A program made the position numbers and the translations under genes. This document shows, one piece after another, positions 1 to 64,000 of a stretch of DNA of 64,000 nt. The stretch spans positions 1,054,001-1,118,000 of the forward strand of contig LSRY02000021.1 of assembly GCA_001643675.2 (NCBI GenBank). Direction: 5' to 3'. Origin of the DNA: Monocercomonoides exilis PA203 (lineage: Eukaryota; Protista; Preaxostyla). A model generated the notes under the pieces. That model did not search any database. It was not told the origin of the DNA and saw only the letters and a program-made list of their open reading frames with translations. Each line of letters begins with the position of its first letter. Positions within the stretch are counted from its first letter, which is position 1.

Positions 1-599
1 GAAGCTTCAATTTTTTTCATTTCAAATAAATATTTATCTCCATTTTCATATTTGAGATAAAAAATTATCTTTTTGTTGAAATTTGAGACAAACAAATAAT
101 AAGTTTTTATTTTTTCATTTTCATGTCATCAGTTTGAAAATTCATTTTTATTTCTGGAATGTTTACAAAGTTATTGACATTTTTCCTTGTTGCAGGATAA
201 ATAAAATTTTATTTGCTTGTATTGTATTATTTTTTATTAGATATTATCAAACAGGGAAATTTCATCGAAACTGTGCTTGTAATAATTTTATAGATATTCA
301 GAAAAAAAAATGTTTTCAAAGAGCAGTTATTAATGCTATAAAAAAACAATAGCACGATGAAAAATTCCAAAAGAAATATCCATTTATAAATTACTCAAAA
401 AAAAAAAAAAAAAAAAATCTAATAACATATTGAGAATAAAACAATTTGTCGTATTCAAGGTTATTTTATTTCAACATGAATATTTTTCTATATTTTTCAT
501 TTCATTTCATGCATTTTCAACAGATATCCTGTTTCATCTTTTCAAAATTGATTGAAAAAAGATGGTTTTCTAAACAGAAAAATATTTCTGTTCATACGA

Positions 600-3500
600 A
601 GATGTTTTGTATGTGCTCTCGATGAAGTGAATAAGACGTCTTTTCGCTCTGACCTTTCATCTACAACAGCATGCTTATCTTTTTCGCAATACAAGATCCA
701 GAGAAGCGAAGAGTAGAAGGCGACAGAAGATGATCAGCCATCTTCAGTGCATGCGATTGACCATTCGGATGCCTAGGTAGTGGCTGTGTCATACACTTCG
801 GCAGGAGCGATGGATGACATCGAGAGGTGGCTGTGGATTGTGGTGCCTGAGGTGACTGATGTGTATGCGCAGCACATGCAGCTGTCGCTGCGAGTGCTTC
901 AGCTGCTGCGGGGATGTGTTGTGACGGGGCGGGGGGTGCTGTGTGGGGGTGTTGTGTGTGCAGATGATGTGGAGCTTTCGGCGATGCTTACGGTTCCGCT
1001 GGTGGCACCGCTTCCGTCGCTTGCAGTGTTAGTTGGCACGAAGTTGGGGAGCAAGCGGATCATTGCAGCCGTAGATGTGAATGCGTTCCCTTCGATCCAC
1101 AACCTGTTTGACGAGCCGATGCAAATATGGCGATGGCAACAGTCGTGAGTGTGGTGGTGAAGATGGACGACGAAGTTCCGGAAAGAATGGTGGCAGTGTG
1201 TGAAGTGGTGTAGATTGTGGAGAAGGGGATGCATGTGGTGGGGCTGAGGATGGAGGATGTGGTTCAGTCTCTGGATGTGCTCGATGAGCGAGATGAGGAA
1301 GAGGTTATAGTGAATGAAGAAGAATTTAAATAAAAGAGCGTGATATTCGTTGTGGTTTAATCTGATGGTGAGCTGAAGAGAAGTGTTCTGATCCAACAAG
1401 GCAGTCAACGAATGATGTGTGTGCTTAGTGGATAAGCGGTTTGTGACTGTGTTGGACGAACTGAACATGATACTGCCAAGAAGTCATGTATCGTCGTGAG
1501 TCAACGGGTGGAGATACAGCAGAAGCACAACACGGAAGAAGCAGTCATTGCTTGAGCCGTGCGAGATTTTGGTTCAATATGCAACTGGGTGCGGTTAGGA
1601 TGAAGCAGACGATTGTGGAAGGCTTTTTAGATGAGTTTTGTGTGCATATCGAATGTTTCGGGAACAAAGCAGAGGAGCGCAAGTTTGGTTGTGGGATCTT
1701 CAGCAGACTGTCGGAGTTGATGAGTCATGCGACCTTATACGACCTGCTGCATCAACGGATACTGTTTTGAGGAGTGGCAGCGTCTGTTGGGACGTCACAC
1801 GGATGATTCGGAGAAAATGAAGACGATAATGGAGGAGAGAATTGAGGCGATATGGCAGAGCAGAAGAATGCAACGTGAAAGAGATTTTGAGCAATTACAT
1901 GGTGACAATGTGAGTACATTCTTTTGTGAGTGTATTTGATCGCGCGTTTGATGCGGAGACGTTGTTAACGGAGTTGGATGATAAGAGACAGGTTGAGGTG
2001 CGAACAGCAAAGGTGGCTGAGTCGTTCTTCACGTAGTTCAAGAGATTTGGCACAGAGAAAGAAAACATTTAGCGAAAACAGACGTTAGCAGAGCTACTGG
2101 GGAATTCGATTGATTTGCAGTTTGTACTAAAGCATGGTGTTGTGACGTAGGAGACTTGGAGAATGGAGGTGAGCGCATTTGCAGGGGACACAACCTGTGG
2201 AGGAGAAAGTGGAGGGATGATGGTAGTCTCGATGGAGAGGAAGAGAAAGGGAAGAAGAAGAAGAAGAAAGTGAAGAAGAAGAAGAAGAAGAAAAGAAGAA
2301 AAAGAAGAAGAATAGCTCCAATGTGAATGAAACAGAAGTTGAGAGAGAAGCGAGAGAAGAGAAGAGAAGCGAAGAAGAAGACGAGCTGGTGAATGAAATG
2401 ATTCCGAAGATGCATAAAGACTCTTCTTCTTCTTCAATGAATTCTTCGATTAACCGATTTTTGTCTATGTTTGATAGGTAAAGAGAGGAAGAGGCAGCGA
2501 GGGAGACAGTTAGAGAGCTGAAGAGGATGATGGAGGAGAGGAAGAAGAAGAAGAAAAGAGAAGGAACAGAAGAAGGAAGAGAAGGAGAAAATGCATTTTT
2601 CGTTGAATTTGGCTCATAATTATCCGATTTTGAAGATTTTTATGAAGAAATTTGATGTGTTGAGAAGGATAACAAGATGCTTGATAATCCGTTGTGTCTG
2701 AAGAAGGATGAATAGAACTGTTTGAAGAGGAATACGAAAATTTGCTGGAAGCTGGTTTTTATTGTGTGTACAAGAATAGATGTATTTGACTCGGAAGAAA
2801 TAGAATAACTTCGAATATATCTTGAAGAAGAAGGTGAAGGAGGAGAAGGAAGAGGAGAGTCAAAGGAGCATATGCTCAAGCGTTGAGCGAATGAGTACAT
2901 TTGAGGAAGATAGAAGTGAAGGTGAGTGCAATTGAAGGGAAGATAATTTGTGTTTGCGTGAAAAAGGAGACGAATGTTGTGGAGCTGAAGGAGTTTGTGC
3001 AGAAGTAATAAGGGATTTCGCCAGAAATACAAAGATTGACTTTAATGACGGACCGTTGAGTGACATGCGCGCAATGAGCGGGTGCAACATCTGGAATAAC
3101 GTCGAGCTGAAGCTGATTTTGAATCTGCTTGGATGTGAAACTGAAGTGAAAGGGCAGATGGCGCAGGCGAAGCATGTGGAGAGAGGGATGAGGTTGTATG
3201 CGAGAATGGCGATGTCGGAGGTTTGGATGGCGGGAGCGAAAGCAGGTCCAGGGCCGAGGCCGAGAAGGCTGACGCAGTCAAATGCAGTGCAGAGGACGAG
3301 CAATGAGGAAGTGATGTTTCTTCTTGTTAATGGCGTTTGTTGCTATTTCTCAATGAAAATTCCTATGAATCCTCCGGTTGCAATGCAAATGTGAAAGAAG
3401 AAGGAATCAGAGAATATACATCTCGCCTTCACTTCTTCTTCTTGTGGCTTTTTTGCAGATGGTCGTCAATGTGGTGATGAGGAAGAAGAAATTGCGCTGA

Positions 3501-4650
3501 TTGCGAAGTTGCAGCAGGTAGAACATTAAAAGGATGAGAAGGAGAAATGATATCATCACGTTGCTTATTTTTTAACTGCTCCAATTGAGTGAAGCTATTT
3601 TCATCTTGACAATGCGCTGAATCTGCTTGGGTGAGCCGCAGAATGGAAAGAAACCGATGCTTGTGTGTGTGTGTGTGTGAGTTCATTCTCTTGTGCCAGC
3701 AAATACGATAAAATTCGCAATTTATTTCACGATTGGGGAGTTTTCAGCAGGAATAAAAGATGTTAGTGCGTGATCAGTATTAATGGAGAAGGAATTTGAG
3801 ATGAGCCGATGATGGGGAAGTTCCGCAATTTGGAGAAAGAACACAGCAACTGTGCTGTTTGTGAAGGAGATGGAGTCGGTTGATGAAAAGACAAAAAGAG
3901 AAAGAAAAGGAGAAGGATAGAGAGGAAACAAGGGATGGAGTTGAATAGTTTGTGGAAAAGAGTGGAGATGAAGCAGGTTGTTGAGCAGGATTTTGTTGAT
4001 GATGTGAACAAAGAGTGGGAGGTGAATGAGGATGAGTGGAATATAATAATGTGTTTGAAGTGAAATAAGATAAACGCCGTGAAGACGTATGTGTGCGTTG
4101 TGGTGCTGAATAACACGATGAGAGTGCAGAGGTCAGTGAAGTTGTCGATGCAAGTGTCAGGAGAGTTTATCACGCAACAAACGGGCAGCGCGAAGAGAAC
4201 ATAGAGCATTGTAATAAAGGTGTTTGGTGCGCAGATGTTGTTGCATGCGTTCTTTTTTCCACTGAGAAAAGTGCTTGCACGCTATTCTGTGCAGGCGGCA
4301 ATGCGGGAACATGACGTGTGCTGCAGAATAGAGGGAGGGAACCGAGTTAGGGCAGAAACAGAAGGTCCAAAAGATGAAGAAGTGCGGAGAGGCTGTATAT
4401 ATTTTATTGCAGGAGGAAGAGAAAAAAGTTTTTTTCAAGTTTCTGGAGAAGGAGAATCCGCACAGAGCAGATGAGGAATTTTCTATGATGTTGTGACGGC
4501 TTGAGGAAAAGATAGTGTTTGATAGAGTAATTTTGTGCTGTTGCTTGTGCGCGGAAAGAGGTCCATAACGAAAGGAGAGACGTGAGCACTACAGTATCGC
4601 CAGATGAACTTAGTGTGGACTTTTGTATTAGGGAAAGAGTGTAAAAAATG
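600..4650 (+). pseudogene. Degraded, unidentified protein-coding remnant (purine-rich, many stops and frameshifts)
   Basis: GC and purine content sit well above the AT-rich flanks. Only short + strand ORF fragments remain (780-1148, 1486-1770, 2948-3394, 4220-4474), with Glu/Val/Lys-rich coding-like texture and GAA repeats at ~2250-2580. No family motif recognised; boundaries approximate. Confidence 0.45.
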
Positions 4651-5339
4651 TGAATATGAAAAATCCAAAATTAAAATAGATCATAAAATAAAAAACAAGT
4701 TACAAACCATCAGTTTTGATTATTATTTTGTTCATTAAAACTTATGTAAGTCATATTTGATTCCAAAACATGCAGACATCCATTCTGAGTACAAAGAAAA
4801 TCCGAATAAATATAAACTTCAACAATTATTAGGATATTTGTTTGTTCTTTAAAAGAATTCAAATAAACCATGAACAATTCATGAAGCAGCAATTGCTAAA
4901 CAGTTCAAGATTATAAAACTCTTATTTATCATTAAAAAAATATTTTTTTTTTTGATCAAAATCTTGGATAAATAATATTTTGAACCAAATTGTTTTTTCT
5001 TGCAAGAAGGTTTGAAATGAACTGATAAGCATTATAGTGAATGTTTTCGTTTTTGGGAAGAATTATGGAAATGATTTGTGAAAATAAAATAACTTCCATG
5101 GGTTTAATTTTTGATCTGATGTCACTTTTCAAAAAAATTTACATCTAAAGAAAATTTTATTAAATATATTTTTACAAGTTAAAAACACAAACATTTGAAA
5201 AAATGGACTATTGACTTAAATCACGTCAGTGACAGGCGGCGCCGTGAGTGCCGTGGTATTTATGCTATAAAAAATTGATCACCACATAACCCATTTTTCA
5301 TTAATTAATTGAAAATGAACATATGAAAAATTTTAAATT

Positions 5340-5835
5340 GGGTGATTATTTTTGAAATCATATCTTTTTTCGGGGTGATGATTTTTCAAAATTGTTAGTC
5401 TTTGGAAAGAGATTATATATTCGAATTGTTTATTTTTCACAACCTTTTTAATAACAAATGTTTTGATCATATAAAGATATTGATGTCTTTTGTGGGCCTT
5501 TTTATTTTTCAGTGTTCTTTTTTTGATATTTGTCAAAATTTTTTTGAAAAGTTCCTTATGTTTAATTTTCAAATAAAGAAAAAATTTCAAATTTCGATCA
5601 AATTTCTGTTCCCACTCACCAAATTTTGCTGTTATGAAAACAAAATCTTGACAATGTAATTATTTCATTTTTTGTGAATTTTCATGATTGGGAACGGAAA
5701 TTTGATCGAAATATGAAATTTTCATTCTATAAGAAAATTAAACAAAAGGAACGTTTCAAAAAAATAAAGACATTTAGGGAAAATATTTGAACCGAAATTT
5801 TTGTTAAAAAAATATGACATCAAAAATAATCACCC
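5340..5835. mobile_element. Non-autonomous TIR element (GGGTGATTATTTTTGA family) containing a nested 240-bp MITE
   Basis: Left end GGGTGATTATTTTTGA at 5340; its exact inverted copy TCAAAAATAATCACCC ends at 5835. The same terminus recurs at ~6781-6795, 7739, 7949, 8171-8204, 11546-11581 and 14312-14320. Confidence 0.75.
5532..5771. mobile_element. 240-bp MITE (GTC...GAC termini, ~85-bp imperfect TIRs)
   Basis: GTCAAAATTTTTTTGAAAAGTTCC...TTCGATCAAATTTCTGTTCCCA mirrors TGGGAACGGAAATTTGATCGAA...GGAACGTTTCAAAAAAATAAAGAC. A closely related copy lies at 9301-9540. Confidence 0.8.
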
Positions 5836-6267
5836 AAATCATAAATGTCTTTTCAGTCATTTTGTCATTGTTTTATGTTTCTTTTGTCACTTCACATAGT
5901 GGTAATTGAATGAATGCAAAAATTTTTCATTTTTAAATCTGAGAAACTCAAAATCCTGTTTATTTGAAATTTCAAATGTTTATCCTTTCTTTGTTTTGGA
6001 TTCAAGAAAATAAAAGTTTGATAAACCAAATGAGTTTGCATTGTTTGGATATGCTATGAGGAAAATTATAAAGGTTTCTTCTATTGTAGTTATTGACAAA
6101 ACTACATTTTCAAATACTTTTTGAGATATCTCATATTCTTCACACAAACAATATTATTTGAGTTTAACTCACAGTTTAAAGTGTTATTCAATCATGAGAA
6201 TAATTTTGATAATGATAAAAGCTATTAATCAAAAGTTTTTATTTGATTTAGTGTCGATTTTAACCTC

Positions 6268-6417
6268 AAAAAAAAAAGAAAAAAAGAAAAAAGAAAAAAA
6301 AGAAAAAAATAAATAAATGAATAAATAAATAAATAAATAAATAAATAAAATAAAATAAAATAAAATAAAATAAAATAAAATAAAATAAAATAAAATAAAA
6401 TAAAATATAATAAAATA
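6268..6417. repeat. Compound A-rich microsatellite: (A7G)n, (AAAT)n, (TAAAA)n
   Basis: Tandem units are directly visible. Confidence 0.9.
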
Positions 6418-6423
6418 CAACAT

Positions 6424-6662
6424 GGGTGATTCTTTTTGAAAAGTCACAAATGTTTAATATTCAAAAAAATCAAAAATTTCATATCTTGATCATATTTCGG
6501 TTCCCGCTCATACAACTTCACAGGAATGTGTTAAATAGCGTTGTCAAATTATATACTCCGCTTTGGTAAAGTTACATGAGCGGGAACCGAAATTTGATCA
6601 AGATATGAAATTTTTGATTATATGAAAATTAAACATTTGCGACTTTTCAAAAAGAATGACCC
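6424..6662. mobile_element. 239-bp MITE with ~90-bp TIRs (GGG...CCC termini, flanked by AT on both sides)
   Basis: GGGTGATTCTTTTTGAAAAGTCACAAATGTTTAA...TTTCGGTTCCCGCTCAT pairs with ATGAGCGGGAACCGAAA...TTAAACATTTGCGACTTTTCAAAAAGAATGACCC. AT at 6422-6423 and 6663-6664. Confidence 0.85.
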
Positions 6663-6845
6663 ATATAATATAATATAATAAAATTAATCTCTGAAAGAGG
6701 TTATGACTTTTCTGTGTTCGTTAATCAATATTCAAAGCGAATATTTTAACCTAAATTATTGAATGGAAAAATTTGGATACAAAAATAATCACCCAGGTGC
6801 TTAAAAAGAATATTTCATGAAGCTTCAAAACAGTTTTTCGTAATT

Positions 6846-7450
6846 ATAAAATGTCACTTTTTTCAACAATGAGCTTGTGTCACCATTACTGGAATAAACA
6901 CGAGATAAATGAAACAGTGAAAGAAACAAATCCATCAAGCAAAACAATTGAAAAATACAAGAAATTTGTGAGAAGAATTTGAGACTATTTCGAACTGAAT
7001 TATACATTCAAAATGGGAAACAACAAAACAGAAGATTAGGACGAAACTCTAATTCTAAAAAGCAAAAATAACGTGGAAAGAGTAATAGAACAACAATGGC
7101 TTTTGGGCGAAATAGAATTAAAAACAGAAGGATAGAAAAAGAAATAAAAACAAGACTTTCTTCTAAATAGAAATGAACAATCACCATTATAATATATTGT
7201 AAAAAATATTAACAAATCAGCAATTGTTTATTGAGACATGTGGTCTGCTTGTAACATAATTGAAAAAAAAGATTACTAACTCCAGAGTGTTAATCACTCA
7301 AAAAGCTTTGTGAATATAATAAACAGATACATTCACACGCAAACAATCGAATGAATGTGGTCGCATGTGAAAGCTAATATACCAAGAAGAGGAAGAATGA
7401 ATCAAATAAAAAAGGAATTCATTCATGCATGTGTTTTTCAGGTTCAGTAA
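6846..7450 (+). pseudogene. Merlin/IS1595 (ISXO2-like) DDE transposase pseudogene, absent from the ORF track
   Basis: Manual translation across stops and a frameshift gives ...D*DETLILKSKNNVERVIEQQWLLGEIE... then LLNRNEQSPL*YIVKNINKSAIVY*DMWSACN...VNHSKSFVN...IHTQTIE*MWSHVK. These match the IS1595 motifs DE, W+FGG+E, NR, DxW, VNHS..FV and HTxxIExxW. Confidence 0.8.
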
Positions 7451-7948
7451 TTCAAATTTACTTTAGAAAACTTTAAATGAAATTTTGAAAATATACTCTG
7501 AATAATAGTAAGTATTAATGTGAACAAATGAAGATTATTCAACGAAATCTGCAAATAAAGTTTTTATGATTGAATTGGAAATTTTATTACAATTTCAACC
7601 ATTTTTCTTTTTTGCAATAAATCTTTTGTTTGTTATCTTTCTTTCTCTATTTTCTTAAAAATAATACATATTGAGATTTTCCAAAAACAAAGAATTAGAT
7701 TTTCAAACATATATATAAAAGTGGATTGTGAAACATATGGGCGATTATTTTTGTTACTATAACTTTTTTCTGGGTGTGAATTATTAATAAGGCTAATTCT
7801 TTTTATGAACTTCCTTTTGTTGATTTTTCAAATAAAATAAAAATTTCATGTTTTCATCAATTTTCTGTTCCCACGTTTTCAACTTCACAAAAATGGTAAT
7901 AATATCAAAATAATGTAATTATGTCCATTCTAATTTCAGCCGGATATT

Positions 7949-8204
7949 GGGTGATTATTTTTGAAATCATATTTTTTCATTCAAAAATTTCTGTTTGAGA
8001 ATTTTTATTGAATGCAAACAAAAAAACATAGAGAAGTGTAAACACTAATTAAACAAATCTTCTTCTTCATTTCAGCTTCAACATTTTTTTTTAAAATGGG
8101 CATAATGAGATTTATCTTTTATATATCGAATCTCCATTCAGTGAATAACAACCTTCGAAAAATCAATATCCTGAAAAAAGTTATGATTTCAAATTTAATT
8201 ACCC
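7949..8204. mobile_element. Probable ~256-bp non-autonomous element of the GGGTGATTATTTTTGA family
   Basis: GGGTGATTATTTTTGAAATCATA at 7949 and the inverted degenerate TATGATTTCAAATTTAATTACCC ending 8204. Confidence 0.6.
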
Positions 8205-9165
8205 ATGTGTATTTGTATTGGGGGATAAATACCCGCTGCTCACTGTTCAGCGCTTCCATTAATTGCATTGACATCAAATCCTTGATTTCTTCCTGTTCAT
8301 CTTCATCGTCATCAATTTCATAATTATCATCATCATCCTCTTTGTCTTCTTCTTTTTTATCTTCTTGATCTTTTTCGATTAAATTTTTCTAATTCATCCA
8401 TTTCTTTTATCATTTTCAATCATCTTTTCATTTATGTTCTTCTTCACTTTCCGTTCTTTTTCTTTTCTATCTTCTTTTTTTATTCCTGGATGTGGGGAAA
8501 AGCTTCACGGGGAATTAAAATGATCGCAAATAAAAATGTTGTTTGAAAACACATTAATCTTTTTCCTTTCTTGACATCTTCTTCTTGAAAGATTCGCTTT
8601 GTGATTCTCCACTGGAAGGTTTAACACATTCGTATCTGTATCTCCACGGCCAAACTCACAACCAGATGGAATCTTTGCTCCAAAATTCAACCAGATCTAT
8701 GCTATGGCATGAACAACCACTTTTTTTCTAGGATCTTTTAAGGAAATGTTCATTCTCTTTTTCTGTGGGGTCACTCTAAACATCCGGCTTTTTCTAAACG
8801 AGCTAGCTTGTCTTCTTCTTCCCTTTTTTCTTTCGACCTTTTCAGCAATTCGTCTCATCTTCTTTTCATATTTCATCTTTCTTGTCTGTATCACCAGTTC
8901 CTTTATGTCTTCTTCCTTCAACTTGGTGAACACTCCAAATACACAAAGTTGTTGATACGTCAAAGTTTTTATTGATAAGTTCATTAAGTTGAATTTTCGT
9001 GTGAAAGATAATTTGTATATTTTCATCAAATTTTCATTCAAACTAACCAGATTTCACCTGCATGATTAGCATAACAATGTCGAACATTTGTTTCTATTCT
9101 GGTGAATGTCAATGAGTTGGAATGATAATTTGACGAAAATATTCAAATTTTCTTTCACATCTGAA
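8205..9165 (-). pseudogene. Stop-interrupted remnant with a Lys/Arg-rich region followed by an acidic tail (possibly transposon-derived)
   Basis: ORFs 8697-9041 and 8505-8690 are in the same frame, separated by one stop, and are followed by a D/E-rich tail (EDDDDNYEIDDDEDEQEE). No diagnostic motif; boundaries approximate. Confidence 0.4.
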
Positions 9166-9300
9166 AAAAAAAGAACTTTTCAAATAAATTTTAACAATTG
9201 TCGAGTTTGGGAATCAAATTGTCGAGCTTTGGAGTCGAGTTTTGCTTATGCTATGGTATGCGCTGATGCGCAGCAATCGTGGCAAAGAATATTTTCATAT

Positions 9301-9540
9301 GTCAAAATTTTTTTGAAAAGTTCCTTTTGTTTAATTTTCAAATAAAATGAAAATTTCATTTTTCGATCAAATTTCTGTTCCCACTCACCAAATATCTCTG
9401 TCATGAATATAAGATCTTGACAATGTTGTTATTGATGTTATTGAGTAGTTTCGTGAGTGGGAACAGAAATTTGATCGGTATATGAAAATTTTTCTTTTTT
9501 TGAGTATTTGATAAAAGGAACTTTTCAAAAAAATTCAGAC
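9301..9540. mobile_element. 240-bp MITE (GTC...GAC), flanked by AT on both sides
   Basis: Long TIRs built around TTCGATCAAATTTCTGTTCCCACTCAC / GTGAGTGGGAACAGAAATTTGATCG. AT at 9299-9300 and 9541-9542. Paralog of 5532-5771. Confidence 0.85.
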
Positions 9541-10311
9541 ATATGGGAGAAAATACGGACTTTCTTGCTTTTTTTGCACAAAGCATTGAAAAATTGCTTC
9601 ACTCATAACTTTGTTTCGCTTTCTCAGATTTCAAAATAATCTGATTTTCATATCCGCAAACATGCATCGTTGAAATCGAAGCATCAAGTTTTCCAACATT
9701 TCTTGAATGTCAAAAAATGGACTCATTTTAATTGTGTTTTTTGATCTTAAAAAAGTCAATCAAAAGTGTGTAATTTATCAATGTTAACACCTGAAGCAAA
9801 AATTTTGCACAATATGAAAGTTCAATATTCATATGTGAAGATAAATTTTGTTTTCACTTTTTAAGGAAAAGCATCATCAGGAAAATGATAAAGATGAAAA
9901 CTGAATTTCGAACTTTAAACAACACTTTACTAAAATTAAAAAGAAAAGAAAAGAAAAAGGATTATTTTTTGCGTTGTAAGCCAAACCTATAATAAATTGT
10001 TATTTTATTTTTAATTTAATTGTGATTGTTTTGAAATGAAGTTTCATATTTCAACACTTTCCCGAATTACAAAAAAAATATTATTATTTGAATTTCTTAT
10101 CAAAAAAACTATATTAAAAAAAATAAAAATTATGAATAATCAAATCAATACATTCATATACACATACGCATATATATATTGTAAAAGTCCCAATGCTTCT
10201 TCTTCGTTGTTTTCAAAATAAATTATATCAACTGTTGTTGACAACTCTTCTTTGCAATTTTCCGAATCATTTTCAATATGCTCGTTTTTTTTCATGTTCA
10301 ATCTCTTTTTC

Positions 10312-11214
10312 TCAAACAAATTCCGAAATTTTAAATATTTTATATTCTTTCCAGGCTTTGACCAAAACCATTGCAAGGTGATCTGTAATGAAAGATTTTC
10401 GAACTCCATGATGGGGGAATGCTTTTCGCAACAAACACCACAAATCTTTAATCGTTTTTTTATTAACTTTTGTTTCCGGTTCCACAAAATTGTTTTTGTG
10501 GCACACTGTTCTGTGTTCATATCCATACGTATTTAAGCATTCGTATGCCTTCCACTCATCGCTCATGATGATTGTTTCAGGCTTAATGTATTCAAGAATA
10601 ACTGGAAGGAGTGTTTCTTTTGATCTGTTAAGAACAATCATCACAATTCGAGGTCCTGCTCCACTACCGTCAAGCCTTTCCACTCCGCAAAATAGCCAAA
10701 TTTGCTCCTTTCTTTTTCCTCTTCTATTCTTTCTGCGATGCCAAACAGCCTCATCGATTTCGACAATCTTTTCTTTTCCTCCAATATGTATATGCTTCGA
10801 ATTCCATATCTTCATGCACACAACCCTTAAAACGCTAACCCAAAATGCAACTGTATTGTGATTAATGCCTATCAATTCTGCAGTTTTGTTGATAGAAATT
10901 CAAACCCACTGTCACAAAAGTGTTCTAAGAGTTTTTCCCAATCCAATTTTGCTTTTTGAAAACACGTTCACATCAAAAACAGATTTTTTGATTTTGCATG
11001 AAGAACAGTTCCAATATCTTTAGTTTTTATCATTCATTTGGATTGTCATCCGTCTTCGGCATTTCTTGCACACAAAAACCTCGCCTTTGAAAAAAACCAT
11101 GTGAAACCAATACCACATCATATTTTCGTTGTGAAACATGTCTTGTAACTTACTCGTCGAGCTTATCTCTCTTTAAGGATCCGACATTAAATCATATAAA
11201 AGATCAGAATCCAT
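10312..11214 (-). pseudogene. Merlin/IS1595-family transposase pseudogene (Zn ribbon + HTH + DDE)
   Basis: ORF 10312-10875 carries IGGKEKIVEIDE, WLFCGVER, NRSKETLLPVI, IMSDEWKAY and HRTVCHKNNFVEP. The same frame extends up to an ATG at 11214, with CKKC...WNCSSC (Zn ribbon) but four in-frame stops. The third catalytic Glu appears replaced (TIKDLW). Confidence 0.9.
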
Positions 11215-11922
11215 TTAAAAAATAACTCAATACAAAAATAAAGAATTACACGATTTTAAATATTGATACAGAACAAACTCCGATAATAACAAAAGAAATT
11301 ATTATTACGTGATTTTTTGCAAACGGGTGTTAATTTTTTTGAAAACTTTTTTTCTTCCAAAATTTTCGCTTTTTAAATTTCTCTTGAATACTAACCAATG
11401 AACATTGGAAAGTGAAAAGGCTGATTGAAGACATTTTTTTTCTTTGATTCGGATGAAACATTTGGTTTCAAAAACAATTATCAAGCTTTTTCTCTTTTTT
11501 ATAAATAATTATCTTTCAAAAAAGAACAATCTTTGAAAAATTTTCGCCCCGAAAAAAGATTATGTTTCAAAAACAATCACCAATATGTAATTACAGACAG
11601 TGACAATACCAGGTTCATTTCAGTCTCAAACAAATGTCATTAATATTTAATAAAACAATCGAAAATCAATAATTGACATTTGAAAAAATTATCTAAATAA
11701 TATCTTGAGAAAGCAAAAGAAAATATTCGCTTCATTAAAAAGAACTTTAATCAAATTGCATGATGGAGTTTCCATAAATCAAATTAAAATCCATACATGT
11801 CATCCTCTTTTTCTTTCAATAAATTATCTCCTATCAAGGCATCGGCAGAGTTTCGCAGGCTCACTTCAAAAGCAGAATAAGTTGATTATCTTCTAAAACA
11901 AGCAAAAATCAAACTTTCAGAT

Positions 11923-12662
11923 TTGGTAAAAGCAAAAATCATGTCTCAATTATCCATCTTCAGGCATATAGCATCAATAAAAGCGGGGAGAGATCCTCAC
12001 TGCTCAGGCAGACCAGGGTTATTTAATAAAGAAGAAATTGAGGAAATTGAAGACTGTGCAAGAGCTCAAATATCTTCTTCCAACAAATTGACAGTTTCGG
12101 ATATAATAAAATTCGTGTGATTTATTTTGATAATGATTTTTAAACTTTGTATTTTTTGATAGGCAGAAAACGTTATGATGAAAAAAAATAAGAAAAACGT
12201 TCCATTTATGGAGTGTCACAAAAATAATACAAAATGGGCTCGTAGGTTTATTAACAAAAGCGGATTGTTGAAACTAATAAAACCAACATTCATAGACATG
12301 CATCGACTTAAAGCTGCGATTATCGATAATATGAGAAATTGGTTTAGTCCATCAAAAAATGTTGTAGATGATTATCACGTTTTTTTGGATTTGAAAATTA
12401 ATATGGATGAAAACGGAGTTTCCATGCAACAGTCAAAAGATGAAATTGAAGTTCCAAAAGAAACGCAGTGTGCCCTCCTGCCAGAAGCCCAGGGAAGATT
12501 AAATGTGATAATATTTTTCTTTGTTTTTTCTGATTGAACATCACTGGATCCTGTGATGAAGTGGTCAATTCAGACGTTGTCTGAAGATTTGAAAGAATTA
12601 AAGAACCTTCAAATCTACTGCATTGCAAACGGGACTGGCTGGATGAGAATGAATGATTTGTG
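11923..12662 (+). pseudogene. pogo/Tigger/Fot1-like (DDE_1) transposase, truncated, with a 48-nt intron at 12115-12162
   Basis: GRPGLF, KWARRF, NWF, INMDENG (NxDETG-like) and NGTGWM motifs. A GT..AG intron joins ORFs 11923-12120 and 12175-12537 in frame. Internal stop at 12535-12537; cut by the MITE at 12666. Possible left end TA|CAG at 11592-11596. Confidence 0.75.
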
Positions 12663-12665
12663 TTA

Positions 12666-13115
12666 CAGTCCAAACCGGATATTATCACGTCGAATATAAT
12701 CACATTCGTATATAGTCACATTTTTCCATGCACCGACATTTTTGGCCTGTTTTTCATTCATTTTCCATCGCATATAATCACAGGGTTGAAAATATATAAT
12801 AACATTTTTTATTATTATGGGTGATTTTTTCAAAGAAAAACTAATTTTTTGATCGAAAATCTCAATTTTTCGCGTTTTCAAAAATGTGCTTATATAAGTC
12901 AAAATAATATGCATTTATGCAAAAAATTAATTTTGCAAGTGAAAAATGCATTTTGATGAAGAATTTCCGAAAATAAAAAAATCGACACAAAATTAATTAA
13001 TTAGTTAATTAATTTTTATTTTTATCTGTGTTAAGCAGCATCGAATATTATCACAATCGGATATAGTCAAAAAAAGTTGTGCAAAAACCGATGTGATTAT
13101 ATCCGGTTTAGACTG
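12666..13115. mobile_element. 450-bp Tc1/mariner/pogo-type MITE with TA target-site duplication
   Basis: TA|CAGTCCAAACCGGATATTATCAC ... GTGATTATATCCGGTTTAGACTG|TA, with internal ATCAC/GTCAC subterminal repeats. Confidence 0.9.
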
Positions 13116-13678
13116 TATTCTTTTTGTTAAGTCGCAAATATTCAATATCTTTGTTTACATTGAATGGACTTATTTGATTATCTTTAGTGATTTATCCATC
13201 GAATATTTCCGCAATGCATAAATTCTCTTACCAAATAGATTTTTACATTCAAATTGACAAAATGATAAACTTTGATGTATTTGTTGTGAAAATTGATCAA
13301 ATTATATAAATTACATTTTTCTCAGTTATCAAACATTTGCGACTTTTCAAAAAGAATAACCCATTTGAAAAATTTTTTGATCGAAAATAAATTTTGAATA
13401 AAATTAACGAGAAGCGAGTCAAATGACACGCACAATCTTCCAACGTATTTACTATTCAAGAGGTTATTCATCGTGACTTTGACATCCCGTTATATCTTGG
13501 TGAATGAAACATTATATCCATCTTACAATTTTTCCATTCCACATTACTCACCTAACACAACATTTGGACAGGTTCGTTTTTGCTCATTTGGAGCAAAATA
13601 TGTCACTTCAAGCTTTTTCGTAGAAAAATTACGAACTTTATTTGACTTTTTGTGATCCAAAAATATAGGGGAAATGTG

Positions 13679-13965
13679 CAGTCAAAACCGGATATCATCA
13701 CATCGGTTTTTGCACAACTTTTTTTGACTATATCCGATTGTGATAATATTCGATGCTGCTTTACACAGATAAAAATAAAAATAAAATTATACATTAATTA
13801 ATTTTGGGTCAAATTATTTGTTTTTGAAAATTCTACATTAAAACGAATTTTTCACTTGCTTTAACAATTATGATCATAAAAACACATTATTTTGACTTAT
13901 ATAAGCACATTTTTGAAAAAGCGAAAAAATGTAATTTTTTGATCAAAAAATCGATTTGGGAAGAA
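13679..13965 (-). mobile_element. Partial inverted copy of the 12666-13115 MITE (right ~290 bp)
   Basis: CAGTCAAAACCGGATATCATCACATCGGTTTTTGCACAAC... is the reverse complement of 13115 back to ~12830. Confidence 0.85.
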
Positions 13966-14857
13966 AAATTTTGCTTTATGAATATTGTTCCACACAATAC
14001 TTACAAACATTATTCTCAATTTTAAAAATTTTCTGTTCTTTTTTTTTTTTTTTTTTTTTTGAACTGAGTGATTATGTTCGATTTCTTTTTTTTTCGTTCA
14101 AAATTTCCGATTTGACAATTTTGTACAAGAAAATATATCGTAAACACAGAAAAGTGATAATTACAATCAAAAATATCCCAATCTTTCTTTTTCGTCAACT
14201 TTTGGCTTTTGAAAGGATTGAAAAACATTAATGTTCAAAGGCTAGTTATTTGGTAAATGAAATTGAATTTTCAAAATAATCAACACATCGAATAAAGAAA
14301 TGATTTTATAGATAATCACCCAAATATGTGTGAACTCACAACACTTTATGTCATAATATCAATGATATTTGTTTATTGATATGACTTTTTAATTTATTTG
14401 GCAATCTAAAAAACTTGAACAAAATTATTTAAGAGAACAAAATATTTATTATTTGAACAAGAAAAGATTGAAAGTCGGTATTTTTCCGTATATGAATGTC
14501 GAGATGTTAAGGATACTGAATTTTGTTGGTGTGTTACAAAGGGAAACAACAAAAGGTGGGAAGAAACATTTTTGTTATGTTCAAAATGTCAGCAAAAAAT
14601 AAAAATCATATAATAAAAATTAATTAAATAAAAAAAATCTAATTATGATTGACATTTTTTTATTTTTTATTTTTATTTTTTAACTTATTTATTTTTTTTG
14701 CCTGATATTTTTATTATATTTTTTATCTTTTATTCAGGTGTTGTTATCTTGAAAATAAATTGGAAAATAATTCTCCTCTATTTTCAATTATCGATCAAAA
14801 TGATCTGTTATAGAACAAAAAATTTTCAATTCAGTTATAGATTTCTCTTGTTTAAAT

Positions 14858-17800
14858 ATGAAAAAGAATTCATGTTCTATGTGTCAAATGACTATCCTCA
14901 CTTTTTTTTATGTTTTTTTGGAGTTGACAGCAGCTTCTACTCCGCTTGTTAATTCATTTAGCAAAATTCCTCTTCACGGAACTCCTCCTTCTCCTCGGCA
15001 ATATCCAATTTTGGTTCCATTGCCATCCTCCACTGTGGAAAATCCTGCTTTTATAGCATTTGGTGGAATAGATGGAAGGAAGTACTATCTCGAGAATGTT
15101 CTTCAATTCGGAATTAATTCTGGAGAATGGAACAGCGTAGAAGTTAATGGTATAACATCAACTCCAAAGCGATGCGACTTTGCTTATTATACAACTAAGT
15201 CGGACATTGTCATATGGGGAGGAATGGGGCCAGATGGATTTTACGATGATATGTGGTCATTTAATCTCCAAACAAAGGTCTGGTCTGAAGTTTCACAAAG
15301 CCATCAAAGGCCAACAGCAAGACAGGGAGCAGCATTTGCTCAATATGATAAATTTTTTGCAATTTTTGGAGGAAGAGATAATTCTCAAAAACAAAATGAT
15401 GCGTGGCTATTCAACATTGAAACGCATGAATGGAGTCAAATAGCAAAAACAGATAACACTCAGGCACCAAATGTACCATCAACCAGGGCATATGGTAATG
15501 CTTATCTATCAAGTTCATATATTTATGTGTTTGGCGGATACACCTCAAAAGGGAATCAAAGCGAAAAAGTGTACAGACACCCTTTGAATCCAAATGCAAA
15601 CGAAGACAATAAATGGGAACTTATGACTCTTCAAAAAATTGAAAAATCTAATTCTAGAACTTCTGATGTTAATTATGAGTTAAATGAAGATGTTCCAAGA
15701 CCACGATCATCGAGCGGAATTGCAGTTGAAGATAAGCGCGTGTTTATTTTTGGAGGAGAAGATTGCTCTGTCAGCCCAGTGCAGTATGTTAGAGAGACAC
15801 TTTTGTATGATTTTAGCACAACCGACACTGACAAGACGGTGAAATGGCAAATTTTTCCAATGAAAGATGAAGATAATGTCTCGCCTAGACGTGATTGCGG
15901 AACAACTCTAATGAAGATAAAGAAGGGAGAGAATATTATCACAAAGGTATTTGCATTCGGTGGCATACGCGATGGCTCTGTTTTAGGGGATTTGGTTTCA
16001 TTAACCGTTCCCAGCAAAAATGAATATGTTTTTTCTGAGAAAGTGTATTTCAATTCATCAAAGGAGAATTCAGTTCAAAGTGAAACGATTGAATCTCCTA
16101 ACGAATATGGAGCCATTGGCGAGTATGTGCAAGAAACGGTTCCTGTTCCAAGTATTCCTAATCCAAGAGCGCATCACAGAGCGCTTGCGGCTTTGGGCAG
16201 GATGTGGGTGTTTGGCGGAACAGGAGAAGGTGGAGTGTTGTTCAATGATCTTTTCTCCTTTGATTTAACTGATCCAGATCCTGTTTCGAAAGGAACTTGG
16301 CTTGAACATTCATACGTAGGAGACGTTTCTCCTCCAGCAAAATCCAATTTTGTGTTTGTAGAGCATTCAGGGCGCTTATTCATTTTTGGAGGGAAAGGAA
16401 TCGATCCAATCACAGGAAAGCAGACTTCCACAAATGATTTATGGGAATACTCTATTTTGGCAAAGCAATGGAAGCAAATAAAGCCCAAAACGAATCTTCG
16501 TCCACCTCTCTGCTATGATTCTGCAGGAATATTGCTGCATAAGCATATCTATATATTTGGGGGAAGAAAAGATAACATGGACGTCATTAACGAGCTCTGG
16601 AGTTTCAGTTTAGTTTCGCTTGAATGGAAAAAGCATAAATATATGCCTCAACTCACAAATTCAGTTCCTAAACCTATTACAGAAAAAACTTTGCAGGATT
16701 ACGTGATGAATGAAAGGCGGAATGATCGAAATAATTCAAATAGCGCTCAAAAGAATGAAGAAAAAAGAATCAGAGGAACGGGAAAGCAATCAAATGATTC
16801 ATTAAACACAATATTTTCTAATGGAAAAGAATCGAATGAAGAGCAAGCTTCTAGTCGAGCATCTATTTGGAGTTTGAGTCCTTCTGAGCAAAGACGCTAT
16901 CGCAAATACCCTGGCCTTGCTGACATTGACGGAATAGATATGACTGAGCATCCTTCACGTCATTCACAATTTGCTCAAACAGGCAAAGATTCTTCAATTC
17001 AACGTTCTTTGGGAAATTTATCATCAGATTCATATGAGCCTCTTCCCAGAGAATCAGCAACGCTATACCCTACAACATATACACATAACGGTGTTGAGCG
17101 AGATTTGGTGATAATTGCTGGTGGTGTTAATGAAGCACGCGAAAGCTATCTGACACTCGATCGAATCATTCTTCCACTTGAAAATGATGATTCGCCGGAC
17201 GTGATTGTTCTTGATCCGTTTAATCCAGACATTGAAGAATATAAAAATATACCAATATACTATCGATCTTACACAGCTGTAGCTGAAAATGGAATCGTTT
17301 CGTTTGCAGGCTTATCTGTTGACGATGCAAAGGATCGAATTAACTATTGGAAACTTAATGATCAAAGCCACATTGAATTTTTCTATTGCCAAGATAAAGA
17401 AAAATATCCATTTATTTCAGGTGGCTCTGCTGTATATCATGGCAGAAAGCTTTTTTGCTTTGGCGGTAATATTGTTGGGCTGAAGCTTCCTTCTGAAAAT
17501 CAGTATCACAACCAGTTTTGGGTTCTGAACTTAAATCAATCCTATTTCAGCTGTTCTCCTGGGACAAAAAACGGAGAAGGAGAGCTGTGCGAAATCTGCG
17601 ATGTGGGCACCTTCAGCAAAAACTTTGCATCGAAAGATTGCGTTCAATGCAATGCAGGAAGTTACAATCCCATGAAAGGAGGAAAAGCTGGATATCATTG
17701 CATTGCCTGTCTTCAGGGCGAGTACAACAACAAAGATGGTCAAGGAAAATGCGAGCCGTGCGATGAAGGGAAATACTGCCCGATTGGTTCGAGGCTTCAA

Positions 17801-19066
17801 AATGCATCCAAACCAGAACTGAGAGATGTTGATCATCAGCCGCCTTTGTACGAGTCTAAGGATTCGTGGAGTTTAATAATAACAGGAATCAGCTATGGTG
17901 GTGGATTGTTAATAGGGATAATTATATCGCTTATTTGTGTCTGCTGTCCGTCTCGTTCGTATTTGTTTAAGCTTGACTTATTTTCGGATAAGCATTCAAA
18001 CAAGCTTGATCCAATTACAAACACTGCACCAAAGGTCCTTAAGAAAAGTAGAATTGGTGGATTTGTATCGATCATTTATTTGTGTTTTGCAATTGGAGCT
18101 GCATGTGCTGTTATTGTTGAATTCTGTGTGAATCATCTGACTGAGACAAAATCTGTTATTTCAGCAGTGATGGATCCATCGACTCAACTAAATAGTGTTG
18201 AGGTGAAATATTTTCGAGCTTCGTTGGAGCTGAAAGATTTTTTTGGTGGATGTGCAGCTGGAGTAGATGATCCTAATGTCGCAACTGACTGGACAGATTG
18301 CCACAAAGATTTTAGAGCTTCAACTTCACAAATAATAATAAAGGATGCTGATGGCAACACTAAAGATCCTGAACTCAAGTGCAAGCAGACTCCTTCAAAC
18401 AATAAATTACTCAGAAATGTTGTTGACTGTGAAGTTCAGCTTGAGCATAAGAATGTTGTGCTTGACTTTCCCAAATCGGGCACATTTCCGTCTATTTTCA
18501 TTGACACAAAGACAGAAGATGCTCATTGCTATGCAATGTATGCAACTTTAGAGGTTGATACAGGAATTGATTATGACAATATTCACAAGCGAGCTTCTCT
18601 AAATCAACTTTTGGCAACCTCAAAAACTGGAAAACCTTTCAAAGGAACTAACTCGACAAAATTTATTTTCCAGATGATTCCTTCAATTTTCACGAACCCC
18701 AGAGGTTACCCAACTGTTGGCTTTCAGATTGTTGAGACGAAGGTGAACGAAGGCTCAACAGCTGAAGCCGATGAAATATTTGTTCTTTATGGCCTTTCTG
18801 CAGAGATGCAATTTATCAAAGATGTTAATATTTTGAAAACAAATTGGGTTGAAAGACAAAAAATACCTGCCTTTTTGGCAAACATTATGTCAACAATGAT
18901 GGGCTTTATGGGAATATTTGGAAGCGCTGTGATGGTGCTTGAAGTGCTTTCTTCGATGAGGCTTCCCTGTGCAAATAAACTAAAAGAAGGTATTTTCAAA
19001 AAACTGAGAGACGATAAAGATGAAGAAGTGATGCCGCGTCACCAGTATTATGCCCCTATGATTTGA
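14858..19066 (+). CDS. Kelch-repeat surface protein: signal peptide, about two beta-propellers, GCC2/GCC3 (TNFR/ephrin-receptor-like) Cys-rich repeats, 3 predicted TMs
   Basis: Repeated FGG/WGG...D+W.F/Y...W Kelch motifs. CxxCxxGxY/F repeats (CEICDVGTFS, CVQCNAGSYN, CIACLQGEYN, CEPCDEGKYCP). Hydrophobic N-terminus and three C-terminal hydrophobic segments. Uninterrupted 1402-aa ORF. Confidence 0.9.
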   Translation: MKKNSCSMCQMTILTFFYVFLELTAASTPLVNSFSKIPLHGTPPSPRQYPILVPLPSSTVENPAFIAFGGIDGRKYYLENVLQFGINSGEWNSVEVNGITSTPKRCDFAYYTTKSDIVIWGGMGPDGFYDDMWSFNLQTKVWSEVSQSHQRPTARQGAAFAQYDKFFAIFGGRDNSQKQNDAWLFNIETHEWSQIAKTDNTQAPNVPSTRAYGNAYLSSSYIYVFGGYTSKGNQSEKVYRHPLNPNANEDNKWELMTLQKIEKSNSRTSDVNYELNEDVPRPRSSSGIAVEDKRVFIFGGEDCSVSPVQYVRETLLYDFSTTDTDKTVKWQIFPMKDEDNVSPRRDCGTTLMKIKKGENIITKVFAFGGIRDGSVLGDLVSLTVPSKNEYVFSEKVYFNSSKENSVQSETIESPNEYGAIGEYVQETVPVPSIPNPRAHHRALAALGRMWVFGGTGEGGVLFNDLFSFDLTDPDPVSKGTWLEHSYVGDVSPPAKSNFVFVEHSGRLFIFGGKGIDPITGKQTSTNDLWEYSILAKQWKQIKPKTNLRPPLCYDSAGILLHKHIYIFGGRKDNMDVINELWSFSLVSLEWKKHKYMPQLTNSVPKPITEKTLQDYVMNERRNDRNNSNSAQKNEEKRIRGTGKQSNDSLNTIFSNGKESNEEQASSRASIWSLSPSEQRRYRKYPGLADIDGIDMTEHPSRHSQFAQTGKDSSIQRSLGNLSSDSYEPLPRESATLYPTTYTHNGVERDLVIIAGGVNEARESYLTLDRIILPLENDDSPDVIVLDPFNPDIEEYKNIPIYYRSYTAVAENGIVSFAGLSVDDAKDRINYWKLNDQSHIEFFYCQDKEKYPFISGGSAVYHGRKLFCFGGNIVGLKLPSENQYHNQFWVLNLNQSYFSCSPGTKNGEGELCEICDVGTFSKNFASKDCVQCNAGSYNPMKGGKAGYHCIACLQGEYNNKDGQGKCEPCDEGKYCPIGSRLQNASKPELRDVDHQPPLYESKDSWSLIITGISYGGGLLIGIIISLICVCCPSRSYLFKLDLFSDKHSNKLDPITNTAPKVLKKSRIGGFVSIIYLCFAIGAACAVIVEFCVNHLTETKSVISAVMDPSTQLNSVEVKYFRASLELKDFFGGCAAGVDDPNVATDWTDCHKDFRASTSQIIIKDADGNTKDPELKCKQTPSNNKLLRNVVDCEVQLEHKNVVLDFPKSGTFPSIFIDTKTEDAHCYAMYATLEVDTGIDYDNIHKRASLNQLLATSKTGKPFKGTNSTKFIFQMIPSIFTNPRGYPTVGFQIVETKVNEGSTAEADEIFVLYGLSAEMQFIKDVNILKTNWVERQKIPAFLANIMSTMMGFMGIFGSAVMVLEVLSSMRLPCANKLKEGIFKKLRDDKDEEVMPRHQYYAPMI

Positions 19067-20314
19067 AATGTCCATTCATTTTTTGGTGTTCATTATTTAT
19101 TTCTTCGTTTTTATAGAGCTAATATATATTATAAATTTTGTCGATGGAGATTCTTGTTTGAGAAAGTTTATTCTTTTTTGACGTGTATTTAAATTTTGCA
19201 TGAAAAGCGTTATTTGAGATTCCAATTTAAAATGACCGTGAATTGATCTGATTATAAATATCGAAAAAATAACTGAATTTCTTTTAATTCTCTTTTTTTT
19301 TAACATTTTTTGTTCGAGCATTTAATGAATTTCAGTTTCTATCAATTTCATTTCACAAAGGAAAATTCTTCTAAAGAAAGTATTATTTTATTCATAAAAT
19401 TTCTCAGTTCATATCAGTTTTGCATTTTGACTTACTGTTTTGTGTATTTATTGCTTTTCATGTTAGCAACAATATACGTTAAATAGAATAAGGAGAGACT
19501 TTTATTTGGATATGCATTTATATCGTTTTTCTGGTTTTGTTCTTTTAGATTTAAAAATTTTTGAGAAGGAAGCTTTTCTGACTTTAATGAATTGGTAATT
19601 TGAAAGATAAATGGATGGTTAACGAATTATTTAATTTGCTCAAGGATTGCAAGGGCGCATGCTTGCCAAAATTTTCGCAACGCTTTTGATCTCCATTTTC
19701 ATTTGCATAATAGGCAAACAACAGTTTTTAGAAATTTCGCAAGTTTTCAATTGGTTAAATGATTTTTTTGAGATTAATGAGATAAATAAAATTCTTCTTG
19801 AAAAGAACGGTTGAGCTTTTCCTAAAATTTGTCTTTAAATTGTAAAAAAACTACCATCAATAATTTTGATATCGATTCTTTTAATGTTTGAAAATAAATA
19901 TGAGCTCAAATAGAAACGCTCTAAGTAATTTTATATCACTAACTTTTCTTTGCATTTCATGAAAAGAGTTTTTTATTCATTTACAAATATTAATATTAAT
20001 AATTATTTATTTATAGATTTTCATGATTTTCAAATGTCTTTTTTTTGTTGGTGAAAATAAAGTTCACAGTGAGAGATAAACGGAAATATTTGATGTTAAC
20101 CATCTCATCCACTCTTCATTTCTGAAATAGAAATGAGGAAAAAAAAATTGCTTTGAATTTTTTCATTTGATATTTTTATAACGGTTAAGTTCAAATATGA
20201 TCTGATATATAATTTTAACTTACTCCTGCGAAAAAAAAGCTTATTGCCTTTTTTTGATTTATTATTTCAAATCTGTAAATAAGATATTGATTTTCGTCAT
20301 ACGGACTTTTATTT

Positions 20315-21199
20315 ATGATATTATTTTCGAGCTTAACGATTTTCTTTGTTGCTGGGTTCTTTTTTGATTCAATTTTTGCTGAATCAAGTGTTAGTCCTTC
20401 CAGTGATGATTCATATACTCTACCAAAAATCATATGGTTATATTGGGAAGGAGATATGAATCCTGAAGTTCGCTATCTTCTCCACAATTTTAAAGAAAAA
20501 ATCAAAGATTTCACACTTATTTTCATTACAAATACAACGATTAATTTATATTTGGACCCACTTACTATTCCATCTCAATTGAAACAATTTCCTCGCGCAA
20601 ACAAAGCTGATTTTTATCGAATGCAATTGCTTTATCAATATGGTGGATTGTGGATGGACTCAACAACGTACCTTAAAAACGACTCCCTCGTGGAAGAATG
20701 CTATCATGATCTAATGGAAGCAAAGGCGGATTTACTTGCATACAATAGTTGGTGGCATCCAGCTTATCACATTGAACTTTGCTTTATGATGGCCCCAAGA
20801 GGCAGTCCCCTTCTTGAAAAAGTCTTAAATGAGTTTAAAGTTATGGTTTCAACAGGAGCTGCTGCATATATGGAAAATAATATTAAAGGTGGAATTATAA
20901 TTAAGAGCCCTATTGTTTATACACCCCCAACAAAAACAGCTCCTGCACATTATGATACATATTTCGCTCCTTATGTGTGTATGCAAACTGTTGTTCAGAG
21001 GGTTTATAATGGAAATCCTAATGCAGTTCTTCGAAAATCCGAAGATGAACTTTACAAGCTTCAAGATTCGTGCAAATGGGATTCCAGATGCATCGCAAAA
21101 GAATGGATGACTAATCCAGAAATCCAAGAATATCCTATCGTAAAATTTCACTCGGGATCAAGAGGGAGAGTCGTGTTTCCAGCAGTTGAAATTATTTAA
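20315..21199 (+). CDS. GT32 / capsular-polysaccharide-synthesis-like glycosyltransferase with N-terminal signal or anchor
   Basis: LPKIIWLYW, KADFYRMQLLYQYGGLWMDST (the family SD++R+.+L..YGG+W+D signature) and FMMAPRGSPLL. Confidence 0.85.
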   Translation: MILFSSLTIFFVAGFFFDSIFAESSVSPSSDDSYTLPKIIWLYWEGDMNPEVRYLLHNFKEKIKDFTLIFITNTTINLYLDPLTIPSQLKQFPRANKADFYRMQLLYQYGGLWMDSTTYLKNDSLVEECYHDLMEAKADLLAYNSWWHPAYHIELCFMMAPRGSPLLEKVLNEFKVMVSTGAAAYMENNIKGGIIIKSPIVYTPPTKTAPAHYDTYFAPYVCMQTVVQRVYNGNPNAVLRKSEDELYKLQDSCKWDSRCIAKEWMTNPEIQEYPIVKFHSGSRGRVVFPAVEII

Positions 21200-21820
21200 T
21201 ATTTTTAATATTCATTCGTTTCATGATCATCTCAATTGTGTTTTTCTTAAACATAATTTTGAAATGATCACACATCATTTGTTTAATTGTATTACAACAT
21301 TTATCTCATTTTTATATTAGTTTTCGTTATTGAATGATTCACTACGCATTATAAAAATGTAATCTAAGTCTTCCTTTACATCGCTTTTTTTATCATTCAA
21401 TCGAGTGCTTTCTCAAATTTCAAGATATGTTGATGTTACACAACAAATCCTCATTCTCACTTTCAGTTGAAGCATGTTTCTTTATTTAGATAAAAACGTA
21501 AATTGAATTGAATTAAATGTCGAAATTGTTAAATAAAATAATCACACATCAATTATAATAATTAGAAAATAAAATAAGTTTGAAAACATAAGAAATAATT
21601 GAAAATATTGTTTTGATACAAATAGATGAACATAATTTTTCTTTTCAGCAAAGAAGGTTGAAAAAGAAGAACTCAATTTTTACCTTTTAAAACTATAAAA
21701 AAATACATATTCTTTATAAAAGCATGAAAATTTGTGAAAAGTGATACATAAAGAGTAACTAATGAACATACGAGCTAAAAATTTCAAAATACATAACAAT
21801 GAAAAAACAGAAATAAATAT

Positions 21821-24800
21821 CTACTGCATGTATAGATTCCGTTCAAAGCGTGCATCATATCTACTAAAATGATCAACCAGCACTCGAATAACAGCCTGAG
21901 AAACGCATCCTGCTGTGGCTGGATCCGAAAATCCCATCGTTGAAGGCGAATGCAGCGACGGGGAGAAAAGCAGGTCCCCCAGAAAAGTGACTCGCTGCCT
22001 CAGACGCAAATGCTCGCGATGGTGCTCTTTGCGAGCAGCTGCCACAGAAGTTGAAAACGAAGGCGATGTAGGAGTGTACGGCGCACTGAATGTGGGTGTG
22101 AGCACAGCCGTGTGGCCAAACACATTCGCCAGCGAGGTGAACTCCGGAGTCAGTCTCTGCTCCACTGGAAAGAGCGTCTCTTCGTCTTCGATGCTCTTCA
22201 GCGACTCAAAAATACACACTTCTTCCTGTTTGAACCATTGTTCCAGTGCTGCTAGAAGGCTGCGCAGAGAGGCTTGGATTGCATCGATGCGCTGTTCTAA
22301 GGGCTTTTTGTTTTTGCCGCTAGGCTTCGAGCTCAAACTGGGGAAAGAGCATTTAAAGACTGCTTGTGCAAATGCCACACCTCGTTTGAAGATGTATTTG
22401 TGCTCTTCTTTGTAGAATAAGTTGCTTCCAGTCACCTGCACAGCTATCTGCTTGTAGTACAAAGGAATCGGAGGAGGCTGAAGCTGTGCGGAGTGGTATT
22501 GCGGAACGATGATTGCGTGCTGATTGCCGAGATGGACGCGCGAAGTTCGATCCATCAGAGAAGAGACAGAAGCAGCTGGAGGAACAGATAGAGCAGTGGG
22601 AGGAAACTGAAGAGACACCAGCGAATGAGTCGAGGTTATGCCGTTGGGTGCTGCCTTCTGAGCAATTGGAGAAAGAACTTCCAACGTGGGAAGAGCAGAA
22701 ACAGAGGCTGCGTTTGAAGCTGGAAGAGAAGATGCGGAGGGAGTCAACGTTAATGAGCCAGATGTGAATGAAGGTGCGATGCGTGATGCAGACTGATGTG
22801 GTACAAGGCCTTGATGAAGAGAAGGAGACTGATAAGGCTGTTGTGTTTGTTGCTTTTGAGGTTGTAAAGGTCGAATTGAAGGAAGTGGAGGAGATATTGG
22901 AGCAGGCACTGTATAAGGGAACAGGGCTGATGCAGAAGATGAAGCAACAGTTGAAAAGGAGTTATGTGAAATAAGTGGCGGATTTGGTGAGCGTGAAAGA
23001 GAAGGAAGAGGAGGCGAAGCGAGCTGAGAAGGATAGCTTGGAACAATATCCTCGGGTGACCGAAACATTGTATTGGAAAATTCAGTTTCGCGCCTCGATC
23101 GTTTCGTCAAGGTGCCATTTTGCTGTGCGCTTAGAAGAATCTGAGGAGATGGGCTGGGAGAGTGCGATGGCATTTCATGTGTTGCATGGCGCTTGGCGCG
23201 GACTTGCATTTCAATTGCAGCTGTTGAAGAGTGTCTGACAAGGCGGCCACTCTTTTTTGAGCTGAGCCCGTAAAAGGTGCTTGTGGAAGGCACCATCATC
23301 ACCGAATGTGTAGATGTACGCCCAGTGAGCGAGCCAGGCTGCTCCACTGCTCCTGTGGCATTCGAACGTATCTCGTTGTTTCTCTCAGCTGAGAGCTGAT
23401 TGTTCTCGTCTCCAGACATCTCTCTCACGGCTGCTGGGTTAATTTGGTACAGATGGAGCACAGTTTCGCAGGAGTCGATCAGATCTGGTGGTAAAAGCGT
23501 GATGATTCGTGCAGCCTTTTCGCGAGTGACTGAGTAGATTCTCCGAATGGATGTGGTCAGAAAAAGAAAACTCAACAAAAGAGCCACGCAACACAGTACA
23601 GTTGACAGAATTACAGCAATGCTCGAGTCTCGTTCTGTTGCCACGCCATCTTCATAGATGATGTTTGTGAGTTGGTCGATTCCAACACCCAGATCGTATT
23701 TGATGGCAGACATTGTGAACTTGAAGAGCTCTGAGTCATAATTTACCAGAAATGTCTGGTTCGTCCTTTGCGCATCCATCGCAGAGTGTGCAAGGATGCT
23801 CATTGAGAACATGATCTGAGCAATCAGCTGCGACAGGCCAGCAACCGATGCATCTGCATGATAGATGCGCTGAGAAAGATCTGTTTTGCCACCGGGAAGC
23901 GCAAGGCACTCCTCTTCTGTTGAATAAAAGCAACTGCGCTGTTTCAAAAGATATTCCGTGTTCAGTTCAGCTGCAATGTGGATGTGCTCTCTGCCAAGAG
24001 TCACAGATCGCATGTAATTGCTTGAGTTATCGATGAAGTGGAGGAACGAATGAATAGCTTCAAAGTGCTCGCTGACTCCACCCAAAATCTGCCCCACAAG
24101 AGAAGGCTGGTCAGACAGATGGTCTGTTGAGTTCCAAACAGGATTGATGGAGTTTGGAAACTCGTATCGTTCGTATGTCTGAATGGTACTGCCAGGAAAG
24201 CAGCAGCGTAGCAAAAGAGTTTGCATAGCGTGCAAAAGAACAGAACGCTCGCTGGACAGCACGATTTTCGAGCACAGATTAGTGGCAGTATCGCCAAACA
24301 GCTTGACAACAGTAGACAGAACAGCTGAGACAGCAATTATTAGCAAGAGCGACACAATCATAATTATAATTAGCGAGCGAGGAATAAGCGAAGGCAGCGA
24401 TGAGCGCAAAACATTGTTCAGTGCAATGATTTCATCTGTTGTTTCCTTCTCCCAATCTGAATCATCCACAGAATTGCGCAGAGCTCCACTTGCAACAAAA
24501 GGCACCTGAGTCGTAGTTAACTCCACTTTGTTCTCAGAAGTTGTGTTAGAAATTGGATAAAAAGGTGATTGCTGAGCAGCAGGAAACGAAGGGGTATCAT
24601 CCACATCTGGAATGACAAGTGGAGAAGGTGTTGCTATCCCTCGCTTATCTTGATAAGGACGAAGATGCAAAGAAAACGATGACGATCCGCGATCTTTGAT
24701 GTGAGAATGCATTACATTATACATATTTGATTCGTCTGTGCTTTCATCTGCTTTGATAGTCGGAGAAGACGAAGGAGGAAAAGCAGGAATTTCGCTGTTG

Positions 24801-27800
24801 TCATTTTGAGTTGTGGATGATGTTGCATCCGTTTCATTGTTAGAGGATATGCCTTTATTGCCATTCGCTTTGTTTAATGCGCCAATTCCAGCTGAATCAG
24901 TTAGTTGTTTCTGCTCTTCAAAGATGTGTTTCTTGTGGCTATCTTCCTCTTTTGGTGTCTTTGCAGATGATGTTTGAGGTTCAGAAGGATTTATATCATC
25001 TGAAGCAGCAATAGGGAAAAACTGATAAGGAAATGGAATCATGTTGAAGTTTTGCTGACCGTCTGGAAATTGATCTTGTCGCATCTGAATGAACTGCTGG
25101 AACATCTGCTGCTGCATTTGGGGTGGTATGTTCTGAAAGCCAAAAAAGAACGGAAACTGCGAAGATTGCACTGGAAAGGTGTGTGGTGAGAGCTCGTTTG
25201 AGTCTTTGCTTGAAGCAGCTGTTGATTGGTTGGCCTCGTCTTTTGTCTGCTTGCTTTTGGATGAATGTGAATGCCTTTCGTGCTTTTCGTGTCTGTGTCT
25301 GCTTTTGTGCTTTAAGTTGTGACGATGTTTGGAATGTCTGCGGTGTTTGTGACGATGAGAAGATTTCGTCTTTTTCTTCGATGAATGCAAACGATCATAA
25401 TTGTCTGAAGAAGAAGATGTTGAAGAAGATGTCGAAGAAGAAGAATGTTTGGGTTTAGGTGGAAGCTGAGAAAAGACAGTTGTAACATTCTTCTCTTCCC
25501 TCAACGCACCTGACTGTGTTTTATTAACTGGTTGCTTTTTCAGATCTCCTGTGATTGCTCCGGCTGACTCAGAATTTTTCATAGCCATTTCGATTTCAAC
25601 AACATCTCTTTGCTTTTGTTCGTTTTTTCCATCAAAGCCCGCAACCTCTTTCTCACTTTCTTTTGTGATTTTTTCGCTTTCTTCTCTTTCTTGTTGAATC
25701 ACCTCAGTTTCACTTTCAGTATTTTTCCGAGCCTTCGAAATACCATTTGCAACATGAGGCGCTGCATCCAGCTGTGTGAATGGCATATTAATTATATCTT
25801 CTTTGAATGAATCCGGTGAATACACCATAAATTCATCTACTTGTACTGAAATCTCATTCGTTTCAACAACTTTTCTTTCTCCAGTTGAATTACCATTTTT
25901 CTTTTTCTTTTTCTTCTTTTTCTTTTTCTTCTTTTCTGATGTCGTTTCATTTCCAGCTTGAAGTTTTGCATTTTTTGAACTTTCAACAGCATTCTCAGCC
26001 TTCAATTCTTTTGTTGAAGTTTCATTTTGATTCGCTTCAGTGCTCTTCTCATTCTTTGCATTATATTCCCCTTCATCTTTTTGAGATTTAGTATTATTCA
26101 ACTCCATTTGTGCAACTGCTGCAAGCGCCTGGCTTTGCAGCTGTTGTGCCAGTTGAGCATCCACTTTTGATATGTCCACATCCACAAACAGACTGCCAGG
26201 CTGAAGCAGATTCTGATCTTGAATGGACTTCCCTCCAAAATACGGCTGGCTGTAAGATTCGCTCAGCTGCAGACAAGAATTCGATGCTCTTGTTGGTGTG
26301 GGCTTGTGGATGATGAGTGTGGTAGCAGAGTTGGTTGAGTTCAGCGACTGAGTCAGAGAAACAGCGGATTCTTGGTGCGAAAGAGGAGAGAGAGGAGATG
26401 TGGGCGCAAACTGTGCAGCTGATTGATTGAAATCCGCTGGAGGAGAACGGAGCTTATCTGAATGAAAACTTCCCTGTTGCTGCTGCTGCTTCTGCTGGGC
26501 AGACAAACCATCAACGCTTGCTGAATTACCGCCAAGTTCGAATGAATGCGAATGCTGAGTAAAAAGCATGTTGTCTGCAGATTGTGGTTTGAACGGTGAG
26601 TTCAAGTACGAAGCAGAATGAGAACGCAAACGCAAAAAGGAGATAGTTGGGCGATTGACTGCTGTCATTGGCAGAAAAGGAAGAGAGGGAGATGCACTCA
26701 ACCGACCTAGTGGAGATGCCAAGCTCAGTGAAAGTGGAGAGAATGTAGGTGAAATCAAAGAACTGTGCACATTGTTTGCAGTAGGTGAAGCAAGCGAGTT
26801 GGATGAGGATGTCAAAGGAGATGTAGACAAAGGCTGGGTAGAAGAAATTGCATTACCAGCAAAGCCAGTTGGAGTAGATGTGCCAGAATGTTCGTGGAGC
26901 GAGTGATACGATACAGCAACAAAAGGCGAAGAAGGACTGGAGACAAGTTCTTGGTCACGCATGGGCGCTGTGGTTGTGGCAGAGAAGAAAAGCTGAGTGG
27001 TGTTGTGAGAAGAAGGAGAATGCATCGACAAAGTTGAAGGAGATGAAGGAAGATAACTCGGAGCAGCTGCCTGTGCATGAGACATCTTCGACTGAAGAGA
27101 CGAAAGTGAAGACAGCATTTCGCTTATCTGTGTGTTTGTGTGTGAATCAGATATTTTTGCTGGCTGTGACGTAGCAAAAGCAGGTTGCGTGTTTGAGGAT
27201 GAGTTGCCTGACTGAAGAAGAATGCTGGATGATTGAGATGATCCTTCTTTGATTTGAAAGTTCTTTAGTTCTGATGGAGACGCATTTTCGGTGTTATCCT
27301 CCGAATTGCTTTTGCTTTTGCTTTTGAAAATTTCCTCTTTTTTCTCATTCAATATCGCATTTTTTACACCAGCTTCTTCTTCTTCATTCGAAGACAAGTC
27401 ACAAACATCTTGATTTTCAGTCAGCTGAGTGCTCACTTTTTCCAAGTTGTGTTTTGGAGTTATTTCTTTTTCTAATTTGAATAGGCTGGTCTGCACCTCT
27501 TGATTTGGCAGCTTTGCCAACGATCCAACGGTCTCTTCTGCTTTAAGCAGCGCATCCTCAGCTTCGTCTTCTTCGCCCACCGACATCACAACAGACACCA
27601 GCGAAGAAGACGAAGAAGAAGCCGATGAAGAAGACGAAGTCAGATTTGATCTCTGAAACATTATCTGGTCGTCTGAAGCAGCGTCCACTTGATAGCTGAC
27701 AGGAGACAGCGGTTGAGAAAGTGTTGCTGTTGTGCCGACTGAAAATGTGCTGGTGGCAGCCAACTTCACACCTCCGCTTCTTTCTGAGAAGAGAAAGAGC

Positions 27801-30800
27801 ACATCGTCCATCTCAGCATCATGCAACTGGTCATTTGCACTGTTACCATCAGCCTTTTGTGATGCTTCAAACAAATCCTTTGCAAAATCATTACTGTTGC
27901 TAATGTTATTGTTATCTCTTTGATGCTCATCTGCTGCGATGCTTGCTGTTATTTCATCATCTTCATCTTCTCCTTCATCTTCTGTATTCCCTTGCAAGTT
28001 GAATTCATCATCTTTTAATTCATCTCCTTTCTTCCACATATTTTGCATGTTGCTTCCTATTTGTGCACCTCCATTTCTTCCAAATGTTGTTATTTCATCA
28101 GCCGATGCATTCCTCCTCCTTCTTCCTCCAAACGCATTGTTGTTTTTCCTGTGTAATCGAAGATAGTGCTTTGCCGATTCCCCTTCCTCCAGACGCGTGA
28201 GTGAGTGACCTAAACTCTTTTGTGAGCTATCCAACAATAGCGGTGAATAAGAAGATGATCGACCTGACAAAACAGAGTGATTGGCACTCGAATTAACACT
28301 GCAAGCACTTTTCGGTGAACATACAGAAGAAGTTCCTGGCTTCATATCACCACGAGAAATGGCGGGAATGGCAGTTCGCATGTTGTAAGGCGAGAACTGA
28401 TTCGATTGTGATGGAACTCTGATGTGAGAAGAGTTGCTGACTGCAGAGTTGAGTGAAGACGAGTTGAGGCGCTCGAGTTGGTGCACACTCTGAAACAGCT
28501 CAGAGAGTGAGGGGTCGTTGCTGCCACGCACATTATCCAGAAACGTCTGCACTGAATTTCCTTCTTCACTTGCTCGCCTCATCGCATTCAGCGAAAACAG
28601 ACCCGACCGCTTTGAGTGCTGAAGCCTTTCGTTTTCTGTGTCAATTTTTTCAGTCTCAAACGGATCGCGTTCTCTGTCGCTGCTGGCGGGAAAGCGAAAA
28701 CCTCTGAAATCTTCAAAGCATTCGTTTGCATCACCAATTTGGTGATTCATGTTCAGATTCAGATTCAGGTTAAGATTCATCTCCTCTTCGTCTTCGTTGT
28801 CCAAGTTCTCAGCCATCTCGTCAATTTCGTCTTTCTCCTCTTCGACATCTTTCAAGTCAGCCACTTCGCGCGCACGCTCTCCCATTGCATCTCTGCTGGC
28901 TATCACAACCATTTGCATTGATACGCCCATCGACTTCTTCAAGTCAGCAGCCTCCAAATAGTATGTGATGCTTACCAGTATCAGCGCAATGAACGCACAT
29001 GTCACAGTCATTATGAGAGGGATAAGGCCAACAACATCAGTTGCATCCCATGCTTCCTCCCACGATGCATAAATTGCTTTGCGCAGGCCGCTAATAATTG
29101 GCTGGAGTGAATTAGTCAGAACAGTCATCAGGTTTGCATCGACAGATGTTGTTGGCAGTTTGGCATTTGTGATCACTTTCAAGTTGTCTGCGTAGAACGA
29201 CATCTGATTCAGTGCTGATATGAGAGAAACCCTGTTCACTGTCTGCCCAGTGGCTGAGTGAAGAGACGTGTCATAAGTGAAGAGGATTGTCGGGATATCG
29301 ACAGACTCCCACGGGACTATCACATTTGTGAGGGAGCTGATGGAAGAAGTGACAGAAGAGATGACATCTGCACACTCATCCATGCCAGCACGGATGGTGT
29401 CCATGTCATCCAAATAAGGAACAGGTGCTTGCTGGTGTAAGTGTGGAGTGGAAGTTGATGAGTCAGTTGATAATGAAGGAGAAATTGTAAACGCTTCCTT
29501 TGAAGATGATGAAAAGGATGAAGATGTTAAGGATGAACTTTGATACGAATTAGAAGGATTTGTGGAAGAAGATTCGTTTTCAAATGATATAGTAGAAATT
29601 GGAGGTGTTTCTGATTGTATAATATTCAGCGATGTTTCCTGTGTTGCATTTAATGAAATTCTATTTGATTCAGATTCATTCAAATAATGAGAGTTCATAT
29701 GTTCAATCCTATTCGCTTCACTATTTTCCATTTGGATGATATACGCCCAATTCAGCTGCTCGTGCGCATACATCTCCATCGACAAGAAGCTGAGCTTCGA
29801 AATCGCCTGTGAAACAGTGCTCATCACCATCAGATTGTGCGACTCTTCAATTGCTTTTCCACCGAGAATGTGGAATATAACAGCAGCAATGATCAGCTCC
29901 ACCATCAGCACAAGTTGGCACACGCCCTGCACAGTGAAGAAGATGCGTGCTCTTTTGTGTGTCAGCTTGTCTGCTTCTGACTCCTGGACAAACGAGGTGT
30001 GCGTGAGTGATGGCTGCGATGCTGCCTGATATGCAGACACAGCATTCGCTGCAGCAGCTGACAAGTGCCGCCCTGTCGCCTCGCAGCGAGAAAGCTCTTG
30101 TGGATGTGCATTGTACAACGGAGAAGATGTTGGTGTAGAGCCAGTCGTGTGTGAGGAATGATGTTCTTTGAAAGGTTCATTACGATACAGCGAGGGAGAA
30201 AGGAGCAGCGGAGAAATAGAACGTGACACCGGAGAAAATGGGGAGGCTCCGATTGATGCAGATGGTGCAATGGTTAGCATAGCAGAGGCTGGAATGGAAG
30301 CAGAGGAAGAGATTGCGCTTGAGAAAGGCAAATGAAATGCCCCACTTTTTTCTCTCTTCGTTGGGATGGTGTCTGCGCTGATTGTGCCCAGCGACGGAGA
30401 AAACAGAAGCGAGTCTGACGAAAGCACTTTGCGCTGCATAGATGGCAGCTGTGCATCAGACTCACCCTGAAAGGATGAAATTGAAGCTCCTCGTGATCTT
30501 TGCGGGATGGAGGCAAATGACACGCCTCCGTTCATGTCAAACAGAGTTGAGGAGAAGCCAGTTCCTGAGCGCTGTCTGAAAGGAATTGACTTGTCGTCTG
30601 GCTTCTCTTTGAATGCTCTGCCTTCGTTCATTTTCTGGTTGAGCAACAGTTTCATCTGAAGCAGCTCTCTCTTCTTCGTCTTCCGCGCTTCTTTCTTAGC
30701 TACAATCATCTCGTCAATCTCCTTCAGCCGCAAATGCACCGTCTGCGCTATTTCTTCATCGCGGAACACATCAATCAGCAGTCTGAAGTACAACTTCAGC

Positions 30801-33537
30801 ACACTCCGATCAAGTGGATGCACCATCAGCACCTCCTCATACAGATTTTGCGCTTCCCTTTCAGCCACAAGCAGCTTCCCTGCCATTTCAACAAGCGTTG
30901 CATAGTCTGGCGTGGTCTGTGACAGCACCACCCATACATTCTTCAGGATCATCAGAGCATCGTTGTGTGCATCAATCGCCTTCTTCACAAGCGAATGCTG
31001 TGAACCAGAGCCAAATGGTGAGTTGTCACCTTCTTCACCTCCTCCTCCGCCAAATCCTCTATTTATTCCACTTTGTCTGAGCAAGTGCTCAGCATCGATA
31101 GTTCCATCGTGTTGCAGCAGAAGCTGCCGATTCAACCCTATTTCGCTGGCTGCTCCATCCATACTGCGCTCTGCTCCTCCAAATTGCCCGGAAAAATACC
31201 CATCTTCTTCGTCTTCATGCTGATCCAACATTGTCGTGTCTCCGTCTTCTGCTGCGTATGTTGTAGTGTGGCGATTGGAAATGATTGAGGGATTATCATT
31301 GATTGTTCCTGTGTTCTGTGCAAAATGCAGCAGCGATGGACTTTGCATGCTCTGAATGACATGAAACAGATCATTTTGAGCAGTGCCTGACTTCTTCTTC
31401 TCCATCTGATGCCTCGCCAGAACATGCGCTGCCTGTGAGATGACTGTCTGTGAAGGACGGAAGAACTCGTGCTGCGGATCGACACACGCAGCAGTCACGT
31501 TGAGGATGATGTTGTCTTCGCCGTCTGCTTTTTCCTCGTCTTTTTTCTCCATCAGCACGCGGATCCCATTCGCCTTCTCTGCCGTGTCGCACTCTCTCTC
31601 AACGAAGAAGAGGTGCATTTTGCTTCTCCAGTCGCTGGCGATGTTCCGCATTCTCTCCAGCATCATGTGGTACCCTCTCGAATGATACGCAAAGCTCTGC
31701 AGAAAATGCGCATAGTCCAACATGAGTGCGCAATTTGTGGGATTTCGGTGGAGTGCCTTCAAATAAACACAGTTTGCATATGCAACATATTCGTCTGTGC
31801 GGAAGCTGCGATCGTGCTGAAGAAATCTCAATGTCTTTTCAACATGCTTTGGGTCTTTGAACTTAGGCAGTGAAGAAATGATGGATTGAATGTGTAGCTG
31901 GAGATCTTCTTTTTCATTGTTTGGGTCTCCATTCAACTGAAGTGTAGTGAAATGAACAGGTGTCTTCTGAAGTGGCTGATGTGAATCGTTTGGATGAGAT
32001 GACTGAGGAAACGGTGCAAACAAAGGTGGATAGAAAGAGTTGTGAGGCGGGTTTGAAGTGGAAGGAAAAGAAGACGAAGAAGCAGAAGCGGAAGCAGAAG
32101 CCGAGGTGTTGTTGTTCTGCCTGTGTGACAGGTCAGTTTGAGAAGGAGAAAACAGAATGTGGTGGTTTGTGTAGAACTGGTTGGCAGATGGCGAAGTAGG
32201 CGACAGCAGACCAGAAGTCGACGTGTTGGTGTTTTGGATCTGCTGCAGCGCATTCCGCGGAGTGCGTGGGTGTGTTATGGTGCTCGTTATGCCCTTGGCA
32301 AAGCTCGACTCCAGGAGACACAGAGTCAGCTCCTTCACATCGATGATTGGCTTTGAATCAGCAGAAAGCAGCCACAGCCTGCGCTGCCGCCAGCATATGA
32401 CGCGCCACATTGCGATGGAAAGAGCAATTATTGCAACGAGTGACACGATAATTGTCACCAAAATGAGAATCTTCTGCTTAACAGACAGAACAGGATATTC
32501 AACCAAATCCAATATACCATAGCAAATGATTTCGTGTGTTATTCTGCTCTGGGCAAAAAACAAAAACTGGAATGCATAAAGGAAGTTACCGCTGCTGTGG
32601 TAGCATGGTTGCTCAAAAACAAACCACCATGCAACAAAAAGTGAGCATATAGCAGTCACTATCATTCTCCAAATGTGCCAGTCAACAAGAAAACGCATTC
32701 CAAATGTCATGCCAAAATGCATCACAGGAACAACCACTCGATATAATCCATTACGCGCAGCGAAAAAGCCTCCATGCTTCTGGTTTGTGTTGACAGTGTG
32801 ATAAGTTATCATAAGAACCAGAAATATCAATGCTGGAAGTGTAATGATCAATGAAACAACAAATGCAACTAAATGAATTGGAGAGTTGTGAAAGCACTCA
32901 ATGTTTCCACTTCTTATTGTGTAAGGTCCATCTGGATTTCGTTTTATACAGTCAAGGGGCACAATTATCAGATTCAGCATCAAAATAAACATTGATTGTG
33001 TAAAAAACATCATCGAATATCTATAGAATCGAATCAAAAAGGGATGAGTCGACACAATTTTTTCATAGAAAATAGCGAATATGCTATGCCATATGTATAT
33101 CAGAAGAATTACACCCAAACAAATAAAGGATCCATAAATTCCAAAATCACCTTCAAAAAATGCAAGTGTCATTCCACTAAAATAACCACAGTTCTTATAA
33201 AATACGTAAAACATAAAAGATATGATAAAATTAAATTATCAATTGATTATACTTTAGAAATTCGTGAAATAGTATTTGTTTGCGTTGAAATGTAGAAAGT
33301 GCCAAGACTCAAAAAAGATAGTGTTTGAAGAAGCCAAATACAAAGTTCCAACGTTTTATTTGGATGTTTTATCTAAATATGTTAGAATCATTCAAAACAA
33401 AAGAAAAATATATAAAAATTGCAAACTGATGAATACAGAGGGAAAAAATAGGCAAAAAGTGTTCTTTCACTTTTTGATTGCCCATTTATACCAGTTCTAA
33501 CAAGTTTATCTGATGCATTCGATGGAGGAGGCCCCAT
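21821..33537 (-). CDS. TmcB/TmcC-like giant multipass membrane protein with a C-terminal hemerythrin-like domain (~3867 aa; exons 33537-33427, 33372-33253, 33193-21821)
   Basis: Two phase-0 GT-AG introns (54 and 59 nt) add 77 aa in frame upstream of the 3797-aa ORF. N-terminal multi-TM block with PLDC...IECF; TPR-like LDYAHFL and LKLYFRLLIDVF segments; two further TM pairs. C-terminal EEHKYIFK, WFKQEE, EHHREH, LVDHFSRYD. Confidence 0.8.
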
Positions 33538-33861
33538 CGGAGCGTTTTAAGTTTCCAACTGAACCCATTATGAACATTTCTCAAACATTATTTTCTATAA
33601 TTTCTTTAATTATTAATTATTATAAACATCTAGTTATTATGATGAAAATGTTATTACGCAATGTGAGATAAATGATACAAAATAATAACAAATAAAAGCA
33701 AATCCCAGAAAGATTGAAGATAGAAGATTTAATGAATTATAAAAAAGATAGAGAATGAGTTTAGTTCTCTAAAAAAATATGAAACTGTAGATTATAGGTT
33801 AAAACAATGTGAACAGAAGTGGGGAAACATAGGTGAATGTTTTTGAAGCGCATGTAGTTGT

Positions 33862-35442
33862 TTACAAATCATCTTTTATTTCCTTTTTATTTTCACTTTC
33901 AGATTTTTTTGGTTCTTTTTCACTTTTCTTCTTTCCACCTTTCAGAATCGCATCCTTCACTGATTCGACCTTCTTCTTTCTAGCCTCCTCTTCTGCCTTC
34001 AGCCTCTGCTCTTCCTCCAGCTGCTTCTTCTGCTCTTCAGTCAGCTGTGGTTTGAAGTGCTCTTCTATCCAGTGCTTCTTCCTCTCCCTTCCAATCTCTC
34101 TCTTCTCATTCAGATTCCTCTGTCTCTTCTGGAACTCTTTCTTCCGCTCTTCTCTGTTGTCCTGGCTGCGTGGCGGGGCATGCATCAACGACTTCAACCT
34201 CGATGGCCGTGGCATTCCCCTGAATCTGAACCCAGACGGCGTCTTGTGCACTCTTTCTTCCTCTTCCTTCTGTTTTTTCTCTTCTTCTTCTCTCTCAATT
34301 CGCTTTCGCTCTGCAATTTCTTGGCGAACCTGCTCAACTGCACTGAAGCCTTTGATGGTCGCTTTCTTCTGCTTCTTTCTTCGAAGCGCTATTTTATTCC
34401 TCAGAGCAGACTCTGTTGTAGTTTCTGTGTTTGATCCTTTGTTCTTCATTTCTGCCAGTGTTTTCTTTAACTCTTCTTCAATCGCTGCTTCTTCTTCTTT
34501 CTTTCTTCTCTCGTCTTCTTCCTGAGCTTTCCTCAATTTCTCTTCATCCCTTCTTTTTTCCTCTTCTTCCTCGTCTCTTGGCTTTTGGCGTTTGTATTTT
34601 GGATACCAGAAATCTGACCCATGTCCCATATAATGCGAATCTTTCTGTCGTTTGTCATAGACGAGTTTTGTTTGCTGAACTCTTTCAAGTCGTTTTTCGT
34701 CAAACTCCATTGGGAAAAGAGAAATCAACGTCACATCAAGAATAATTGACGCACCGGCTTAAAAAAAAGAAAGAAAGAAAAGAAATGTAACTCTGCAAAG
34801 AAACGAAAATTATATAAGCATTACATACGTGGGACAATCACCGTTGCTCCTCTTGTTCCATAAGCAAGATATGATGGAATAATCATTCTTCGGGTTTCAT
34901 TTACGCACATTCCTATAATTCCCTTTAAAATATTGAAAAAACATATAGAAATAAATAGAGAATCAGATAATTTTCATACTTGATCCAATCCTTGAAATAA
35001 AGCAAGTTATGTATTTTTAATTGAATAGAATTGCCAAAGGGAAACATTCATGTTAAAAAACGAAACGTTAACCGTTTTCAATAAATTAAAGTCCAAACCT
35101 TCAATTGATTCTCCATAGCCAACACGAAATGAGTATGCTTCATCTGGTTCTGTGTAATCAACTTCTTTTTCCGAAGAAAACAAAAACAAATGAAAAGAAA
35201 TCTGCAAACGAATCGCAAAGTGAAATTGTTAAAAAATCTATAAAATTAAAATAACAAACTTCAACTTGGTCGCCTTTTTGCACTCGAACAGTACAATTTT
35301 CAGCTGGTTTCAAAATCTCAATTTGAATTGTCTTCGGTGGCTTCTTTTTTGGTGTAAATGACTTTGGGGGTTCAATAACAGTTGCTCCACATAAAGCATC
35401 AGCAGCAAATAATGCCAAACAAATGGTTAGTTGAAGCTGCAT
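33862..35442 (-). CDS. Secretory/ER FKBP-type PPIase-like protein with a charged coiled-coil tail ending KDDL (exons 35442-35260, 35201-35099, 34990-34980, 34922-34829, 34757-33862)
   Basis: Spliced product reads signal peptide, C...KGDQVEISF..., YSFRVGYGESIEGLDQGIIGMCVNETRRMIIPSYLAYGTRG..VPPGASIILDVTL, a clear FKBP2-like signature. All four introns are GT-AG and phases are consistent. Confidence 0.88.
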
Positions 35443-35531
35443 TCAGAATGCTGAAAAAGCTTGTAGAGTAATGGCATGGATCTTGTTCTGATCACCTTTT
35501 TTCAAGAATTTGAAGACTTCAACAAAGATTA
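35443..35531. promoter_or_regulatory. Putative compact bidirectional promoter between the FKBP and IP3R-like genes
   Basis: Only 89 bp separate the two divergent predicted start codons (35442 on -, 35532 on +). Confidence 0.5.
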
Positions 35532-38500
35532 ATGGAAGATTCATGGCTTTACTATAATTCAATAATTACATTATCTTTGCCGCAACAAAAAAACTATCCA
35601 AAATTATGTATAAATGGAGAGAATGATATTTTAACTGTTTCATCATTTCAGAAAATTACAGACATCCAAACATTAGGGAAAAGCAAAACAAATTTATGGA
35701 TTTTAGAAGCCGATGAATCTTATTCATCAGAAATAAGCCAGTATGTTAAAAATACTCAATTTAAAAATTTTTTAAATTTTTATGATTTTCAGAAGTAACT
35801 TATTTTCAAAAGAAAAACAATTAACATTCGGATCTAGAATTCGTTTAAAGGTATGTAGTTAAATTATTTTTAGGAATTTTCGTTGTATTTTTGAACTTTT
35901 AAAGAATTATGTTCATCAATCATACCTCACAGCTCGAAGAGATATTGTTCATCAACTTACCGGAGAAACTGTTCCATACATTTCGTATACAAATGATCCT
36001 TCTGTTGATGGTTTGGTAAAAAAAACATTTTATGTGACCTTTTTTAATTTTGAAAATTTGTGATTCCGAAGAAACTACATGGGAAATTCTTGCTGTAAAC
36101 ACTCAAATTCGCCCCGGACTTCCTGTTTTGAAAAATGATAATATCATTTTACGACATTTTTCAAGCGGACTTTATCTTTCTGTTTGCAAATATTGCTACT
36201 TTTCTATATTTCTATTATTTAACAATATTTAACTTTTTGTTATAATTTTTATGAATAATTATTAGCCCGATGAATTTTCACCATTAGACCCAACATCCTC
36301 TTTTTTTCATCATTTCACGATTCCATCCGCGTTGAGCCGAGAGGCACCCGTCCGAATCCCACTTCATCTCACAGCAGCCACACAAACATGGAACATTTCA
36401 TTGCATTCGTCTCTTCCGCGCCCGGACCAGATTCTGATTGGCAGCGCAATTACGCTGATGGCAGAAGACATCGACGGGGTTGTTGTGCCTCCTGTGTCTC
36501 CAGCGTATTCGGGGATGCTCAAACGGAATATCAACAGAGCTGCGCCGATTGTTCCGCTTCAGTTTTCAGAAGGCGACAGAATTCCATTCAGCATAAATGA
36601 CGCTTTCATCATTGAGAAAGCAGAAGATGCAGAAGACGAACAAGAAAATCCTGTGAAGATAGCAGAAGATCAGAGAGAGAAAGAGAAATTAGCATTCAAA
36701 TTGGATTCTGTTGACGATTTTGAGCTTAGAAACCTGAAAAAGACACTAAAAATGATCAAAAGTGAGTCCAACGAAGAAGAAAGCACAGACCAAGTGCTTC
36801 GATATGGGCAGAAAGTGCGGGTGAAGAGTGTGCTGAAGGCAGAGTATTTGGGGTGGGACGAGGAAGGATACAAAGCAGAGGCCGCCAGCAGAGAAAAGCA
36901 GCACCAACTGTACCTCACCCACACCAACCAAAACGATCTGATTGGCATTTCTCATCCACCCGCACTGCCTCGTGTTCTGTCGTTCATTCGCCTTCCTGCT
37001 GAAAGCGGGTTTTTGACTGTGTGCCCCACGCCTGCCAGCTCAGAAGAGTGGGAAGGAGGAATGGAAGGGGCTGATATGCACACTCCACCAGCCACGCCTC
37101 ATCCTCTTCAGCTGGCCAGCCTCAATCTCTCTCTCTCGATGGCAAAAGGGAATGTGCAGAGGACGCCTTCTTCTGCTTCTCTTTTGCCTCCATCGACGTC
37201 TCCCACACTGCTCATTGCTCACAGCTCACACGGCAGCATCCTCAACGGAGGAGGAGGAGGAGGAGGAGGAGGAGGAGGAGGAGGAGGAGGAGGAGGAGGA
37301 GGAAGTGATGTCGAAGAGAAAAGTGAATTTCAAGTGAAATTTGATTCGCGCCTGGAAAAGCTGAGGCAGCTGACGTTGTTTGAGGTGCGGCCATATCTGA
37401 GTCAGGAAGAGCTTCTTCATTTGGCAGCTCAAAAGGGAGCATCAAAAACATCATCTTCTTCTGCTGCTGCTTCTTCTGTGGTATTTGCAGCAGAAATGGA
37501 TGAAAAGTCAAATAATTCTTCTGCTTCTTCGTCTTCATCATCATCATCTTCTTCTTCTTCTTGTTCTTGTTCTTCTTCTTCTTCTGATTCAGATTCTGAG
37601 GTTTCTGCTTTATTTGGATTGCCTGTCAACAATTTCAAGCCATTTGTGCTGTATCACTGCGCCACCCGCACCACACTCACTTTTCACACTGTGAAATCTT
37701 CCTCTTCTTCTTCCTCCTCTTCCTCTTTTCACTCTTCATCTGCATCTTCAACTTCGTCCTCTTCTTCTTCCTCTTCCTCTTCTTCTTCCATTCCTCTGTT
37801 CACTTCATCCACAAACGCTGAAATAGACACAATGCTATCTCCATCTGCTGTCAACACTTCATATTACAAAAAACCCATTGGATATCTTTCTCTCGACAGC
37901 TCTGCTTCTTCTTCCTCTTCCTTTTCTTCTTCTGCCAATTCATCTGTCTCACCTTCTTCTTCAAATTCTTTGCCTTCTCTTTCATTCACATCAGCAAATT
38001 CTTCCTCCTCCTCTTCTTCTTCTTCTTCTTCTCTTCATTCTCTTTCTCTTCATCAGCACGGCCTCCCAATTTCTGGCCACGTCTTGCCCGAAAGCTGGCT
38101 GGCGCTGTATTATGAAACGCTTCCCTTTGCCTCTGCTTTGCGAAGGCTGCGCTATACCCTCAGCAAAACACTCTTTTCTGCCTCTTCCTCCTCTTTCCAT
38201 CCATTTGCTGTGATCGAGGCAACTCCTTCACTTTGCCTGATCATCGCAAAATTACTCCGGTTTTTGAATCCTTCTTCCTCCATTCCTCCGCTTGAGAAGT
38301 TTATTTCGGCGAATTTGCTCTCAAAAATACTGAAAAAGCCGGAAAATGCTGTCATTTCACTCCAATTAAAAGAAAGCTATTTCAACAGACTGCAAAATTC
38401 GTCATTCAGAACACCCAGCGGAGCTGTCACACCTTCTTATTCATCTTCCTCTGCTTCTTCTTCTGGCGCTTCCACCCCAAACAGACAGCCAAAGTACCAT

Positions 38501-41500
38501 CAGAATACTTTCATTCCTTCCTCTTCCTCTTCCTCCTCTTCTGATGAACACAACACTACCTCCTCCCCTTCTTCCTCTTCCTCTTCCTCTTCCTCTTCCT
38601 CTTCCTCTTCCTCCACTGCTTTATCCCTTACCCATTCCGATCTCTCCACCTCCAACATTTCCTCTTCTGTCACCGACCACATCGTCCCCTCACGCACCTC
38701 TTCCCTCTTCCCTTTCTCTGAGCGCCAGCGCTGCCTCCTCTCTCAGGGCATCCTGGCTGACCTCCTCTTCATCCTCATCCACCTCGTCGAAACAGACCGC
38801 TCTTCACCAAACTTCTTCCCGTCAGCCATTCGCAGCCTGAAAATACCTTCTGAATGGGGCATGTCTCAAAGAAGTGCTGTCAACAGCCTCGTCTTCACAC
38901 TCAACCTCTGCCTCCGCTGCCTGTCCCACCTCGTCGTCGGCTGCGAATGTGCTGCAGGGGAAGCGCTGCCTCATCTCCTGCGCATAAAAGAGGTGCTGAT
39001 GATGGTGGGCACAGCTGCTGGGATCATCAACACGGTATCTTTGCATTCTTTTGCCTCTTCTGGCTCAGCCACCCCTTCATTGATTGCTTCGAATTCGAAA
39101 AGAACAGCTGGAAATAGACAGTTTGTGCCACAACGTGTTCGATTGCCCACGTTTGGTGATTTGTCGTTCTTGTCGCCTGCTTCAGGAACGCCTTCTCCAC
39201 AAGGCGGATATTCAAGTTCTTCTTCTCCTTCCTCTTCCTCTTCCTCCTCGTCTTCCTATTCTTTGTCTTCTTCTTCCTCTACCACATCACTTTCTCCTTC
39301 ATCATCATCATCTTCTTCTTCTTCTTCTTCCTTTTCCTTCGGTTCTGCTGCTTTATCCTCTCTGGCTGCTCCAATTCTCATCACAAACTTCACTCCACAA
39401 GAACTTCTTTCAAAATACTGGGGCTCCATCGCCTCTACTCCAATCTCTTTACTCCCTTCGATGCTTGTTCTCTTCCCCCAGTTCGTCGACTTCCACACCT
39501 CTTTGACGTTCTCCTCTATTCAGTGCAAAACTTGCGATGTTGATGCAAACATCCACCGCTCCACCTCACTCATTGCCTGTCTCCTGCCAGCCATCATGGA
39601 GCCAAAGGGAGAAGACGCTGCCAGCATCAACAACTCGAGGCTCTTTGCCATTGCGCTGATTGAGAAGCTGCTGGTGTATTTAATTGTGCTGCTGTCTGAC
39701 AGAGTTGTTGTGCACCCGCAAAACTCTTCTTTTGCTCACAAAATAAATCGATTGGCGTCTGTCAAGAAACTGTTTTTTATGTCAGAGAATTCGAGAAGTA
39801 TGGGAGGCAGTGGGAATCCTAATGGAAAGGGAAATGGAAAAGGGAATCAATCAACTCAATCTCAATCTCAAGCACAAGGCGACAAGGAAAAAGAAAGAGA
39901 CAGAGAAAGAGAGAAGGACTATCAGCCAACACTTCTGAATGACGAAAGTGGAGTCGAAGAAGAAGCAGACGCAGCTGGCGAGAATTCTGCTGCTATGTCA
40001 GCTGAACAAGGTGACAGCATCTTCCACACATGGAAAGCAGACTCCATCTACATCAAACTCCCCGCCAACTTCTCTTCCTTTGACGATCTCCACCCACTTG
40101 CGGATTTCTTCTTGCCGGCGCTGACAAACCCGGCGCACCGCGGAATAACCACATCACTTTCTGTCCTCTCTCCAATTCTGACATCTTCTTTGCTCACATT
40201 TCCTCTTGTCCGGCTTGCTATCATCCAATCCTTCTCCACATCACCTTATCTCTCCAACCGCTCTTCAGCCACACCTTCTGTCTCCTCTGGTACATCCACA
40301 CCTGCCCCCTCGCCAAACATCCCTGTCTCTCCAATGTCCCCTCCGCCTGCCTCAATGAGCGCTCTTTCTCCTTTCTCACAGACTATCACTTCACCTGTGA
40401 GTGTCTCTTCCTACTCTTCTCTCTCTTCTTCCACCAACACTCACTTCTCTGCTGTCGACTTCTCCCTCTCAACATGCGTGGCACAGATGACTGTTCTGGT
40501 GACTGACCTGGCGAATTCGCATGTGCAGAGTGTGATTGAGTCCTTCCGCATTCTCTTTCCCTTTTCGACTATTCGCAGCTGGCTCCGCCAAGATCCCCTT
40601 GTTCCACCTCTCCTCCGCTCGCAGATCACAAAGCTGATGGTGCTGCTGTATGTACACGACTTCGAGACATTCACTCTCAAACAGTCGCCTTCCACAAATT
40701 TCGCAGCCGTTTCGCTTGCAAATCGCTCGGGTGCTGAGGTGAGTGAAGGGAGAGGGGGCGGAGGAGGCGTGGGAGGAGGGAATGAGCGAGGCGATGAAGT
40801 GAGTGAGAATGCAGAGGTTGACCAGTTTGAGTCACAAGGCGGGATGCCCTTGCTTTTCTGGGACAAACCGCGAAGCAAAGCGAAGATGTCGTCGATTGTG
40901 TTGGCGAAAATGGCGCAGTCAGAAAGCAAAAGCCCAAAAGCACAGTCATTCAAGAGACTCTTCAAAATTGCCTCAAACACTCACCAGACGCTAGTTGCAC
41001 TGATCAAAAAGGTTATTCCACCAGACATTTCAGCCACCACAGACTCGACGGCTGAGGCGATGGAGGTACTTCCGCAGGCGCTGAGAAACCGGCTGATTCA
41101 GCTGCTGAATGCCGAGCTCTGCTATCACTGCGAGTGTGTGGCGATGCTTACGTCGCTGATGCGCAGTGGGACATGCTCACTTGATTATCTGAATGACAAA
41201 GAGAAGAACGAATACTTCTCAGAACTGAACGAATTTTTGAAGACGGACTATTCCCCGAGCGGAAGCGTGATGAAAAAAAGAAGACGAAGAAGAAGAATGA
41301 ATGGAGAAGAAGAGGAAGAAGACAACGACGATGACGATGATGATGAAGGCGGTTTTGGAGAATGTGGATATAACTCAAATTTGTCAAGCCAATTAACAAA
41401 GCCTCCTTCAAAAGGTTTCTTTGGCTCAATAAAAGGTGCATTTTCTTCTCTTTTTTCATCCAAAAAGGGAGAAGACGAAGATATGCATGTGCCACGCTTT

Positions 41501-44500
41501 CCTCTGTGGCAGGAGACGCAGCCCGCGCTGAATGCGACAAAAGCAGCCATTCTGCGTCTGTTCCTGTATGTTGAGCGGATGCTGCTGAGTGTGCGCATCA
41601 AATACGCATTCAGCAGCTGCCAGACGCTCGCTGAGAAAAGTCGCATTTTGAATCCTCGAAGAGATGAGACGATCAAAGCAGAAGACGTCATGGCAGCCAC
41701 GTCGATGACAAACACAGTGGACAAAATTTCATCAATGGGAATCGCCAAACACACTGGCGATTTGCAGCCTACGATATTCACTCTTCTCAACACACCAGCA
41801 TCCAGACACTTACACCAGCTCGCCCTTCAGCTGCACTTTTTGGTGTCGCAGCCGATTGGCCAGTTCTTCGACAAGCTCGACAATGCCATCCTCGCTGCAA
41901 ACAAGGGCAGCTGGGCAGCGTGGAAAGAGCTGGCACAGTTGGCAAGCAGTCTGAAGAAGAATTCGCTGAGAGAGCTTCTGCAGGAATACACACAGGCAAA
42001 TGCCATCCGAGAAGGGAATGGAGGCGATGTGATGGCTGGCGCTTCTGCATTGTCTGGAATGGGTGCCTCTTCTTTCTCTTCTTTCTCTTCTTTCTCCTCT
42101 TCTCCGATGTCGGGTGAGATGAGGTCAATGTTTGGCAACACGCACAAAGAGATTCTCGACGAGACTGTCTATTCTGTTGCATCGTTTGTGCATATTCTGC
42201 ACGGAGCACCTGCTCCTTCACGTTCAGTGCTGAATGGAGGAACTAATACTGGACAATACCCTGGAAGTGCTTCAATGACCTCATCGTCTTCATCAACATC
42301 TTATTCCTCTTCGAATTCTTCAAACACTTTAGGTGCTGCTGCACCTCAGACGTTGTCTGCTGTGGTGTTTTCTGCACTTTCAATGAGCACAACTCCTTCG
42401 CCTGCTGCTGTGCAATTATCTCTTCTCTTAAAATTCCCTCAAATTCTGTGCAATTTGCTAGTGATTCCCTTTGAGCACCAGCTGAGAACGCTCTTCACGC
42501 TGATTGTGAATGCTCTGCGAACGCTGCTGTCTGTCAGCCCTTCTGTTCTGCCAATCATCATTCCATACATTCCATCGCTTATCCCACTCGTCAAATACAA
42601 GCTGGGTGTGGGCGAATTGATCAGCCAAGTGTTTGTGAATGCACCTCTGTCCATCTTCAAAATGGAAGAAAATGGTAAAGGAGCAAATGAAAGCAGCACT
42701 CAGACTGATCCAACATCTCACTATTCATCCACCTCACCACAATCACCCACTTCAATCACCTCAATCGCTGACGATCCTTCACGTCGCTTCATCACATACG
42801 ACATCATTTCATCAGTCATGTCTCCTCTGCTTCTTTCTGTCCTTCCCCCAAATGCTGAGTATCTGTGCAACCTTCTCTCCTCTCTCTGCGTCTCCTCCAT
42901 CGGCCAGGCGAGGCGCATGTGCCAAGAAGCTGTTCTCCAGTTCTTAAGATCAGACAACGGATACCGCCACCTCCTGGCTGCTCGCATGGTCTGCTTCTCT
43001 GCATCTGGATTTGAGTTGCCTGTTACTGGAACTTCGTCTGACACTCGCTCGATGACTGCTTCTTCGCCATCCACAGTGACTGTGCCGTTTGCTGCCGCTG
43101 TGCTGAACCTGCTGGCAATGCTCTGCTTTGGCAGATTCGTTGAAGGGCAGCGCTTTGTGCGGCTGGTGTTTCCGTTGTCCTCGCTGAACTCAACAATTGC
43201 TGGCTTGCTTGTTCAGGTGGCCAATGCAACTGGAAGTGCAAGTGTCGGTGATAGCAATAGAGGCATGATGAACACAAGCGTTGTAGCTGCAAGAATCATC
43301 CAAGAAACTTTCAGCCCTCAAAAAGTCGCTCCTCTGCTTCAGTCATTGTATGCAATCGTCCGCTTTGCCTATCTCGATTCCAAACTGCCTATCACTGGAC
43401 TGAGTGGGAGTGGCGTTGAGGCGCTATTCACATCTGCCACTCTAATTGGATCAACCTTGTCTTTTGCATTGAACTGCCCAGACAAAGCATCTGTCATCCC
43501 TCTTCTGCGGAACTGTATCACTCCTCTGATAGGTGCAATCGTGCAGATGTTTATGGAAAAGGAAAAACGAATGCAGATCCGAATGGCAGCGCTTCTCAAT
43601 GAATTCGTGGGTATTATGATTCGGCTATCAAAGGAAATTCAAACCGGGCAGATTCCAAAGACACTCGAACTGACCATTTCGCAGGTTGAGGCGTTTGTCC
43701 AAGTCAGCCAGCAGAAAAAAGGCGAAAAGCAGAAATTCAAATCGATCGATCCTTCTTCTTTGTCTTCCTCCTCAAGTTCAAATGGAGGAGATGATGAAGA
43801 CGAAGATGCGAATGAAAATGGCTCAACTTTTGCTGTAATGCTGGTTGATCCAATTGTTGCTGTGATCGAGCATTTTTGGAAGACATTCTCGAAAACTCTG
43901 AGAGAAGAGGCTAATCGTGTTATGGAATCACAAAACACACATTCACTGATGTCACTGTCTTCGATGGCCATTCAACATCCAATCGTCTTCCGGCACATTT
44001 CGTATACGCTTCTTCCACCACCTTTCGATGAGAGCGAGAAGATTGTCCGTTCCTTCACTCCTTCGACAAGATGTTCATTTTCTTTCTCCTCAACTGATTC
44101 GTCAATGTCAGACAGCGCAACTTTCACTCTCTCTCCATTCCGTCCAGTGATCAAAAAGCCCACGCAACGCCTTCTCCTGAATGTTTTGGACTTTCTGTTC
44201 AATTTTGTGCGAATTGGAAGTGACATTCGCTCGCCGCCTGAACGTGATCCTATTCGAGAACGGCAGGATTATGCTGCTGAAAACGGGGCTGCTCGTGCTG
44301 TGATGCTGATGGCAGCAGAAGGAAACAGGAATGTAGAGGTGATGCGCTTGAGAGTGTTACAGTCATTGCTTGATAGTGGAAACGAGAATGTGCAGAGTGA
44401 AGTACTTGCATGCATTTCTAACAGTAACCCTTCAGTAGATGAGAACGATATTGGCGATGATGAAGTTGATGATGTAAAGTTTGGAAATGGAGGAGGGATA

Positions 44501-47500
44501 AGATCATTGACACGACAAAGGGGAGGAAACAGCAATGGCTCGTCTATTGGCTTAAAGTTGGACAGAATTATGAAAGATCAGCTCCTTCATCTGTTTGAAG
44601 GATACGGAACTGCTGGCCAACTGGGAAGAGCAAACAGTGCCACTCCTGTTGATCTGTTTCCGAGTGTAGCAGCAACACCTACCAGTGAAACGCCTTCTTT
44701 ATCTTCCACATCTGTTGGCTCCAAAGTGATCACTCCACTTCCACTGAGATCTGAAAGTGCGTCTCCAATGAATGCGCAAATAAAAGAATGGGAAGACTTA
44801 ACTGTTGATGATTTGGGGATAGGCGGAAGTTCATCGACTCTGATTACAAACAAGCACACTCGCACGATAGAAATTGTGGCGCTTCAAAAGTCGTATGCAT
44901 ATGAAGCGCTCATGTCGTTGCAACCGTCTCAACCTTGGAATGCTTTGGGGATGCTTATGGCATTAGCGCAGCTGATCTTCACAGAAACACAAAACAATCT
45001 TTTCTGCCCGTGGTGGCTGAAAGGCACGCTCCAAGACAAAACGCAAGGAACAAACAAAGATGGAATCAGTGGAAAACAGAAGCTTGAGACGTTTGAGACA
45101 GTATCTGCGTGTGTTATTAACATCGAATCTGCACTAAGTTATGTGTCTCAGCTTTGTGAAGGACATAATCTCAACGCTCAGAACATGATCCGAATTCAGA
45201 GGCATTCTCGCATAAACATTCCTACTCTGGTTGTTGATTATCTGACATCAATTACCCCAGTTTCAATTCCTGATGGAACTGAAGATGAAGCATTTGCAAC
45301 ACCATCTCGCCCAACAATCAACAGAGCAGGTATTATTCGGTGGCTTATGCACATCACGATTGTTGTTCGGTCATTAACAGAAATGATGCAAGGCCCTTGT
45401 GTTGGAAATCAGAATGTGCTTACAACTACCGCAAAGGGGAGAAGATGTCTGAGCAGACTATTTGCCTTGCAGACTGCATTAGATGAACAAGTCTCAATTC
45501 CCAAAAAGTTGTCGGACCCGCCAGCTCATTGCGTTGATCTACCAACACCAAATTATATTACATATGCTAACACTGTTAAGACAAACAAATCCGATGGGAA
45601 AAAGAATAAGAAAAGCGGAAGTGGAAAAGCACCAAAGCGTTGGAAGCCAATTGACACTGTGATGGAGTGCCTGCCTGAAAGAAGTTTGTTAGCAGCAATG
45701 ACTTCATTTGGCTTAGCTTGCATTGAAGGACCAAATGGACATTATGGAGCAACTCTGTTAGCAAATTATTCTGGATTGATGAAGTCTGTGGGGAGGAGGC
45801 TCAATGTGATGTTCACATTGATAAATGATCCGTCAATCAAGAGAAACAAGGCTATTGTCACAGGACTGATGAATGATACCACAAAATTATACATCCTTCA
45901 TCAAAAGCTGTTAGACAGATACGGTCAAAGCTCTCTAGACGAAGTGGATGTTGTGCTGAGATCAATGACAAATGACCGCAGAAAAAGTGGGAGTTCAAAT
46001 AATGACAGCTTTGAAAACAACAAAATGTCACGCAATTATGGTGGAGGAGCAAGCGAAAGTTCTGAAAGTGGTGGCACTTCCGACTTTTCTGATATCGAGA
46101 AGCACAATCCGTTGTTTATGATGCTTATTTCACCGCCTGCTTATTCACCAGGATTTAAGAGCAAAGGAGCGAGTTGCATTCCATTTTCTTGCAGTCTTTC
46201 GCCTGAGCTGAACGAACTGTTTGGTGAGCGAATTCAGACAATAGAAATTATGCGAAGCGGATCTGTTCAGCGCATCTACTTCCAAAAGAACACGATTGCC
46301 GAGCAAATCAACAAAGAAGAGAAAGAGAAAGCACTTTTAGCCTGTGCTGAAGGATCAAGTGCTGATCAGCATTTAAAATTCCAATCGTATTGCGAAGAGC
46401 TTTATGAGACAGGAAGATTGAGATATTCGATGTCTCACACAGGGAAAAAACCATCAATGAACACAGACCTTTCAGCAGAGAATTTGCTGAGCAACCAGCT
46501 TGTTGGAGACTATGAAGATAAAGAAGAGTATCACTCGCGCAAAGTCAAGAAATCGCCTCTGCTTGCTCGTATCCTGCTTTCACCATTTAAATTCACATGG
46601 TTTATGCTGAAGGGATTGAGGCATCTTCTCATACGGCCAGTAATGCTTGTTCTCGTGCGTGTTCTCATGAACATTCTTTCTGCTGCAATTAACGTATTGA
46701 TGCTTGTGGAAGATGCTGTGCCGGGATATCATCAATGGGAATACAGTAACCTTGTCATGACAATCTTCAATTATGCATGTATTGTCTCCACGTGTCTGTA
46801 TTTCGTGTATCAGATTTTGCTGGAAATACAAGTTGTGGCGCAGCAGCGATACTACAATCGGCTCCGTAGGAAACGAGAAGCAGATCCGACATTCGAGCCA
46901 AGTCCGTTCTTCCGTGTTCAAAGCTATGTGACTGCGCTTCTCTTTCGGAAAGAGACCTATCTCACTCTCTTTTTTATCGCTGCTGCGTGGATTGGATTCT
47001 TTGGGAACCCCATCTTTTATTCCATCCTCATTTTCGATATATTCAGCCAAAATCAGGCAATGATGCATGCTTTACGTTCGATTTCAAGAGGAGCATCACA
47101 GCTCGTTTTGACTGGTAGTTTGTTTGTGATTGTTCTGTATTTCTTTTCTGTGTTGGGAAACTTGTTCTTTTCAAATACGTTTGTGCTTGATGAAGGTGAT
47201 CCTATGTCTCCTTCGTTGTGTCAAGACTTATGGAGCTGCTTTCTTGCGCTTCTGGGACAATTTCCAACAGGAGGAGAGTGGATGATGTCGCGCTCATTCT
47301 TTGGATTGCCTGATCTTATTACAAACAGTATTGTCTATCGGGTCTTTTCTTTCATCTACACACTATTTTGCTGGGTGTTGACAATGCTTATCTTGTTCAA
47401 CATTGTGACGGGTATTATTGTGGACTCTTTCGGAGAAATTAGAGAGCAAACGGAATCTAGAGAAACTGTGATTAACAATGCTTGCTTTGTGTGTGGTTTA

Positions 47501-48574
47501 AAAGTTGATGTACTAGGAGCCAATGGTATTGATATCAAGCATCACAGAGAGGTTGACCATGATCCTTGGGCATATTTTGGTTATTATGTTGCACTAATTG
47601 AGTATATAAATGCTGGAAACGAGTCAGAATTGAATGGAGATGAAAGTTACATGTACAACTGCTTTAAAACAAAGAATATCACATATTTTCCAGATGGGCG
47701 TTGCACAACATTAGACAGACGAGAAGAAGCAGAGAAAACTGCTCACATTCATGAAATGGAAGAAGCGCATATCGCGCAAAAGCAGAGAGATGCTGAAATA
47801 GCGCTTTTGTGGGAATGGGAAGAGAAAAAGCGCCGAGACAAGGAAAGACATACAGGAATGATCACAGCAGCATCAAGAAGCCACACTCTTGTGGATGTGG
47901 CAAAGGCGCGCGAGACAGGAGATCTATCGCCTCTTCTCAAAAGTCTGAGCACAGAAGTGAAAGCTATTGCAAATATGGCAAGACAGGAAGGAAAGGCAAT
48001 CAAGACGGCAGCTGTAGATGCAGCGCAAACAGCAGGATTGATTCGATTTTCAATGCTGAAACGCAAAACAGCGGATGAAGAGTGGAGGGATAAGTATCTG
48101 GAAAAAGAAACAGATGAAGAGTTTCGATTAACAAAAAAGAAAGAGGAAGATATTAAAGTATCGTCTTCTTCTGCAGTACCCGCTAAGAAATTGATTCCTT
48201 CTCCATCGAGCCGTATGTCTCCTCCACCGTTTCTTCCTTCTCAAATAGCAAGTGCACGTGTTTCGCCTCCTGCATCGCCAGCTCCTTCGCTCTCATTGCA
48301 AACAAAAGCTTCGGTTGATCAGCCAAAAGACGGTGCAGCTTTTGGAATGCCTGTTTATCATGCTCATCCTCCTTCGTATCTTTCAAATGATGCGCGTTTT
48401 GATCAAGTTCCAATGCAACTTCGGCCTTTTTCTGAGCATAGTTCTGAAACTCACAATGTTTCATTCTCAAACAAAACGCAATTGGCATTTCAAGAAAAGA
48501 AACAAAGTGCTGCAAAGCCCAAACCTCAAGACAAAGAAAAAAAGGAGAGCTTTTTCAAGCGAATTTTTAAGTAA
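35532..48574 (+). CDS. IP3 receptor / ryanodine receptor family Ca2+-release channel (~4263 aa; exons 35532-35740, 35793-35850, 35905-36010, 36072-36181, 36266-48574)
   Basis: MIR-like motifs (LTFGSRIRLKNYVHQSYL, IILRHFSSGLYLS, LRYGQKVRVKSV...YL). RIH-associated QLCEGHN..AQN and SLTEMMQGPCVGNQ. IEIMR...RIYF, a 6-TM block, LFNIVTGIIVDSFGEIR, the CFVCGL...H...H Zn finger and GDESY. Four short GT-AG introns link the 5' exons in frame. Confidence 0.93.
37246..37302 (+). repeat. (GGA)n microsatellite encoding poly-Gly inside the channel gene
   Basis: About 19 GGA units, directly visible. Confidence 0.9.
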
Positions 48575-49090
48575 AAATGGCTTAATTTTCGTATTTATAA
48601 ATTATTTATCTTTAAATTAAGAATGCAGATACAAATATCAAAAGAAATTTTCAAAAATTGTTTTTAATTTTTATTTTTTTTTTCTTTTCTTTTCTTTTCT
48701 TTTTTTATTAATTTATTTTTTTTATCTATATATTTTATTATTATTTTTTGTTTTTTTTTTTTTTTATCTTTGTGCCAAGCAAATGAAGAAATGTAAATTT
48801 TATTTTTGTTACAAATTGTTTAAGTTGTTGATATTTGAAATTTAGTGTTTTTTTAAAGTTAATCCGTTTGTTGAGAGTTTTTTTTTGAATTTGAAGTTTG
48901 AGGAACAGTCTTCTCTTTATTTTATTTTGAAGAACTATTTTTCTTTTATGTCTTTACAATGTTATTGCAATATATAACAGCTTGAAACTTATGAGAGTTG
49001 TTGATCATCTGTATTACATTTTAATAATTGAATTTCATGTTTGCAATGAAGTGCATGGGAAGTTTATGAAAAGAGATTTTAAACTGCAAA

Positions 49091-49270
49091 GGGTATTATC
49101 CGAAGATATCGTCATCTTTGGATCTTATAAAATTTTTGTCTGTAATATAATAACATTAAGTGTGTTAATGACAGACTGTTTCAATTTTTCGGAAGCCTTT
49201 TGTTTTTGAGAATAAAGTAATTAATATTTTTGGTTATCAAAAAATATTATGCTTGTTTTTTAATTTTTTA
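49091..49270 (+). repeat. Dispersed ~180-bp repeat, copy 1 (copy 2 at 55769-55947)
   Basis: GGTATTATCCGAAGATATC...GACTGTT.CAATTTT..GGAAGCCTTTTGTTTTTGAGA is shared by both copies. Confidence 0.8.
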
Positions 49271-49599
49271 ATTTTTATTTTCATAAAAAAAAAAAAAAAA
49301 AAAAAAAAAACAAATCTGAAGAATGTATAAAAAAGATATCAAATAAACCGTTAATACTATTTTTAAGAGTTCAAAAACAATTCATTTTAATAACCCATGA
49401 TCAAAGTTTTCTTTTTTCTTTTTTTTTTTATTGATCACACTTTTGTTTGTGATTTGTCAAAATTTCGCTGAAAAATTATTCCATTATATTTTTTTCTAAT
49501 CAAAATGCATGTCAATTTGTTTGATATTCCAACTTTTCGAAAAACGAAAGCACTGTTTTAATGAAATATTTTTTCTATAAAAACAAATAAAACTGAATA

Positions 49600-50611
49600 C
49601 AGTCGAAAATGGATATAATTACGTCGAATACAATCACGTTCGTTAATAGTCACATTCTTCTGTATATGAACATTTTTTGCTTGTTTTTCATTAATTTCCC
49701 ATCGCATATAATCACAGGACTTTATATACAATCACATTTTGTCTCATAATTCGTTCGTTTCTCAAAGAAAAATCGACTTTTATAACAGAAATCTCAATTT
49801 TTTGATTTTTCAAAAACACATTTTAGAAAGTCTGAACAACATTATAAAACTTTAAAAATTGTTGTTTTTATTGAAAAATGTGATTTTGTGAAGAATTTCC
49901 AAAAATTAAAAAATCGACACATATTTTTTTAATATTTCAGAAATTTTTTTTTAATTTTTCTGTTAAATGTCGCATCTTACATATAGTTCGTGTTAATAAT
50001 GGTGGAAACTTTCAATAACTGTGGACAGTCGCATTTTGACAATTAACCCAATTATTCCCTCAATAATTATAAACTTATAAGTCATACGAAAATGAAACAA
50101 CTTGCTTCTTTCAATAAATAAAATAACATTTCTATTTTTAAAGAAATAAGGAGAAATGGGACAAAATTTTTCGTTTTATGAATTTTGTTCCATTCCACAC
50201 TTACAAATATTTTCATCATTTTCAAAAATTTTTCTTCGTTTTTTGACATGGAGATGAAAGACTAAACATGATAAGGTCGAGGAAAAAGTTTGGAACAAAT
50301 AGTTGGTTTTTTAATAAATGCAAGAATTTTGCCCCAAATAAGATTATTCAAGTTTCTCCGAATTTTCAAAATGTGTTTTTTTAAATTCTGCTGAAAAAGT
50401 TGTTTCATTTCTGTATGTCTTATAAGTTCATATGCATTGAGGGAATAATTAGGTTTATTGTCAAAATGCAACTGTCAACAGTTGTTGAGATAATGCAACT
50501 GCCCACAGTTATTGAAAGTTTCCACCATTATTAACAATAACTATAATCACAATTAGATGTTGTCACAAAAAGTTGTGCAAAAATATATGTGATTATGTCC
50601 GATCAAGATTG
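49600..50611. mobile_element. Diverged copy of the CAGTC MITE (family of 12666-13115), split by a nested insertion
   Basis: TA|CAGTCGAAAATGGATATAATTACGTCGAATACAATCAC at the left; AAAAAGTTGTGCAAAAA...GTGATTATGTCCGATCAAGATTG at the right. Colinear with 12666-13115 apart from the insert. Confidence 0.8.
49986..50541. mobile_element. 556-bp TIR element with long (>100 bp) imperfect TIRs, flanked by TATA on both sides
   Basis: GTTAATAATGGTGGAAACTTTCAATAACTGTGG mirrors CCACAGTTATTGAAAGTTTCCACCATTATTAAC, and CAGTCGCATTTTGACAAT..AATTATTCCCTCAAT mirrors ATTGAGGGAATAATT..ATTGTCAAAATGCAACTG. TATA at 49982-49985 and 50542-50545. Confidence 0.8.
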
Positions 50612-51400
50612 TGTTCCAAATAATAGTGTGTCATTTTCAATTCGAAAAAAACACATTTCCGATTTTCCGAACAAATTTAATTTTTTGAATAATGATAAAA
50701 AGTTAAAAATAATTATAAAAAAGAGTATTTAAAAGATGACAATAACTGCAGTCCATGTCAGACTTTCAAATGTTTTATCCAATTTTGAGACGTATTTTTT
50801 TTATTCAGTGAATTTTTTTTTTAAGATGAAGAATCAGATATATTCGAAGATGAAAGAAAGAAGTGAAATATTTTTCCCATAGAAGAGAAAGTAATACACT
50901 ATTTTTTGGAATTCAACTTGGATGGTGAATGACAAACTGTTTCAACAAAGTGTGTTTCATTTTTTCTTTACAATCCCTCTCAAATCTGCTGAAAGGGGGG
51001 AGAAAATTAGAAAAAAAGCAACATATTTTTCCATGTTCCTCTGAATCAACATGGAATACTGTGTGAATTCTCCTTTTGAAGATTTTGGTTGGTCAGAGTT
51101 ATTTCATATGATGGTTCATGTGAAGAGAGTAAGAATTTGCAGAGAAAAGAGAGTGAGAAAAGAGAATGAACTGTAAAAGATGAAGGAAACGAAGAAAAAC
51201 TTTATTTTCAGAATTTAATTTAAATTTTATAGTTTAAAAAAATTTTTTTGTTGTTGCTTTACTTCATTTTGATGAATCTGGATAATAAATCACTTTAAGC
51301 AAGGATATGAAAATAAATTTTTGTATAGTTTTGTGTAATGAACAATTAAAAAAAAATAGAAAGAAAGAAAAAATCATGATAAAAAATTCAATGAATTTCT

Positions 51401-52860
51401 TCAAACATTCACAAAATAATCAGATATTTTCAACGATAAATAAGGATAGAGTTTTATGTTTAAAGAGTCAAAAGTTTCAAGAAAGCTTGAAATAATATCT
51501 TCGTATCCTTCTTCCTCTATCTTTTCAAATATCACTCTCTTTGATGTCTTCCTAACTTTATCATCTGATTCAAAATACTCTTTTTCTTTCAGTCTTTCAG
51601 AAATATGCAGAAAGAAGAGTAAGCATTCATATGTCATCTTGTCATACAACTTTGGCTGATGAATTTCCTCCAAAACAACATCAACAGCTTCGTTTTTCAG
51701 TAATTCTTCAACTTTTATAACTCTACTTTCTGCGGCATTTTTCAAGGAATAAATACACTTGTAAATAACTTCTCTATGATTATCCTTCACTTCTCGAAAT
51801 ACCTGAACAATGCTCCCTAAAAACCCAACAAGTTCCTCACTCCACAATGCGCACCATGTCAAGTAATTATCAATAGCATTAATCCATCTCCAGATCACAA
51901 TCACTTCTTTCGCTTCTTTTCCTCTTTCTTCTTTTCTCTTCCAATCAACACTTTCTCTCAGCTCTTTCAATTCTCTTGCTGCTTCTCTTCCAAAATGCAG
52001 TTCGTTCACAATAACATCCTCCAAGCTATAGTCTTTGTAAATTCGGAAAATCAAAAACTGCCAAGCTGATTGATATGCAAGTCGTGAAAGATTGTGATGC
52101 TCATGATGATATCTGATGATCGCTTCGATCTCATTCAGATACAGTCCTCTTTTCATTTCCTGTTCAAAAAAGGAGGAAAATACAATTCAACAATATCAAA
52201 ATGGTAATAAGGTTCTCAAACCCAATATCCTATTTCGCTCAAAGCCAGCAACGTCATTTCAACTTCCTTCTGAGTTTCATCGGTCTCGTCTTTCTTCAAT
52301 CCGACTTTTAGAAGACAAGGCACACAAATTGATAGTATTTCCGAAGAAAATCTGTTGTTAAGTGAAAGATAACATTCACAAAGATCTATCAAAAGCTTTT
52401 CGTTTTTTTCTTCTTTTCCCTTTTTTTCTTCAATACTGATCATCTGTTCGAATCTTTTGTTCAGAAAAGATTTTTCAAAGTTGTGATTCCATATATTTTT
52501 CAATGCTTTGTAAAATCCAATGCGCTTCAGCAAATAAAAAGCATTTTCCATTGTTATTTTCTTTTTTCCAATCAACTTGTTCATTTTATCAAATAGTTCT
52601 TTTTAAAAATGGATTTGAATTCTTCCTTATTCATTCCATCAACTATTTCATTCATTTCCCCTGTTTTCTTTCTCTGTTCATCTTCATCACAATCTTCCAA
52701 TCCAGAAAACAATTCTGCAAATAAATATGAATATTAAAAATAAATTCTCAACAATCAAGGATTCAAACGCAACAATTAGCACAAACCATTGAACTTTTTT
52801 GTGTAGACAGTCTCCTGTATTTTTTCAAAAATATTTCGCTCAAAAAAAAAAAATCACCAT
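51401..52860 (-). pseudogene. Member of a lineage-expanded (Monocercomonoides-type) alpha-helical protein family; intron 52221-52160; one frameshift near 52600
   Basis: Family motifs LFSGLEDCDEDEQRKK, EKNEKLLIDLCECYLSL, ICVPCLLKV, QKEVEMTLLALS, NLSRLAYQSAWQFL and FEKIEEEGYED. The intron joins the two ORFs in frame; an A5 run upstream is one base short of frame. 5' end uncertain. Confidence 0.75.
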
Positions 52861-53399
52861 TTTGATATTAACATTTAATTCGCATTTGTTTATAAAGAAG
52901 AAAAAGATGGAGAAACAACATAAAACAATCAAATAAAATATGTGCATTCAAACCGTTCCATCAAATGTTGACATTTTCAATTTGTAATTACAAAGATAAA
53001 GAATTCTTTGTTTTTTCTGTTTGTTGTTATGGAATTTTTGATCAATTTGGATCTTTCGATATGGATATCCGCACAAAATGAGAGTTCAGTGAGTGAACAT
53101 AACCTATAGAATTAGAAATAATATTTTCTGTTGCAACAGCTGGTATGATTGTGATAAGTTGATTTTGAATTTCTGTTGGATGATTTTTTGAAATTGGATG
53201 ACAAACGAAATACAACAATTTTGTTTTTAAATTAAAGCATCTGCATATGTGTATTTTTTATTGTTCTGGTTTATTTTAAAGATGTTTCCATCTGTGGCCT
53301 TCTCAGAGTGCAGGAATCTGATAAATTATAGAAATGGCCATTTCTTTGTTTTTCTGAGGAGAACGTCAGAAGAGTGCTGTGCCGAGAGACAGTCAGCAG

Positions 53400-55740
53400 A
53401 TGGGAATTGCATAATTTTTGTATTCAATTGGAACAGGTGAAGAAAACATATTTGATTGAAAAGCATTTGGTTGAGAATGAAAAGAAGAATGTCAACAATT
53501 AGAAAGCACTTGGAAAGAAAGATAAAATGCCAATTATTTTAATCAGAAAAAAAATGTGGATGATGGTATCGAAAGCAGGATATTTATTGATGAAAATGAT
53601 GATGGAGAAATGAGCACTGAGAAACAATGGAAAAGGAGATTGACAGCATTAGTGATTGACAATCCTCTGCATTTGCGACGGGGAAGATGTATGCGTTCTT
53701 TTGAGGAATTTTTAAAATCAATTCAAAACAAATTTCTTTTTGCTTTGTATCTTTTTTCCCCACTCCAACCAACAGCATTATTTGTGCTGAGCGTCATTCG
53801 CAGGACAATCCATTTAAAGCAGCATTTTTGAAGGCAGTGAGTTTTCTTCTCCTTCTCCTTCGATCTCTTCATTAACGATATTATAGCTTGGCTGGTGGAA
53901 AAAAGGTCTTCTTTGTATTTGAGAATTTGTTGTTTGAATAGCCATCAAATTCTCATGATGCAACACAAAATTAATCTTCCTTCTGTTGTTGCTGTTGGCT
54001 GTTAAGAAATTCGAATCTGTTCATAATGAATGCATTTTCTTCAGATGAGTCTTGTTCGCCTTTGTTGTTTTGCTATTTCTGAGGAGCATCATCAAACTCA
54101 TTTCTTTTCATTTCTCTTTCAGATTCTTCTTCTTTCTTCTTCTTCTCCAAATCAATTGTGGTGCCATTTTCCTTTTGCTCCTCATTCATTACGACACCTT
54201 TCATTGATATTTGCACTTGTTTCACATCTTTCCCCCTCCATCTGAACTTCAGTCTGAAGTTATGCCCAAATGATCCATCTGCTGCTTCTTCTGCTCTCCT
54301 GTTCTCCTGTTGAATGCCATCTCCTGGCAAAGATCTGCACACTTCAGGTTCCATTGAATTTTGCTTGTCTGCAACAGCCTCAACTTCAGCCTCTACCTTC
54401 GCCCCGCCTTCACAAACCTCAGCCGACTCAGCCCTAGTACCTCCACAACCAGTGGAGCTATTGCTTCTTCCAGCTTTCACTGTTTCTCTTTGATTCTCTC
54501 AACAAACTCTCTGTGCGCTGTCGGATACCCACCTTTCTCCTCATTCCCATCACGTCCCTCTCTCCCTTCATCTTCTTTTCCCACTTTTCTCCACTTTTCT
54601 TCTCCTTTCTCCTTCCTCTGCTTCTTCTCGCTCCTCCAGCACTACCAGCGCAATCGCTTCAGGTTACAGAACCAAATCTTCCATTCTCGTCCCCACTTCC
54701 TCCAATTCCTTCTCCACAATATCTCTATCTTCTCACATTGTCTCTTCGTTCAAATTTCACCATCACATGCATCGACTGTTGAAGCAGCTACACTAACCGC
54801 ACGTTCGGCAATTGAAGCAGCGATTGGTCAAACGGATCGAAGATTGAGGGGAATGCTGTTCACATCCTCCACCTTAAATATCCTCTTCCTTCTTTGACTG
54901 CGCTCCCATCAAGGCTGCATGAGACGGAAGCTCTCAAACTGCAGAACTGAAAGGAACATAGAGAATTCCACAAGTCTCATCAAAAAAATTCAATCGTAGC
55001 GTCTGAGGGGACAGAAGCATCAACAGCATCAGCAACAGCAACATGCACTGTTCATTCACCGCGGCTTCCTCAGGCACCACAATTTTCAGCCATCTCTCAT
55101 GTTGTCCATTTCTGTTAATGATAAGTTTGTTGCAGCTCTGGCTGAAGAATGTGAAGAGCTGATTGCAGGCTCAGATGGAGATGATGATGACTGTTCATCC
55201 TCTGCCACCTTCTCCACTCCACTTCCACGTTGCATAAATAGCGATGAAACAGACGAAGAAGACGAAAAAGGATGGGGTGTTGAGAGAAATGGAAAACTGC
55301 TGCACTTTGATGACAACATGAATGTTTTTAAAATACTCCGTCTCTTCTGTTGGCAGCTCCATCAGAAGATCAAGCTCAACATCAGCATTTGGACACAAAG
55401 GCCAATCAGCTGTGAGTTTTTTCAGTATTTGAGGGAAGTGAATTGATGGATCAGGGTTTCTTCAGGCAAAGAATTGAAATGAAAACAAGAAGAAGAAGAA
55501 GAAGAAGAAAAGGGTGATTGTACATGTGATGGCGAAGCCTTGTGAGGCCGATGAGGAGTCTGCAGGATAATAGAAAATATCTTTTGAAGATATATCTGTA
55601 CTGGAGCTGAGGTTGAATCTGAATCAGATTCTGCTGCTTGGGATAATATTGGAAAACAGAGGAAATTGAGAATAGCATTTTATTGTGAGTATTTTGTGGA
55701 GGAAAACGAGCAATATCAAAAGAATAACAAAAATGAAAAC
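53400..55740. pseudogene. Degraded coding-like remnants of unclear origin
   Basis: GC-richer patchwork of short ORFs (54073-54480 -, 55195-55398 -) with no continuous frame or recognisable domain. Confidence 0.3.
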
Positions 55741-55768
55741 TGATTGAAAAAATGCGTAGAGGATTTGC

Positions 55769-55947
55769 GGTATTATCCGAAGATATCATCATCCTCAGAT
55801 GTTTTAGAAATTTTGTCTATAATATAATTACATTAAATGTGCTAATGAAAGACTGTTGCAATTTTTTGGAAGCCTTTTGTTTTTGAGATAAAAACAATTT
55901 TAATTTTTTGATGATCAAAAAATTATTGGCTTATTTTTTAATTTTTG
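55769..55947 (+). repeat. Dispersed ~180-bp repeat, copy 2
   Basis: Aligns by eye with 49091-49270. Confidence 0.8.
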
Positions 55948-56305
55948 AACGATTTATTTATATATAAAAATAATTGAACTGAGCGACAGAATAACGTAAA
56001 TTGAATTTGTATCTTCTACCATAATAGAAAGTTTTTGAAGTTCTAATTTGTTCTTTTATCGATTGGAACAATTTTGGACATGAAATTTAGCGGTATGATT
56101 ATTTGCACATATATTGATACCTTTATTTTCAGAGAAAATTCCATGAGCTAGGATATTTTTAATTTTTTGGTGGAAAATATTAATTCATTATTTCATGTGA
56201 AAATTTTGATGGATTCCACACAAAGTTCTATCACTAACGCATTTGCTACTAATAAGACAAGTTCTTTAATATCATCAATATCTTTTATATCTTCGTCAGG
56301 TTTTT

Positions 56306-59049
56306 TTGTTTTATATTTTTCCAAAAATAATTTTTAGTGAAACTTCATCAGATTTTGCTACGACGAGCAAACTCCGCTTTAATGTTGCAAATTTTAGTGA
56401 AAATGCATACCCAATGATTTTGAAAGATTCTGACCAGAATGGTGAGAGTTCAATAACATTTAAAATTTATCAAGATTCTGAGTTTGAGAACTGTGATCAA
56501 CAATCAGCTTTTTCAGGACATTTTCAAGGAAATTCGTTGTTTCCATGTGCTTCTTCTTCCTTGAATTGTTGTAAGAAAACATGTTCATTTCAAGAATTTA
56601 AGAAAAATCGGAATTGTTCTTTTAACGATGAAATTTGTGAATCCCATACAAATGATTCACTTCAAACAAGAACTATTCAGCAAGATTCCGCGAGCAAAGG
56701 AGATCGTGAAATAATTGAGCATGATAAGAGATTCTCAATTGATGCTGTGCAAGAAATTGAAAAGCAAGATGAGACGCAGTTTAAAGTTGAGGATTGTTCT
56801 TTGGAAAATCAAATAAAAACACATAAAATCTCTTTGAGCGGAAGCTCTCTCGAGGATATTATATTGATGCATATGCGAATACAATGGAAAGAAGATGATG
56901 ACGAAGAATCTATCAGTAATTTGAAGAGAGAAAAAAGATGGGCAAGCCTGATTGAAATGGAAAAAGAATTGAAGACAAAGTATGGCAATATCGATTTCGC
57001 GCCCAGAGAAACGAAACACCCTAACATTCAGAACGAGGCTAGTGCAAGAGCAAGAGCAAAGAGAAAGGCACTTAAGAGTGTATCGAAAGAACGAAAGAAG
57101 CTTATCCAACTTGAGAAGAAGCATGCTATTAAGAATGAGAAGAGGATTAAGTCGCAGATAAAAGACGCAGTTGCCTACAAAAAGCAGTTTGGTGTGTGGC
57201 TCAGAAAAGAAGGAGTCATCGACGAAGACGAGCGGCAAATGTGGAATGAAGCTGAAGAGCAACTGAAACAGAAAGAAGAAGAAGAAGAAAAAGCAGGAGA
57301 CAGAAAAGTTGGAAAAGAAAGGAGGAAAAGTCGATTATTGCGTGAATGCGCACTCCCTGGGCATATTTCGGTAGCAATTGCTTCATCATCATCATCATCA
57401 TCATCATCTTCTTCTTCTTCTTCTTCTTCTTCTTCTTCTTCTTCTTCTTCTTCTTCTTCTTCTTCTTCTTCTTCTTCTTCTTCTTCTTCTTCTTCTTCTT
57501 CTTCTTCTTCTTCTTCTTCTTCTTCTTCTTCTTCTTCTTCTTCTTCTTCTTCTTCTTCTTCTTTGTTGCTCTCTGAGTCAATGTGCAGTGATTCCTCCAG
57601 CAGCAGCGAAAAGCCGACTTGGAAGAGCTGAAGACAGCGCTTGGCGATGCTGAAGAAGGAATGCACGATGACATGGACATTGAAGCATTGACAAGGCGAA
57701 TCAAAAAGAGAGAAAAGAAAGCAAGAGCAAAAGAGAAGGCAAAACGGATGACGGAAAAGGAGCGCCTAAGAAGAGTGCAGAAAAAAGAGGTTGAAACGAG
57801 AAAGAAGAAGCATCGGAAGTGGCAGAGCAAACATCAGCTGGGAAGAGGTGGAAGTTCAGAACAGGGAAAAAATTCTGAGATTTGGGGAGAAGGTGCTTGT
57901 TTATCGGATGATTCTTGTGCATCTGCCTCGTTATCTTCTTTATCGTCTCTGTCATCATTCTCATCATCATCTTCTTCTTCTCCTTCTCCTTCTCCTTCGT
58001 CTTCTTCTTTTTCTTCTTCACATTCTCTTTCGAGATACACATCATACCACTACTACTTGTCTGCTCTCGAAAAAAAGCGGTATAAAAAACAGAAAAAGAT
58101 CGACAAAGCCAACAAACGCAGAACAAAGCGTTTCGAAAGCAAAATCTCGTTTGAGCTTGCAGATGACTGCAATTTGCCCCTTTCCATCTGCTCGCCTCTT
58201 TCTTCTCTTTCTTCTCTTCCCTCCCTTCCATTTCAACCAGATGTTTCGACTTCTTTCTCTTCTATTTCTTCAGTTGATCGGCCATTGCAACAGCAACAGC
58301 AGCAGCAGCAACAACCACAACACACTTCATTTCCTTATCAATCTTTGTCTGATAAATCAAAAATTTCGGATTTTAACCATTTTGTTCCACAATTTTCTCT
58401 TCCTTTCAGTTTTCCAGAGAGCAATTTGTATTCTCAGCAAAAATCTGATTTCTTTTCAGCATCAACAACGAAATCATCATCATCATCATTGTTATTGTCA
58501 AACACTGTGAATGATACAGAATATCAAAAAATTGCCTCTAATTCACTTCAAATGATACATCCAAACGAACAAATGAAGCAGAGCTATGACAATGCTTTCA
58601 ATGTTATGGATGCATCATCATCTTCTTCTCTTCCTCATCTTCCTCCACTCCCTCCTCCACCATCACCACATCCACCTCTGCCTCTACCTCCCCCTTATTC
58701 CTCTTCTCTTTCTCCTCCTCTTTCTCCTCTTTCTTCCCCTCCTTCTCCTCCCTCTCCTCCTCCTCCTCCTTCTCCTGTTTCTCCCATTTCTCCACTTTCT
58801 CCTCCGTCACGTATTTTTGCTCCTTCTCCTCATTCTCCTCCTCCATCCCCTCACTCTCCTTCTTATTCATTGTCCTCCTCCTCCTCCTCTTCTTCTTCTT
58901 CTTCTTCTTCTTCCTCGCTATATTCTTCATCTCCTTTTCAGAACGAAAACACATCTGAATCAACTTTTCATAATCCTCTTGAAGAAACTCCGAGCGATCA
59001 ATCACCTTCTCTCTTGTCTTCTTCTTCTTATTCAAAATCATCAAATTCA

Positions 59050-59080
<31 letters not shown>

Positions 59081-59847
59081 CTTCTTCCACTTCAAATTCT
59101 TCTTCTTCACTTCACTTTCCAACGGAAGAAAACATTTCAAATATTTCATCAAGAAGACCGAAGTCTGAAGATTTCTTTGAAAATTCTGCTTCAAACACTC
59201 CATTTCTAAACCAGCAAATCGATATTTCAAAGCCAAAAGAATATGATTTATCTTATGTGACTGAAGAAAAAATAAATGAATGCTTCAAAAACGCAAACAG
59301 AACAGAGAATTCAGATGACTCCAATCACAAAGCAAGTTTTCAGTCACTAGGATCAATAAACTATCTTATGCCTTCACATCTCAATTCAACTTGCAATCAC
59401 AACGCACAAAATTCTTCATTTGCTCCTTCGGATGATTCTTTTCATTCGGTCACTTCACCTTTCATTGTAAGCAAAGGCACTTATAATAAGTCATCTGAAT
59501 ATCTTTCTCATCCTTCAAAATTCTCGTTATTTCCGTCGTGTTCATCGTCTTCATCAACATTTTCCTCTTCCTCTTCTTCTTCTTCCTCTTCTTTTTCTCC
59601 TTCCTCTTCTTTTTCTTCTTCCTCTTCTTTTTCTTCTTCCTCTTCCTCTTCCTCTTCTTCCTCCCAATCTGATTTCGAACGCATCATGGCACGTGTCAAA
59701 TGCATCTCGTGCGTTGTGCAGCCTCAACAACAAGCTCCCCTTTTCTCTACCCCTCCTTCAGTTCAGCTTCCACTCTCTGCTGCTAAAACTACTTCAACTG
59801 CATCAACTGCACCAACGCAGACGGATTCTTTGACTGATTGCCAATAA
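56306..59847 (+). CDS. Low-complexity Ser/Pro/Lys-rich hypothetical protein; probably one gene split by a 1-nt frameshift at ~57609-57612
   Basis: ORFs 56306-57631 and 57619-59847 overlap by 13 nt. Adding one A to GAAAAG gives continuous SSSEKADLEELKTAL. The second frame is closed at 57589, which confines the switch to a ~40-nt window. 5' start uncertain. Confidence 0.6.
57383..57562 (+). repeat. (TCA)n(TCT)n trinucleotide tract, ~60 units, encoding poly-Ser
   Basis: Perfect tandem repeat, directly visible. Confidence 0.95.
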
Positions 59848-60298
59848 TGAATTGAGGAAAAAGTATTTTTTTGCTTTTCTTTTCTTTTTCTTTTTTCTTT
59901 TTGTGTTATAATTATTGTGTTAATTGCAAATGTTCTATTTTTTAAAGGATTTTTTCGTTTGTTAGTTTGGTGTGGTTTTTGTATAATTTAGTTTTTCAAG
60001 TCTTATTTCAGTAATTTTGTACATCCGGAAATCTCTTGTGTAATTTTCACGTCTGTTGTAATGCTTTTATGCATTATTTTATATATGTTAGAAATGTGAT
60101 AAAAAACAATTTTTTATCAAATATTTTAATCACAAAATAATAATTCACAATATTTTTGGAAAAAAAAGTTGAATTTTATATCATTTTATGAGATTCTTAT
60201 CTCATTCAATTTCTTGATTGGTGTGTTTTTGCTTTTTAATATTTTTCTCCTTTTTTGTGAAAAAAAAATAAAGCATTTATGATCCAGAATAATTCTTC

Positions 60299-62089
60299 AT
60301 GTACCAAGGTATGTAACGTGCTTTTATGCTATTTTTTGTTATGTCGGAATCTTCAATACATTATTTATAAATATTTATTATAATGATTTATGTTCTTTGA
60401 ACTTTGATGCTTGAAAAATATTTTTATTTTCTTTTTTATTTCAGGCGTTGGATTGGTTACTCCGCGTGGTACTGCAACAAGCGGGCATATAACAAGAAAT
60501 CTTGGGTATGTGCAAACAACTGTTGTTTCCGAGGAAGCTTTGGAAAAAAAGAAAGCCATGAAACCAATACGCCGCGTTCAATCCTCCTCCTTCATGAAAG
60601 AAGAGAAAATGCGAAGAGAAATAGCTCAGCGCTTAGAATCTGGTGAATCTCTTGAGGACATTCAGTTTGCATTTGAATCAAATCAATTTTTCATGTTTAA
60701 ATTTGAAATTTGATAAATAATCTTAGGAAAAGCCTAAATAAACTCAATGAAACAGAAAAACCATTGGCAAAAGCTGTTTCAAATGATGACACAGAAAAGA
60801 TAGAAGATATTGACGAAAGTGATCCTCGATTAGCAGCCTTCAAACAATTTGCTACCCAAAAAAGAACTTTCAACGGTCCAAAGAAACCTTTTGATGCTGA
60901 CAGGCAAGAATTGGATACAAAAAGCAGAGATTATTGGAACTGGAGACGCGAAGCTGATAAGGATGATGGGCCTATGCGATTTCCCAAAGATATGGAAAGG
61001 AGATTGTCAAAGAGAGAGAGAGTAAAGAGAAAGAGAGGGACCGAAAGTGAAGATGGAAAAAATGGAGAAAGTAGAGAATATAGATACGAGCGTGATAAAT
61101 CATCGAAGAAAATAAAATTAGAAGAAGAAGATGATAAAAGACATAAAAGAACGGAGCATAAAGAAAGGGATTACAAAGATAGAAAAGATTCAAAGGAGAG
61201 AGAAAGGGACATCGATAGGCATAGATACAGAGAAAGTGAAAGGAAAAGAGAAGACGAAAGAGAAAGAGAAAGAGATAGGGAAAGAAACAGAGATAGGGAA
61301 CGGGAAAAAGACAGGGACAGGGACAGGGACAGGGATAGGGATAGGGATAGGGAAAGAGATAGGGATAGAGACAGAGACAGAGATAGAGAAAGGGAAAAGG
61401 AAAGGGAAAGGGAAAGGGAAAGGGAAAGGGAGAAAGACAGAGAAAGAGAAAAAGACAGAGAAAAAGAAAAGGAAAGAGAAAGAGAAAGAGAGAAAGAGAA
61501 TGAAAAGAGAAAAGAACAAGAAAGAAAGTCCGAGAAAGTTAGGGAAATGGAAGGAGAAAGAGAAAGAGAATATGAAAGGGATAAAGATAGAGATAAAGAA
61601 AAAGACAAAGAAAGAGACAGAGACAGAGACAGAGACAGAGGAAGGGAAAGAGAAAGGAGTAGAGACAGAGGAAGAGGAAGAAGCAGGGACGATTCTTTCA
61701 ACGATGAAAGTGAAAGCGATTATTCCAGAGAAGAACGTCACTCTAAAACAAGAAATCCGGAGAAAGAGAAAGAGAAAAGCAAATCAAAATCCAAATATGA
61801 AGAAAAAGATAGAAAAATTAAAGAGACATCAAGAAAAGAGAAAGAAAGCGAATCTGAAAGCGGGTCTGAAAGCACTTCAGGAAGCGAATCCAGAAGCGAA
61901 TCTGAGAGCAGAGTCAAGAGAGAGAGAAGAAGGAGAAGTTACAGTAGAAGTGAAAGCGATAGCGATAGCGGCAGTGAAAGTAGCAGCTACAGCAGAAGTG
62001 AAAGCGAAAGTGGAGATGAAAGAAAGAATAAAAGAGAGAGTGAAAGAAGAAGAGAAGCTGAAAAAGACAGAGCAAGGACGAAAAAATGA
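60299..62089 (+). CDS. cwf21: Cwc21/cwf21 (SRRM2/SRm300-like) splicing factor with RD/RE/RS-rich tail (~530 aa; exons 60299-60308, 60445-60664, 60727-62089)
   Basis: The spliced N-terminus MYQGVGLVTPRGTATSGHITRNL matches the conserved MYNGIGLxTPRGSGTNGYVQRNL motif. Introns are GT-AG and phase-consistent. Long RD/RE dipeptide repeats follow. Confidence 0.85.
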
Positions 62090-62693
62090 ATATTTGTGGA
62101 TAGAGCATGCAGTTTTAATAATTAATGAATAATTTTCACTTCACGTTTTTTATTTTTTATGATGAAAAACAAATTATTTCATGTAAAGTTACAAAAGAAA
62201 AAACAAAACATTGGAATAGCGTATTTTGACTTTTAGTGATTTTACACATAAAGTCGTTTTATTTTATATTGTTATTTCACCAAATGTGAAAAAGCAACGA
62301 GTAACAAATTGACAACAACCGAATGGAAAGCGTTTCAGAAAACTTCGGTTAAAAAAAGTGTTTCGTAAGTGTACTAATTATAAAGCAAAAGGATGTACTT
62401 GATCGAATAGTTCAAAGTCCCTTCGAGAAAATATCTAAAAAAAGAGACAAGTCGATCATAACAACGAAAAAATCTGTCAATATCCAAATTGACTTCAATA
62501 AATATTTAAATTTATCACAATAGACATATCAAAAAAATATGCACACTAATGAACAAAAGAAAAAGAAAAAAGAAGAGAAAGATAAGAAAAGAAAAAATTT
62601 TGAAGTGAAAAGTTAAAAACACTATGCAAATAATAGATAAGAAAAGATAAAAAAAAATCAAACAACAAAAAACAAATAAATAAACACTCGTTT

Positions 62694-64000
62694 CTATTCC
62701 TGTTTCTCTGGCATCTGAAGTACCATCGGTTTGAGGTTGTACCCCTCAACCACAATGGCAAACCGATCGCCAAGCAGCAGCTTCTCGTCAAACTCGACAG
62801 AAACTGTCTTTGAGAAGCTCGGCATCAGGCCGAACCAGTTGTCCTCGAAATACACAGGAAGCACCCGCTCAAGCAGAGAGTTGCTCTCTGAGAAGCGGTG
62901 GATGCGCAAATGCACAAGAAGAAGAGGGTTTGGAGAGGTGTTGCGGAGTGTGATGTTGAAGCGAATGACAGAAGAAGATGAATTGCGCACAGGAGTGGCT
63001 GACCAGAAAGATAGGAGAGAGCGCGAAGGTTCTTTCTTCACTGTACTGGTGCTGACTTCAACAGTGCCATTTTCAATGGAAGTGAAATATCTCAAGCTTC
63101 TACTGTTAGAGCTTCCGCCTTCCCAATAGAAATTATCAGAAATAACAGTCTCGCCTCCGTTTCCGTCATTTTGCGTTACTTTCGTGGTGAGGAAAAAGTT
63201 TCTGTCAGACGGGAATTTCGGGGAAATGCCAGGGTTGGTGGTAACAAACGAAGATGAGACATCCACAACGGCGGATGTGTTGCTGTACTGCTTTCCATTA
63301 GGCAAATGCACCCACGCATATACTTTCACATCCTTCCACATTTTCCCCGCATTGTTAACAAGATATATCATCTTGCTGTGGAAGTTGTACATCAAGTTCA
63401 GCGGCTGGTTCGCCTTTTTGCAGCCAAAATAGCCTGCGTTCGTGTCAAAGAAGAAATCGTACGTCTGCCACACCATCGACGGCCAGCACGACTGGCTCAT
63501 CCACATCAGAAGCGCACTCGCCCCTTTCGAAGCATACCCTTCAAACATCGCCTTGTGGTTCTCGTAGTTCACAAACTGCGAACGCCACACAAACTCCTCA
63601 AACTCTGACGCTGGAACAAGCGCATTCCCTTGCTTGAACTTGCGGTCTTCACCGTAAAGTGTTGTTTCTCTGACGAATCGCGTTCCGTTCTGAGCAGAGC
63701 CCGAGGCAAAGTCGTGCAGGCCCCACATCAAGCCCCTCGGCCACAAGCCGTAGGACGGAATCATCTCGCGAATAGACTCAGCACTCGGCACATTCGGCAT
63801 CCCCATTTCAGAGTGAAACACACTCTGTCCATAGTTGTAGTAGTAATACGGGCCTTGCACTGTGTATGGGCCATTGCCCTGCAGCTCTACACCTTCCGAG
63901 GGATCAGCCGACGATCCCACGAAAAACCTGCTCCCGTCAAGATCAATCGTCGCCCTCTTCAGCGGATCATACAGCCCGCGAGGCGGCTGTCCTTCGTTTC
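62694..64000 (-). CDS. Glycoside hydrolase family 2 (beta-mannosidase / exo-beta-glucosaminidase-like), 3' portion; 5' end outside the window
   Basis: The frame stays open to the window edge: NEGQPP (acid/base Glu), GNGPY, FHSEMGMPNVP (nucleophile Glu), SQFVNYENHKAMFE, WMSQSCWPSMVWQTYD, then C-terminal Ig-like domains (VLPVYFEDNWFGLMP). Confidence 0.88.
   Translation of the reverse strand, partial: NEGQPPRGLYDPLKRATIDLDGSRFFVGSSADPSEGVELQGNGPYTVQGPYYYYNYGQSVFHSEMGMPNVPSAESIREMIPSYGLWPRGLMWGLHDFASGSAQNGTRFVRETTLYGEDRKFKQGNALVPASEFEEFVWRSQFVNYENHKAMFEGYASKGASALLMWMSQSCWPSMVWQTYDFFFDTNAGYFGCKKANQPLNLMYNFHSKMIYLVNNAGKMWKDVKVYAWVHLPNGKQYSNTSAVVDVSSSFVTTNPGISPKFPSDRNFFLTTKVTQNDGNGGETVISDNFYWEGGSSNSRSLRYFTSIENGTVEVSTSTVKKEPSRSLLSFWSATPVRNSSSSVIRFNITLRNTSPNPLLLVHLRIHRFSESNSLLERVLPVYFEDNWFGLMPSFSKTVSVEFDEKLLLGDRFAIVVEGYNLKPMVLQMPEKQE

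Follow-up and report, generated by a model that had tools for sequence, protein, structure and literature searches.

Hemerythrin bundles and TmcB-type membrane proteins

The complete hemerythrin site has seven ligands, arranged as H...HxxxE...HxxxH...HxxxxD. The bridging Glu, HxxxH and HxxxxD coordinate the iron to which O2 does not bind. In FBXL5 of animals, and BRUTUS/HRZ of plants, a hemerythrin-like bundle acts as a regulatory metal or O2 sensor rather than as an O2 carrier. Those proteins are soluble subunits of ubiquitin ligases, their ligand sets differ and they can be likened to the protein described here in principle only. The bacterial chemoreceptor DcrH, from Desulfovibrio vulgaris, has the full set of seven ligands, and its output passes through HAMP and methyl-accepting domains. 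In Dictyostelium, TmcB and TmcC ('tiny macrocysts'), the namesakes of the Pfam family TPR_TmcB (PF25474), are linked to cAMP signalling.

We analysed a giant gene in a 64,000 nucleotide stretch of the Monocercomonoides exilis genome (the window). The gene encodes a 3,867-residue membrane receptor-like protein. Like TmcB and TmcC, this is a multipass membrane protein with a TPR_TmcB domain. Like DcrH (PDB 2avk, 2awc), it is a receptor-like membrane protein with a C-terminal hemerythrin bundle predicted to be cytosolic. It departs from DcrH in lacking a HAMP or methyl-accepting output domain, in having Trp at one ligand position and in the large distance between bundle and membrane. The bacteriohemerythrin of Methylococcus capsulatus (PDB 4xpx; mutants 4xpw, 4xpy and 4xq1) is no receptor tail but a soluble, free-standing protein of 131 residues whose di-iron site is complete.

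Other oxymonad proteins have the same plan, and the same five ligands, as the giant protein. Examples are M. exilis MONOS_2049, MONOS_286 and MONOS_11592, together with Blattamonas nauphoetae KAK2960695 and KAK2957477, both named 'putative hemerythrin'. Whereas such paralogues are ~1,700–2,600 residues in length, the giant protein is far longer. It also differs in having a long spacer, an insert in the bundle common only to a copy on contig 29, and a tail not detectable by Pfam or our first family profile. In the literature searched, we found no description of a TmcB–hemerythrin fusion; the sole mention was of a bacterial-type hemerythrin in M. exilis, in general terms (PMC6759080).

Gene structure and domain layout

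The features of the gene are listed in Table 1. An open reading frame listing gave a stop-free frame of 3797 aa on the minus strand (21821–33214). Read further 5', the same frame is open for 3804 aa with zero stops. The original prediction began the gene at position 33537, and this start is borne out by two 5' exons that join the long frame at 33193. When each exon was searched singly, exon 1 matched residues 26–40 of P0043 (MONOS_286; BLASTP E 5e-5) and exon 2 matched residues 44–81 (E 8e-8), so that the order of the matches is that of the exons. A GT donor at 33426 directly follows exon 1. The hydrophobic stretch of exon 2 is probably the first membrane helix. The model thus has three exons.

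Table 1. Features of the giant gene in the window. Residues are numbered from the ATG at 33214, not from the exon 1 ATG.
Feature	Position	Strand	Remarks
Exon 1	33427..33537	-	37 codons, ATG at 33537; ends with family motif F..FFPLY
Exon 2	33253..33372	-	40 codons; KHPNK... and hydrophobic stretch
Introns	33373-33426 (54 nt), 33194-33252 (59 nt)	-	GT..AG boundaries
Exon 3	21821..33193	-	Long open frame, 3,790 codons and stop
N-terminal block, residues 30-267	32414..33127	-	~5 hydrophobic helices; hydropathy scan
TPR_TmcB repeats, residues 743-835	30710..30988	-	Predicted cytosolic; Pfam PF25474
First membrane helix-loop (~280 aa)-membrane helix module, residues 1098-1412	28979..29923	-	Hydropathy
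Central low-complexity region, ~1,500 residues	24398..28978	-	Composition, 200-aa windows
Second membrane helix-helical loop domain-membrane helix module and 'helix 0', residues 2940-3250	23465..24397	-	
Spacer, helix 0 to tail domain, 346 residues	22427..23464	-	36% Ser/Thr/Pro
Hemerythrin-derived four-helix bundle, residues 3597-3797 (last 201)	21824..22426	-	
Bundle helices 1-4	~22346-22411, 22172-22300, 21968-22057, 21827-21922	-	
Putative ligand H3605	22400-22402	-	Helix 1
W3660	22235-22237	-	Helix 2; replaces His of HxxxE
Putative ligand E3664	22223-22225	-	Bridging Glu position
Insert between helices 2 and 3, 45 residues (3680-3724)	22043..22177	-	Ser/Thr/Pro
Putative ligands H3731, H3735	22022-22024, 22010-22012	-	HxxxH
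Putative ligands H3782, D3787	21869-21871, 21854-21856	-	HxxxxD

Hydropathy indicates ~10 hydrophobic helices in all and hence a multipass protein. The claim that the protein is TmcB-like was upheld by Pfam; TPR_TmcB scored 52.6 bits against a cut-off of 27 (E 5.7e-14), and a genome scan placed the domain at the same position. PAS and cyclase domains, which the original prediction had also failed to see, were not found in a Pfam search of the protein. The C-terminal half of the first loop module matched paralogues (E 1e-11 to 1e-5), and there was no detectable similarity between the first and second loop modules (hhalign E 0.12). The central region is rich in Ser, Thr and Pro, with charged runs, and had no Pfam match and no BLAST match among the paralogues. 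It is mainly because of this region that the protein is twice the usual family length.

The second loop module gave phmmer matches to more than 30 family proteins (E 5e-36 to 1e-5). Its AlphaFold model (pLDDT 84.4, pTM 0.74) best matched PilJ (Z 11.9), McpN (10.8) and NarQ (10.0), all four-helix-bundle ligand-binding domains of bacterial receptors; these Z scores are below the decisive level for helical bundles. In the better-matching relatives, the module stops ~5–15 residues before the hemerythrin tail. Similarly, in the family alignment, helix 1 of the bundle starts ~20 residues after the juxtamembrane helix 0. In the giant protein, helix 0 ends in LLPP and the spacer intervenes, so that the bundle is not joined directly to the last membrane helix. 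Basic residues follow that helix and argue for a cytosolic tail.

The genome scan identified at least 69 TPR_TmcB loci, and ~60 hemerythrin-type loci, in M. exilis. A hemerythrin-type domain was found downstream of TPR_TmcB, on the same strand and within 13 kb, at 59 of the 69 loci. Pfam detected both domains in 7 of 8 full paralogues. In precomputed annotation, the 21 family members recovered by a word search carry PF25474 only, and most of them do have the tail. Hence, Pfam-based annotation under-counts the hemerythrin domain. The family plan consists of an N-terminal helix block, the TmcB TPR, two membrane helix-loop-membrane helix modules and the tail. The giant protein follows this plan, with colinear homology over the N-terminal block, TPR and second loop module. 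For instance, BLASTP gave colinear matches to paralogue L019 between residues 11 and 3747 (E 5e-26, 3e-8 and 5e-33), the first of these pairing residues 11–293 with residues 4–275 of L019. In a tree of the loop module, the giant gene sits inside the large clade (support 100/100), and its branch is long (2.73 changes per column).

The predicted C-terminal bundle and its putative ligands

The quoted tail strings EEHKYIFK, WFKQEE, EHHREH and LVDHFSRYDARF all lie within the last 200 residues of the 3797-aa frame. Homology of the tail to known hemerythrins was traced through intermediates. With the tail alone, Pfam hemerythrin (PF01814) was below threshold (12.1 against 25.3 bits, E 0.28) and aligned only to tail residues 60–99. 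Nor was the tail detected in the genome scan with a 12-sequence family profile, hhalign probabilities were <10% and a PDB sequence search gave matches at chance level only. A class-III profile, built from 24 paralogue tails, matched the giant tail over helices 3–4 with 25.5 bits (E 1.1e-5 for 16,800 proteins). The same profile gave no more than 5.7 bits with 2,000 shuffled tails. In phmmer searches, the giant tail matched 22 paralogue tails through a 21-residue motif in helix 3, which is 67% identical in L019. The family-wide tail profile A3, which contains the 24 tails, matched 30,026 proteins in a representative library. Against the PDB, its best solved-structure match was M. capsulatus bacteriohemerythrin (E 3.5e-17 to 4e-16 across the four entries), with DcrH-Hr at 8e-15 and myohemerythrin at 2e-8. 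Judged by these sequence comparisons, the giant tail is homologous to the hemerythrin domain of the family. Although genuine, it is an atypical and heavily altered copy of that domain, and the family's outlier. The suggestion that the gene might be a degenerate member of a Tmc–hemerythrin family was thus well placed, in that the family exists, the gene is colinear with it and the tail is homologous.

AlphaFold predicts a four-helix bundle for the tail (pLDDT 78.6, pTM 0.73), with helices at model residues 6–27, 43–85, 124–153 and 169–200 and pLDDT ≥90 in most helix blocks. DcrH-Hr was the top structural match (VIA-align Z 12.3, rmsd 2.5 Å over 119 residues) and had the highest identity among such matches (18–19%). 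Bacteriohemerythrin 4xpw also matched (Z 10.9, 19% identity). Unrelated four-helix bundles scored within 1 Z unit of DcrH-Hr, and Foldseek gave no match to the model at E ≤1e-3. The Ser/Thr/Pro insert, predicted at ~45 residues, is exactly that long; its core, at model residues 103–121, has pLDDT <50. The contig 29 paralogue, L044, has an insert at the equal position, with the equally spaced strings ..F[ST]SL..V.. and S[SA]P[HY][ST]PT. The two tails match with BLASTP E 6e-4. Statistical support covers helices 3–4 only; helices 1–2, and with them the helix-1 His and the Trp, were placed differently in different alignment runs. The placement used here relies on a trimmed alignment, on the insert common with L044 and on an AlphaFold model that was itself derived from this alignment.

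The ligand table agrees with the original reading that four His, the Glu and the Asp are retained and that the His of HxxxE is Trp; 6 of the 7 ligands are therefore present. The Glu, HxxxH and HxxxxD positions are near-invariant in the family and all five are kept in the giant tail. At other conserved columns, 4 of 10 are kept, and overall identity is ~20%. Lys takes the place of a near-invariant Asp located three residues ahead of the helix-1 ligand. Conservation of the ligands among paralogues had been proposed as a check. It holds for the five positions and fails for the helix-2 His, which is kept in 11 of 51 family tails, lost from the other 40 and mostly replaced by a hydrophobic residue. 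Hence, the Trp is not special, and the change from His is no peculiarity of this gene. The complete string H-W-E-H-H-H-D is unique in the family. In most of the 51 tails, the O2-binding iron would lack one or both of its ligands, and 7 tails have all seven ligands intact.

Readings of the tail and their bearing on the family

The reading that we lean towards, and consider fairly probable, is that the giant gene is a fast-evolving, double-length paralogue in an oxymonad TmcB-like family ending in a cytosolic hemerythrin-type bundle, a putative metal-dependent module. The tail would reside in the cytosol and still bind metal, as one iron or an open two-iron centre. We regard one metal, two metals and none as about equally probable contents. 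The outer helical loop domains would take external input. The tail would serve the receptor as a regulatory or interaction module that depends on metal, redox state or O2. In the sister genes examined the tail is juxtamembrane. Here, ~350 disordered residues separate it from the last membrane helix, so mechanical coupling as in the sisters is hardly possible and the tail may not work as theirs do. The bundle is more likely a tethered module. Counting against the favoured reading are the sub-threshold Pfam score, the miss by the 12-sequence profile, the low hhalign probabilities, the empty Foldseek result, statistical support confined to helices 3–4, the Lys at the near-invariant Asp position, the narrow margin over unrelated bundles and the family's lack of any recognisable output enzyme domain.

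A rather unlikely alternative is that the tail descends from the family hemerythrin and has lost metal binding, leaving a helical bundle, or nothing useful, on a decaying and bloated paralogue. It is the most divergent tail in the family, missed by Pfam and the 12-sequence profile, and the gene has a long branch in the loop-module tree. There are three insertions, among them the disordered 45-residue insert and the 346-residue spacer, and both an Fe2 ligand and the conserved Asp of helix 1 are gone. Conversely, the 11.4-kb frame has no stop and the bundle helices are confidently predicted. Moreover, at ~20% identity to its relatives, the tail has retained the helix-1 His and all five family-invariant ligands; the chance of this is ~0.01 even at the 40% retention of other conserved columns.

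More doubtful is the proposal that the giant gene and the contig 29 paralogue form a subtype, with the bundle freed from the membrane on a long disordered tether and provided with a disordered loop, and in the giant gene a 'three-quarter' metal site with one His of the O2-iron kept and Trp over the other. If true, the tail would act as an interaction module on a tether, gated by metal or redox state, and would bridge the intact di-iron and half-site receptors of the family as a living intermediate.

We think it improbable that the tail is a classical O2-binding di-iron sensor, like DcrH-Hr or bacteriohemerythrin, in which O2 binding at the second iron causes a change that is passed on to the receptor. 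Six ligands are present, the best structural match is the O2-sensing domain of DcrH and the host is a microaerophile or anaerobe, where hemerythrin is tied to oxygen stress (PMC6759080). However, the O2-binding iron would be left with one His rather than two, next to a bulky Trp. Furthermore, the 7 tails with all ligands are better candidates, and the 346-residue spacer speaks against relay through the membrane helix.

Chance resemblance, in which an unrelated helical region has His, Glu and Asp at hemerythrin-like spacings, fits the Pfam E of 0.28, the chance-level PDB sequence matches and the commonness of four-helix bundles, but it is barely credible, being contradicted by the homology tests: the 24-tail profile against its shuffles, the helix-3 motif, the same place in a colinear architecture, the insert common with another member and a family profile that identifies the paralogue tails as hemerythrin domains.

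Monocercomonoides is a gut protist that has no mitochondria and lives at low oxygen. The giant gene illustrates how strongly a tail can diverge with the five ligands of one iron unchanged, which argues that selection keeps that half of the site. Intact-site and typical half-site paralogues would suit biochemical work better than this outlier. The family may sense oxygen, redox state or metal; with a hemerythrin-type end, its ~60 receptor-like membrane proteins are obvious candidates for oxygen, redox or iron sensing.

Gene structure and domain order

The long reading frame of the window's TmcB-like gene is free of stop codons for 3,797 codons on the minus strand (21821–33214 in the open-frame listing); a six-frame genome search gives 3,804 residues for the open frame at the same locus. 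The original prediction started the gene at 33537, upstream of this frame. Each of two small upstream exons was compared separately with the annotated paralogue MONOS_286 (P0043). Exon 1 matched residues 26–40 (E 5e-5) and exon 2 matched residues 44–81 (E 8e-8), in the same order as in the window. Thus, the span 21821–33537 is right. The two introns have GT..AG ends, the long frame is joined at 33193 and the spliced product has 3,867 residues (37 + 40 + 3,790). Residue numbers used here start at the ATG at 33214; in the spliced model they increase by 70.

Features of the window's TmcB-like gene, of its product and of neighbouring genes
Feature	Position	Strand	Description
Kelch-repeat protein	14858–19066	plus	1,402 residues
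Caps_synth/DXD glycosyltransferase-like gene	20315–21199	plus	294 residues; convergent with the 3' end of the TmcB-like gene
IP3R/RyR-like channel gene	36332–48574	plus	4,080-codon open frame; RIH_assoc and Ion_trans matches
Exon 1	33537 (ATG) to 33427	minus	37 codons; ends in F..FFPLY
Intron 1	33373–33426	minus	54 nt, GT..AG
Exon 2	33372–33253	minus	40 codons
Intron 2	33194–33252	minus	59 nt, GT..AG
Exon 3	entry at 33193	minus	long frame, 3,790 residues
N-terminal block			about six membrane helices (hydropathy), the first in exon 2
TPR region	residues 743–835		
First loop module	residues 1098–1412		membrane helix, loop of ~280 residues, membrane helix
Low-complexity region			~1,500 residues, between the two loop modules
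Second loop module	residues 2948–3219		membrane helix, loop of ~235 residues, membrane helix, then helix 0
Spacer			346 residues, 36% Ser/Thr/Pro, between helix 0 and the bundle
Hemerythrin-derived bundle			last element, C-terminal

The end of the glycosyltransferase-like gene and the stop codon of the TmcB-like gene are ~620 nt apart, and the IP3R/RyR-like gene lies ~2.8 kb upstream of the latter gene in divergent orientation. The neighbours are unrelated eukaryotic genes and nothing suggests a functional cluster.

The domain order of the protein was derived from hydropathy and homology. Basic residues follow the sixth and also the last membrane helix, so the TPR region and the C-terminal tail are probably cytosolic. 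The second loop module matches more than 30 family proteins (E 5e-36 to 1e-5) and, in the better-matching ones, stops ~5–15 residues short of the tail. A model of this module (window 23465–24397, minus strand) is a helical bundle with a pLDDT of 84.4, in which the last helix continues through the membrane. Its best structural matches include PilJ (Z 11.9), McpN (10.8) and NarQ (10.0), values under the decisive level for helical bundles, as well as TorS, QseE and Tsr. All six are periplasmic four-helix-bundle ligand-binding or sensor domains, from bacterial chemoreceptors and sensor histidine kinases, and the model hints that the second loop module may be a receptor-like input domain. The family alignment of the module contains two conserved Cys, one invariant and the other present in at least 90% of rows; a Pro, an Arg and an Asp are also invariant, and a His is near-invariant. 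That the two loop modules are internal duplicates was considered and is unsupported (hhalign E 0.12).

Hemerythrin tails in an oxymonad TmcB family

Above threshold, the Pfam hemerythrin model matches 13 places in the M. exilis genome, all within TmcB-like gene frames. Two of the frames are truncated copies and the other eleven, of 1,365–3,424 residues, are intact; 7 of the 8 fully scanned frames combine TPR_TmcB with a C-terminal hemerythrin domain. There are 69 TPR_TmcB loci in the genome, and ~60 loci are matched by a profile built from 12 paralogue tails. When the two sets are paired, 59/69 TPR loci are followed, on the same strand and no more than 13 kb away, by a hemerythrin tail. Ten are not in this pairing, among them the window's gene and the loci C16:713100, C29:815650, C67:169843, C19:828982 and C14:903833. 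A profile of 51 family tails, including that of the window's gene, matches the solved structures of bacteriohemerythrin (E 3.5e-17), DcrH-Hr (8e-15) and myohemerythrin (2e-8). Hence, judged by sequence profiles, the family domain is a true hemerythrin. The same profile matches 30,026 proteins of the representative library.

Beyond M. exilis, Blattamonas nauphoetae encodes giant proteins with the same tail, named 'putative hemerythrin' at NCBI, and Streblomastix strix has a TmcB relative. A word-based protein search with the family alignment returned these three oxymonads only. Equivalent searches returned only the query itself for the tail of MONOS_2049 (the NCBI protein corresponding to the open frame of paralogue L012 on contig C35) and no match for residues 1–900 of the window's protein.

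Some sequences in this sample are irregular. Two short frames on contig 47, L014 (G000:C47:218000-227900) and L015 (G000:C47:470000-479900), have tails near-identical to the one encoded at C47:119031 by a family member of 2,650 residues. One of these frames has 208 aa and contains an in-frame TAG, the other has 522 aa; both appear to be truncated duplicates of that gene or pseudogene fragments derived from it. The B. nauphoetae protein KAK2960695 (P0004, 3353 aa) has hemerythrin-type stretches both mid-protein and at the C-terminus, with a second TmcB-like N-terminal block downstream of its first tail, and is probably two tandem family genes merged by the gene model. Among bacterial proteins, the oxymonad tail profile best matches sensory proteins (P0008, P0011, P0026, P0053, P0057 and similar) that end in 2–3 tandem hemerythrin domains; some are methyl-accepting chemoreceptors and others, judged by eye, PAS/GAF/PP2C-type multidomain sensors. 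If the domain was acquired by gene transfer, such proteins may indicate what type of donor it came from.

The tail of the window's gene (the last 201 residues, 3597–3797) was also used alone. The Pfam hemerythrin model scored it at 12.1 bits (E 0.28), phmmer against PDB sequences gave chance matches only (e.g. dynein, p40phox) and a six-frame search of the genome (82.3 Mb, 101 contigs) recovered only the tail itself. The profiles built from 7 and from 12 paralogue tails placed it at chance level or missed it, and hhalign against the 12-sequence alignment gave a probability of 9.7%. ESM Atlas features provided a lead only (best score 0.78; hemerythrin cluster 0.75).

We widened the family sample by 40 further tails. 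With the last 230 residues as query, phmmer matched 22/51 tails, and every match spanned helix 3, where KEHHREHLRLRQRVTFLGDLL aligns to KHKREHLLLRQRLTLIGDQL. A 24-tail profile, built without the window's gene and without its nearest paralogue, matched the full protein over helices 3 and 4 with 25.5 bits, an E-value of 1.1e-5 at proteome scale; the maximum for 2,000 shuffles of the tail was 5.7 bits. BLAST-type matches with paralogue L019 are colinear from residue 11 to residue 3747 of the window's protein. Once the family is sampled more widely, the window's tail belongs with the family's hemerythrin tails, and it is almost certainly a hemerythrin-derived domain. In a tree of the second loop module, the window's gene falls within a large clade (support 100/100) that holds the half-site tails. 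Its branch is very long, at 2.73 changes per column versus a median of 0.75.

Fold, helix register and metal ligands of the tail

With the trimmed alignment of 51 family tails as input, AlphaFold predicts the four-helix bundle anticipated in the original prediction (mean pLDDT 78.6, pTM 0.73; helices at 6–27, 43–85, 124–153 and 169–200 of 201 residues); within the 45-residue insert, the core falls below a pLDDT of 50. With Foldseek, nothing in the PDB reached E 1e-3 or better for this model or for that of the second loop module. VIA-align ranked the DcrH hemerythrin domain first (Z 12.3, rmsd 2.5 Å, 119/133 residues, 18% identity), with unrelated four-helix bundles, at 5–11% identity, no more than one Z unit below. 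The modelled fold is therefore consistent with hemerythrin, short of proof.

Statistical support within the window's tail covers helices 3 and 4 only, and across MAFFT runs its first half was aligned in three different ways. The original prediction put the EEHKYIF stretch on helix 1 and WFKQEE on helix 2, and we retain this register on three grounds. First, the juxtamembrane helix 0 and its LLP motif are at residues 3231–3243, directly after the last membrane helix and ~350 residues upstream of the tail; therefore, the EEHKYIF helix cannot be helix 0. Second, the comparison with the contig-29 paralogue L044 (open frame of 3,617 residues around C29:1088409) covers the last 406 residues of L044, which include a normal helix 2 and an insert at the same position; the two inserts share matching strings at equal spacing (BLASTP with the window's tail, E 6e-4). 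Third, the trimmed alignments and AlphaFold helices fit, although the model was built on the same alignment and is hence not independent. Two other placements, RIDAIQ on helix 1, and WFKQEE on helix 1 with an earlier stretch on helix 0, were dropped on the same grounds.

In hemerythrin, O2 binds to only one of the two irons. That iron is held by the two His of helices 1 and 2 and the other by the three His of helices 3 and 4, with the Glu and Asp as bridges between the irons. The seven positions were counted across the 51 aligned tails, the window's included. The bridging Glu (51/51), HxxxH (first His 49/51, second 50/51) and HxxxxD (His 48/51, Asp 50/51) are near-invariant. The helix-1 position is His in 28 tails, Arg in 21 and Asn in 2; the helix-2 position is His in 11, Val in 19, Gln in 5, Ala in 4 and other residues in 12. 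The full set of seven ligands occurs in only 7/51 tails; MONOS_2049 is an example of an intact site, and Arg/Val is typical of half-site paralogues.

The putative ligand string of the window's tail is H-W-E-H-H-H-D. The predicted count of four His (H3605, H3731, H3735, H3782), the Glu (E3664) and the Asp (D3787) is correct. The replacement of the helix-2 His by Trp (W3660) was also correctly seen, but is not peculiar to the window's gene; in the aligned sequences, absence of this His is the family rule and no oddity. A classical O2-binding di-iron site is improbable in this tail.

Possible roles of the tail and family annotation

The window's tail could instead be a relic that holds no metal. 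A near-invariant Asp, three residues ahead of the helix-1 ligand, is Lys. Conversely, all five conserved ligand columns are retained, versus 4/10 other conserved columns and an overall identity of ~20%, a pattern that speaks for ongoing selection on the helix-3/4 half of the site. We consider a relic rather unlikely, and the binding of some metal by the tail reasonably likely.

Family membership, the tail's hemerythrin descent, the retained ligands and the insertions are established. If metal is bound, the bundle, which is probably cytosolic, would hold it at the conserved half, with its three His and two carboxylates, and H3605 might bind a second, more open iron. The bundle could then signal metal, redox state or exposure to O2 to the receptor's partners. 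In sister genes it directly follows the last membrane helix and could couple to the outer loop domain, by analogy with NarQ, where a HAMP domain is coupled likewise. Because of the 346-residue spacer, such coupling is unlikely in the window's gene; this copy probably acts as a module on a tether or no longer has this function.

Our literature search on TmcB, 'tiny macrocysts', and hemerythrin with oxymonads found no paper on a TmcB-hemerythrin fusion. The 2019 M. exilis genome paper names hemerythrin among oxygen-stress genes gained from bacteria, and its main text gives no membrane-protein context (PMC6759080). In databases, MONOS_2049 is annotated with both hemerythrin (PF01814) and TPR_TmcB (PF25474). 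All 21 family members from the word search (P0017, P0029, P0043, P0044, P0063 and others) have PF25474 only in their precomputed annotation; in most of them the family profile detects the tail at E 1e-40 or better. Since the Pfam hemerythrin model misses tails that the family profile detects, public annotation of this oxymonad family under-counts the hemerythrin domain several-fold.
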